Assembly: GCF_001194135.2 (NCBI RefSeq)
Contig: NC_068988.1
Span: 74,119,988-74,179,798, forward strand
Length of the DNA stretch: 59,811 nucleotides
Direction of reading: 5' to 3'
Source of the DNA: Octopus bimaculoides
Taxonomy: Eukaryota
A program made the position numbers and the translations under genes. How positions within the stretch are numbered: position 1 is the stretch's first letter; every line of letters begins with the position of its first letter. Positions 1 through 59,811 of the stretch are shown piece by piece. The notes under the pieces are model-generated. The model was not told where the DNA came from. It worked only from the letters and a program-made list of their open reading frames with translations, and did not search any database.

Positions 1-789
1 CCGTTAGGTCCCTCCTGCTATCCGGCCAGCCGCCCCCATCAAAAAGCTGGACAAAGTGCTCCTGAAAGGTCTCACACATCTCCTCGGGTTCGTTTATCAA
101 CTTACCTTGTTGGTTCGTCAAAGATCCAATTGTAGCATCATTGCCCCGTTGGGCTTCCACCGCTCGGGCCCATCCTACGGCCTTGGTTCCCTCACAACCC
201 ATAGCACGAATTCTAGCCCTGACAATGCAACCCATGTGTTTGGCTTCAAGGTGCTGGTTTAATGCCAGTCTCTTGACCTTCACCTGAGTCGCAGAGCCAG
301 TTCTCATTGCTTCCTCTAATTCCTTAACTAAAACTGTTTCTCTCCTACGCTCTCTAACCACTGAACTTATGCTATATCCAACAGACTCAAATTTAATGGC
401 TCGTTTGAGGGCATACCACCATTTATTATTAATAATGACTCCGGTTAATGCCCTCTGAATTAACAAACTAATCCGATCTCTGTACTCCTTAATCGCCAAA
501 AGGGACGTATTAAGTTTCCAGTAGCCGGAGCCTCTAGTATATCGCTTATCTATGTCGAGCCTACAAGTGATCATTTTATGATCACTGTAGCTGACTGGGT
601 AAAACTGTGGACACTTAGCTATATTTCTATCTACTTTTCTAATTAACACTCTATGTATGACCTGGAAGATCCGTCGCTACTTGACCAAGTCCACATTGGA
701 GCGTTCGGAAATTCCAACCTATAAGGGTCTGCCAGCTCAAAGCGGCTTAGCAGATCCAGGAAGCAAGAATTACCTTTTCTAGTAGTATT

Positions 790-1251
790 TTAGCCAACGT
801 AATCTACACGTGCCTCGCAAATTGTGTTGAAGTCTCCTAGCACAACTAGAGAATGTGATGTACTGAGAAACTTCTCTAGATCCCCCAAAAAATCACTTTG
901 CCCTGATGGGTGGGGTGCATAAATTGCAACCAGTCTAAAAACTTTACCATGGCTGAGCGTCAAGTCCATGACGACCAGCCTACCTTCTGGATCTGAAAAT
1001 ATTAACTTTTTCTCAGAAACCCGGTTTCTTTTTAATAGGACCAACACCCCACTCCCCCTAGAAGGACAGCCTGGAGAGAAAAAACTCTCGTAGCCATTCA
1101 ACAAGGGGAGCAGATCTCTTGGCCCTCTCGACCGGGTCTCTGTAGCAACAACATCCAAATCGCGCAACCTGATGTCATTAAGGAAGCGACCTTGCTTCCA
1201 GCCTGGCAACATGCTACGCACATTTAAACAACCTACATGAATTGACTCCAT
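790..1251 (-). pseudogene. Tx1/L1 ORF2 N-terminal AP-endonuclease domain (interrupted by a stop or frameshift)
   Basis: ORF track: MESIHVGCLNVRS...AIYAPH...VVLGDFNTICEAR. Confidence 0.85.
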
Positions 1252-1620
1252 TACTTACCTCGTATCAGTGGTTTGGCGATTCTTTTTCTTTTTCCTTCAC
1301 TTTTTCTCAGGGTCTTCCTGTATTTGGACGTAGGCCCTCGTAAATGTATGGAGAAAATCCATCCAAGAATTCGGACTTAATCCATCCGTAATCCTTCCAG
1401 CCTATCTTATAAATGAAAAAGTCTTTCGATGTCGTTTTTCTACTCGTTTGGTAGACGCAATAGCTGCCAAACAGTCCACAAGTCTATTATTAGAGGCCTT
1501 GATAGCCATATATGTATTTTCGTTTTCTTTTTGATTTAGTTTGGTGGAGGCGGTCTGTGTTTTTTTCCTTTTTTTTAAGTACAGACGACCACCCCTCCTC
1601 TTTCTCTTCACTCTCTTCTG

Positions 1621-1687
1621 TCGACCCTAGTGTTGTCTCTGGTCGACCCTAGTGTTGTCTCTGGTTCGACCTTGGTGTTGTCACTGG
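1621..1687. repeat. 3 x 22-bp tandem repeat (TCGACCCTAGTGTTGTCTCTGG) within ORF1
   Basis: Units at 1621-1642, 1643-1664 and 1666-1687 (third unit diverged). Confidence 0.9.
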
Positions 1688-2230
1688 TTCTTGTGCTGTT
1701 ACAGGTGCCTCCTCCCTTGTTTCATCCACCACTTCGTCTTCTTGCTCTTTGGTCTTACATTCCGCCCTGATATGGCCTTTTAGACCGCAGTTGAAGCACC
1801 TAGGCTTCCTTCCTTTGACAAAAACTATTAATTTATCTCTTCCACCTAAATTAATAGTTTCTCCGATCTCTTCTAACGTAGCTGCTTCCGCTTGAATTAT
1901 CAAGCATTGACCTTTCCAACGTTCTTCCTTTTCCACCGAGGCCTGGAGTATTGTTATTTTTACCTCCAGGCCCTTCGTGATTCCTGCAACCAAACAAGCT
2001 GCATCCACTTCCGGTGGGATATTGTTAACTTTTATTTTTGACGTTCTTCTTCCCATATATACAAGAAGAAGAACCACCTCCTGTTCTGAGTGTTCCGAAG
2101 AGTATTTTCTCGCTGCCTCTTCCGACCTGAACCTTACCTCTATTGTTCCAAATCTCTTTGCTTGGTTGATATAGGTAATTTCAGGCCATATTTTTTAAAG
2201 ACATTTCTCTATTATTTTTTCTTCCATTTT
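1649..2230 (-). pseudogene. Tx1/L1 ORF1 remnant (gag-like, CCHC knuckle)
   Basis: ...KLIVFVKGRKPRCFNCGLKGHIRAEC; upstream reads KRFGTIEVRFRSEEAARKY. Confidence 0.75.
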
Positions 2231-2458
2231 AAAAATCCTTTTTTTTTTCCGTGCTGTATGTTTTATAAATTATCCTTTTTTTCCCTACTGATTCAGTTTC
2301 ATCTACTATCCATGTTTATTTCTATGCTCTTTCTTCCTGCTACCTCTGCAAACTTTTTTGGTGATACCACCGTTGAACCTGCCGGTGAAATTTCATCACC
2401 GAAAATGCTTGTAAATGCTTCACCCACAGGTGGGAATTCACTTGGTGAATTCAAAAGG

Positions 2459-3182
2459 NNNNNNNNNNNNNNNNNNNNNNNNNNNNNNNNNNNNNNNNNN
2501 NNNNNNNNNNNNNNNNNNNNNNNNNNNNNNNNNNNNNNNNNNNNNNNNNNNNNNNNNNNNNNNNNNNNNNNNNNNNNNNNNNNNNNNNNNNNNNNNNNNN
2601 NNNNNNNNNNNNNNNNNNNNNNNNNNNNNNNNNNNNNNNNNNNNNNNNNNNNNNNNNNNNNNNNNNNNNNNNNNNNNNNNNNNNNNNNNNNNNNNNNNNN
2701 NNNNNNNNNNNNNNNNNNNNNNNNNNNNNNNNNNNNNNNNNNNNNNNNNNNNNNNNNNNNNNNNNNNNNNNNNNNNNNNNNNNNNNNNNNNNNNNNNNNN
2801 NNNNNNNNNNNNNNNNNNNNNNNNNNNNNNNNNNNNNNNNNNNNNNNNNNNNNNNNNNNNNNNNNNNNNNNNNNNNNNNNNNNNNNNNNNNNNNNNNNNN
2901 NNNNNNNNNNNNNNNNNNNNNNNNNNNNNNNNNNNNNNNNNNNNNNNNNNNNNNNNNNNNNNNNNNNNNNNNNNNNNNNNNNNNNNNNNNNNNNNNNNNN
3001 NNNNNNNNNNNNNNNNNNNNNNNNNNNNNNNNNNNNNNNNNNNNNNNNNNNNNNNNNNNNNNNNNNNNNNNNNNNNNNNNNNNNNNNNNNNNNNNNNNNN
3101 NNNNNNNNNNNNNNNNNNNNNNNNNNNNNNNNNNNNNNNNNNNNNNNNNNNNNNNNNNNNNNNNNNNNNNNNNNNNNNNNNN
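2459..3182. other. Assembly gap (others at 3905-3914, 9295-9304, 9437-9446, 11880-11979, 18286-19003, 35912-36339, 52703-52970)
   Basis: Runs of N. Confidence 1.
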
Positions 3183-3239
3183 AATGAAAACATAATAAAA
3201 GACAGGCCGTCGTATAAAGAAAAGAGTGTGTGTAAGTGA

Positions 3240-3995
3240 TACATGTATGTGTATGCGTGATATACAGCAGATATAAAAAGAGTCAGTAACTCATATACGA
3301 ATTTGCCAGTTCTTAGAGTACACAATAGGAACAGTCTGTATGTAAGAAGTTGAAGCGTGTGGGGCAGGGCGATCACTCGTTGTGATGTTAGGGCTTCCAT
3401 GCCAAGCCGGGTTCTTGTATACAGTTGTTCGTCGCAGGCTAGGTTCTTGTCTGTTGTCTATCGTGGCGAAGGTGAATCGCACAAACAGAGTTAGAAGTCC
3501 TGCGGTAGTTTGGTTAACTGGTGTACGTATAGAAAGTCATGATGACGATGTTGGCGACGTCGGTGGCGAATCTTGTAGTTCGTAGTGTCGTGTTGACTGG
3601 CGGCGATGCTGGTAGTAGTCGTAGAGACGTGTTGCTGCTGCTCTGTGTGGTACACGGAACAGGTCTCTAAGAGATCTGAACCGAGACGATTAGGCGGGTA
3701 TAATTTAGGCTATTTATAACAAAATAGGGGCTCCAGGAATGCATTAGAAAAACGCTATCACGTGACCTTATTAGGGGCTGTGATTGGTCAGTTTGCGTTC
3801 TGGCGGGAACGGTACGAAGCAGTTGCCGCTTCAAATAATAATCAGTCAGGTGATGACAGGGAAAGAGATGTTTTCTACTACGCCCGAACTTGAATATATT
3901 TATANNNNNNNNNNTGTTTTCTACTACGCCCGAACTTGAATATATTTATAACAGCGAGAGAAGATGGCTTCTTTGTATATAATGGCGATCGAGGT
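3240..3995. promoter_or_regulatory. CpG-rich island with promoter-like motifs (possible promoter or LTR-like remnant)
   Basis: Locally high CpG; minus-strand TATAAATA ~3712-3719; E-box TCACGTGAC 3758-3766; reverse CCAAT (GATTGG) 3782-3787; YY1-like AAGATGGC 3961-3968. Confidence 0.35.
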
Positions 3996-4769
3996 GTTAG
4001 TTTCACTACAAGTTCAATTATTAAGTGTCTAGATTTAACACGTATATATATCTAACATTTATATATATACATATATATACGTATATATATATATATATAC
4101 ATATACACACATGCACACACATATACACATATATACATATATACATACTTTTTTTTACATATCAATACAAATGCTTATACAAATACAAACGTGTTTTTTC
4201 TATTCTACCTTGTTTTTGGATCTATTATAATATTTAAAGGTTTTGTAGTACCTATGTTTACATGATGATATCGTGTCTGACTTGCTATTTATTAAATTAT
4301 TAAATTATATAGTAATATATGCAGTGATTCTAATGTGCATAAACGGCAATTATTTGATTTATGTGTATATGGTATGGCAGAATCTATTATTGACCAGTCC
4401 AATTTATAATTAATTTAGTTTTTTTTGAGTTTCTGTATATATGTGGCTAATGAAGTTGTATTATTATTTATATTTGGTTTAAATGAATGTATATGCGCCA
4501 GATATCTTTGTTTAAAATTAATAAAACCCCTATGTATACCATTTTATATGAATTATTAATTACTGTGACTATGCATTTATATACTATATTAAGTCTTTTA
4601 CAATGGCCTTGTAAAGGTCATATTTTTTTATTTTTACATGAGCAATTTTTATTGTTTTTATATTTTTGTTGTGGTGAATAATAATAATAATAATAATAAT
4701 TATTATTATTATTATTATTTGTGGTGTATAAAGTATTTTTATATACATTTATATTTTAGGACCTTGAAA

Positions 4770-5520
4770 CAGGTTGAGGAGAAAACAACTGCTAATGATT
4801 GAGAATTGGAATGTTATGTTATGACTAGATATAGAAAATATCTCCTCTATTAGGTTTTGTGGCTCTGGTACTGTAGATTTGGATGGTGGGTGGAAATTTC
4901 ATTATTCAGTTGTGGTACCAGCTATGTTTGTGCTGGCAAGAGTGGGGATACCCACAAGAAACTCAGCTTTAGATTGTGTTATGGAGTGGAGCCTACTAAG
5001 TGGTAGGATTTTCCTCCTGAAGTTTAAGTTGAAGGAAGGACTACTGTGTCTATTGCAAATATATGCCCCAAACTGTGAAGCCAGATATAAATCCTTCTTT
5101 GATGAGGCCACTGCAGCTTTAGTTGTAGTTAAGACTGAATCATGTCCTACAAGGCAACTACAATGTACACATTGGAACTGATCACTGGATTTGGAAAGGA
5201 GTGATAGGCAGGAATGGTGACCCTGAACTCAATGCAAATAGAGAGGCCTTACTAGACTTCTGTGCTGGAAATGAACTCTCTATAATGAACACATTCTTCC
5301 AACACAGAGATATCTATAAGTATATTGGTATAGGAATACTTTGGAACAAAGGAAGAGGCTTACAAAGCTTTGCCTGGAAACAAGTCTTTCATTTTGCACA
5401 TGCCACATCTTTTTGCACCTCAGTACAAAAAGATGCAGAAAAGACAATAAAAACGTCCAAAACTGAATCATAGGTAGACTTTAGGTTAAGTTGGACCCTG
5501 GCAGACTGAAATCCACTGAT
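4770..5520 (+). mobile_element. RTE-clade LINE fragment (AP endonuclease), degenerate
   Basis: GWKFHYS..., LLQIYAPNCEARY, LLDFCAGNELSIMNTFFQHRD. Confidence 0.8.
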
Positions 5521-5544
5521 TTCATAACAAAAATCCCTCATCCA

Positions 5545-6612
5545 CACCTGACATTAAGAACTTAGCTGGGGTTCTCTCTACAAAGGAGAGCTTCTTTTGG
5601 AAACAGAGAGAATATTCTGCTGATCTACAAAATCCAGTTCATGTTTCATTGCTGTGTAGCATGGTTGTTCACACACAGGCATCATACAGTCTGCCTTTCA
5701 CTCCGAGAGAGAGGCCTTTTGGTACCAACAGAAGTAGGAGCTCTCTGAAGTTTACCAAGCCTAATCTTTTTCTTGCAGCTATGTTCTTGGAGTATCCACC
5801 CCCACTACTGACTTGCTCACTTAAGTAACTGAAGCTATCAACTACTTCAAGTTTTCCTCGCTGGCATTTGATAGAGTCTATTTTCTGTACATTTTTAGTG
5901 TTAATTGTATCTATGCACTATCCACACACAAAAATTATTTTCTCTATTAACCTTCCTCTGATATTGCTGCATTTCTTATGTGTCCATAGCTTACACTGCG
6001 TACATCTTATGGAGTTACTATCTATGCCTTTTCTACAGATTGAGCAGGGCCATCTACCTGAAGGGATTTGTGATTTGTCTGCTCTCCTATTTACTAAAAC
6101 TTTGGTTTTACTAGGTTAACTCTAAAGCGCTTCAATTTTAGACCTTGCTTCCAAGTCTGAAATTTCTTCTCTAGTTCTGATAGTGATTCAGCTATAAGAA
6201 CAATATCATCAGCATAGAGGAGATCCCAAGAGCAGCCTGTCTTAAATTCCTCTGTTATTGCCAGGAAGACTATGATGAACAAGAGGGGGATGAGGACTGA
6301 TCCTTGGTAAAACACTACTTGTACCCTAAATTCATCACTATACTCATTGTTAGCCTTCACCTTACTGCCAGCACCCCTGTACATGGCTTGTAAAGCTCTC
6401 ACCAACCACTCATCTATCCCTAGTTTCTGCTTTGATCACCAGATAATGGAGCAAGAGACTCTGTCAAAGGCTTTCTCCGTGTTGACAAAAACCAGGTACA
6501 GGGCTTTATTTTTGGGCAGATATTTCTCTTGCAGTTGCTTAACCAGGAATATAGCATTAGTCATGCTCCTGCCTGGCACAAATCTGAACTGCATTTTATC
6601 TACACCAACTCT
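5545..6612 (-). mobile_element. RTE-clade LINE fragment (reverse transcriptase), degenerate
   Basis: QFRFVPGRS..AIFLVKQLQEK...EKAFDRV; QGSVLIPLLF; LLYADDIVL; C-terminal EVVDSFSYL and KGRLYDACV. Confidence 0.9.
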
Positions 6613-6616
6613 CTTC

Positions 6617-6648
<32 letters not shown>

Positions 6649-7738
6649 ACATATATACATATATAGTTGAAATTTATAGAAAAACAAAAGGCAAAGACAG
6701 GTGTATAAACAACACAGGGTGCGGTGAATAAATTGTCGTCTAAATTACACGAAAATGAAAATAACACTGACATCTCATTTTAACAGATATTTTTACCAAA
6801 ATTACATAAAAATATCTTGAAATACTAATGAGTAAATTTATTCAAAATCGCCATTTGCTTCAACTCGGGCCTCCAGACAACTTCAGAATCTCCTGCAACT
6901 CTTCTGGACTGTCTCCCTGTCTAAGTTGGTGGATGCTGCCATAATCCTTGCCTTCAGTTCATCTTTGGTGTTACAAGGAGTTTTGTTAGTCTCTCACTCA
7001 ACTGCTACCCACACATAGCAACGAAGGGGGTTGCAGTTTGGGGAGTTAGGTGGCCAGATGTTAGGGGTGATGTGGTCGCAGAAGTTGTCTGACAGCCATG
7101 ACTGGGTTCTCCTGCTTGTGTGGCAAGGTGCAGAGTCCTCTTGCCAAACATAGGGTCTTCCAGCAGCCACTGTCTTGACCCAGGGCAGCACTACCTCCTC
7201 CAGGTACTTGATGTAGGCCTCCGTGTTGAGTGTGAGGCTGTGTGGGAAGATGAATGGAAATATAACGTCGCCATCACTAGTGATCACTCCAAACACCATG
7301 ATGTTGACTGGATGCTTGATCTATATCACTCGCAGTACATGTTTTGGGGACATGGCAAGGCTACTATTGTTCTACATGTTCACCATCTCATCCTGACAGA
7401 AATTTTTCTCCTCTGAGAAAAACCAAAGCATTTTTGGTTGGAGGGGATGCTTGAGTTAGTTCAAAAGCTTCATAGTGTGGTCTTTCCTCTTGTCCTTGAT
7501 GGCTTGGAATAAAAATGGGTCCTTTCTCATCTTGTATGAGGAATAATGAATGTCTTCATGCACCACCTGCCTGATAAGAAATTCAGACACTCCCATGTCC
7601 CTAGCAATGGACCTGATTGACGTGGAGGGATTGTTGTCAATCACGGTCTGGATCTCATGAACAAATTCAAGAGTTCTTTTCTTCATTATTTACATTATTT
7701 ACATTTGACGGATATTTGTCCTTATCTTGTTTGTTGTT

Positions 7739-7784
7739 AACACAACATTTCGGCTGATATACCCACCAGCCTTCATCAGGTGTC
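7739..7784 (-). ncRNA. Minimal type I hammerhead ribozyme-like motif in the PLE terminal repeat (copy 1)
   Basis: Minus strand GACAC-CTGATGA-A-GGCTG(gtgggtatat)CAGCC-GAAA-TGTT-GTGTT: catalytic core, stem II GGCTG/CAGCC and stem I GACAC/GTGTT. Stem III reads ATGT here versus ACGT in copy 2. Confidence 0.7.
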
Positions 7785-7876
7785 TTGGGGTAATTTTGAA
7801 TCTGGGTTCTCATTCCTAAGGTATTTTTAGATGTTGTTGTTATATTTATTATTATTATTATTGTTATTATTATTCA

Positions 7877-7949
7877 GGTCACTGCCTGGAATCGAACACA
7901 GAATCTTGGGGTTAGTAGCCCACACTCTTAACCACTATGCCATATGCCC
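7877..7949 (-). other. tRNA-derived Pol III promoter-like module in the PLE 3' repeat (copy 1); not a functional tRNA
   Basis: A box TGGCATAGTGG, B box GTTCGATTC, loop CTACTAA; acceptor stem mismatched. Confidence 0.75.
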
Positions 7950-8597
7950 ACGGGCAATTACGGAGTAAATTTTAGTATCTAATATTTTGCTATCATTCCT
8001 TAATACTGGTTCCCATATGCTATTCATATCTGCACTCGGTCTGCTTAGGAGGTTGTTGTGTCCTAGCATATGTGCTGCTTCTTTTAGTTTTCGCATTTTC
8101 CAGTGGTGTTCTCTGTCTATTGTTTTAACTTCATACCACAGGGGGAGGTGATCTCCATTTTTCCATACATGATCAGCTATACCCAATTTATCAATATCTC
8201 CTCGTGTCATAGCTTTGCAATGTTCCTCTACCCTTATTTTGAGGGGCCAGCATGTTTCGCCTTTGTATAACCTACCACAGCTGCATGGGATGGAGTACAC
8301 GCAGTTTTTGGTCATATTCTCTTCTATTGGTGGTTTTACTCAAAGGAGATATTTGCGAAGTGTTGTATTACTCTTGAATACTGTCCTGATGTCATATGGG
8401 CTGCATATCTTTTGTAACTTTTTGGAGAGGCCTTTCACATAGGGTAGACAGACTGTGGACAGTTTATTGATTTCATCCTTTTTTTTCTTCATAATTGGAG
8501 TAGATAGTATGTTTTTGGGGTAGTTGTTGCTTAATAGATTGTTACTGAGCTTGATCATTTCTTCATGGTGGGTATCACCACAAAGAAATGATGACAT
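7935..8597 (-). pseudogene. PLE ORF C-terminus (RT thumb/linker + GIY-YIG endonuclease)
   Basis: ORFs 8340-8597 and 7935-8315. Confidence 0.88.
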
Positions 8598-8858
8598 GAG
8601 GAGATATTGATAAATTGAGTATAGCTGATCATGTATGGAAAAATGGAGACCACCTCCCCTGTGGGATGAAGTTAAAATAATAGACAGAGACTACCACTTG
8701 AAAATACGAAAACTAAAAGAAGCAACACATATGCTAGGACAACAACCTCTTAAGCAGACTGAGTGCAGATATGGGAATAGCATATGGGAACAGGTATTAA
8801 GGAAGGATAGGAAAATATTAGATTTATAAGCGCTAAAATCCACTTCATAATTGCCTGT

Positions 8859-8931
8859 GGGCATATGGCATAGTGGTTAAGAGCACAGGTTACTAACCCC
8901 AAGATTCCGAGTTCGATTCCAGGCAGTGATC
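8859..8931 (+). other. tRNA-derived Pol III promoter-like module (copy 2)
   Basis: GGGCATATGGCATAGTGGTTAAGAGC...GAGTTCGATTCCAGGCAGTGATC. Confidence 0.75.
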
Positions 8932-8933
8932 TG

Positions 8934-8966
<33 letters not shown>

Positions 8967-8987
8967 AACAACAACAACATTCCCCAA

Positions 8988-9016
8988 GACACCTGATGAA
9001 GCCGAAACGTTGTGTT
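8988..9016 (+). ncRNA. Hammerhead ribozyme-like motif copy 2 (stem II deleted)
   Basis: GACAC-CTGATGA-AGCC-GAAACGTT-GTGTT; palindromic ACGT stem III intact. Confidence 0.6.
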
Positions 9017-9550
9017 AACAACAAATAAGATGAGGACAAATGTAAGTAATGTAAATAATGTACATAATTCCTCATTTCTTAAATATAGAAAAGTTCTTTT
9101 CTTATCAGAACGATCAGAGTGAGTTTTCTGAGCTGCCGTACCTTTGTAATCACCATTAGGCTCATCCAACTCTTTCCAGCATGTCATTTCCAAATTTCCG
9201 GTAGACTGAACTACATCATGATGCTGTTTCTCTCACAGACAGCACCCAACTGACCCTACTATACTGTGTAGTCAACAAAATCAAGAACAAACAANNNNNN
9301 NNNNAAATGGAGACCACCTCCCCTGTGGGATGAAGTTAAAATAATAGACAGAGACTACCACTTGAAAATACGAAAACTAAAAGAAGCAACACATATGCTA
9401 GGACAACAACCTCTTAAGCAGACTGAGTGCAGATATNNNNNNNNNNATATATATATATATATATATATATTTCATATAGAATTAAGGATAAAATCACTAA
9501 TGATTCTATGAAGTGGCCAGCATGAAATACAAACCTTATAGGTAACATTT

Positions 9551-9804
9551 TATACTAATTTATAATTATATAAATAATTATATTAAAGGGTGCAGATTAA
9601 CCACACCATCATGCTAGAAATAAATGCCAAATGGCTCTAAAACCACTTCAATACTCCATTTGCACAGAGTATTACCACTTCAATACTCCATGCTAATGGA
9701 GTGTTGAAGTGGTTTTAGAGCCATTTGGCATTTATTTCTAGCATGATAGTGTGGTTAATCTGCACCCTTTAATATAATTATTTATATAATTATAAATTAG
9801 TATA
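9551..9804. repeat. Long inverted repeat (110-bp arms, 2 mismatches, 34-bp spacer); MITE/foldback-like
   Basis: 9551-9660 is the reverse complement of 9695-9804; the spacer contains a direct copy (9674-9691) of the arm end. Confidence 0.92.
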
Positions 9805-9848
9805 TATATATATGTGTATGTGTGTGTGTATGTATCTGTGTGTATGTG

Positions 9849-9898
<50 letters not shown>

Positions 9899-9916
9899 GA
9901 TTTATTAGATTAACTA

Positions 9917-10620
9917 GAAAAGCACTCAGAGAGCGCAGACCTCCGCCAAGCAGCTCATTTCCGCCCATGTACATGCATGCTGAAAATCGCCCAATTTCCC
10001 AAACCAACACTGGCAAAAACATAACCTCCTTGGTGGGGAACACAGCCATATGATTTTTTAAAAAATCCTTTAAAAACAAGAATCTAAGCCTTGGGTGAAT
10101 TTTAAAGATGGGCAATGTTGATGGAATATTTTCCACATCATACAGATGATATGGATCTCACAGTGGCGGCAGAGGGAGCAAAGCATGAGCTTTTTGAGTC
10201 AATCCCACTAGTCAAGGCTTCTCATGTCATCCTCCGCAGACCTCCACCAAGCAACTCATTTTAAGATAGATACCCGAGTAAAATTACTAATAGAGACACG
10301 AAAATAAGCTTCGGAAACAACAACGCCACCATAGATTACATGGAAACGATGAACGTGTTTTCAAGGGAGATAATCAAAGAATGTAACATTGTAATACTTC
10401 ATGTAAAGTAAACATAACAAATGAAAAATCCTTCAAGAATCCATAAAAATTCCTGGATCACTACCAAAATTTCATCATCTGTTCCTTGTGTTATTACCAA
10501 CTTTTCCTGCAAGTTTCATCAAATACCGTTCACAACTTTTTAAGTTATTTTGCACAAAGACGGACAGACGGACAAACCAACACCGATGAAAACATAACCT
10601 GCTTCCTTGGTGGAGGTAAT
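9917..10620 (+). mobile_element. Possible non-autonomous Helentron/HINE-like elements (two partial copies)
   Basis: Sub-terminal inverted motifs CCTCCGCCAAG ... CTTGGTGGAGG, ACGG/ACAG microsatellite, and the shared 3' end AAAACATAACCT. Confidence 0.4.
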
Positions 10621-11070
10621 GAGGGAGAGATGGAAGATACAAAAATTTTTTATTAATCACTACAATTGTTTTGACCCATCTCGCATTGATCCCCCATGGG
10701 TGGGATACTTAACAATTGGTTTAGTTAGTCAGTGTAGATGTGTCTCTTCAGGTGATAATTAGATACCTGTAAGGTCATACGCTGTTTATTTTGATATGAG
10801 ATCACCATGTCATGCACATGTGGTTGTGATGCATGTGCCTGGTGTGCCCTTATCAAATGGGTAGCCATAATGGGTATATTGGGCTTCATATATTTGTACC
10901 CCAGTGTCACTTTGATGGCATGCACTGCTCTCTCACTCAATAATAATAATAATAATGTGCTGAGTGTGTCCTGGCAAGTGATTGCATCAAACATGCAGAT
11001 TAAAAGTAAACAACAGTGATGATGATGATGCTGATAATAATAGGGATAATAAGGATAATAATAACAATCC

Positions 11071-11262
11071 TTTCTACTATAGGCACACGACCTGGATTTT
11101 GTGGGGATGGGGATAGTCAATCATATTGACCTCAGTACTCAACTGGTACTTAATTTATCTACCTTGAAAGGATGAAAGGCAAATTTGAACTCAGAACATA
11201 GTGACGGGTGAAATACTACTAAGCATTTCACCCGACATGCTAACGATTCTGTCAGCTTGCTG
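11071..11262 (-). mobile_element. tRNA-derived SINE, family B (also at 12470-12605 +, 17395-17480 + partial, 23784-24003 +)
   Basis: Shared core GTTCTGAGTTCAAATTC...TTTCATCC...AAATAAGTA across copies. Confidence 0.7.
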
Positions 11263-11275
11263 AATAATAATAATC

Positions 11276-11879
11276 ATCATCATCATCGTTTAACGTCCGC
11301 CTTCCATGCTAGCATGGGTTGGACGATTTGACTGAGGACTGGTGAAACCGGATGGCAACACCAGGCTCCAATCTAATTTGGCAGAGTTTCTACAGCTGGA
11401 TGCCCTTCCTAACGTCAACCACTCAGAAAGTGTAGTGGGTGCTTTTACGTGTCACCCGCACAAAAACGGCCACACTCAAAATGGTGTCTTTTATTTGCCA
11501 CCCGCACAAGAGCCAGTCCAGGGGCACTGGCAACGATCTCGCTCGGAAACCCTACAAAGGCCAGTTAGGCGGTATATATATATATAAATATATGTCTGTA
11601 CGTATTGTCGTCGTCGTTTAACGTCCGCTTTCCATGCTAGCATGGGTTGGACGATTTGACTGAGGACTGGTGAAACCAGATGGGTACACCAGGCTCCAAT
11701 CTGATTTGACAGTGTTTTTACAGCTGGATGCCCTTCCTAAAGCCAACCACTCAGAGAGTGTAGTGGGTGCTTTTACGTGTCACCCGCACGAAGGCCAGCC
11801 AGGCGGTACTGGCAAAGGCCACGCTCATTGCGCTCGAGAAACCTCATGTGTCACCTGCACAAGAGCCAGCCCAGGGGCA
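11276..11879 (-). mobile_element. Two tandem copies of an RTE-type 3' tail element (LINE 3' end or RTE-dependent SINE)
   Basis: 11276-11572 and ~11606-11879 are near-identical; GGATGCCCTTCCTAA motif; (GAT)/(GAC)n tail. Confidence 0.75.
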
Positions 11880-11979
11880 NNNNNNNNNNNNNNNNNNNNN
11901 NNNNNNNNNNNNNNNNNNNNNNNNNNNNNNNNNNNNNNNNNNNNNNNNNNNNNNNNNNNNNNNNNNNNNNNNNNNNNNN

Positions 11980-12380
11980 GTTTTTCTTTCCATTTCTTCT
12001 TGAGTATGTTTTGTAATTGTTTGTGTGATGCTTTTTGTATTTTTACCATTTCTGTTGCATTGTTGTCTAAATTTATTGTTTCAGTGTCGTCTGTTTCTGC
12101 GTTGTGTTATTGATTCCTTGTATAAAGAAAACTGTTTATTTTGGGGGTTTTTTTCCATGCTTCTTACATTTATAATTCTTCCATTCTTTGTTTTTAAGTA
12201 TTTGTCCAGTTCAACTGTTGTTATTTTGGAGAAGTTTTCTAACTTCTCTATTTGTGTCAGGTCATGCCCTCCTTGTGTGTGGGGGTCAGTATATTCTGTA
12301 TCTGGGATGGCGACTTCTATATGCTGTTAGCTTTCAATCTAATTCTTTCAGTTCACTTAAGTTCCAGTTTATTATATTGA
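11980..12380 (-). mobile_element. Possible decayed R4/Dong-type LINE fragment
   Basis: Manual translation SRHPRYRIY*PHTQGGHDL...LKKKWKEK resembles the RLYLPRxEGGRGL region. Confidence 0.35.
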
Positions 12381-12719
12381 AACTGTAGATAATGACTTGT
12401 ATAGCTAGCATATTTATACCTACAATCTTACTTCTAGTATTGAGTTCAGTTTTTAATATTAGACTAACTTAGTGTTCTGAGTTCAAATTCTGCTGAGGTC
12501 GACTTTGCTTTTCATCCCCTTGGGATTGATGAAATAAGTATCAGTTGATAACTGGAGTCAATGTAATCGACTCTTCCAAACTTGCCAAAATTTGAAATCA
12601 GTATTAGTCTAATTCTCTTTTAGTGCCTTATAATTTAACACACTCATCGGTAAAGTTTCCATTCATTTACTTATTTATTTTCCTAAATAGTTGTTGACTC
12701 TGTCCGTTATCCAAGCTCT

Positions 12720-12947
12720 GTTCTTTTGTTTGTTTGTGCGCATGTGTGGGTCAGTGTGTGTGCACATACACATGTATGCATGTGTGTATGTATGTATGTA
12801 TGTATGTATGTATGTATGTATGTATGTGTGAATGCATGTAAGTGCGTATATGTATATGTATGTGTGTGTGTGTGCGTATGTATATATGCATGTATGTGTA
12901 CTGTTGTATATATGCATTCCGCATATTCATGTATTTGAGTGTTTTTA

Positions 12948-12996
<49 letters not shown>

Positions 12997-13295
12997 ATGT
13001 GTGCATGTCTGAGTGTGTGTGTGTGTGTATGGGTTTTTGTGACTATGTACTGTGTCTGTATGAATGGATGTGTATCTGTATATGTGTGGCTGTGTGTCTC
13101 CATATGTGTCCTTGTGTGAAGTGAAGTGTGTGTATATATGGTCATATGTTTCAATCTTCATTTGCGTATGTGTGTATGTGTGCTTGTCTGTTCATATTAT
13201 TTATGTAACTATCCATCTGTATGTCTATCTGTTTACTTTCATATCCATTTGTCTACATACATGCGCATATACACATACATATATACACATGCACA
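12720..13295. repeat. Compound (TG)/(TATG) microsatellite block
   Basis: Direct reading; similar blocks at 4040-4145, 17845-18000, 19540-19760, 31090-31200, 36520-36600, 41450-41570 and 54255-54350. Confidence 0.95.
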
Positions 13296-13369
13296 CATAC
13301 ATACATCTACATAACAGCTCACTAACTATTCTACCCGTATATTAATATATACTGTGGGTATGGGGGTAT

Positions 13370-14050
13370 GATTATCTACTACGTATATTTCCTATTTAGT
13401 ACTGGGAATGTTTCATCTTTGAGGATGTACTCCTGTATTTATCTGAGGGTTGGGTCCTTTGGGTGCTTGGATAAAATGCAGATGTCAAGTTGACCCAGGT
13501 TGCCTCCATGTTGGTCCTTGGCATGTTGGTAGAGTATTGAGGACTGTTTTTTACTGTTATATTGTTTCAAATGTTCATTTAGTCTTTCCGCAATGTTCCT
13601 AGATGTCTCCCCTATGTGTGTCTTCTATAATATTCTTTCTTATATGTTGCATTTTAGCTGGTCATCCTTATTTATTGTATGTGTGGTTGCTTCTGTTGTA
13701 TTCCTTTTTTTTTACTTGGTGAGTCTTATACTTTGTGGGGAAGGTAGGTTCTGTGTAATTCTTGTTTGCTTGTTGATCAATGCTTAGTGTGGCTGAATGT
13801 TCTGTTTTATTTTCAGTGTGTTTTCTGTCTATAAGTTTATCTATTTTGATTTTTGGTACTTTAGTGTCACATAAAATAAGTCTTCACATGTTCCCTAGTT
13901 TGTTTGCTATTATATTTTTTCTTAGATCTTTTTTTCTTCTCCATAGTTCATGTCTCTTTAATGGTGCTTGTGTGTTTGATGGTGGTGAGGTGGAGAGTTT
14001 AGAGAGAATACCTCGGTTTCTAGTAGCAGCATCCTTAAGGATAAATGGAT
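13370..14050 (-). mobile_element. Decayed PLE fragment (GIY-YIG domain)
   Basis: Manual translation QLKCNI...HIGETSRNIAERLNEHLK...SILYQHAKDQH...PVLNRK. Confidence 0.6.
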
Positions 14051-14179
14051 ACACTAGTTCTCACCCGATTCTCACTTTGAGGCTTTGTAGATCAGGGCTC
14101 TCACCTGATTCTCACTTTCGGCTTCTCAGTCACACCCTGGTAACTGCTTCTGCTGGCAGGCTAAACTTAGTGAGGCACT

Positions 14180-16925
14180 GAATGCTTAGAGAGAAGATGG
14201 GCACTACCAAGCATTTTTAAGGCCCACTGAAATGTCATAAAAGACACACAATCAAGGCATAACACGCCAGATTGGCTGAGACCTACAAAACCGGTGACTG
14301 AGTTCTCCACTGCTATATCTCAGGGTAGAGGCAATCAATATGCATCTAGGATGACAACAACAGTGACACTTATGCTGTCAACCTTCAACCTCCTCAAAGA
14401 AAATATTGCCTTTGGGACATGGAACATCTGCACACTATATGCTCATGGAAGGACAAAGGAACTTATACACAAATTTGAAATGTACACCAGAGATATCCTA
14501 GGGCTGGTTAAAATCAAGTGGATGATAATAGATAAATGTCACAAACCCTGATACAGCAGGGATGACACCAAACATGAACAAAACTAAACTAGAGTAAGCT
14601 CAATCATCAACTGTGCACCAGTAACCAGCAGGCTCATCACCATACATGTGGCTGCAAGATGATAGAATATTACAATCATATAAGACCATGTTCCGGTGAG
14701 TTCTAAGAAGACCTAGAGAAAATCACCAGGGCAACTTGACCTCATTCTCACACTTCAGAAGTTCAAGTTCAGCATCAATAGGGTGAGGGCAAGGACTTTC
14801 CCTAGTGAGAATGTCAATGTGATCATGATTTGGTCCTGATGACAATGAGGCTCAAACTGAAAAGCACCTGTAAGAAAAGCGTCAGACATATTAAGTTTGA
14901 TGTAGGACAAACTGAAAGATCCCAGGGATGCAGCAGAGTTTGAGATGAAAGTGGGTGGAAGATTTGTAGTCCTTAACCTTCTAAAAGGTGATATAAACTC
15001 CCTGATTGACAACATCAAGGAAGATCTTCAGGAAATGGCTCTAGAAGTGCTGGGGAGAAGGAAAAAGAAATTATGAATCACTGATGACATGTTGGACCTA
15101 TGTGACTTAAGACAGAACATGAGGAAGACCAAGCTAATGGGTCAAGTGGCAAGTTAGCAATACAACACTATGAATAGGAAGGTTAGGAAGAAAATGAAGA
15201 AAACCAAAGAGAAAAGGATAGCAGATCAGCGTAAAATCGTCAAAGCTGAGATAAAAAAAAGGGCATTAGTAAGGTTGCTTATGAAACCCTCAAAATCCTA
15301 ACAAAAACAAAGTAACACACTATCACTGTCATTGAGGACAAAACTGGCCTGCTCCTCATGGATAAGACTGATGTTGGTAAAAGATGTTCTAAGTACTACA
15401 GAGACCTTTACAATCATAAACTCAGACATGACAGCAATATTCTGGGTATTTCCAACAACAACAGAGAACTTGGGGATATTCTAATTCTCCAGGAGGAAGT
15501 CAAAGAGACAGTGTGCATGTTCAAAGACAGAAAATCCCCAGGAGTAGATAACATGTCATCAAAGCTCCTGAAACATGGAGAGCCAAATATTGTCAAAGCA
15601 CGAGCAGTTACCTGTGAGAAGATATTGGAAATGAAGTGCTGGCCAAAAGAGTGGACCTACTCACTGAGGATACCCATATCCAAGAAAAGCAACTTAAGAC
15701 TCTGCTAGAATAATAAGTCTAATTAGCCACTCCAGCAAGGTATTGCTAAAAGTTCTACTAAAAAGACTTAAGGGACAGACAGAAGAAATCCTTGCAGAAG
15801 AATAGGCAAGATTTAAACCCAAAAGGAGTAGACATTTAACATCAGACTTCCCACTGAGAAACAATCTGACCTCTATCACAATTTATTGACACAGTGGGTT
15901 GTGAAAGATGAAGAATTCCAACCTCATTGAAGTAATCCAAGCACTGTATGGAAACTCAAACAGTGCAGTTTTGAGCAATAACATCAGAGAATTCTTCAGG
16001 ACGATAGTAAATGCTCAACAAGGATATTTTCAGTGCTTTTCAACATTTTCCTGGAGAACATCACACAAGAGACACTCCAAAACTTTTACCTCTCTGTTTC
16101 TATTGGAGAATGGCCAATCTCCAACCTGCACTTTGCTGATAGTATTAATCTGTTTGGAAGCAGTGAAGTAGAACTCTAGGAACTCACTACCAGACTGGAA
16201 AATGTATCAGGAGCATATGGGTTGGAGATCAGCCGAGAAAAGAGCAAGATTCCAGTTAATAGTAACAATCAGAACGCAGCAACCAACATCTTGCTGAACA
16301 AAGAGAAAATCGATGAAGTGGACACTTTCAAGTACCTAGGATCAACTTTGACCAAAGCTAGATCTGAAAAGGAGAATACAACAAAACTCTGCTATCATGA
16401 CAAATCTGAGCACCATATGGCAATGCAACTCCATTAGTTTTCTAACAAGACTCAAAGTTGGTGATTTTGATCCTTCTGTATGGGTGAAAGAGCTGGATAT
16501 GGAACAGCTAACATGGAATGAAGAATCCAGGCATTTGAATACAAGTGCTTCAAAAGGTTGCTTCACATTCCATATACTGAATAATAAATGTACAGCTTTG
16601 TCAGGCAGCAAGTCAACAAATACACTGCAGTCAAGAACCACTCTTTGTGCAGGTAAAAAGATGAAAGCGAAAGCTCACCTGGTACTGTCATGTATCCTAC
16701 TTCAATACCCTATCCAAAACCATCCTTCAGGGCACAGTTGAGGGAGGATGAAAGAGAGGCAGACAAAGAAAATCCAGGTTTGATGACATTAAGGATTGGA
16801 CAGGTCACAATACCGTGACCCTGCTGTGTGCACATGGCAGAGACCAGAGATCAGTGGCAATAGCTGACTGCAAAAGCATCTGGAGTGGCACCCACTGGCT
16901 GAAACAGTTAAGGAAATTTAATGAT
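14180..16925 (+). mobile_element. Near-full-length decayed RTE (BovB-like) LINE
   Basis: EN: FGTWNICTL; RT: KSPGVDN, WPKEWT, SKVLLKVLLKRL, HFADSINL, DEVDTFKYLGS; C-terminal QGTVEGG..RGRQRK. Confidence 0.88.
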
Positions 16926-18005
16926 GTATGTTTTGGGTAGAGTGTTGCACATAGCACTTCAATATAATAGTCATATATCCAATGTTCTCTGTTAATTTTG
17001 CCTTCTGTTTAGACATTGTCTGTTTAGGGTTAAATTTTTAAGCAGACAGTCTCTGAGATCTTTGAATGGAGATTCTCCCTGTTTCCTAATGGAATGAGGC
17101 TCACAAAGTTTGTCTCCATTTTTATTGTTCCATTTCATCTGAGTTTCTGATACTGATTTTTTTTCACATAGATCTCACTGAGATATCAAGCATAAGAAGA
17201 ACTATATAACATAATTTTGGGGCTTTTGTGTTGATTTTCATTCAAAAAACTTTTCCCTCAAATTTCTTGCACAGTACTCTTTCCATTTCTCTGATCTTAT
17301 TGGACTAAATTTGTTTTGGGTGGAGTGCTTGTTGAGGTATTCCATGTTGCAATTTAACCCAGTGCTAAATTCTTCTTTTTTCTCCTCTCATTCTTTTGGG
17401 GTCAATGAAATAAGTACCAATTGAACTCAGAGACTGATGTAATCAACTAGCCCCCACCCTCTCTCCCAAAATTTCAGAAAGGATTCTTATTATAGTCACC
17501 TTCATCTTTGTTGTTATTATCAGTTTTTCTTTTTCTTTGCTATGTATTAATATTAATATAGTATAGTAGTGTAGTAATATTAGAGTACTGTAGCCCTGTT
17601 TTTGTAATTATGCTTAAATTTCTTTTCTCGTGTTTTCTGTACATAAGTTGACACTACTGCACATTGAGTATTGTATGTCAGTAGAAATCTTTAAGTATAT
17701 CACTAGTTTACTTGAGTATTAAAGACCCTGGTGACATATTGAAGATAGAATCTTCAATGATTAATTTATAATTAATTTATGATATAGTTCATAAAAGCTA
17801 CAGCTAGCAGATTCCTCTTATCTGTTTAATATTCTTACAATTCCATACACACACGCACACGCACACACGCACACACGCACACACACACACATGCGCATGC
17901 ACACGCACACACACACACATGCATCCACACGCAAACGCACACACACACGCACGCGCGCACGCACAAACACACACACACAAAGGCACATACACACAGAGGC
18001 ACATA

Positions 18006-19288
18006 TCTATATATATAAAAATGAGAATGTGTGTCTGTCTGTCTGTCTGTCTGTGTGAATCCCTAAAACTCGAGAACTACGCAACCAATTTCATTCAAAT
18101 TTTACACATGCCTTACTTAGGGTTCCAATTGTGTTTTAGTCGAAAATTTTTTTAACATCTTGCAGAGTTCGAGCCCACGGCAACATAATATCTCCTCCAC
18201 TATTTAAGTATTACGTGTCAAAAGTGAAACAAAAACACTCATGTCAAATACTTTCACTTTAAAAATGAAACTATTCTACTAACTGNNNNNNNNNNNNNNN
18301 NNNNNNNNNNNNNNNNNNNNNNNNNNNNNNNNNNNNNNNNNNNNNNNNNNNNNNNNNNNNNNNNNNNNNNNNNNNNNNNNNNNNNNNNNNNNNNNNNNNN
18401 NNNNNNNNNNNNNNNNNNNNNNNNNNNNNNNNNNNNNNNNNNNNNNNNNNNNNNNNNNNNNNNNNNNNNNNNNNNNNNNNNNNNNNNNNNNNNNNNNNNN
18501 NNNNNNNNNNNNNNNNNNNNNNNNNNNNNNNNNNNNNNNNNNNNNNNNNNNNNNNNNNNNNNNNNNNNNNNNNNNNNNNNNNNNNNNNNNNNNNNNNNNN
18601 NNNNNNNNNNNNNNNNNNNNNNNNNNNNNNNNNNNNNNNNNNNNNNNNNNNNNNNNNNNNNNNNNNNNNNNNNNNNNNNNNNNNNNNNNNNNNNNNNNNN
18701 NNNNNNNNNNNNNNNNNNNNNNNNNNNNNNNNNNNNNNNNNNNNNNNNNNNNNNNNNNNNNNNNNNNNNNNNNNNNNNNNNNNNNNNNNNNNNNNNNNNN
18801 NNNNNNNNNNNNNNNNNNNNNNNNNNNNNNNNNNNNNNNNNNNNNNNNNNNNNNNNNNNNNNNNNNNNNNNNNNNNNNNNNNNNNNNNNNNNNNNNNNNN
18901 NNNNNNNNNNNNNNNNNNNNNNNNNNNNNNNNNNNNNNNNNNNNNNNNNNNNNNNNNNNNNNNNNNNNNNNNNNNNNNNNNNNNNNNNNNNNNNNNNNNN
19001 NNNCAAAGTGTTGAGTAAAATTATTTCGTTGCAGACCTCCTTTGGGTCTTTTTATTATCACTACGACACACATAGTCCCCAGTTGGTAACATTGATTTCA
19101 AGGCCCTCCTAGATGAGAGACTGGCATTCCACTTAATGTCTATGTTCCATGCTGGCATGGATTGGAGAGTTATTAATGTAGAAATATGGTATCGTAGCTA
19201 CTAACAGTTGAGGGTTGGCGTAGTCTAGACAGCGTTTTTAGATTTCATTATTCTCTTTAACCCGGGCAAAACCGGGTATTTCTGCTAG
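18006..19288 (+). mobile_element. Non-autonomous Helitron (contains an N-gap)
   Basis: 5' A|TC start (TCTATATATATAAAA) followed by a CTGT microsatellite; 3' hairpin CCCGGGCAAAACCGGG then CTAG|T at 19285-19289. Confidence 0.75.
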
Positions 19289-19539
19289 TCTTATATATAA
19301 TTAAAAAGCATTTCACATCATTCATGCCAGTGAAAGGAAAGCAAAATGACAAAGTGAGTGAGAGTGAGTAGGGGAAATGGGAAGTATGAAAACATAGAGT
19401 GAGTGAGTGGCATATCTACTTTCAGAGCAGCAGGTATTTTGATAAAAACAAAATTCCAAAATTTTGTTGTTTCCTAATAATAAATAAACAAAAAATTGAA
19501 AACAAAATACTCTAAGTGATAATGGAAGTTCAAACACAT

Positions 19540-19592
<53 letters not shown>

Positions 19593-19769
19593 TGTATGTA
19601 CACACATACACACATGCAAATGTACACACACAGAGACATACGAACATACATACAGACGTATGCACAGAAACACACATGCCCACACACAACGTAACTTCTG
19701 ATGGTGGTAGAGAATAAAATTGTTATTGTAACGCACACACACACACTCACACACATACACATAGGAAAT

Positions 19770-22700
19770 GTTGACAATTGACTAAATAATCATCAACAAA
19801 ATATCACAATGTTGCCACATAAAGTTTCACTCACAGCAGTCAAAGATAATGAGTTCAATCCAATTCTTCAAGGAGGAAAACTCTTCCAGCAATGGCCAGT
19901 AGACTCATACTTACAAATGGAAGTAAACAACCTGAATTTTATAAGAAAGATTGAAGGTGGAACTTTACATTGGTTTAGCTGACCATTTAAATAATGTAGT
20001 GCAAAATGCTGGTATTCAGGCTGGGTGCACACTTATTCTTCCATCTTCATTTCAAGGATCCCCACGAGACATGCGAGAACACTATCATAATGCAATGGCT
20101 ATAGTACATCAACATGGAACACCTGCCAAAAGAAGTTTTATAAAGAGGTTCTTCAAGAAACAACAGTAAATAATGATGGTTATCCATGCTACAGGTGATG
20201 CCAAGGAACAACAATACCGGTTGGTAACTGTGCAATTGATAATAGATATGTGGGTCCCTATAGTGAAGGTGCGTGGCTTAGTGGTTAGGGTATTTGGCTC
20301 ACAATTGTAAGGCCATCGAGTTCAATTCCTGGCGACACATTGTCCTTGAGCAAGACACTTTATCTCACATTGCTCCAGTCCATTCAGCTGGCATAAATGA
20401 GTGGTACCTGTATTTTAAAGGGCCAGGTTTGTCAATCTCTCTGTCACACTGAATCTTCATGAGAACTACATTAAGGGTACACATGTCTGTGGAGTGCTCA
20501 CTCAACAAGTGCTCAGCTACATACACATTAATTTCATGAGCAGGCTGTCCCATTGATCAGATCAACTGGAACCTCATCATTGTAACTGACAGAGTGCTAA
20601 GTTACCTATAACAAGTATCTATGTTGCCCATATAAATTTGGAAACATGTTCAACTATCAAGTCAGTGAAATACATATTCAAGTACCTATATAAAGAGTAT
20701 GATACCATTAAACTTGATATAAATGAAAGGACAATGAACAGTGAAGTTGTACATGATGAAGTCAAATGCCATCTTGATGGGAAATATGTTAGTGCCCCTG
20801 AAGTGATGTGGCAGTTACTTGAAAACAAAATGCATGACAGATCTCAAGTTATACACTTTCCAGTGGATTTTCAATAGTAAGAACCTGTCTTTTCTAGAAA
20901 AGGCAACCAAGAAAAAGCATTGGAAAGAGCCACCCATTGTAGCATTCCTTTAACAGTGTGGTTTGTCAATATGTCAATATGAAAATGCAAGACATCATCA
21001 TCATCATTGTTTAGCGTCTGTCACTTGTTATATATTGATATTCCTTACCATTTTGTATTTGATAAAAAGATGACTGTTTGAAAACCATGCAAAAGAGTGG
21101 GAGAGAAAATTATTTCAAGACTTTATTTTATAAATCCAAGAGAAGAAAGATTTCATCTGAGATTGTTATTACTACATGTTAAAGGAGCTTGCAATTTTGA
21201 TGATCTTAAGACAGTTGATGGTGTAACAGTTATCACGAAGCTGCAAATTAAAGGAACTTGCTGCAGAATGATAATGAGTGGCGGAGATGCTTGACAGAAG
21301 CAGCTGTTGCTCAGATGCCTGCACAACTGAGGCAGTTATTTGCTCTAATCTGTATTTTTAATACTCCTAATGACCCTGCAGGATTGTACTATCAATTTGA
21401 AGACAGCATCATTGAAGACCAGAACAAATGCAAGAGAAGTTACTGTGCAGATAGCATCACAAGATATAGGCTCAATTCTCTTTATACACGGTTTACACTG
21501 CCAGGACTTACATCTACCTATTGTAAACATCCAGATCATTAGAGAGAATATTGAAAATGCCAATACAAAAACTACTGCGGCTGAAAGCCACACAGCAACA
21601 CTGAATAAAAAGCTACGTGAAATATTTGAACATACTCTGACTGCTATTGAAACTGAGGATGCAGAGAACAAATTTTTCTTTTTGGATGGTCCTGGTGGCT
21701 CAGGAAGAACATACTTCTACAACACTTTGATCATTTACTTGATTTGCCATAACAAAACTGTCTTTTCTTATGCAACTACAGGAACAGCTGCAGATTTACT
21801 TATTGAAGGAAGAACAGTCCTGTTCTAATTTTTGAAAAATCATCCTCACACATAAGAATATCTTCTGAAAGTTCCACAGAAATAAAAGCTGCTGCTTTAA
21901 TAATAATTGATGAAGTCGCAATGCTTTCCAACAATGCACTTCATGCAATTGATACCCTATTGAAGGAAATCATGCATTCAAATAGGTTATTTGATGGCAA
22001 AGTTTTTCTTTTGGATGGTTATTTTTGCCAGACTGCACCAGTTATACTAAGAGACTCAAATGCTGCAATTTCAGAGTCTTGCATAAAAATTTCAAACTTG
22101 TGAAGAACTGTTAGTAAACTAAGCCTTACAGAAAATGTACACACTGAAGAACAAGAAGATTTCTCCCGGTGGTTGTTGAAAATTGGTAATGGCACACTCT
22201 ACAATGACTGTGGTTTGACTGAAAACACCATTGAGATACTGGAATACATGTTATCTTCAGAAGATATTGTAAGAGACATATTTGGAGAATCTCTTGACAT
22301 TGCAAATGAAGATCATATGGAAGATCTTGCTTCAAAGATTATTTTTACACCAACAAATAAAGATGCCTTAAAAATAAATGAATCTATTCTTACATTACTT
22401 CCTGGACAATCAAAAGAATATTTCAGTGTAGTGACAATTTCTTTAGAAGATGCAGTTTCTGTTGTTAATGTTCCAGTTGAATTTTTGAATTCTCTAACTC
22501 CGTAGGGAATGCTGCCACACAGGCTGAAACTCAAGGTTGGCTGCATTGTCATGCTATTGCATAATCTAAATCCACTGAGAGGGTTTATTCAATGGCACCC
22601 ATTTATTAGTAACGTCCATGCATGGTTTGTATATTCATGGCATGATACTAAGTGGTTAGTAAGAAAGAAGAGGAGGTGTTTATCCCTAGGATGAACCTCT

Positions 22701-22990
22701 CAGTATATGATACAAATATGCCTTTTGTAATGAACAGAAGACAATTTTCTGGAATACCTGCATTTGCTATGACCATCAACAAATCACAAGAACAATCATT
22801 TTGTCAAGTTGGTATTTATTTACCTTTTCTTGTGTTTAGTCATGAGCAGCTTTATGTTTCTTAAAGCAGGACAAAAAGCAAGGACAATCTTAAGATACTC
22901 ATAAATAATGATGGAAAACAAGGAAATCTTTACGGAAATCACAGATTTACAATGAATATTGTAATAAAAGAACTTTTGGAATGGCATTAA
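19770..22990 (+). mobile_element. Autonomous-type Helitron relic (Rep + PIF1 helicase), many frameshifts and deletions
   Basis: GKLFQQW; ILPSSFQGSPRDM; VKYIFKYLYK; FHLRLLLLHVKG; FLDGPGGSGRT; IIDEVAML; FSRWLLKIGNG; HRLKLKVGCIVMLL; FAMTINKSQ. Possible decayed CTAG end at 23420-23423. Confidence 0.92.
20263..20604 (+). mobile_element. tRNA-derived SINE, family A, inserted in the Helitron (TSD CCTATA)
   Basis: A box TGGCTTAGTGG, B box GAGTTCAATTC; CCTATA at 20257-20262 and 20605-20610. Confidence 0.85.
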
Positions 22991-24029
22991 TTACATGTTA
23001 AGATATGTGTCCATATGTACAATATGCATATGTAAACATAAGTAGTCTCACTGTTTTTTTTTACTCTGTGTTTCATTAACTAGTGTGGAGTTACATGCAT
23101 GTCTTTTGCTTTTTTCTAAATGAAAGTGTAAAATTTTTGTAAATACAGTATTATCATTTTGAATTAAATCATTCAATGAAACATTAGAATAAATTTTTTG
23201 TACAATATTTGCATATATATATATATATCATTGTGACTGATTATTTTTGGCTGACAGTTGGCACTGTCACATTTATGAATTTTTAAAAATATTTTTTTCT
23301 TCTAAATAAACAGTGCAAAGTCTTAAAACAAAAAATTTATCAATAATTTTTCTCATTGTTTTGATGTGCTATTTTCAATAATTAATATAAATGTTGGCAT
23401 TTTTGATGACATGGGTATGCTAGTGTATTAATGTTGATTTTGTTCCATACTTGAAACACTGTTATCTTTATTTCTTCTTAATTATATTGCCTTATTTGTT
23501 ATTCAGTTATCTTGCCCTTTTATTTTTTATATTTATCCTGTTTCATATTTGTCTATATTTGTTTTTACTCTTATTTTCTTATTTTCCTTATTTCATTTTT
23601 TTTCTGCTTTCTCTTTATTTTTTTTATATATATGTATCATTACTTTAATTTCTCCTTAACTTGTGAGTTTGTTCTAACCATTATTATTTGTCACTTCTGT
23701 AGCTATTTCTACTTTGTTTGAGCATGATTCCTTACTTGATAATATTTTCAACTTGATTTATATTTCAATATTGATATATAGAGTAAGGCAGTGAACTGAC
23801 AGAATAGTTAGCATGCTGGTCCAAATGCTTCATGGAATTTCATCTGTCTTTACATTCTGAATTCAAATTCTGCTAAGGTAAACTTTGCTGTTCATCCTTT
23901 CAGAGTTGATAAAATAAGTATCAGTTGATTACTGGGATCAACATAATAGGCTTAATCCCTCTGTCAAAATTGCTGGCTTTGTGCCAAAGTTAGAAACCAA
24001 TATTAGAATGTCTCCAATTACCTGAAATA

Positions 24030-24340
24030 TGATCTACAAATCCATAGCTCAATACTGTCTCCATCTAGCTTAGGTATATATGATCCACAAATCTATAGCT
24101 CAGGAGTGTCCAGTATCTCCATCTAGCTGAAGTATGATCCACAGATCCTTAACTCAAGAGTCTCCACCTGGCTGAGGAATGATCCATAGATCTTTAGCTG
24201 AGGAGTGTACAGTGCCTTTACTTTGCTGTGGTATGATCCACAAATCCATAGGTCAAGATATACAATGTCTCTACCTAGTTGAGGTATGATCTACAGATCT
24301 ACAACTCAAGATGTACAGTGACTCCACTTAGTTGATCAGG
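24030..24340. repeat. Degenerate minisatellite, ~6 units of 45-55 bp beginning TGATCCACA(A/G)ATC
   Basis: Direct reading of recurring TGATCCAC...AGCTCAAG...TCTCCATCTAGCTGAGGTA. Confidence 0.8.
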
Positions 24341-24614
24341 AGACTGCACATCCCAATATATAGGATTTTATTGTGACCAATCAGACTTGTAATAAGCAGA
24401 GTTATGTTGCTAAGCTAGAGACACAACACAATGACTATAGTTAAGCTTATTAATGTTTTAAACATTCTGTTATAAAAATAATACTTCAAAAAAACTGAAG
24501 TTTTCAATGTTTGTTATTTTATGTGAGATTTTAAAATCAACATCTGTATATTGTTGCTTACCTCATTAAATAACTTTCTTTAAAATTCTTTATTTTGTTT
24601 CTTTTTCATTCTAG

Positions 24615-24718
24615 CATATTTCACTCAACATAATATGGAGTTTGATCATTTTCTATGTAAAGTTATGCAAGGTGACATTACAGCTATTAAACAATGTATT
24701 GTAAGAAATCCTGATAGA
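24615..24718 (+). CDS. Ankyrin-repeat protein gene, exon A (ATG at 24635: MEFDHFLCKVMQGDITAIKQCIVRNPDR)
   Basis: Polypyrimidine tract + TAG acceptor, GTAAGC donor, phase 0 join in frame to exon B, ankyrin N-cap-like sequence. Confidence 0.7.
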
Positions 24719-25799
24719 GTAAGCTGCTCCTTTTTATTGTCATCTCAAATTTGACTGTTATTTTATCTTTATATTCAATTTAGAAGTATATGTATATATA
24801 ATCAATATATGGAAATATATTTTATACTCAATATCAAATATTCTTAAGTCTCCATGGATATTTTTGTCCATGATATTTCATTTCATTTCCCACTCATCCC
24901 ACTCTTCCTTCCTCTAATCATCATCATCCTCAGTAGTAGCATCAGCTGCAACAGCAGTTTAAGAAAGACAAAGGAAAGCTAGAGTTGATTGAATATAGGT
25001 TAGATAGAAAGCCACTATGATGTAAAGGAGTGATCTGATAAGAAATATTCAGTCCAAAAGTTAGTGTCAATAAGATGTGGATATGTTTATTAGGAGTTTC
25101 TCATGCCACATACAGTTGATGACATTGCCAATTGTCATTCATTGTGTGACTTTGAACCTGAAATCCTCTCTGGAGCTATACAGGTTGTATCTAGATAGAG
25201 GAAGGCACCCAAATTGATAAATAAGGGGGTTGTTTTTCTCATAGTGCAAAGTAGAATGACAGATGGGACACTTAGAGTATAGAGACACCAAGATTAAGGG
25301 ATAGTGTTATAATTACAGGCCAACCTTTGATGATCTTGCATGTATTTAAATGATGGGTGATTTCCTTCAGGTGATGTAGTCAGTGTTGTTTAGCTGAAAT
25401 ATATAATTCCAAGACACTGCTGAATATATGTAAACTCCAACTGCTGACTGCTATCTTAAAATTTCTTATTTTCTCCACCAGAGATAATACATTACTATAG
25501 AATTTCATGAACTATGCCAGAGAATATAAAAAGAATCTATGCAAATATTCCTGAGGATTTTGATTGTTTATAGATCTATTCAGTAAATTATACACCATTT
25601 TATGGTCTGATCTCTACAGTAGGGTTAATTCAATGCTTTCTGTTATTTAGCTGCATCTCCTATCATCTGTTACTTAAAATTTTATCAGTACTCTCTTTCA
25701 ATTCATTATTGATATCGTAGGTAACAGCATTATAGTAGAGATTGTACCTAAAACCAACAACTTATATTTAATAAGAAACAGATTTCTAAAATAGTGATG

Positions 25800-28557
25800 A
25801 TATAGCTTTAGTTAAGCTATACACAAATAAATTAACAGAAACCCAGATTTATTCAGTTAAATACATGAGGGTGACAGCCGCCAGTCACTTCTACCTTGTA
25901 GAAGCCTACTTAACCAGAAGTCCACTTTGCTGCAGACCAGCTCCCTAGCTAGCCTGCAGCAAAGTTCCTGTCTACAGTTCATCTGTCATAAATCCTTGGG
26001 CAGTGCCCTACATACAGCTCCCCACCAGAACTGTTGACTGACATTGGAATTGGGAAAGTGTTTTAACTGCTCTGCTGTGCATGTGGTTACTCAACTCTTT
26101 GGTGACTGTTCCTTGCCAAGGGTTAATGTGATTTACCTGGGGTGGCCGCTGTTTGGTGGTTGAGCTACTTGGATGGTGCTGTCAATATTGAGATGGGCTG
26201 GTTACAACCTATTTATAGAAACTGTGTCTTATTGTCTGCCAATTAGGAGTTAGAATGATTTGTCTCCCGGACATATGACTTCGTATGAGCCATCATAGGG
26301 TGACTGGAGGGGATTTTGTCTCATGTCATTCGAATGAACATGAAGTTAGCCATGTGGAAGTCATTTGGTACAGATGATCTAGGTGTACCATGTGTTGACA
26401 TGGGAATAAGACGCAACTGGCCCACACTGACTCTCAGTTGCATGAGGTACCTTTTGACATCCGGGTTTGACTTCGTGTTCAGAAGGAACTCTCCTGGCAC
26501 TGTAAGAGGGGCACCATACACCATTTCCACAGAAGAAATGTTGAGATTTTCCTTTGTGGGGGTGGGTGCAGATTCCCAGCATCACCCATAGAAGATGATC
26601 AATCCAATTGGGCCCATTAAGTTTGGTTGTCAGGGATTCCTTCAGGCAGCGGTAAAATCACTCCACTAACTCGTTGGCCTGTGGAGTGCTTTGGGGTGCT
26701 GATGGCCCTTGGCTTGTTTATAGGAGATGCAGGTCTTGTTCCACTCTGCAATTTGCTTGGCTACACTATTCCAGTCTATCAAAAGAGTCACTAGGTGCTT
26801 CTTGTGTAGCCCTGCATTTTGGCTTGCAATAAGGATATCATCTAAGTATGCAAAGACAAAATCAAGACCCTGCACACAGTGTCCATCAGGCATTGGAAGG
26901 ATTGTGCTGTATTTTTTAAGCCAAAGAGTGTATGTAGGAATTCATACAGCCTGAAAGGAGTGATCACAGCAGTTTTCAGTACATTGTTGTCTTGTACTGG
27001 TATTTGGTGGTAACTTCGGATAAGGTCAACCTTCAAGAAAACCGAGCACCTGGCTAGCTGGGCTGAGAAGTCCTATATGTGCAGAATGGGGTAGTGGTCA
27101 GGTGTCATGTCTGCATTGAGACAATGGTAATCTCTGCAGGGACACCAACCTCCATTGGGTTTTGTTGCCACATGCAGGAGTGATGACCAGGGACTGCTTG
27201 ATCAGTGAATTATGCCCAATGCCTCCATATTGTCAAACTTGGCCTTTGTGATAGCAAGTTTCTCTGGTGATAGACAACATGTGTAGCTGTGCCCTGGAAG
27301 GCCAGTGGTGGAGATGTGGTGTGTCACTCTGTGGTGGGCTGTAGGTTTGGAGAATATCGAGGTAAAGAGATTGGAGTTACTCGCAAGGAAATTTGAGAAT
27401 TTGTTCTCGGTCTGAGAGATGGTTGCTATGCATGTTCAGCTGTTGCCAGAGACCTGGAAGCATATGTGTTGTTGTTGATGAGTCATCTCCCCTGCAAATC
27501 AACCAGTAGCAAGTGTGCTCCAAGAAAGTCTGCCCTGATAATGGGCTGATGGGCATCAGTGATGGTGAATGCCCATGTGTAATTTTGTGAGCTGATGTTG
27601 AGAGAAAGGATGCAGTGACCATACGCCTCAATTGTGGAGCCATTGACAGCTGTTAAAGGTTGGCCCTGCTTTCCATAATGGAGGTCCCTTGCCAATGCTG
27701 GTATTATGCTGACTTCTGCTCCAGTATCGATTAGGAACCGACATCTGGAGCTTTGATCACAGACATGGAGCAGTTGATCGTGTCTGCCAGCCACAGGGCA
27801 TTCAGTGGCAGCCGGCCCTGGAGTTTCCTGGGGTCGATGGGCAAAGGATCCTGACGATACATGGTTGTTGGTACTTCATAACCTTTTTCCCAAACTTTGT
27901 GTCATAGAAGCACAGGCCATCTTGCTTAACTCTACCATGTCTCAAGGCCAACCCTATGGCATTGACCATAATACCACTGGATAAAAAATGTTTGTCAGCT
28001 GCTTTTGCTAACTGCCATATTCCTTGATCTCGGTCTGAGTTATGAGGGCCTGGACCTGGAGTGGTAACTTGTGGAGGAATATTTCCCTAAACAAAAAGGA
28101 AGGTGACACACTAGAGGGAAACTAATGCCACCATCTTGTCCAATTCTTCATCCAGTATCTTGGCTGCCACTTCCCGGTCTCTCTGCTGGAATGTATTCAC
28201 CAACCTGTCTTTTAATATAGTGTATTTGTGTGTTGCTGGGGTTTGGGTTAAAATGTCCAGCACCCTCGTTACCATGTCCTTATCTAATACCATTCCTATG
28301 GAAGATTATTTTGTTAGGTGTGTAGTTATTTTGCATATGTTAAATTGTACTCCCACCTGCCATAGCTCAGCCCTCTTCAGCCAGAATTGTGGTAGCTTCA
28401 GTGCTGCTGTGTGATCACTTACCATGTTTCTTTGATTTTCTGTTTACTTTGATATGTGAAGTAAAAGCTGTTGTTCTTCTGTGGGATCACTAGCTAGCCC
28501 GCAGCAAAGTTTTTGTCTACAGTTTGTCTGTCATAAATCCTTGGGTGGTACCCTACA
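25800..28557 (-). mobile_element. Gypsy LTR retrotransposon, internally deleted (gag, protease, RT, integrase C-terminus)
   Basis: LKLPQFW gag; FLIDTGAEVS protease; YLDDILIAS RT; EMVYGAPL integrase; LTR starts TGTAGGG at 28557 and 26012; PPT-like GGTGGGGAG; PBS-like TAGTGATCCC. Confidence 0.88.
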
Positions 28558-28619
28558 ATGAAATGATAAATTTATACCGAACCTCTGAGAACTTGCTAGG
28601 TTCGCTTCATTCCCATGAA

Positions 28620-29000
28620 TCATTGTATCCACTTCAACCTCACTACCATTCCACAGCCATTCATCAATGTATGTTCAATTATACCCTTATCACCACTCTA
28701 TGAATGAATGACCTATGAATGATTCAACGCCATCTCAATAACTTACTCCTGTTAGTCTATGCACAGTCAACAACCACCTCACTACTTCACCACACTTGTT
28801 AACATTTGTATGATCAAATACCACTACACTACCAGTCCACTCCCCTTAAGTTATGTATGGCCAACTACCACCTCACTACCACTCACATTATTCTGTGTAT
28901 AGTTAATTATCCTCTCACTACCATCCCGCTCCCATTAATCTATGTATGGTCAAATAACACCACACTTCCACTCAATTCTTGTTAACTTATTTATGATCAA
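28620..29000. repeat. Degenerate C/A-rich minisatellite-like tract
   Basis: Recurring TGTATG(G/A)TCAA...CACTACCA units. Confidence 0.55.
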
Positions 29001-29064
29001 CTATTTATTATACATAATGGAAGTCAGGTGGTTGTTGACCTTACACTAGGATCAAATGACTTAC

Positions 29065-29481
29065 TCTTTACTCTTTTACTCTTTTACTTGTTTCAGTCAT
29101 TTGACTGTGGCCATGCTGGAACACCACCTTTAGTCGACCAAATTGACCCCCAGGACTTATTCTTTGTAAGCCTAGTACTTATTCTATCGGTCTTTTTTGC
29201 CGAACCGCTAAGTTACGGGGATGTAAACACACCAGCATCGATTGTCAAGCGATGTTGGGGGGGACAAACACAGACACACAAACACATACACATGTATATA
29301 TACATATACATATATACAACAGCCTTCTTTCAGTTTCCGTCTACCAAATCTACTCACAAGGCTTTGGTTGGCCTGAGGCTATAGCAGAAGACATTTGCCC
29401 AAAGTACCATGCAGTGAGACTGAACTCGGAACCATGTGGTTGGTAAGCAAGCTACTTACCACACAGCCACTCCTGCACCTA
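29065..29481 (-). mobile_element. tRNA-derived SINE, family C (partial copy also at 36352-36505 -)
   Basis: Head TAGGTGCAGGAGTGGCTGTGTGGTAAG...GGTTCCGAGTTCAGTC, internal TA/TG tract, (AAGAGTA)n-like tail. Confidence 0.85.
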
Positions 29482-29771
29482 TAACTTGTCCAGAAAAAGA
29501 TAACAAATATGATAAGAAATATGTCAAAATATTTAAACCAAAATACATCAGCTGTTGGACATACATCTATAGATTTTCATGTAACAGCAGGAAATAGATA
29601 CCTGTTTCCACTGTTAGCAGAAAATGTTGTTAATCCAATGGTGATGGTTAATTTCCTTTTTTTCTTCCTTGCTATATTTGACAATACACTGCTGTGTAAC
29701 AAATTCTAGAGTGTAACAATTTAGAATGAGACATATCTAAATGTTACATCTTTCTCTCTCTCTCTCTCTTT

Positions 29772-29804
<33 letters not shown>

Positions 29805-30013
29805 ATCTCTTCTGTCTGTCTATCTATCTCTGTCTCTCTCTCTCTCTTTCTTCCTTCCTTCTTTCCCCTAACTCCCTCCCTCCTTCTCTCCATCCTTCCT
29901 TTCTTTCTCCCTCCCTCCTTCCCCCTCCCCTTCTTTCCTCTCTTTTTCCTTCCTTTCTTCTTTTCTTCTTTCTAAACACCATTATTTACTTTGTCCTCTT
30001 CTCTGTCCTTCAG

Positions 30014-30165
30014 ATTAACAATCCCAACAATTGTGGCAACACCATACTTCATTTTGCAAGTGTTAAAGGCAACACCAACATTGTCCTAATGTTACTGAAA
30101 GCAGGAGCTAGCGTAACATCAACAGATCAAGACGGCAATACACCTTTACACTGGGCAGCACTAAA
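30014..30165 (+). CDS. Ankyrin-repeat gene exon B (INNPNNCGNTILHFAS...GNTPLHWAAL), phase 0-2
   Basis: CAG acceptor, GTAAGA donor, ankyrin consensus, 152 nt. Confidence 0.92.
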
Positions 30166-30465
30166 GTAAGATCACAACAATTTGTTTTTTAATTTTTTTA
30201 TTATTCACACACACACAAACGTATACGTAAGAGAGTGTGTCTTTATACACACAAGCCACACTATGCGTGTATATGTCGGGGTATAAATGTATATGTACTA
30301 CTATAGTAGCTGCCAAAATGACAGATTTTATTTGATAAACGTTAGAATGTGACAGAACCATAAAAACAGAAAAAATACAATATAGAAAAGGGAAATTATT
30401 TGTAAAGAGAGAGAGGGGGGAGGGAAAAAGGTATTGTTGAGCTGGTGATAGATTTAAGAGTGTGT

Positions 30466-30902
30466 GAAGGCGCATGGCTTAGTGGTTAGGGTATTCAGCT
30501 CATGATTGAAAGGTTGTGAGTTCAATTCTTGGCAGCGAATTGTGTCATTGAGCAAAACTCTTTATTTCATACAGTTCTATATTTAAGAGGTGAGGAATTA
30601 TGCACATTATTTACATTATTTACATTTGACGGATATTTGTCTTCATCTTGTTTGTTGTAAATAATGTAAATAATGTACTTTATTTCATGTTGCTCCAGTC
30701 TACTCTGCTTGCAAAAATTAGTCGTATCTGGTATTCAAAGGGCCAGCCTTGTCACACTGTGTCACACTGAATCTCCCTGAGAACTACGTTAAGGGTATGC
30801 ATGCTGTGGAGTGCTCAGCCACTTGCATATTAATTTCATGAGCAGGCTGTTCCATTGATTAAATCAACTGGAACCCCTGTCATTGTAACTCACGGAGTTC
30901 CA
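30466..30902 (+). mobile_element. tRNA-derived SINE family A, interrupted by a mini-PLE insertion
   Basis: Homologous to 20263-20604 and 42432-42750. Confidence 0.85.
30571..30677. mobile_element. 107-bp PLE-tail-derived insertion with 11-bp TSD CTTTATTTCAT
   Basis: Matches the PLE tail at 7684-7738 and 9017-9090; internal inversion; TSD at 30560-30570 and 30678-30688. Confidence 0.85.
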
Positions 30903-31090
30903 GATTTAAGTGTAATGAATACCAGAGAAGGGGAGGAACATAGCCATCAATGTGTTAGTGTAAGATCAATTAGGTGAGCTCTATGTCACTTTAATGCTGG
31001 GAATCTATTTGTCACTCTGTCTAATTATATCTATTTGTCTATATGTCTGACTGTTTCATTAAGTGTCTATCTGTCTCCATCTCATCAAAT

Positions 31091-31123
<33 letters not shown>

Positions 31124-31208
31124 CACATATATATACATACACACACATAGAAGCATATACACACACACACACTAACATACATGTGTGTGTGTAGTATATA
31201 TGAAAAGT

Positions 31209-31500
31209 GTAAAGATCCCCTTCAGTCATAAATGACCATAGGATTGTATCTAGTAAGTTTCTCTCTGAGGCACAAGTCCAGGCAAGGTTGTTTTGTGGAA
31301 GACCAACAGTTGGCCATACATACCAGTCTCTCCTCTGCATGCTATCGATGTTGTCCAAGGGAAAGGCAAAAGCTGATATAGCTGATACTGAAGCAATGTG
31401 AAATAAAGTGTCTTGCTCAAGAACATAAGGCACAGCCTGGTCCAGGAATCAAACTCACAATGTTACGGTTGTAAGCCCAACACTCTAATCACATAGCTAG
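31209..31500 (-). mobile_element. tRNA-derived SINE (shares the TTGAGCAAGACACTTTATTTCAC core with family A, different 3' part)
   Basis: Reverse-strand head ...GTGATTAGAGTGTTGGGCTTACAACC...GAGTTTGATTCC. Confidence 0.6.
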
Positions 31501-32051
31501 ATATGCTTGTATAGTCTTAAAACTCTGTCATTGCTAGCCTGCTTGCTTGCATGCATGCATGCTTGTCTGTAATTCAATACTGCCAAACTGTTGCATAATT
31601 GGAAAATACTCTCAAAGTAAGGTACTTCTGAAATGTGAATACAAACAGAATAAAACAAGTTTCTCATAAATCAGACCACTAATTCCCGAGATATGTGGTT
31701 TTTTGGGGTTTGTTTCCACAAATTTAAGCAGTGAAACCTGGAGTTATTGCCCTTTACTGTGAACGCCTTTATAAATAGCCAAACTGGCACATAATGGGAA
31801 AATACTCTGAAAGTAAGGTACCATTGAAATGTGAATATAAACAGAATAAAACAAGTTTTGCATAAATCAAACCATTGGTTCTCGAGATTCGTGGTTTCTT
31901 CAGGCACCTTGAACTATTAGTGACCCAACGGGTCATGGATAGTCTAATATATAATATATACAATTATATCATGACATACTTAATATATATAACCTGACTA
32001 TTATTTCCTGTCTTTGTAATATCTTTATTTTTACCTTCCTCATTCTTTCAG

Positions 32052-32208
32052 TAACCAACATGAAGTGGTGGCATTGTTGCTGTGCCATGGAGCTGATACC
32101 AACATCCTCAATAGAAACGGGTGTAGTCCACTCCATGAAGCCATCCTTAAAAACAATATAAAGGTGGTGGAGAAAGTACTCAATACAACAGATGTACATA
32201 ACGTTCAG
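32052..32208 (+). CDS. Ankyrin-repeat gene exon C (NQHEVVALLLCHGADTNILNRNGCSPLHEAIL...HNVQ), phase 2-0
   Basis: CAG acceptor; phase matches exon B (AA|T = Asn); GTTGGT donor; 157 nt. Confidence 0.9.
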
Positions 32209-32562
32209 GTTGGTGAATATATGTATCCAGTCTGTATCAGGGTAACTAATATATTGATCTTAGAGAATGTTGTTCAATATTATTATCATCATTGATTAAG
32301 TAATACAACACACATCCTGCACAGAGAACTTTATGATGGTCATGATGATGATGAGGATGATGGTGGTGGCGGTGGCAGTTGTGGTGGAGGTGCTGATGGT
32401 GGTAGTGGTGAGTTTGAGTGTGTGTGTGTGTGAATACTTACATTCTGCCCTTCACATGATAAAACACTGAACTATGGCCAATGAACACATCTTCAAATAA
32501 TTCTATGCTTTTAAAGACAAGCAGAACATAATCTCTCTTACTTGAAAAACAGTTAAGGGGTT

Positions 32563-35500
32563 TGTTGTATCCTCCACCTCCAAATGTTGTGGTACCACCA
32601 TGATATTGTGACAGATGGTCTAGATACACTGTACCAGTGTAGTAACAGTAAACAAGATAACGATGCAGCCGTAATAACAACATAACGATCCAACAATCTC
32701 TTCATGAACCAACAATCAATATTCCAAACAAACTAACCAACGGACACCTACCTTCTGACTTCACTGTGAACTCTGCTCGAACTAACACACAAACTTCACT
32801 CTGAGCGCCACTGTTTATAATCACTCGGTCTAGTCTATTTCTCACAAGGGAGCATAGTAACTCTCATCACGACATCTCCCCCTTTGAGATTTCAACTTCC
32901 GGAAGAAGTGAAGTTGATTTTATTTTCTATTTTTCCAGCACCTCTCCTTCTCTTTCTTTTTCCTTTTAATTTGATATCTTTTTCATTTTGGCATTATTTC
33001 TAAATGTAGTCTGTTTCCTTTTTTTACTGTTGCTTCTACAAGGCTCAATCTCTTTCAGTGCTGGCACCTCAGACATGTCATAGTAGACTTCCATTGGTAT
33101 TTTCTTTCGTTTTTCAACTTGTCTTGTCTGTCTTTAATTAGTTTAGCTGTCTCTTATGTTCCGAATGTTGTCCTTTAATTATATACATCATGTCTCCTAA
33201 TCTTTTAGTTACAAAACCATCCTCCTAGCCTTCTTTACCAATTTTGTAATGTTTTGTTCCCTTTTCTGTATTTCCTTTAAAGATATTTTTCATTGCAATA
33301 ATTTATCAAAGATCGATTTTATTTTTCACGTGAACATTAACTCTGCCAGAGACTTTCCTGAGCTGGTATTCAGATTGGGCATTACTCTATATACCCTCAA
33401 GAATTCCGTTAGTGCTTTGTCATTATCTACATCATTCCTTGCTTTTTTTAACACTCACTTGAAAGTATCAACAAATCTTTTTACCTGCTTGTTTGACCTC
33501 GGGTGGTTGGTCGGGGTAAAAATATGCTTTATCATATGTATTTTGCAGAAATGTTTTAAATTGTGTTCCATTATCTGATACCAATGTGTCTTGAACACTG
33601 TATCAGGCAAATAGTTCATACAGGAACTTTATTGTTGTCTTTGTGGTTGGTTTATTGTACCTGTGTACCTCTGGTCACAAATAACTCTGGCCATTTTGTA
33701 CTGCTATCAACAACAATTAGATAGTGTGTGCCATTCATGGGTCCAGCATAGTCGATATGTACCCTGGACCATGGACTATCCATCTCAGGTCATGATTGGT
33801 ATTTCGCCAGTGGTGCTTTGGCTGCTAGCACATGATTTTACACAATTTTCAATTTCCCGGTCCATTGTCAGCCAATATACATAGCTCCTTATTAAGGCTT
33901 TCATTCTTGACATTCCTGGGTGTCCACTGGAATTCCTGCAATACTACCACTCTTTGGTTGGTACTACCACTCTTTGCACATACATTAAAACATTGTCGCA
34001 TAGTGAAAAATTATTCGAATTTGTATTTTTATTTTGCTTATTTTTTAACATTACTTTCATTCTTGTAATGTAATTATCCTCTGCAGATTTCATTTTTATA
34101 TCATACACTGTCACCGGCAGTTTGTCAATAACATTACACATAATGTTTTTAATTAATTTTTTCTTCAATTCAACTGCTGAATTCTTTTCATTGGTGGGGC
34201 AGCCATTTAACTTTTTACTGTACCAGCTTATTGGGAAATCCCATAAATCAAATAACTCCAACCAGTCAGTACCAAACACTGCTTGCGTTCTTTACACCAA
34301 AAACTTTTGCCTTGCAAGTTTTTCCTTGAAATGTGACATTGTTCCACATTTTGCCTACAAAATGTAGTTTGTCACCCATCATGCCACATGCAGTTTTCAT
34401 TGTTTTTCTTAACATAGGTTTCCCTATTTTTCTCCACGTGTCAATGTTAATGATTGAAATGTCACTACCAGTATCCAGTTGTGATTTAATATTTACTCCG
34501 TTTACTTTTATGTGTACAAATTTCCTTATTTGGGATTCAATTTTACTTTCTGCTGAGAGCCCTTTAGAACTTTTTGCATTTGACCTTCATACTTTTGTTC
34601 TGCAGTGTGAACACTGTGTCCCAATTTTTGACGACTATAACATTTTTGGTTTTTAAGAGGACAATCTGTTTTGAAATGTAAGTCTCCACATCTGTAACAT
34701 GGATTAGGACCTAGCATTCTTCTTTGGTTATACTTGGTTAACATATCTGTATTTTTGTGAAATCCTTTTCTTGAATTTTTCTTACACTGTGTTTCAGGTT
34801 TACCATCCTTTGACACTCTTCTGCATCAGTCTGCAGGGTTAACTCTTGGTTCGTTTGTTCAAATTTTGAAAGAATTCTTGCCTGTATTTCTGTATCTTCA
34901 TTTACAGTAAGACCTTGTACAAAAATGAGACACTTAAACATCTCAGGAGTAAGTTCTTTAAGTTTAAAACTATCACACATTCTATTGACAGTTCCTGCAT
35001 ATGTAATAAAGACTTTTTGGGCAATATGAAATTACAGTGTCACTCATGCTCAGATGGAGCTAATTTACATAATAATAACCTTACTTTTTCTTCGTCCAAC
35101 CATGTTTTGCAATCTTCCTTAAAAATCTCCTTGTACCTTCTGTAGTTACACTGCAAAAGTTATACTCTCCTCTGGGTTATAACTGAATTCTTTTATGGAG
35201 TTCAATATGCCATCTGGCGAAAATGAACTTACCACATTTTTGGACTTCTTTGCATATAGCTCCAATAATTGTTGTTGTTGTAGTTGCTTCTGCAGCTCCT
35301 GTTGCTGTTCTTGTTGCTTTTGTGTCTATATTATAAAAGCTAGCTAGTATGTCTTCCACCATTTAACAAGTTGTATCATGACCAAATTGTTAAATAACCT
35401 ATGTGAGCTTCACAACCCTCATCGCCAGATGTTGTATCCTCCATCTCCAAATGTCATGATACAATCACAATGTGCCAGTGTAGCAACAGTAAACAAGATA

Positions 35501-35726
35501 ATGATCCAGCTGTAATAGCAATGTAATGATCCAACAATTTCTTCATGAACCAACAATCTCTTCATGAACCAACAATCAATATTCCAAACAAACCAACTGA
35601 TATCTTCCAGCTTCACTGTGAACTCAACTTGAACTAACACAAACTTCACACTCTGACTGCTACTATTTATAATTGCTCGGTCCAGTCTATTTCTAGCAAG
35701 GGGATATCATGACTCTCATCACAACA
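32563..35726 (-). mobile_element. Gypsy (Mag-like) provirus with both LTRs and a 5-bp TSD GGGTT; RT/RNase H deleted
   Basis: LTRs 35430-35726 and 32563-32874 (TG...CA); PBS TGGCGATGAGG; PPT AAAGGGGGAGA; gag FKCLIFVQGL plus knuckles; protease LDTGSD; integrase remnant. Confidence 0.92.
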
Positions 35727-36517
35727 GGGTTACAAGGGCATCCAGCTATAAAAACAATGCTTCAATAATATGCATTGATCTAATCCATGCTATCATAAAA
35801 AAATAGACATAAAACAAACAAGCAAATGAATGTACATGTATATATGTCTGCAAATTTGTACTTATTTATGTATTTTATGTATGTTTGTAAGCATGCATGC
35901 ATCCATGTATANNNNNNNNNNNNNNNNNNNNNNNNNNNNNNNNNNNNNNNNNNNNNNNNNNNNNNNNNNNNNNNNNNNNNNNNNNNNNNNNNNNNNNNNN
36001 NNNNNNNNNNNNNNNNNNNNNNNNNNNNNNNNNNNNNNNNNNNNNNNNNNNNNNNNNNNNNNNNNNNNNNNNNNNNNNNNNNNNNNNNNNNNNNNNNNNN
36101 NNNNNNNNNNNNNNNNNNNNNNNNNNNNNNNNNNNNNNNNNNNNNNNNNNNNNNNNNNNNNNNNNNNNNNNNNNNNNNNNNNNNNNNNNNNNNNNNNNNN
36201 NNNNNNNNNNNNNNNNNNNNNNNNNNNNNNNNNNNNNNNNNNNNNNNNNNNNNNNNNNNNNNNNNNNNNNNNNNNNNNNNNNNNNNNNNNNNNNNNNNNN
36301 NNNNNNNNNNNNNNNNNNNNNNNNNNNNNNNNNNNNNNCCACACACACACACATATGATGAGCTTCTTTCAGTTTCTGTCCACCAAATCCACTCACAAGG
36401 CTTTGATTAGCTGGAAGCTGTAGTAGAAGAAATTTGCTCAAGGTACCATGCAGTGGGACTGAATCTGGAACCATGTGGTTGGGAAGCATGCTTCTTATCA
36501 CACACCCACACTGGCAC

Positions 36518-36555
<38 letters not shown>

Positions 36556-36639
36556 GCATGTGCATGTGTATGCGTGTGTGTGTGTGCATGTATGTGTGTG
36601 TTTGCCTGCATTTTTAGATATGCATGCACATATCTGAAA

Positions 36640-36890
36640 AGATTGTACAACCTCAAATTATCCAAAAAGAAACTCATGGCATTGGGTAACTGAATCTGGA
36701 AAATACAAGATCAAAACTTTGACTGTAGCATTAAACAGCAAACTCTCAAAAGAGCAAAGCCATACACAAATGACACAAGAAATTGCAGCTTTTGCATAGT
36801 AGAAAGAATGTACACACCACTTAGAACAAATTGCTCCAACAACTGACAACAAGAAACGAGATATTCGCATCAGATGTATTCTGATTAGCA
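36640..36890 (+). mobile_element. Decayed PLE C-terminal (GIY-YIG tail) fragment of a second lineage
   Basis: Manual translation IWKIQDQNF..LKRAKPYTNDTRNCSFCIVE...RNEIF. Confidence 0.55.
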
Positions 36891-37250
36891 GTACCACACA
36901 GACAAAGCTGAATGCATCTACTATTTTACTGTCCTTCTTCTTTCACAATAACCTAATGAATACAACCTAGACTATATTGATCTGAGCTGCTACCTTTGGA
37001 TTTTAATTTTACTTATACTGAAACTTTTTTTACAATTTTGATTGACAACAGAACTTTCATAGGAGCAGAAACTCAGATTTATAAAAGTCAAGGTTTGTGT
37101 AAATGCAAACCTCTATCACAATATTGACAAATACTATGTTTTCTTGTGTGTTCTAACATATCGTCAATGACCATCATTGCTAGCTACAAGACATTTTGAT
37201 GATTGAAGTAAGTGAAGAGGCTCTGCTCTTATTCCAAACCATGCCTATTA

Positions 37251-40200
37251 CAGTAGAACCTTGCAGTACGAGTGTACCATTGTATGAGCTGACGCTAGTG
37301 CAAATTTTTGTCTTGAAGTACAACTGGAAATCAGCAGTACAAGTGAATTTCATACAAGTGACTACTAGCTGGCACTGAGCGCACATATGCTCTCCTAACA
37401 AGCACAACTTTCACTCGCTCAGTTCACGTGTTTATCTCATGGCAGCATCCCTACTGTGTTTTTCCCAATGTGTTTTTTTAGTTTTGTGCATTTTTTGCTA
37501 TTGTTTTATAATAATTACTTGTGTAGCCATAGGTCTTAGGAAGGTTAGTGCAAAGGACAGTGCTGAAGAGAAGAAAAAGCTGATTATGATAGAACTGAAG
37601 AAGGAAATCATTGATAAACATGAGAGAGGAATGTGTATAGTGGACATAACATGTCAATCCGATTGAAGCACATCAACGATCTGCACCATCCTGAAGAAAA
37701 AGGATGAGATCAAGGTCGTTACAACTGCAAAGGGTGTCTCCAGGCTCTCCAAGCAATGCACCTCTATCCATGAAGAGATGGAAAAATTGCTTCTCCTGTG
37801 GATCAAAGAAAAGCAACTCACAGGGGATATGATTACCATCATCTGCAAGAAAGCATGAGCGCTGTATGGGGATCTCCTGAAGCAGTACCCTGGAACATCG
37901 ACAGAGGAGACACCAGAAGACACATTTAAGACCAATCATGGGTGGTTTGATAATTCCAAGAAGAGGACTGGTGTTCATAACATCAGGTATAGAGAAGCAG
38001 CAAGTTCTGACATGATGGCAGCTGAGGATTTTGTGTGTGAATTCCATCAGCTCGTTGCAGCCAAAGAGTACTTCACACAACAGGTATTCAACTGTGATAA
38101 AACTGGCCTTTTTTTGGAAAAGAAAATGCCTAGAAAAACCTACATAACTGCAGAGAAGAAGACAATGCCAGGCTACAAGCCAATGAAAGAGAGGCTAACT
38201 CTCACCCTTTGTGCCAATGCAAATGGAGATTTTAAGATTAAGCTGCTCCTTGTCTACCATTCAGAAAACCCATAAGCATTCAAGTCGCACAAAATCTTGA
38301 AGGAGAAGCCTCAGGTCATGTGGAGGACAAACGTTAAGGCCTGGGTTATCAGGCAATTCTTCACTGAGTGTGTCAACCTTGTCTTCGGAGCAGTAGTGAA
38401 GAAGCACCTTCTAGAGAACGATCTTCCTCTCAAGGCCTTCCTCGTCCTTGACAATGCTCCTGCTCACCCTCCTAACCTTGAAGATAATATCCTGGATGAA
38501 TTTAAATACATAAAACTCCTGTACCTTTCATGCAACACTATCTTGCAGCCCAAGGACAAATAGGTGATTTCGAATTATAAGAAATTGTACACCAAACACA
38601 AAAAATACAAATCTAACCCTTCATGACAGTTGGAAGGAGCACTACAACATTGTTAACTGCCTGAAAATCATCGATATGGCCTGGCAAGGTGTAATGAGAA
38701 GAACACTGAATTCTGCATGGTGGAATCTGTGGTGTGACTGTGTGTCTGAAAGAGACTCTGAAGGGTTTGAATCTGAGACACCTATAGTCAAAGAGACAGT
38801 GTCTCTTGGACCACGAAGATGACAATGGGGACATTAATGATTTCATTGAGAAACACTCAGAGGAGATTATAACAGATGAACCCCTGCAGCTTCAAGAGCA
38901 GCAGCATTCAAATGCAGTGGAAGAGACTGGTTCTCTGGAGGAGAACATTGTAGTGGAGATGGCTATCTCTACAAGTGACATAAAGGCAGTATTGGCAAAG
39001 TGGCTGTATGTTTCTGAATTTGTAGAAAAATAATCATCCTGGAAAAGTATCTACAGGTTGTGCAGCTGCTTTATTTAACTGCATGATGTTTTTTTTTTAT
39101 CTGGCAGCTAGGTTGCATTGGTGGTAATTCATTCAGTTGCTTGATTCATTCAGTTGCTTGCATGTAGCAACTGTAATTGTGCTAATTGAGATCAGCACCC
39201 AGTGTGAGACAACATTCGGCATATAGTTATGTCAATCGCTTTAGTGCAAGTACTGTTTGCTTACCTAAATTATATCCCTTTGCAGGATGCTCATGCAGTA
39301 TTATTCCTGAATAAGATCACTTAACAGCACAAGTCAGATCAACTTCATATATTTACAATCACATGAATTCAAAAATTGACTTTAGTGTGGTAGAGTTCAA
39401 AACAGGGTACCACACACAGTGGCATACCACATTGTGAACAATGGTATCTAGTTTCGTTACATTTCCCTTTTGTTTTATATATTGTGCATCTCTTAGAAGC
39501 ATTTGTCTTCTTGGCGGTGTGGGGTGGGGAAACAGTCGTGGAAAATGTCTACGTCCCTTCACCAAGCAGTGAGGAGAGAGTCTGGCGTGGAGACATCCAT
39601 GCTTTCTATACTTTGGCAAGTCTGATGCTTCTATCATTTCACAGAACAATAGATTTCTGAATGTCAATCTATCCTCCACACTGCCAAGCATCTGCCAAAT
39701 CAAATGTGAATTCATGACACACAAGTCAACTATATACAAGAAACTTTTTCTGTACCATTTCACAAATTTTCTCACTAATTTGTGTGTCATCACCAACTGA
39801 TCTGAGCAATTGACCTCGCCCATCCCTTCATTGTATGAAGCAACTACACTTGGTTTCATTATGGCATTACTGCCTGCATCTTGTTTCCTAGTACCCTTCA
39901 TGCTTGCAGAATGCATTGTGGATAACATGCAGACGTTTTTCTTGTCACACCACTCTAGAGCGAGAATGCAACTATTGGTGCATCTGTGTGCTGCTTCCCC
40001 CTTTTGAAGTGTAATCTTGTGAAGTTTTATCTTGTGAAGATTGAGCAGCATGTTTTTTTGTGCATCCTCACAGTCCCACAGGCATCAGTCCTCCTTGCCT
40101 GCAGCTGCAGGAAGAGGTCTGGACTGGAAAACCAGTTATTCATATAAATATTGTAGCCTTTGTCAAAGAAGTTTTCATTCAGTAACTACACGACATCATT

Positions 40201-41373
40201 TGATGCCAGAGTAGATGCTGGAAGATTCAATCTGTCCTGATCAGTGTAGATTTTGTAATTCCACATGTACCCACAGGCTCTGCTAGTTGACTGGCATACT
40301 TTATAAACCTTGACTCCAAAGCAGGCACATTTGGTCAGGTTGTATTGTTTGAATTTGAACCTTTACTTGAATTTCCATAAACTCTTGTCCATACAAATGC
40401 CATGTGTGGGGACATAAACCGTTCTGAAATTTTCAGCCACTTTGTCGATAGGACATATTTTATGCAGCCTGTCATCCTGGTTCTTGCTTGAGTTGAAATA
40501 TAGATTTCGAGGAAGCACTAAAAATCCATCACTTGGTATCGTTTCTGGAAAGAAAGGTGTTGATGTGGTTGAAACCCGATTCAAATATGATGATAGAGTC
40601 AGTTTCTTTATGATGCCCATTAGTATCAGCAGTACACAATGACAAAGTTGACAGAGCCAGAGTGGCAAGACCAGCCTATCGGCTTGTAAATATTTACATG
40701 AAACATCTAATCAGCCTATTAGTTGGCAAGTGGACCAGTACTAACTCAGGCGATAGGTTCTAAGTCAGACGGTGTATAATTACATTGACTGATTTAAAGC
40801 ATGTACATTGCATGTGTAAATTTACAACAACCATTTTAAAAGGGTTAATGACACTGCTCTGGTGCATTTTCATAACATTTTGAAAAGCAGGAAAAAGAAG
40901 ACTTCTCTTGATATGTTACTAATGAAATGTCCTGCAAATGTGAAAAGTGAAGAAAGTTTATCCAAAAAGCCTAAATTAAGTGAAGTGAGAGAGAAAATGC
41001 CAAAAATTGTTCTTCTTGAAGTCTTAATGGAAGGAGATTCTCCTTCCAAACAATAATCCTCCTCCTCCCCGCTCCATCATCTTCTTCGCACACTAATCAT
41101 CTCGTCTTTAAGGTAATTAAATTAATAAAACCAGTTTATATATTTCTTTTGCATTCTCTTTTAGCATGTCTTTATAATTATCATTTTCATTGTAACTGCA
41201 CCTTTTCTGTTTTAAAACCCATAAAAAATGGTTTTTGGATGGTATTGTGAGGCTGGAATGGATTAAATATATTCTGATTAATTTCAATGGGGAAAATTGA
41301 TTTGCAAAGTGAGTACATTGTAAAACGAGCTCAGTCATAGAACAGATTAAACTCATACTGCAAGGTATGACTG
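37251..41373 (+). mobile_element. Tigger/pogo DNA transposon, complete ends, interrupted by piggyBac
   Basis: TA-flanked TIRs CAGTAGAACCTTGCAGTACGAG / CTCATACTGCAAGGTATGACTG; HTH IELKKEII; VFNCDKTGLF, KERLTL, LDNAPAHP, LQP, HFHNILKSR. Confidence 0.93.
39079..40844 (-). mobile_element. piggyBac transposon relic inserted at TTAA
   Basis: TTAA at 39075-39078 and 40845-40848; CCCTTT terminus at the right end; MDKSLWKFK, WCDKKNVCMLSTMH, YNEGMGEVNCSDQ, KWYRKSFLYIVD; Cys-rich C-terminus. Confidence 0.9.
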
Positions 41374-41451
41374 TATTTTCTTTTGTACGTGAAACTTGAG
41401 TTATTGTTCAAATCTATAAAGTTACTGTATATGAAAATAACTCTGTGTGAC

Positions 41452-41514
<63 letters not shown>

Positions 41515-42431
41515 ATCTATACATACACACATACAGACACACATACACACACACACACACAATCATCATCATCATTTATAGTGATTTAAAATTTTAATTG
41601 CATGACAAGTAACCAGTATTTAGAACAACACAAATACTTCTATATGTCTGAAGTAAAACTTGTATTGTGTTCTAAGTGTCAATAGACCAAGTTTCATTTG
41701 GTTGAGCATTCTTTTGATTAAAGTCACATAAATGCCAAAATGAACAGTTGATTGTTTGGCAATTTCCATAAAAAATTTTTATTTATTTACTTTTATTTTC
41801 AAGACCTGTTGAAGCCAACATTTGCTTTTCACGAAAAGATTCATCTCAATGAGCACATTCTTTCAAAACCAATTAATCTATACTTTTCTTTTAAAATAAC
41901 TGAGTTACTTTGACTCAAAGTCAATTTTTCACCTTACACACCCTTTTTGACCTCACATATTTTGACCTCACATATTTTGACCTAACATTTTTTTTAATGA
42001 ATCAATTTTCAGTTATCTAATCTCAAAGTATAGCTGAAGACTGGACCATCATTGCTTAAAAAAATGCATTCAGCTTGGTGGAGAGCTGAATTAGTGATGA
42101 AGCCTAGAAGTGCTCAAGAGTAATTAAAAGTTGACCTTAAAAATATATTCACCCACTGCTATGGGTGAATGATACTACATTTACTAATGTCATCTGATAC
42201 ATTTCGTTAACACAGAATGGTTCTTCATTCTTTTATTCTTTTATTTGTTTCAGTAATTTGACTGTAGCCATGCAGGTTATATAATTAAATTGCATTGTCA
42301 AATCATTGAAGTTGCATAACTTTCATTTGTACTTTTACTGGATTAGTGACAGTGTTGCTATCACTGGTTCAGCAACATTATGTCACTGATAACCATTCTT
42401 TGTTAATGAAATATATGTATAATGATATAAC

Positions 42432-42750
42432 TGGCACATCATTGGTTACAACAGTGAGGGTTCCAGTTGATCCAATCAATGGAACAACCTACTCATGAAA
42501 TTAATGTGCAAGTGGCTTAGAACTCCACAGACATGCACACCCTTAACATAGTTCTCAGGGAGATTCAGCATGACACAGGATGTGACAAATCTGACCCTTT
42601 GAAAAACAAGTACTACTCTTTTTCAACAGATGAGTTGACCAATGCAACATGAAATAAAATGTCTTTCTCAATGACACATGTTGCATGGTATTGAACTCAT
42701 GACCTTACGATCGTGAGCTGAATACCCTAACCACTAAACCATGCTCCTTC
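42432..42750 (-). mobile_element. tRNA-derived SINE family A
   Basis: Reverse complement of the 20263/30466 copies. Confidence 0.85.
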
Positions 42751-42983
42751 ACATGATAATATAACTGAATATTTCATAAACAAACTCTCCTGTTTTGTTT
42801 TATTTTTACCTCTTTCTCTCACCCCCTGTCTCTACCCCTCCTACTTCCTTATAACCTCATTTAACCTTTTTTATTAATCTGATTTTTTTCCCCTTCTTTT
42901 GTCACATTGTTTTGGTTTATTACTTTCACTTTTTTACCATTCTCATTTCTCTACTCACCATTTTAATGTCTTTATTTTTCCAG

Positions 42984-43732
42984 ATCAATCAACAAGATTC
43001 TAACAGTAGGACACCTCTATATATGGCCTGTGAGGATGGATACCATAACTTAGTTGAATTGTTACTGAAGTCTAATGTTGATGTCAATATGGCTGATAAA
43101 CATGGTAGAACACCTCTACATGTGGCCTGTCGTGGTGGATACACAGACACAGTACAAATGTTATTGCAGTTTAAAGCCAATGTCAATATGGTGGATGAGT
43201 ATGGTAAAACACCTGTACATATGGCCTGTAGTGAAGGATACTCTGCCACAGTTTTAGTCTTATTGCAATTTAAACCTGACATTAATGTGGTAGATAACTG
43301 TCATAACACACCTTTACATATGGCCTGTCATAGAGGACATCACAACATAGTAGAGGTGTTATTGCAGTCTAAAGCTGATGTTAATGTGGAAGATAGATAT
43401 GGCAGAAAGCCTCTACATATGGCCTGTTTTAGTGGACACTCTGGCACTGTAAAGGTGTTACTGAAGTTTACAGCTGATGTCAATATGACAAATAAGTATG
43501 GTAACACACCTCTACATTTGGCCTGTTATGGAAAACACATTGGTACAGTAGAGGTGTTATTGAAGTCTACAGCTGATGTCAATGTGGGGAATAGCAAAGG
43601 TAATACACCTCTACATGTGGCCTGTGGTAGTGGTGGACATGCAGACACAGTGAAAATGTTGTTGCAACATAAACCTGATGTTAATATGAAGAATAGATTT
43701 AATGACACGCCTCTACATCTGGCAGTTCTACA
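42984..43732 (+). CDS. Ankyrin-repeat gene exon D: ~7.5 tandem ankyrin repeats in one 749-nt exon, phase 0-2
   Basis: Open frame INQQDSNSRTPLYMAC...NDTPLHLAVL; CAG acceptor; GTAAGT donor; ~99-bp periodicity. Confidence 0.96.
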
Positions 43733-43877
43733 GTAAGTTCAAGAGCAGATCAGGAATCTTGACATCTGTCTTTTCTTGAAATTTGGTTTTTCTGTTTCAA
43801 ATAATGTTTGTTTTCATTGAGTCATTAATGTTGTCTCTCCACAGGTTATCAATGACTCATAACTCTACTTCATTAAG

Positions 43878-44127
43878 TAATCATCATCATCATCACCACC
43901 ACTACCACCACCACTATCATCATCATCATAATCATCACCATCATCTTCATCATCATTGCCATCATCACCATTACCATCAGTGAGATTTGAGGAAACTTGT
44001 CACTAAACCTCAGGATAACACCTCTGCTAATTAAATTAGCATGTAATAGCTCTTTTATAATAATAATGATAAAATAATAATAATAATAATAATAATGATA
44101 ATAATAATAATAATAATAATAATAATC
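43878..44127. repeat. (CAT/CAC)n and (TAA)n microsatellites
   Basis: Direct reading. Confidence 0.95.
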
Positions 44128-44715
44128 ATAGCAGCCCAAGATTAATGCTTACCTACAAGAAACTACCAGGCCAACATATTAAAGAATGGTAGCTTCCCAA
44201 CATGTCGTGTATGTCAACAACAAAATGAAACCATCGATCATGTTGTCTCCATGTGCAGTCTGCTTGCGCCTACAGAGTATCTCAACAGGCATGATAGAGC
44301 TGCACAATATATTCACTAGCTAATTTGCAAAAACCTGGACCTGCCCCATGATAAAAACTAGTGGGAATACAAACTGCCTCCAGTGCTTGAAAATGATCAC
44401 ATCTCACTCTGGAACTTCACCATTCAAACTGACAGAAAGATAGATGCAAATAGGCTAGACATTATATTGAAAGACTTCAGACAAAAATCATATCTCCTCA
44501 TTGATATGACTGTCCCAATCGATATAAACGTATCTGTCAAGACCTACCAAAAACTGAGCAAGTATAAAGATCTTGAAATCGAAATTAGCAAAATGTGGAA
44601 CCTGAAGACTAAAGCAATATCTGTTGTCATAGGTGCCCTAGGAATGATAGCAAAAGGGGCTGATTGCTACCTAGCTCAGATATCAGGAAACCCCAAAATG
44701 GCAGAAATTCAAAAC
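44128..44715 (+). mobile_element. R4/Dong-clade LINE 3' fragment (CCHC + restriction-like endonuclease)
   Basis: AAQD..LPTRNY; CRVC...ETIDHVVSMC; RHD; ANRLDII; LIDMTVP; KLSKYKDL; VVIGALG. Confidence 0.9.
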
Positions 44716-44739
44716 CTCTTTAGAATAACTAAGTGGAAG

Positions 44740-47700
44740 CTCCACTAACTGTATTGTCTGACTGGCAGATAACTGTGAGCACCTGGTGGTACTCTAGGTT
44801 TAGATGCTCTGCCTTGGTCTATGCTTCATACAAGACTGAAGCTAAGTCAAAGAGATGAGGTGTGATAAAGTATGTCTGCCAAACAGTGACTACACCTGCT
44901 CATCATCAAGGAAATGCTGGATATGTCATAACCTCAGTGCATGTCTGTGCATCATCAGCCACGGCATACCCAGTCCTCCATTCAGTGGGTTTTGGCAACA
45001 AATGGAGCGCTGGACAAATGGAATACCTCCTTTCTACTGAAAGTGGAAGAGTAGATTCTCCAGTCTGTTCAGATGAACAAGGCACAACAGTCAGGCAGTA
45101 ATATATAGTGGAGGTGATGTATGCATCTGCCACCTCTACCTGAAGATCTGGACTAAACCAGACCCTAAGTGTTTTAACTAGTCTGTCCAGTGTCGCACAA
45201 TGTTACTGGATGGCATGGACCTGCTTCTCCAGGTGCCAAAATGCATGCCCACTGACTTTTCTTGGTTAGTTTTTGTTCCTTTCTTTTAGAGCAGTGCCAA
45301 TCAGGTCTATTTGTCTGCTATTCAACATTATGATGGTGATGTCCTCAGTCAAACCTTCCAAGCCATGCCAGCATGAAAAGCAGACATTAAACGACGATGA
45401 TGAAGATGATGATGATGATAATGTCATATGCTGAGACAGTTCTCTCACATTCTTGTTCATATGGAATGACCCTCAACATCTCCAGTTTCTACTGCAGTGT
45501 CTCTAGCATCAGTACATACAGAAGAGATGAGAAAGAACAACCTTGATAGATCAAGCACAAAATACTGAATGGTTCTGTTTGGTAACCATTCACCCAAATT
45601 ATTGAGCAGATGTCACTGTATGTTGCATGAATCCAACCATGGAAGATGGTACCAAATCTGACTATTGTAAGAATGGCAGCCAAGTATTTGCGGTTGACTC
45701 TATTGAAGGCTGGATCCAAATTGATCAGGGCCCTACTCATGCTAGGTTCTTTAGCCCCCTCTCTATGATGTATGGCATGAAGCAGAAGTTGTCATGGATA
45801 GGTCTTCTTGGGATAGTGCATCCCAAGTAGATCACCAATAAGTTCCTTGATAACACATGCCAACCTCTTTGCTAACACCTTTGCTAAAATTTTGAAATCC
45901 TCATTTAGCAGAGTTCTGCTACTAGATATCTGCTAAGAGGCCTCCAGATAAGCCTGGCATATAAAAGCAAAGCTTTTAAGGCAGACCATCCAAACCCAGT
46001 GATTTACTCCCACCCCACCCACCATGAAGCCTATCATCACTTTCTGCATTTATGTGGCTATAATTGGCTTATTGCAATGTTCTGCTTCCTTTTCCAAGAG
46101 TCATAGCAGACCTTCAATGTAGGCACAGAGGTCCATCCTAAACAAAGTGCTGCTGAAATGCTGTACACATCTGCTCAGGCTTCAGCAACACATGTCTATT
46201 TTGTTCCACCAAAGACTGAATTGCAGCTTTGTTGCCAAGCTGTGCCTCTGCCTTAAAGCATGTACCTTAGCTCTAACAATACAACCTTCATACTTAGCAC
46301 TGAAGAATTGGTCAATGGCCAATCTCACCTTGAGCAGTTGCAATGCCTTTTTTAAGCACCTCTTCTAAGTTTCTAATAAAGTTTCTATCTATTCTTTCTG
46401 TTGCTGTGGCCTTACAAACATGATTCTACTCTAAATGTCCTTTACAGGACAAATCACCACTGACCCTGTCAAAGCCCACTTAACTAATTTGCTAATCTAG
46501 TCTCTGTAAGCTTGACACACAGGGAGTGACATACTCAGCTTTTAGTGACCAGATCCTTTCCTGTAGAGCCTATTTAGATCAATCATACAGATCACAAATT
46601 TGTCGTCTGTTTGGCTGATGATTCTAAAAAGTGGATAACCTATGCTATCCTTATCTACTAACCTATATAATACTCTATCTAAATACGACCTAGATGACCT
46701 GATGTGGTTTGTCCATGTCAGCATCGGTACATTTGGGAAATTCAATCACTATGTGTCAGACAGTTTCAAATCTAAACAGCTTTGCAAATCTTTCACACAC
46801 CCTCTTCTAGCAGGTAGCTCCACACACTCAAAACATGCATCCAAGAATGCATTCCAGTTGCCCTCTAGCACTAAAGATAAGGACATTCCCATGAAAACCT
46901 CCAAATGTCTGAAGAAATCCAGTAGTCCTACCCTGTTTACAGCCATCTGTTTAATGCAACCCAATTGCCACCATTTAAATCCAGGATCACAAACTTACAT
47001 TCTGGGTCCAAGCAGATGGCCCTTATCTTAATACCCAGACCTTTCCAAAACAATACTACAGTTCCACCTGCTATTCCTGGTTGATGTGGAGTAAATCTCA
47101 TATCCACTGAAAACGGGCATGAAAACTTGTGGATTCAGAAGTCTGGTCTTGCTGATGGCTTCAACATCTATATCTAGTGTAACCTGAAATTGTTAAGTAG
47201 GAGGCCCAGTTTCCAAGGTGACTCTGAGCTATGTACATTTATACAGCCTATTCTGAGCATTTATTTATACAGCCTATTCTTGTTAGACAAGAGAGAAGGA
47301 GAATGAAAATAAACACACTATTTTTGTAGAAGAAAGGTGTTTCGTTCCTCATGCTAGATGTGGGTATTTCCATGAGGAGTTCATTATATAGCATTTTGTC
47401 TATGATGGACCTAAATCCTCTGTCAAATGTAGGGTGTTTATTTTTTGAAGTGGAGTGTATTGTGAAATTTGGATAATTTTTATGTGTAGTGCAATGCTAT
47501 TGGTTAATGTGATGTAGTTGTCATGTGTGATCTTAGTATTTTTGTGTATGTGTTTTATTGTTTGTGTTTATGGTGGTGTAGTTAGTAATGCCTTGTTTTT
47601 GTTCATGTTGAGGAAACAATCATTATTGTTAGTGTATATATGCTTGTGATAATGGTCTGTGATAGCAATGACAGTGATAGTGCTGGTGTAGCTGCTGTTA

Positions 47701-48450
47701 AAGGTGGTGTTGGTGTGTTGTTGCTTGAAAGTACTTCCCCTATTTCTTCATATCACCCAGTTTTTTGGATTGGCATATTTTCTTTTCTTTGCCTTTGTTA
47801 CTGTTTGCTATTTGGAGTCCTCCTTGTCACCTTCACTACATGACATATCTGTGTGGTGTAAGTCAGAGAGAAGTGTCTTTGGGAGGTTTGTGGTATTGTT
47901 TGGTTGATATAGTTGTTGTTTGTGGGTTTCTGTTGCTGTATTTGTTGCTTTTGTCTGTGATTTGTTAATCCTTGATGTTGGTGTATTTTCTGTTGTTTCA
48001 CTTGGTTCTCTTTTGTTGTTGTTGTTGCATTCACTGCTGCTGCTGCTATTACTGCTGTTTTGGTGCCGCTAGTTTTACTCTTGTTGCTTTGGTAGTTGTC
48101 TGCCTCTGTTGGGACTGTTTGTGCAGCTGTTGCTGTTTTTGTTGTATATGTGATAGTGATGATGGTGGTAATGTTTTTTCTTATTACCTTTGTTGTAAGC
48201 AGAAAGCTTTGAGATATTTTTGTTACCATGCAAGTGACACATCAGCCTTCTGCCCTTGACAGTTATGTGTAATTTCGTGCTGTCTAGTAGATTAAGCAGG
48301 TCAGTTCCATACCAATTATCCATTTTTATGAGCATTTCTATACCTTTTCTTGATCAATTCTGTTTCTGCAGAACACTGGTCCTCTCTTTTATATTGAAGA
48401 GAACTGCCACCACCAACCAGCAGATGTTAATTTTGGGGGTCACTTGATTA
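44740..48450 (-). mobile_element. Second Tx1/L1-clade element, heavily decayed (ORF1 remnant, EN, RT, C-terminus)
   Basis: GCINVHS (cf. GCLNVRS); SRSYLDRVL; RKGSGHW; AFNRVNRKYL; QGCSFSSLLYVL; GGLGMP; ORF1-like KLHITVKGRRLMC. Confidence 0.75.
45330..45425 (+). mobile_element. RTE-type 3' tail inserted in the Tx1 copy
   Basis: CCATGCCAGCATGAAAAGCAGACATTAAACGACGATGATGA matches the 11276 family tail. Confidence 0.65.
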
Positions 48451-48517
48451 TCTATATTTTAAAAGGCCTATGGCCAAGCTAAATCTGTAAGAGGACAAGT
48501 TCATCACTTGTTAAAAT

Positions 48518-49930
48518 GGTTGTGAAATGCTTTCTGGCCTCATTCTCTATCGAAAATCTCATCTGTATTGTTCCAAATTTCTTCCCACTGGCTATGTATG
48601 TTTTTATTCTCCAGATTGGCTTAAGGCACTGTCATGTGTGGGAAATGAAAAGAGGTTCACTTACCTTCCTCTCTTGTCTGCGCCCGTCTAGTAGTAGTCA
48701 CTCTGGCGATCCTGCCCTACCCCGTCACCTAGTACAAGCAGCTGCTACCTCACCAACCTGAAAGCGAATTCCCTCCCGTCTGTTTGCAATGCCTCAGCCA
48801 GTCAAAAGAGGATGAACGACCCTGTCCTGTCCCCCACCACACTTCCCTTCTCACGCTTCCTCTTCTGGTTAGTCCTTTGACCATTGATGTCATGACTCTC
48901 TTCTTCTCGCTGATTCTCACATGCCCCCCCCTGATCTCAAAGATCACCTCTTCACTTCATTCCATGTTGAAATCTACCACCCACCCGAGTGGGCACCTTG
49001 CACATTGTGATCTTCTTAAACTGGGAACCTCATTCTCTTCCTCTTCTCCACAATCATCATCCGACGAAGTGACAATGCTACAAACATCCAAGACATGATG
49101 CGGCATTCCATCTACAGAGATGTTGTTTTTGGAATTGACAGCCATCACTATTCCTCTGTTCCACTGAGTTGTGCAGCGTGCCTTTTGTGACTTGATCCAG
49201 ACTTCATCTTCCAACTCCACGAAGTCAGGCCCTCTCTCTTATACAGGGCACCTCAATGGTTTACTCAGATACTACCATTCATATTTGAATATAGCTCTAT
49301 GTGACAAGGACTCTTCGGCCTGTCCTGATCGGGGTGACATGTTGTACCAGAAACATGTCCCCTCTCTGCCGTGGCCTTCGATGATGTCTCTCCACAATCC
49401 CATTTCCACTTGGCCTGCATGGCGCTCTGAAAAAGTGATGCATTTTCCACCAGTCAAGCATCTCCTTCAGAGCCTTTGAACAAAATGCTGTGCTGTTGTC
49501 CATCAGCAATTCGTCCACAGGGCTCCGCTCTAAGAATACCTCATTTAGAATACATGCCTTTTTGTCTGCAGTGCCTGTCCTCAATTCCTTCCAAATGGCC
49601 ATCCAGCCTGGCCCACAATCGACCATTGAGAGATACATCCCCTGCTGGTAGTGTGTTACATCCACTGCTAATCGTCTCCAGTTGTACTCTACCAAAACGT
49701 TTCTCTGCTCATGCACACTCGGAGTAGGGTCGATGGATTGACACCTGTTGCAGTTCTTGACCACCTTCTCAATACGCCATCTAGTAACATCGACATCAAT
49801 CCTCCTGGTGAGATACAGGGTCCTATCCATACCCATATGATGCATGGCATGCAGTCTCCTTAGATGGGAGTCATTTAACTTATACATGTGGCTACCCCTT
49901 GCTTTGATTCTTCCGGCTCCCTTAACCAGG
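48518..49930 (-). mobile_element. Gypsy fragment: integrase + PPT + 3' LTR
   Basis: HHMG...CNRC zinc finger; LAVDVTHY, LMDNSTAF, GNGIVERHH; PPT GGGGGGG then TGTGAGAATC at 48921; AATAAA in the LTR. Confidence 0.88.
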
Positions 49931-50559
49931 ACTTTTTACTTCAAATATTGCAGCAAAGAATACCAGTTCTTCTAATATATCACTCTTTACAGTTCTCATC
50001 TTTTAAATTTATTGTACAAAACTGTTCAGCTAATTTGTAAGCTTGTCTAATTAGTCACTTTTTTCTGTATTTAAGGTAGTATATTAGCCAAATTCTACTT
50101 AAATAAGTATAGTGTTATTTGTAAACTTTAATAAAATAAGTTTTAATTTTAGCTGCAATATTTTAAGTAAATTTTAAGCTGCAATATTTTTAAGTAAAAA
50201 GTTTCTTATTCTTAACTTTATTATAAGTAATAGCTTGTCCTATACTTTTACTGGTGTAATAACTTGTCCTGTACTTTTCCAGGTTTATAATCTTAAGAAT
50301 ATTACTCTTCATGCTCGCATTTTTCCATGTAATCCATGATTTTTCCAGGCATTGCTGTTATAAGATAATTAATAATGTGTCAATTAATAATTTAAGATTT
50401 TACCTTATAAAATACTGAAAGATAATATTTCAAATTTTCCATGTAAGTGATGATAATATTTCAATTTTTTTCATGTTTAATTTAAATATATGTTGTGATT
50501 GAATTATTTGATATTACCCATCCACACCAAATTAATGGCAGGGATTTTTCCCATGTTGT

Positions 50560-51616
50560 TGGTTGCACTATTGCTTACCAAATGGAGAGGATATAAAAAT
50601 CTGACTAGAGTAACTACAGAATTCTCAATAGTTCAGTGTAGGTATTCTCTTTTTCACTGATCTTCAACTTTATGTTGACATCCCCTGGGAAGCTAATTTC
50701 CACAACCGTGCACTGTTTCTCTTCTCTATCCTAAATCATTATATCAGGTCTGTTGTGCTTACATTTTATTGAGGTCTTCACTGGGACATTCCTCCAGTAC
50801 TCCTTTTTATTATGAATGGCTATGGCTTCTACCATACCATGGCTTCTTATTTCTTTGTCTTCAGGTTATCCTTCCAACAGATTTCATTATCGAGTGTCCA
50901 GGCTACATCATGTGTCACCGGAAGATAATACCATGATGACATTTTCGGACAGATACTTATGATGTGGGTGATGTCTTCAGTGTAAACTCCACAAAGTCTG
51001 CATTGATTGTCACATTTTACTGCTTTTCCAGCATCTCTCTCCCTTTTGTGCATCAGGTACTTGGTTGATATTTCCTGTTTCTGGATTGCAAATGCATAAC
51101 CTTCAATATGGGAGGTTGTGATCCAGCTGTTGGTCCATGATAAACTGCTTTAATGATCAATATTACTATCATCACGGAGCTTTCTACTAACATATCCATG
51201 CATAGTCTTCTGCTCATAAAGGCTCAACCTTTTATCTGATGATATGTTGCAGTAGAGTCATGCGACTTCTTTAGACATGTATTCTAGGTTATCAGACAAC
51301 GAAAGTTTCTCAAAGAGCTGCCTTCCAAGTCTAACGATGTTATCGGCCTTAAGTATGCAAACTTGGTCAAGGGATGCACTTCAACACTTGCTTGTTAAAA
51401 GATGTTGCTGAAGGGATATGATATGATATTTAAAAGCATTTTGGATTGATGTTAAGCTTTTGCCGCCTTGTTTTCATTTTAGGTAGAGGCAGTCTATGTC
51501 ACAGTTTATATGGAAATTATGTGTGCTTGTTAGTAATTTTTGGGTTTTCACATCAATGGCTCAGATCTCATCAAGCGTCAAATCAAGGAGGCCAAATGTT
51601 GTTATGAGTACTAGCA
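50560..51616 (-). mobile_element. R4/Dong-clade LINE fragment (RT C-terminus, CCHC, REL)
   Basis: DCLYLK*KQGGKSL; EGYAFAIQKQEI; CRLCGVYTEDITHIISICP; HNRPDIMI...VVEISFP. Confidence 0.8.
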
Positions 51617-51659
51617 CTGATTTTAGAATAAAAGCTATATTGAACAAGAGGGGTAAGCT

Positions 51660-52350
51660 TTAATTCTTTTAATTAAAGAGGGAATATATTTATCTGGAAC
51701 ATTTTTGCTAAGTACATCAATATCAGAGCTAGAAGGACAAATAAGTCGTAAGGTTGGGTTATCAAAAATATTTCGTTTGCGGTCTTTTAAAATAAAACGA
51801 AGTTGTTTGGGATCACGAGGTTCAGTCTTCATCTCTAAGTCATATTTCTCCATAATTTTCTTAGCCTCAAGGTTGGCTTTCCTGATAGCACTTTTACCAG
51901 TAATCCTATAATTCTTTTGTTATACTTTCCCAAGCAATTCTAGGTAGTAATCCTTGGTAAGTCTGCATATGTTTCCTGTTTTATCAGATTGAACCAGTAT
52001 CCCATCAATATTGTGAATTTCTTTGGTGACATTGTGAAGATACCTCAGATGTTTATTTTTTAAGGGTGAACGATGGAATTTCACATTCCTCATGATAAAC
52101 CAGAAATCGTCTTCAAAATGTTTGAATCTTGGGTTAGGTGGAGGATTGTGTTTAGATTTAAACAATTTGCTGAATTCAAGAGTTAGATCGTTAGAAAGTT
52201 GTTTAATGTGTTTATTGTCAAAGAAGAAAGCAAGCCATCTAATACGGTTTATAAAGGAGTTTGTCTTACTAATGAGTTGTTTCAGGAAAACCTTTCTTGG
52301 GGGAATGGGTACATCCTTAAGAGATGCGCTTATATTAAATAACTCCATAT
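51660..52350 (-). mobile_element. PLE RT N-terminal fragment (non-Poseidon lineage, Neptune-like)
   Basis: SLKDVPIP...FINRIRWLAFFF; SDKTGN; LKDRKRN..NPTLRLICPS. Confidence 0.7.
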
Positions 52351-52970
52351 ATGGTAACTATTTTATTTGCAGGTTATATGGAAACCTGGTTGAAGTAGCG
52401 TATATAATTATATGTGTACTTTTTCAATATATACAAATAACATGGAAAAAAATAAATAATTACCAGGGTAGCAAAAATTCACATAAGTGCCAAGGATATT
52501 ACAGCCTAATTATAAATGTAGAAATTCCAGGGTTAAGTGAAATGTTTTTGTATAACATGGATAAATTAAGAAATGGAGTCAAATGCAGGTGTTATTCAAA
52601 TCCTTTATACTTATATTCATTGAAATCATTAAATTATGACAGTTATTAATTACCCCATGGTATTTGTATATTTTATTTTTACTTTTCACTTTCTATTGTT
52701 TCNNNNNNNNNNNNNNNNNNNNNNNNNNNNNNNNNNNNNNNNNNNNNNNNNNNNNNNNNNNNNNNNNNNNNNNNNNNNNNNNNNNNNNNNNNNNNNNNNN
52801 NNNNNNNNNNNNNNNNNNNNNNNNNNNNNNNNNNNNNNNNNNNNNNNNNNNNNNNNNNNNNNNNNNNNNNNNNNNNNNNNNNNNNNNNNNNNNNNNNNNN
52901 NNNNNNNNNNNNNNNNNNNNNNNNNNNNNNNNNNNNNNNNNNNNNNNNNNNNNNNNNNNNNNNNNNNNNN

Positions 52971-53071
52971 AATGCAGTACGATCGTTTCATGCAACTCCA
53001 TTTAATTATATTTGATGTAATGTTCACATTGCTCAATTAACTGGAGTCGCATGAAATGATCGTACTGCATT
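52971..53071. repeat. Inverted repeat (37-bp arms, 3 mismatches, 27-nt loop) adjacent to an N-gap
   Basis: AATGCAGTACGATCGTTTCATGCAACTCCATTTAATT vs AATTAACTGGAGTCGCATGAAATGATCGTACTGCATT. Confidence 0.88.
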
Positions 53072-53736
53072 AACTTTGGATATCCTTGTTGCTTATTTTG
53101 ACTATATATATATATATATATATGGTGGTGGTGGTAGTGCTGCTACTGTTGTTTCTGTTACTGATGGTAGTGGTGCTGCTGCTGTACACTACCAGAATTG
53201 GATACTTTGGTATATCTTTGTTATGAGTTCAACTGTCAATAATATAATGGCATCACTTCCCATTTGTAAAAAATTGACTTTGGTTCTAGTCAACAGGCTC
53301 TGCCATTTTTGATTGGTTTCAGTGTTAATCAATATTGTAGATATTGATACAACAGTCAATTCAGTTTTAGTATTGGTTCAACAACTGTCATTTAAATTAA
53401 GGAATATGTAAGGTGATGTTGTGGTATTTGACCATTAGCAATAATAATGAACTCGGGACAAAACTAATTTTGAAATACTTGTGTCTGCCATAAAATGGTT
53501 CTGTCTGAAGGTCTTTGTTCTCCATAAAGCAAACTTTAGAGATTTATCATGTCTTTAACACTCACCCATTGCAAGTTATAGGGAGACCTATGGAGGTAAA
53601 CTTCACTGACAACATCATACGTACTTGATCAATTTAATCAATTATAATTACCCAGTAGAAGAGAATAATGACACATCAATATCCACCATAAATTTTGTAT
53701 TAATTTTCACATTTTTTTCTTTTTAACTCTACACAG

Positions 53737-53946
53737 GACCAAATACTGATGGATATTAAGAACTATCACCAACAGACACCATTTATTCTATCTCTTTTGG
53801 AAGGCCATCTTGGAATGGTTCATATGTTCGTATCAAAAGGGGTAGATGTCAATGCAGTTGATAAAGATGGTAATAACTGTCTTCATCATGTATTGAAAAG
53901 AGAGATATTTCACTCTGAAAGTGAACACATGGATGTCCTAGATGAG
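53737..53946 (+). CDS. Ankyrin-repeat gene exon E (DQILMDIKNYHQQTPFILSLLEGH...DGNNCLHHVLKREIFHSESEHMDVLDE), phase 0-0
   Basis: CAG acceptor, GTAAGT donor, 210-nt open frame, ankyrin consensus. Confidence 0.9.
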
Positions 53947-54261
53947 GTAAGTTTTAAAATTGTGTGAGAGAGAAAGAAACAGATGTTGCCTCACTTCACA
54001 CCCATTAATCCCTTTGTCCATTACCATCAAGTAATCCAGTCTCTTCTAATAACCCTAGTTACATTATGTAATTCACAATATTCTTTCTTTCCACCCTCAA
54101 AGACATGACTCTACTGTTAATGAAGGTAACTCATCCAGGATGTTGGTCATATAAACACAACCATCAGAGTGGTTGTGTTTATAGGATTGGGAAGAGACCT
54201 ATTGAGGAGAGGAGGTATTCCAAAATGACAAAGATACAAGCTGAAGGAGGTGTGTGAGAGA

Positions 54262-54339
<78 letters not shown>

Positions 54340-54689
54340 GGAGAGAGAAACATGTTAGACAACTTTTATATTGCTGATGCCATAATAAAGACATTCAGTA
54401 CATTTTACAAAGAATTCTGACTGAAGCAGTTCTCTATCACACTTCTTCTTCATGACATACACCCACATACCCCTACCCTAGCATCTCAACTACCTCACCA
54501 GACATACTCCTCTTTGCTTTGTTGCTGCTACTGTTAATGAGATTGTTTAATGACGACTGTAGGTTAATAATACCAGACACCATTGCTACTATGTACAGTA
54601 GTACAAACATGATGCTGTATTAGTAGTAATGTTTATACAAAATTATCAGATCTACAGTACTACATGATTCCTTGGCTGTGCTTTTATAA

Positions 54690-56190
54690 AGGGTGACTTC
54701 AATATTCATGTTGGACAACAACAGGAGAGCTTCCAAAGTGTACGTGGTAGCTATGGGTATGATACAAAGAATGACAAGAGACCAGGGCTCCTGGAGTCAG
54801 GCACTGCAAATGACCTATTTGTAACACTAACTTCAGGAAACCAGCCAACCACCTGATCATCTGTGAATATTGTGAACATAAAAGCTAGATAGACTTCATT
54901 CTCACAAAAAAACAGGATAGATATGTGGGTGTGACTATATAGCGGCTGTCATTGGCTGTTCAAGTCCGTGTTATTAAATGGAAAAATAGTTCGTATGAAT
55001 CACCATAAGACATTTTTGTGTGTAAATATATTGTTTATTCTGTTTCCACCTTATCTGGTGGAAGCATGTAGTATGATACAAAAACATATGTGTTTACATA
55101 TAAAGAAAGTTTTGATTTTTGAAAGAAGTAGCATATAATATTTGTATTATAGTATGTATGCATGTGTGTAAGGAGAACAATAATTTTGAGAATGTGTGTG
55201 TGATAAAATATCTTTGTTTACGAAGAACCATATATCGTGTGTTGAGGTGAATAGGCATATGAGTCACATGTGGGAGATTGTACGTGGAGATGCAGAGAAG
55301 ACATGTGTCTTTGACCAAAGCCTGACAGGAACTGAGGCTGTTTCTACAGTGCAGCTCAGAATGAGGCTAGTGTCTCAGAACGAGGTTACTGTATCAAAGT
55401 GAGGCTAGACGTCTCATTGATATATTCAACTGCTGTGCAGATCAGCTCACATATTACTATGTAATATGTAGCTCTGCTACAACTATTAAGTCTTTCTTTG
55501 GTGAAGAATGTACCATCCAACACAGGTTAGTGATTACTGATTTTAGAATAAGAGGTATATTGAACTAGAGGAATAAGTTTGCTTGAAGAAGGTAGGTATG
55601 GAAGCTCAAAAGGCCATCAAACAGTCAGAGATTCAGAGAAATACTACTTGAAACATTTGATGAGAGGCAAGAGGAAATAGAGACTAATAGTATAAAGAGA
55701 AAATAAGAGATTGTCTTCCTGCTGAAGGCCACTGACTAGATATGTGATTGGTGCAAGACTTTAACCAGACGAAAGATGACATGTTAATAGAGCAGCATTG
55801 TAGATAGGGCTATAAAAGAGATGAGCCTAGGTAGACAGAAAATAGTGAGTAGTAAAGAAAAATAGTAAATAGCAGGATGAGTAAAGCTTGTGTGTAAAAT
55901 GTGATGTTACACGGTTGTATGAACCCTGAATGCTAGAATGTTAAGACTAGAAAGAAATGAGGCAAGCATGCTTCACTGGATATTGGTGTGCCTGAATGAT
56001 GCAGTAAAAATGAACTGAGAAAAACTGTGTCAGAGGAATCAGATATCATTTGTAAAATGGAAGACTGTGATGGCATGGACATGTGCTGTGAGTAGATGGT
56101 GCCTGGGAAAGAGGATGATCTAGAAAGACATGAGATGAAGGGATAAAATGCTGAACCTTTACAAAAGAGATGACAAAGGATCACATTTTG
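54690..56190 (+). mobile_element. Fragmented RTE LINE (EN and C-terminal remnants)
   Basis: GDFNIHVG...TNFRKP...IDFIL; EECTIQHRLVITDF; ERNEASMLHW...WHGHV. Confidence 0.65.
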
Positions 56191-57391
56191 TACATGTTGT
56201 GTCGACGCCCCCAAGCGAAGAAGTAGGATCGCCCAAGACATATAAATAGAGGTAGTCTAGCCGTGGTAGAGGAGTTGAGTAGCTCTTGGGTAGCAGTGGA
56301 GTAGAGATCATTCGAAGGTACTAGATAGCAGTAGCTTGAGACATAACAGTGGCGACGAGGATTCGCAGCTCACACAACCACTGTGTAGTATTGCAATATA
56401 ACAGTGGCGACGATGTTTCTAATAGCACCAAAAATGGAAGAGTTACTGAAAGCAGTAGTGAAACAACGAGAGCAGCAGCAACTACAGAAGTTAACAGAAC
56501 TGTTACTGCAGTCGAGAAATATGACAGAATCATTTTCAGCAGATGGTGTTGCAAATTCCATCGAAGAATTTCACTACAAACTGGATGAAGGAACTACTTT
56601 TGCGGCATATTACAGACGATACGAAGATATATTCAGAGAGGAATGTAAGGGATAGTCTAGTGAAAGGAAGGTAAGACTTCTTTTGCGAAAGCTTAAGTTT
56701 TTGTAACTTTATTTTGCCGAGAAAGCCCGCGGAATTGTGTTTTGATGAAACAATAAATATTTTGACGAATATTTTTAGTGAGAAAAGTTCACAGTTTAAT
56801 ATTCGATAGGAATGTTTAAACTTAAAGAAAAACGAGTCCAGTGATTTTGTGACATATGCTGGTATGGTTAACAAGGCTTGCGAAAGGTTCAAGCTGGAAG
56901 AATTAATGCCAAATATGTTCAAGTGTTTAATATTCGTTAAAGGGCTAGTTGCAACAGAAGATGCGGAAATTAGAAAAAGAATATTATCAAAGTTGAACCA
57001 AGATGTGAAACTCACTTTGCAGAAAGTGGCTGAAGAAAGCCAACAAATAATAAACCTTCGAGATGATACAAGGAAAATAGAAGACAAGAATAATGTACAA
57101 ATGTGTAAAGAAAGTATACAAAGAAGGAAAAATTTAAATTCAAAACGGTGCTATGGTTGCAGAGAGCGACATTTGAGGAAAGATTGCCCATTTAAAGATA
57201 AAACTTGTTTTAAGTGTGGTAAAATTGGGCATATACAGACGAAATGCCAGTCAAAGAAAACGGTAAAACAAAAGAAAGTCTACTCAACAAAAGTAAAGTT
57301 TGAGTTAAAAGAAAATGCGGTGCCGGTGTTTAAACCGAAAAGGAATGTACCATTTGTGGCATTGAATTAAGTTGAGAAGGAATTAAAACGA

Positions 57392-57919
57392 TTGGAAGAC
57401 CTGGAAGTAATTGAAAAAGTGGATTACTCGGAGTGGGCAGCTCCTACAGTATATATAAAAAAGAAGAATAACGAGGTAAGAGTATGTGCAGACTTCTCAA
57501 CTGGGCTGAATGACTGTTTAAAAAAGTATAATTATCCGCTGCCAAATCCAGAGGAAGTATGTGCCAAGTGCAATGGTGGGAAAATTTTTTCCAAGCTGGA
57601 TTTGTCTGAGGCCTACCTCCAATTACAGGTAGATGAAGAATGTGCTAAAGTATTAACAATTAACACTCATAAAGGTCTGTACCGTTTCAAAAGACTGCCA
57701 TTTGGGGTGAAGGTTGCACCAGCAATATTTCAGCAAGTAATGGATACTATGCTGGCAGATTGTGAGTTCGCGGTCCCATACCTGGATGACATATTGATTA
57801 AAAGTGAATCAAGGGACCAGTATAGTGAACATATAGAAGAGGTTTTCAAACGAATAAGTGATTATGGATTTAAAGTAAGGGAGGATAATTGTGAATTTTT
57901 TTTTACCAAAATAAAGTAA
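57392..57919 (+). pseudogene. Gypsy reverse transcriptase core
   Basis: SEWAAPTV, VRVCADF, FSKLDLSEAYLQ, RLPFGV, YLDDILI. Confidence 0.92.
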
Positions 57920-58399
57920 TTAGGACAGGTGATCAATGAAAACAGACGAAAACCAGACCTTTCTAGGATTGATGCGATAAAAAAATGCCTGCTCCCACTA
58001 ACAAAACAACACTACAAGCATTTTTAGGGTTGGTAAGTTATTACCAGTTGTACATACCTAAAATGTATGAGCTAAGAGCTCTGTTGAACAAATTACTAAA
58101 GAAGGACTCGAAATGGAGCTGGACAAATGAACGTCAGAAATCATTCGAGGAACTAAAAAAGCGGTTCACTTCAGAGTTATCATTAACTCATTTCAACCCA
58201 AAATTGAAAATAATTATGGCATCGGACGCCAGTGAATATGGCATAGAAACGGTAATATTGCATAAATTTAATGATGGTAAAATCAAAGCTATTGCACATG
58301 CATTGAGAGTTCTGTTACCAGTGGAAAGAAACTACAGCCAGATTGAAAACGAGGTGTTATCATTAATCTTCGCAATTACAAAATTCCATAAATTCTTAC

Positions 58400-59617
58400 A
58401 TGGGAGGAAGTTTACACTGCAAATGGACCACCGACCGTTATTTTCTATTTTCGGTTCAAAAACAGAAAATAACGCGCTCAGCAAACCGCTTACAGCGCTG
58501 GGGAACTACTCTGTTGAACTACGATTTTCAGATGGAGTTTTTGCCATCAATGAAAATGGGACACGCAGACAGGTTGTCTAGGCTGATTCCAAAATATGAG
58601 GAACCTTTTGAAGACATGGTGATTGCATCGTTAAAACTAGAAAAGGAACTGAAGAACATTTTGTGCAATGTAGTACGTGATTTGCCGGTAATGCTGGAAG
58701 AAATTAAATTGAAATCGCAAAATGATAGGTTTATAAATAACATTAAAAATATGTTGTGTAACACAAAAAATATAAAGGAGCTGGACGTAGGCTCAAAGTA
58801 CTATTCAGTATGTGATGAGGTATTATTATCCATGCAAAGAGTGGTAATACCTGAAATACTGCAAAACAGAGTATTAAAAGATTTTCATGTTGGACATCCG
58901 GGGATTGTCTGGATGAAAAGCCTTATGAGAAGTTATGTTTATTGGCCAAATATGGACAAACAAATTGAGAGACTGGTACAACAGTGTAGGGGATGCGCGA
59001 TGGCAGCAAGGGCGCCTCCAGTGCAGATACAGCCTTGGCCAAAAACAAATTCGGCCTGGTCCAGACTACATGTGAATTTTGCAGGACCATTAAATGGCTC
59101 CTATTATATCATTGTGGTGGATAGCTATTCCAAATGGCCTGAAGTATGTAAATGTTCAAGGCCAACCACAAGTGTGACGATTGACTTCTTGGAAGAACTG
59201 TTCGCTCAGTATGGAGTGCCAGATACGATCGTGCCAGATAATGGGACACAATTCTCAGCGAGGCAGTTCAAAAGATTCTGTAAATCGGTTCAAATGAAGC
59301 ATGTGTTAACTCCACCATACCACCCAAGGTCAAATGGGTTAGTGGAAAGATTCGTCGACACATTCAAGAGAGCTTTAAGGAAGACCAGATGGGAAACCTT
59401 TGAAGATACAAAGATGACAAAGTTTTTGCAAGTGTATAGAATAACACCGAATCCAAATGCAGAGTCGGGTAGGTCACCTGCAGATTTGATGTTTTCCAGA
59501 AAAATTTGTTCTATTTTTGACAAATGGTTGCCGAGCAGGAAACAGAAAATAGAAAATTCGGGAAGAAAAACAAAATTTTTTAACACAGGTGACAAAGTGT
59601 ATTTTAGAGTATACTAG
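58400..59617 (+). pseudogene. Gypsy RNase H end + integrase (405-aa open frame)
   Basis: FHVGHPG...CRGC; WSRLHVNFAGP; IVPDNGTQF; SNGLVERF. Confidence 0.92.
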
Positions 59618-59811
59618 CAGGGTTAAAGAGAATAATGAAATCTAAAAACGCCGTCTAGACTACGCATCATCTTTATATATAGAGATGTATATACACACAC
59701 GCACCCAAACACACGTATATATATGTATATCAATATAAATATATGAAAGTCAATGAAGTTTCGTAAAAGAAGGTGATCATGTACATACTTTCTTGCTGTT
59801 GTGATTATAAC

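What the first reader, a model, noticed from the sequence alone, without database searches (positions are those of the whole stretch)
42984..43732. Natural DARPin-like array: ~7.5 ankyrin repeats in one exon, variable at paratope positions
Seen: a conserved framework (VN..D/N..G.TPLH.AC..GH...V..LL....D, with a near-invariant Cys). Residues after AC vary in every repeat (ED, RG, SE, HR, FS, YG, GS), as do the hairpin tips (SNSR, KHGR, EYGK, NCHN, RYGR, KYGN, SKGN, RFND). Established: these are the positions randomised in designed ankyrin-repeat binders. Exon D starts (IN...) and ends (PLH.A.L + 2 nt) like the 1.5-repeat exon B, so it looks like a B paralog expanded by intra-exon ~99-bp duplications. 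Inference: a diversifying recognition surface, such as an innate-immune or pathogen-sensing receptor whose repeat number and content evolve by unequal crossover.
Basis: partly seen in the sequence, partly recalled or inferred. Interest (0 to 1): 0.7.

Follow-up and report, generated by a model that had tools for sequence, protein, structure and literature searches.

The report
Ankyrin exon of octopus MIB2-like ligase
The stretch is a real exon that encodes 7.5 ankyrin repeats, the central part of the binding domain of an octopus-lineage MIB2-like ubiquitin ligase; it evolves fast, but its "DARPin-like" pattern is what any ankyrin array shows, and its repeat number is the same in three octopus species.

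Summary
Window 42984-43732 (+) is one 749-nt exon (phase 0 in, +2 nt out) with seven full 33/34-residue ankyrin repeats plus two partial ones.

It is exon 4 of a gene whose orthologues are annotated as O. vulgaris "E3 ubiquitin-protein ligase MIB2-like" (87% identity) and an O. sinensis protein (85%). Those proteins are a ~15-repeat ankyrin solenoid, one RING finger and a Death-like C-terminus, without the Mind-bomb N-terminal domains.

At least ~40 sequence clusters share this architecture. All 20 that I looked up come from Octopus.

Paralogues carry 2 to 7 full repeats in the homologous exon, so intra-exon 99-bp duplication is supported. For this gene, however, the exon has the same length in O. 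vulgaris, has no indel, and its repeats are 1:1 orthologous.

The variable columns match those of generic ankyrin repeats (rho 0.75), so "paratope variability" is not special.

Exon dN/dS is 0.90. Amino-acid changes are 3.5-fold enriched at binding-surface positions, but omega above 1 is not significant.

An immune-receptor role is untested. I rate this an ordinary, fast-evolving member of an undescribed Octopus expansion.

The parts
24635..24718 (+). Exon A. It holds the start codon and the N-terminal cap helices (MEFDHFLCKVMQGDITAIKQCIVRNPDR) and ends in phase 0 before gtaagc.
   Evidence: One search gives the sequence. It is identical apart from the last residue to the N-terminus of O. sinensis P0238, and 97.6% nt identical to O. 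vulgaris L001 from 21458.
30014..30165 (+). Exon B, 152 nt, 1.5 ankyrin repeats (INNPNNCGNT...TPLHWAAL + 2 nt).
   Evidence: It is 95.4% nt identical to L001 27397-27548.
32052..32208 (+). Exon C, 157 nt. It starts with 1 nt that completes the split codon, then encodes helix 2 plus one divergent repeat (NQHEVVALLLCHGADTNILNRNGCSPLHEAILKNNIKVVEKVLNTTDVHNVQ). It ends in phase 0.
   Evidence: It is 88% nt identical to L001.
42984..43732 (+). Exon D, the finding: 749 nt, 7 full ankyrin repeats plus the 5-residue tail of the preceding repeat and the first 12 residues of the next. Phase 0 in, +2 nt out.
   Evidence: Its orthologue is L001 39131-39879, also 749 nt, 94.3% identical and without indels.
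52703..52970 (.). Assembly gap (run of N) that should contain the 37-nt mini exon encoding (Q)NNYDVVAL[MI]LSQ. This exon restores the reading frame between D and E.
   Evidence: Window 52604-52702 aligns to L001 42873-42982 and stops 2 nt before the acceptor of the O. vulgaris mini exon at L001 42985-43021. No candidate exists elsewhere in the intron.
53737..53949 (+). Exon E, 213 nt, phase 0 to 0. It encodes a divergent repeat and the family-specific tail ...DKDGNNCLHHVLKREIFHSESEHMDVLDE.
   Evidence: It is 92.5% nt identical to L001 45997-46209 and 47% aa identical to paralogue P0171.

Best explanation
The finding is exon 4 of an octopus gene for a truncated Mind-bomb-2-like RING E3 ubiquitin ligase.

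Shown:
- The exon encodes the central 7.5 repeats of one continuous solenoid of about 15 ankyrin repeats.
- In the O. sinensis orthologue this solenoid is followed by one C3HC4 RING finger and a Death-like C-terminal domain.
- Those later exons lie beyond the end of the window.

Inferred:
- The concave face of the solenoid (hairpin tips and the first residues of helix 1) binds the protein target.
- The RING recruits a ubiquitin-charged E2 to modify that target.
- The Death-like domain docks the ligase into death-domain signalling assemblies. This would parallel vertebrate MIB2, which ubiquitinates RIPK1 and cFLIP.

Origin and rate:
- The array arose from a 1.5-repeat exon by six tandem 99-bp duplications. 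These long predate the split from O. vulgaris/O. sinensis.
- The array has been stable in copy number since then.
- Framework residues are under purifying selection. Surface residues drift at about the neutral rate.
For: - Gene model and phases.
- Orthologues P0237 and P0238, 87% and 85% identity at 100% coverage.
- Exon-by-exon match to the O. vulgaris locus L001, including downstream exons F-I at +8 to +19 kb from exon E, which places them outside the window.
- Pfam on P0238 finds ANK plus zf-C3HC4_3 (37.8 bits against a cut-off of 27).
- The C-terminus of P0238 is 48% identical over 84 residues to the Pfam-positive Death domain of P0171.
- AlphaFold2 of P0238 gives an uninterrupted helix-pair solenoid from residue 1 to about 510, with pLDDT above 90 across the exon-D part.
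- The segment from exon E through the RING aligns contiguously with a true MIB2-type Octopus protein (P0426), which carries Mind-bomb SH3 repeats.
- Between repeats dS is about 0.54; between species dS is 0.065.
- Window vs O. vulgaris dN/dS is 0.66 at framework positions. dN at DARPin positions is 0.11, against intron divergence of 0.10-0.14.
- The role of MIB2 in RIPK1/cFLIP ubiquitination comes from PMC7815719 (abstract).
Against: - The RING and Death-like parts are seen only in the orthologues, not in the window.
- Pfam's Death model does not hit P0238 directly, and the AF2 model is of low confidence there.
- The window copy cannot be shown to be intact, because the 37-nt exon falls in an assembly gap.
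- No binding partner, expression or ligase activity data exist.
- Exon-wide dN/dS of 0.90 is unusually high for a protein under ordinary constraint.
Confidence: 0.75

Rival explanations
1. The array would be a diversifying recognition surface of an innate-immune or pathogen-sensing protein. Positive selection would reshape the binding residues, and unequal crossing-over would change the repeat number.
For: - The family is large, and every sampled member is from Octopus: about 40 clusters at 50% identity, 20 of 20 looked up.
- Repeat number in the homologous exon differs among paralogues: 7, 4, 3 and 2 full repeats.
- RING plus Death-fold domains are typical of immune and apoptosis signalling, and lineage-specific expansions of such architectures in marine invertebrates have been proposed as immune (PMC8195603).
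- Between species, 12 of 30 amino-acid changes fall on the 47 codons at DARPin positions (Fisher p 0.0045). The point estimate of omega there is 2.7 (12 nonsynonymous, 1 synonymous).
- Two recent O. vulgaris copies of the exon show pN 0.081 against pS 0.017, with introns 6% diverged.
Against: - Neither omega above 1 estimate is significant (p 0.24; p 0.13).
- Measured against intron divergence, the surface sites evolve at about the neutral rate, not faster.
- Repeat number and register are identical in three species for this gene.
- The variable columns are the generic ankyrin ones.
- The orthologues begin directly with the ankyrin cap, without a leader sequence, so the protein would be cytosolic.
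- No expression or infection data were found.
Confidence: 0.2
2. The exon would belong to a decaying or functionless duplicate. The high dN/dS would simply reflect loss of constraint.
For: - dN/dS is 0.90 for exon D and 1.05 for exon E.
- The D-to-E junction is out of frame in the window as assembled.
- The introns are packed with transposon remnants.
Against: - The frame problem is explained by an assembly gap that begins 2 nt before the missing exon's acceptor.
- All 249 codons are open and free of indels in both the window and O. vulgaris, and O. sinensis P0238 covers the exon-D query in full, while the flanking introns carry many indels.
- Splice sites are canonical.
- Framework codons are conserved (omega 0.66, and lower against introns), and exons A-C have omega 0.19.
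Confidence: 0.04
3. The gene would be the orthologue of a conserved housekeeping ankyrin protein. Candidates are the names attached by automatic annotation: PP6 regulatory ankyrin subunit, ankyrin-1/3, secG-like, or Mind bomb 2 proper acting on Notch ligands.
For: Database names of relatives. The segment from exon E through the RING aligns with a MIB2-type protein.
Against: - Identity to all non-Octopus proteins is 26-41% and limited to generic repeats.
- P0238 lacks MIB/HERC2, ZZ and Mind-bomb SH3 repeat domains, whereas Octopus has a separate protein, P0426, that carries the SH3 repeats.
Confidence: 0.01

Closest known systems
Vertebrate Mind bomb 2 (MIB2) and Mind bomb 1, RING E3 ubiquitin ligases
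   Same: An ankyrin block is followed by a short helical linker and a C3HC4_3-type RING. The last repeat and its tail (DKDGNNCLHH...FHSE...) up to the RING align contiguously with an Octopus MIB2-type protein. RefSeq names the orthologues 'MIB2-like'.
   Different: There are no MIB/HERC2, ZZ or Mind-bomb SH3-repeat domains. There is one RING instead of two or three. A Death-like domain is added at the C-terminus. There are about 15 repeats instead of about 9 (the MIB figure is from my own knowledge). The family has many paralogues, all Octopus in my sample.
DARPins (designed ankyrin repeat proteins)
   Same: The 33-residue framework is shared. A 12-repeat DARPin is the best PDB sequence match (6mol_A, 591 bits). 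The most variable columns coincide with the randomised DARPin positions.
   Different: DARPins are synthetic consensus proteins derived from natural repeats, so the resemblance runs the other way. Here Cys replaces the consensus Ala after helix-1 Ala, and helix-2 surface columns 16, 17 and 20 vary as well.
Ankyrin-plus-Death-domain proteins (ANKDD1A-like, ankyrin-R/B/G)
   Same: An ankyrin solenoid sits in the same polypeptide as a Death-fold domain. ANKDD1A-like proteins appear among the generic hits.
   Different: Those proteins have no RING finger and no MIB-type tail. Their identity is only about 29-31% and confined to the repeats.
Lineage-specific expansions of Death-fold, ankyrin and ubiquitin-ligase architectures in marine invertebrates (Kaur et al. 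2021, PMC8195603)
   Same: The theme is the same: fast-evolving repeat modules joined to Death-like and ubiquitin-system domains in expanded families.
   Different: That paper reports cephalopods as poor in the TRADD-N families it surveys, and it does not describe this ANK-RING-Death family.

Membership tests
Ankyrin repeat superfamily (Pfam PF00023 / PF12796) | Tandem ~33-residue units with the TPLH motif, each forming a helix-turn-helix plus a beta-hairpin loop. | tested here: met
   Ank_2 E=1.2e-93 and 7 Ank stretches. AF2 of the orthologue shows regular helix pairs with pLDDT above 90.
DARPin | A designed consensus protein with engineered N and C caps and library-randomised positions. | tested here: not met
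   This is a natural genomic exon with orthologues in three Octopus species. The likeness is in sequence only.
Mind bomb (MIB1/MIB2) E3 ligases | N-terminal MIB/HERC2 domains flanking a ZZ zinc finger. | tested here: not met
   Pfam on the full-length orthologue P0238 finds only ANK families and RING. The protein starts with the ankyrin cap at residue 1.
Mind bomb (MIB1/MIB2) E3 ligases | Mind bomb SH3 repeat (REP) domains, PF18346. | tested here: not met
   They are absent from P0238 and present (171.7 bits) in the Octopus MIB2-type protein P0426.
Mind bomb (MIB1/MIB2) E3 ligases | An ankyrin block followed by C-terminal zf-C3HC4_3 RING finger(s). | tested here: met
   P0238 has a RING at residues 523-566, 37.8 bits against a cut-off of 27. 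This is seen in the orthologue only, because the RING exon lies outside the window.
Death domain superfamily | A six-helix Death-fold domain recognised by the Pfam PF00531 profile or by structure. | tested here: inconclusive
   No Pfam hit on the P0238 C-terminus even at E=10. It is 48% identical over 84 residues (E=3e-23) to the P0171 domain, which scores 37 bits against a cut-off of 22.6. The AF2 model is helical there but has pLDDT 33-60.
   Exon D is 749 nt in both the window and O. vulgaris, with no indel. O. sinensis P0238 aligns over the full length with the same 7.5 repeats.
   The point estimate is 2.7 (12 nonsynonymous, 1 synonymous), Fisher p 0.24. dN at those sites is 0.11, about equal to intron divergence.
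   No expression data are available here. Literature searches found nothing on this family.

The most novel reading that the evidence does not exclude
Octopuses may have turned a truncated Mind bomb 2 into an expanded family of cytosolic ANK-RING-Death ligases. In this reading the ankyrin surfaces are under recurrent positive selection to recognise pathogen or transposon proteins, so the family would work as a restriction-factor-like sensor-effector system comparable in logic to TRIM5. New specificities would arise by 99-bp repeat gain and loss inside one exon.
Probability: 0.15. Interest if true: 0.65.

Novelty: new member of a known kind. Interest (0 to 1): 0.3.

Why it matters
The exon itself is ordinary: a consensus-like ankyrin array acting as the probable substrate-binding module of a RING ligase.

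What may be worth a specialist's look is the family around it.
- It is a truncated MIB2 derivative that gained a Death-like domain.
- It has multiplied to dozens of copies, all from Octopus in my sample.
- The copies differ in repeat number within one homologous exon.
- The exon evolves at close to the neutral rate, with changes concentrated on the binding face.

Cephalopod innate immunity and cell-death signalling are poorly known. If these ligases prove to be infection-responsive, they would be candidates for lineage-specific intracellular recognition. I found no paper that describes them.

Tried and rejected
- The first protein search, with exon D alone, gave only generic ankyrin proteins (best 43% identity). 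The tool returns nothing longer than 1.75 times the query: the maximum hit length was 436 aa for a 249-aa query, 651 for 372 and 721 for 412. The 653-668 aa orthologues were therefore invisible until the query reached 412 aa.
- Two searches with the 451-aa concatenation timed out and were not counted.
- I looked for the missing exon between D and E in three ways: a repeat HMM on all six frames, peptide similarity to the paralogues' mini exon, and enumeration of all 1-mod-3 exons with good splice sites. Nothing credible appeared. A weak 'QHYDGDVLSQ' match at about 45320 has no usable acceptor. The explanation is the N gap.
- I considered direct C-to-E splicing, which is in frame. I cannot test it.
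- I looked for a period-2 duplication history, as suggested by the higher TRF score at period 198. The pairwise identity matrix shows no such pattern.
- The look-up of encoding contigs had no record for P0238 or P0171, so O. sinensis DNA could not be used.
- The PDB sequence search only returned DARPins, ankyrins, TRPA1 and latrotoxins, that is, generic repeats.
- Four literature searches found no description of this family.

Full report
**1. What is there**

Window 42984-43732 on the + strand is a single exon. It follows a pyrimidine-rich tract and ...ccag, and it ends before gtaagt. It is 749 nt long, 249 codons plus 2 nt.

The translation has three parts: five residues (INQQD) that finish a preceding repeat, seven full ankyrin repeats, and the first 12 residues of an eighth. 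The seventh repeat has one extra Gly.

- Pfam scores it at E=1.2e-93 for Ank_2, with seven Ank stretches.
- Tandem Repeats Finder reports a 99-bp period, 6.8 copies and 71% matches.
- Five of the six most variable columns are positions randomised in DARPins.

**2. The gene around it**

Four further + strand exons belong to the same gene.

| Exon | Coordinates | Content | Phase |
|---|---|---|---|
| A | 24635-24718 | start codon, cap helices | ends in phase 0 |
| B | 30014-30165 | 152 nt, 1.5 repeats | ends +2 nt |
| C | 32052-32208 | 157 nt | begins with 1 nt, ends in phase 0 |
| D | 42984-43732 | 749 nt, the finding | phase 0 in, +2 nt out |
| E | 53737-53949 | 213 nt | phase 0 to 0 |

D therefore cannot splice directly to E. 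I predicted an intervening exon of length 1 mod 3.

The orthologues confirmed this. O. sinensis P0238 has QNNYDVVALILSQ between the D and E sequences. In the O. vulgaris locus L001 this is a 37-nt exon at 42985-43021.

The window aligns to L001 up to 2 nt before that exon's acceptor. It then runs into the N gap at 52703-52970. The exon is hidden by an assembly gap, not lost.

B+C (309 nt) and D+mini (786 nt) are both in-frame, phase 0-0 pairs split at the same point of the repeat. The lengths also fit: 749 = 152 + 6x99 + 3.

**3. Identity**

Once the query was long enough to get past the search tool's length limit, two near-identical proteins appeared:

- O. vulgaris "E3 ubiquitin-protein ligase MIB2-like" (P0237, 87% identity);
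- O. sinensis [quoted passage not shown] (P0238, 85% identity).

Both cover 100% of the query. The window therefore comes from an Octopus-type genome that is neither of these two species. A gap-rich O. bimaculoides-type draft is my guess, not a result.

In L001 all the exons are found in order, and the remaining exons lie 8-19 kb beyond exon E. That puts them past the end of the window.

P0238 contains ankyrin repeats and one zf-C3HC4_3 RING. Its C-terminus is 48% identical to the Pfam-positive Death domain of paralogue P0171, although Pfam does not hit it directly.

It lacks MIB/HERC2, ZZ and Mind-bomb SH3 repeats. Octopus has a separate MIB2-type protein, P0426, that carries the SH3 repeats.

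AlphaFold2 of P0238 gives one uninterrupted solenoid from residue 1 to about 510, with pLDDT above 90 over the exon-D part. The RING and Death-like parts are of low confidence.

**4. The family**

I searched 1.84 billion representatives with the part of P0238 from exon E to the end. About 40 clusters matched contiguously through the family tail (NNCLH...FHSE), the RING and usually the Death-like end.

All 20 clusters that I looked up are from O. bimaculoides, O. sinensis or O. vulgaris. Most are named "MIB2(-like)".

The homologous exon of O. bimaculoides P0147 has the same acceptor (ATC AAT) and the same +2-nt donor. It is 461 nt long with four full repeats. Two copies in an O. vulgaris locus have three and two full repeats. 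O. sinensis P0171 has four nearly identical repeats that differ almost only at hairpin and helix-1 positions.

Repeat gain and loss inside this exon is thus real at the level of the family.

**5. Is the surface diversifying?**

- The variable columns of this array are the generic ones. Entropy per column correlates with that of 437 repeats from unrelated proteins, Spearman 0.75, p 7e-7. The "paratope" pattern alone says nothing.
- Among the seven repeats dN/dS is 0.67 overall, 1.12 at the six DARPin positions and 0.53 elsewhere, with dS about 0.54. Framework codons are often identical even at silent sites (CCT, GCC, TGT and AAT in 7 of 7).
- Against O. vulgaris, exon D has 33 nonsynonymous and 10 synonymous differences (dN 0.058, dS 0.065, omega 0.90). 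At DARPin positions the counts are 12 and 1 (omega 2.7). Elsewhere they are 21 and 9 (omega 0.66).
- Amino-acid changes are 3.5-fold enriched at DARPin positions (p 0.0045). The nonsynonymous-to-synonymous contrast is not significant (p 0.24).
- Introns differ by 10-14%. Surface sites (dN 0.11) therefore evolve at about the neutral rate and framework sites (0.046) at less than half of it.
- Exons A-C give omega 0.19 and exon E gives 1.05.
- Two recent copies of the exon in O. vulgaris show pN 0.081 against pS 0.017, with introns 6% diverged (p 0.13).

Taken together, this is a fast-evolving protein with a relaxed or possibly positively selected binding face. Positive selection is not demonstrated.

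**6. Stability of this gene's array**

The exon has the same length in the window and in O. vulgaris, with no indel. The flanking introns, in contrast, carry many indels. Each repeat is 94% identical to its orthologue and only 62-76% identical to its neighbours.

The duplications are several-fold older than the species split. There has been no concerted evolution or copy-number change since. The other half, purifying selection at the surface positions, is not met.

**7. Mechanism**

Shown: the architecture is an ankyrin solenoid, a RING and a Death-like domain.

Inferred from established knowledge of ankyrin-repeat binding and RING E3 ligases:
- the concave face binds a protein target;
- the RING brings a ubiquitin-charged E2;
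- the Death-like domain mediates homotypic recruitment.

Mammalian MIB2 ubiquitinates RIPK1 and cFLIP in TNF signalling (PMC7815719), which makes a role in cell-death or inflammatory signalling plausible. Whether the targets are host or pathogen proteins is unknown.

**8. Verdict**

- The exon is a new member of a known kind.
- The Octopus expansion of ANK-RING-Death ligases seems undescribed in the papers I could search, and it is the only part of moderate interest.

Noticed in passing
window 42984-43732 compared with 24635-32208 and flanking introns: Synonymous divergence from O. vulgaris is much lower in exon D than nearby. Exon D has 10 differences on 160 silent sites (dS 0.065). Exons A-C have 15.5 on 83 (dS 0.215), and the introns are 10-14% diverged. 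I have no explanation for this. It inflates the dN/dS value for exon D.
   Followed up: partly
window 30014-32208 and 42984-43732 plus the gap 52703-52970: Exon pairs B+C (309 nt) and D+mini exon (786 nt) are each in-frame, phase 0-0 cassettes. Skipping either pair, for example by C-to-E splicing, would keep the reading frame and give a shorter solenoid. RefSeq lists up to 22 isoforms for one family member in O. sinensis.
   Followed up: no
window 56800-59620 (+): A Ty3/gypsy-type LTR retrotransposon pol region lies inside the intron after exon E. It has reverse transcriptase (RVT_1, 87 bits) and integrase (rve, Integrase_H2C2) in long open frames.
   Followed up: partly
window 19780-22900 (+): There is a PIF1-like helicase open reading frame (PF05970, 42 bits), broken over several frames. 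This is typical of Helitron-type elements. It sits upstream of exon A.
   Followed up: partly
window 1-2200 (-), 6997-7700 (-), 37400-39030 (+), 49300-49935 (-): Further transposon remnants are present: a LINE-type endonuclease (Exo_endo_phos), a DDE_3 transposase fragment, a DDE_1 (pogo/Tigger-like) transposase and an integrase core fragment. The gene's introns consist largely of such debris.
   Followed up: partly
window 43880-43979 and 44057-44130: Trinucleotide microsatellites, (ATC)n and (ATA)n, lie about 150 bp downstream of the exon D donor. They read as poly-His or poly-Ile in open frames but are intronic.
   Followed up: no
L003 (O. vulgaris OX597842.1) 23044-23403 and 48594-48851: One annotated gene model (P0319, 712 aa) contains two D-type exons and two Death-like exons. 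It looks like two tandem family members, or a partial duplicate, fused by the annotation. The two D-type exons differ by exactly one repeat.
   Followed up: partly
L001 (O. vulgaris OX597821.1) 21458-21541: The O. vulgaris model P0237 starts with an odd hydrophobic N-terminus. Yet the conserved first exon (MEFDHFLCKV...) is present in its locus, 97.6% identical in nucleotides to window exon A. The P0237 model also truncates the mini exon. Both look like annotation errors in P0237.
   Followed up: partly
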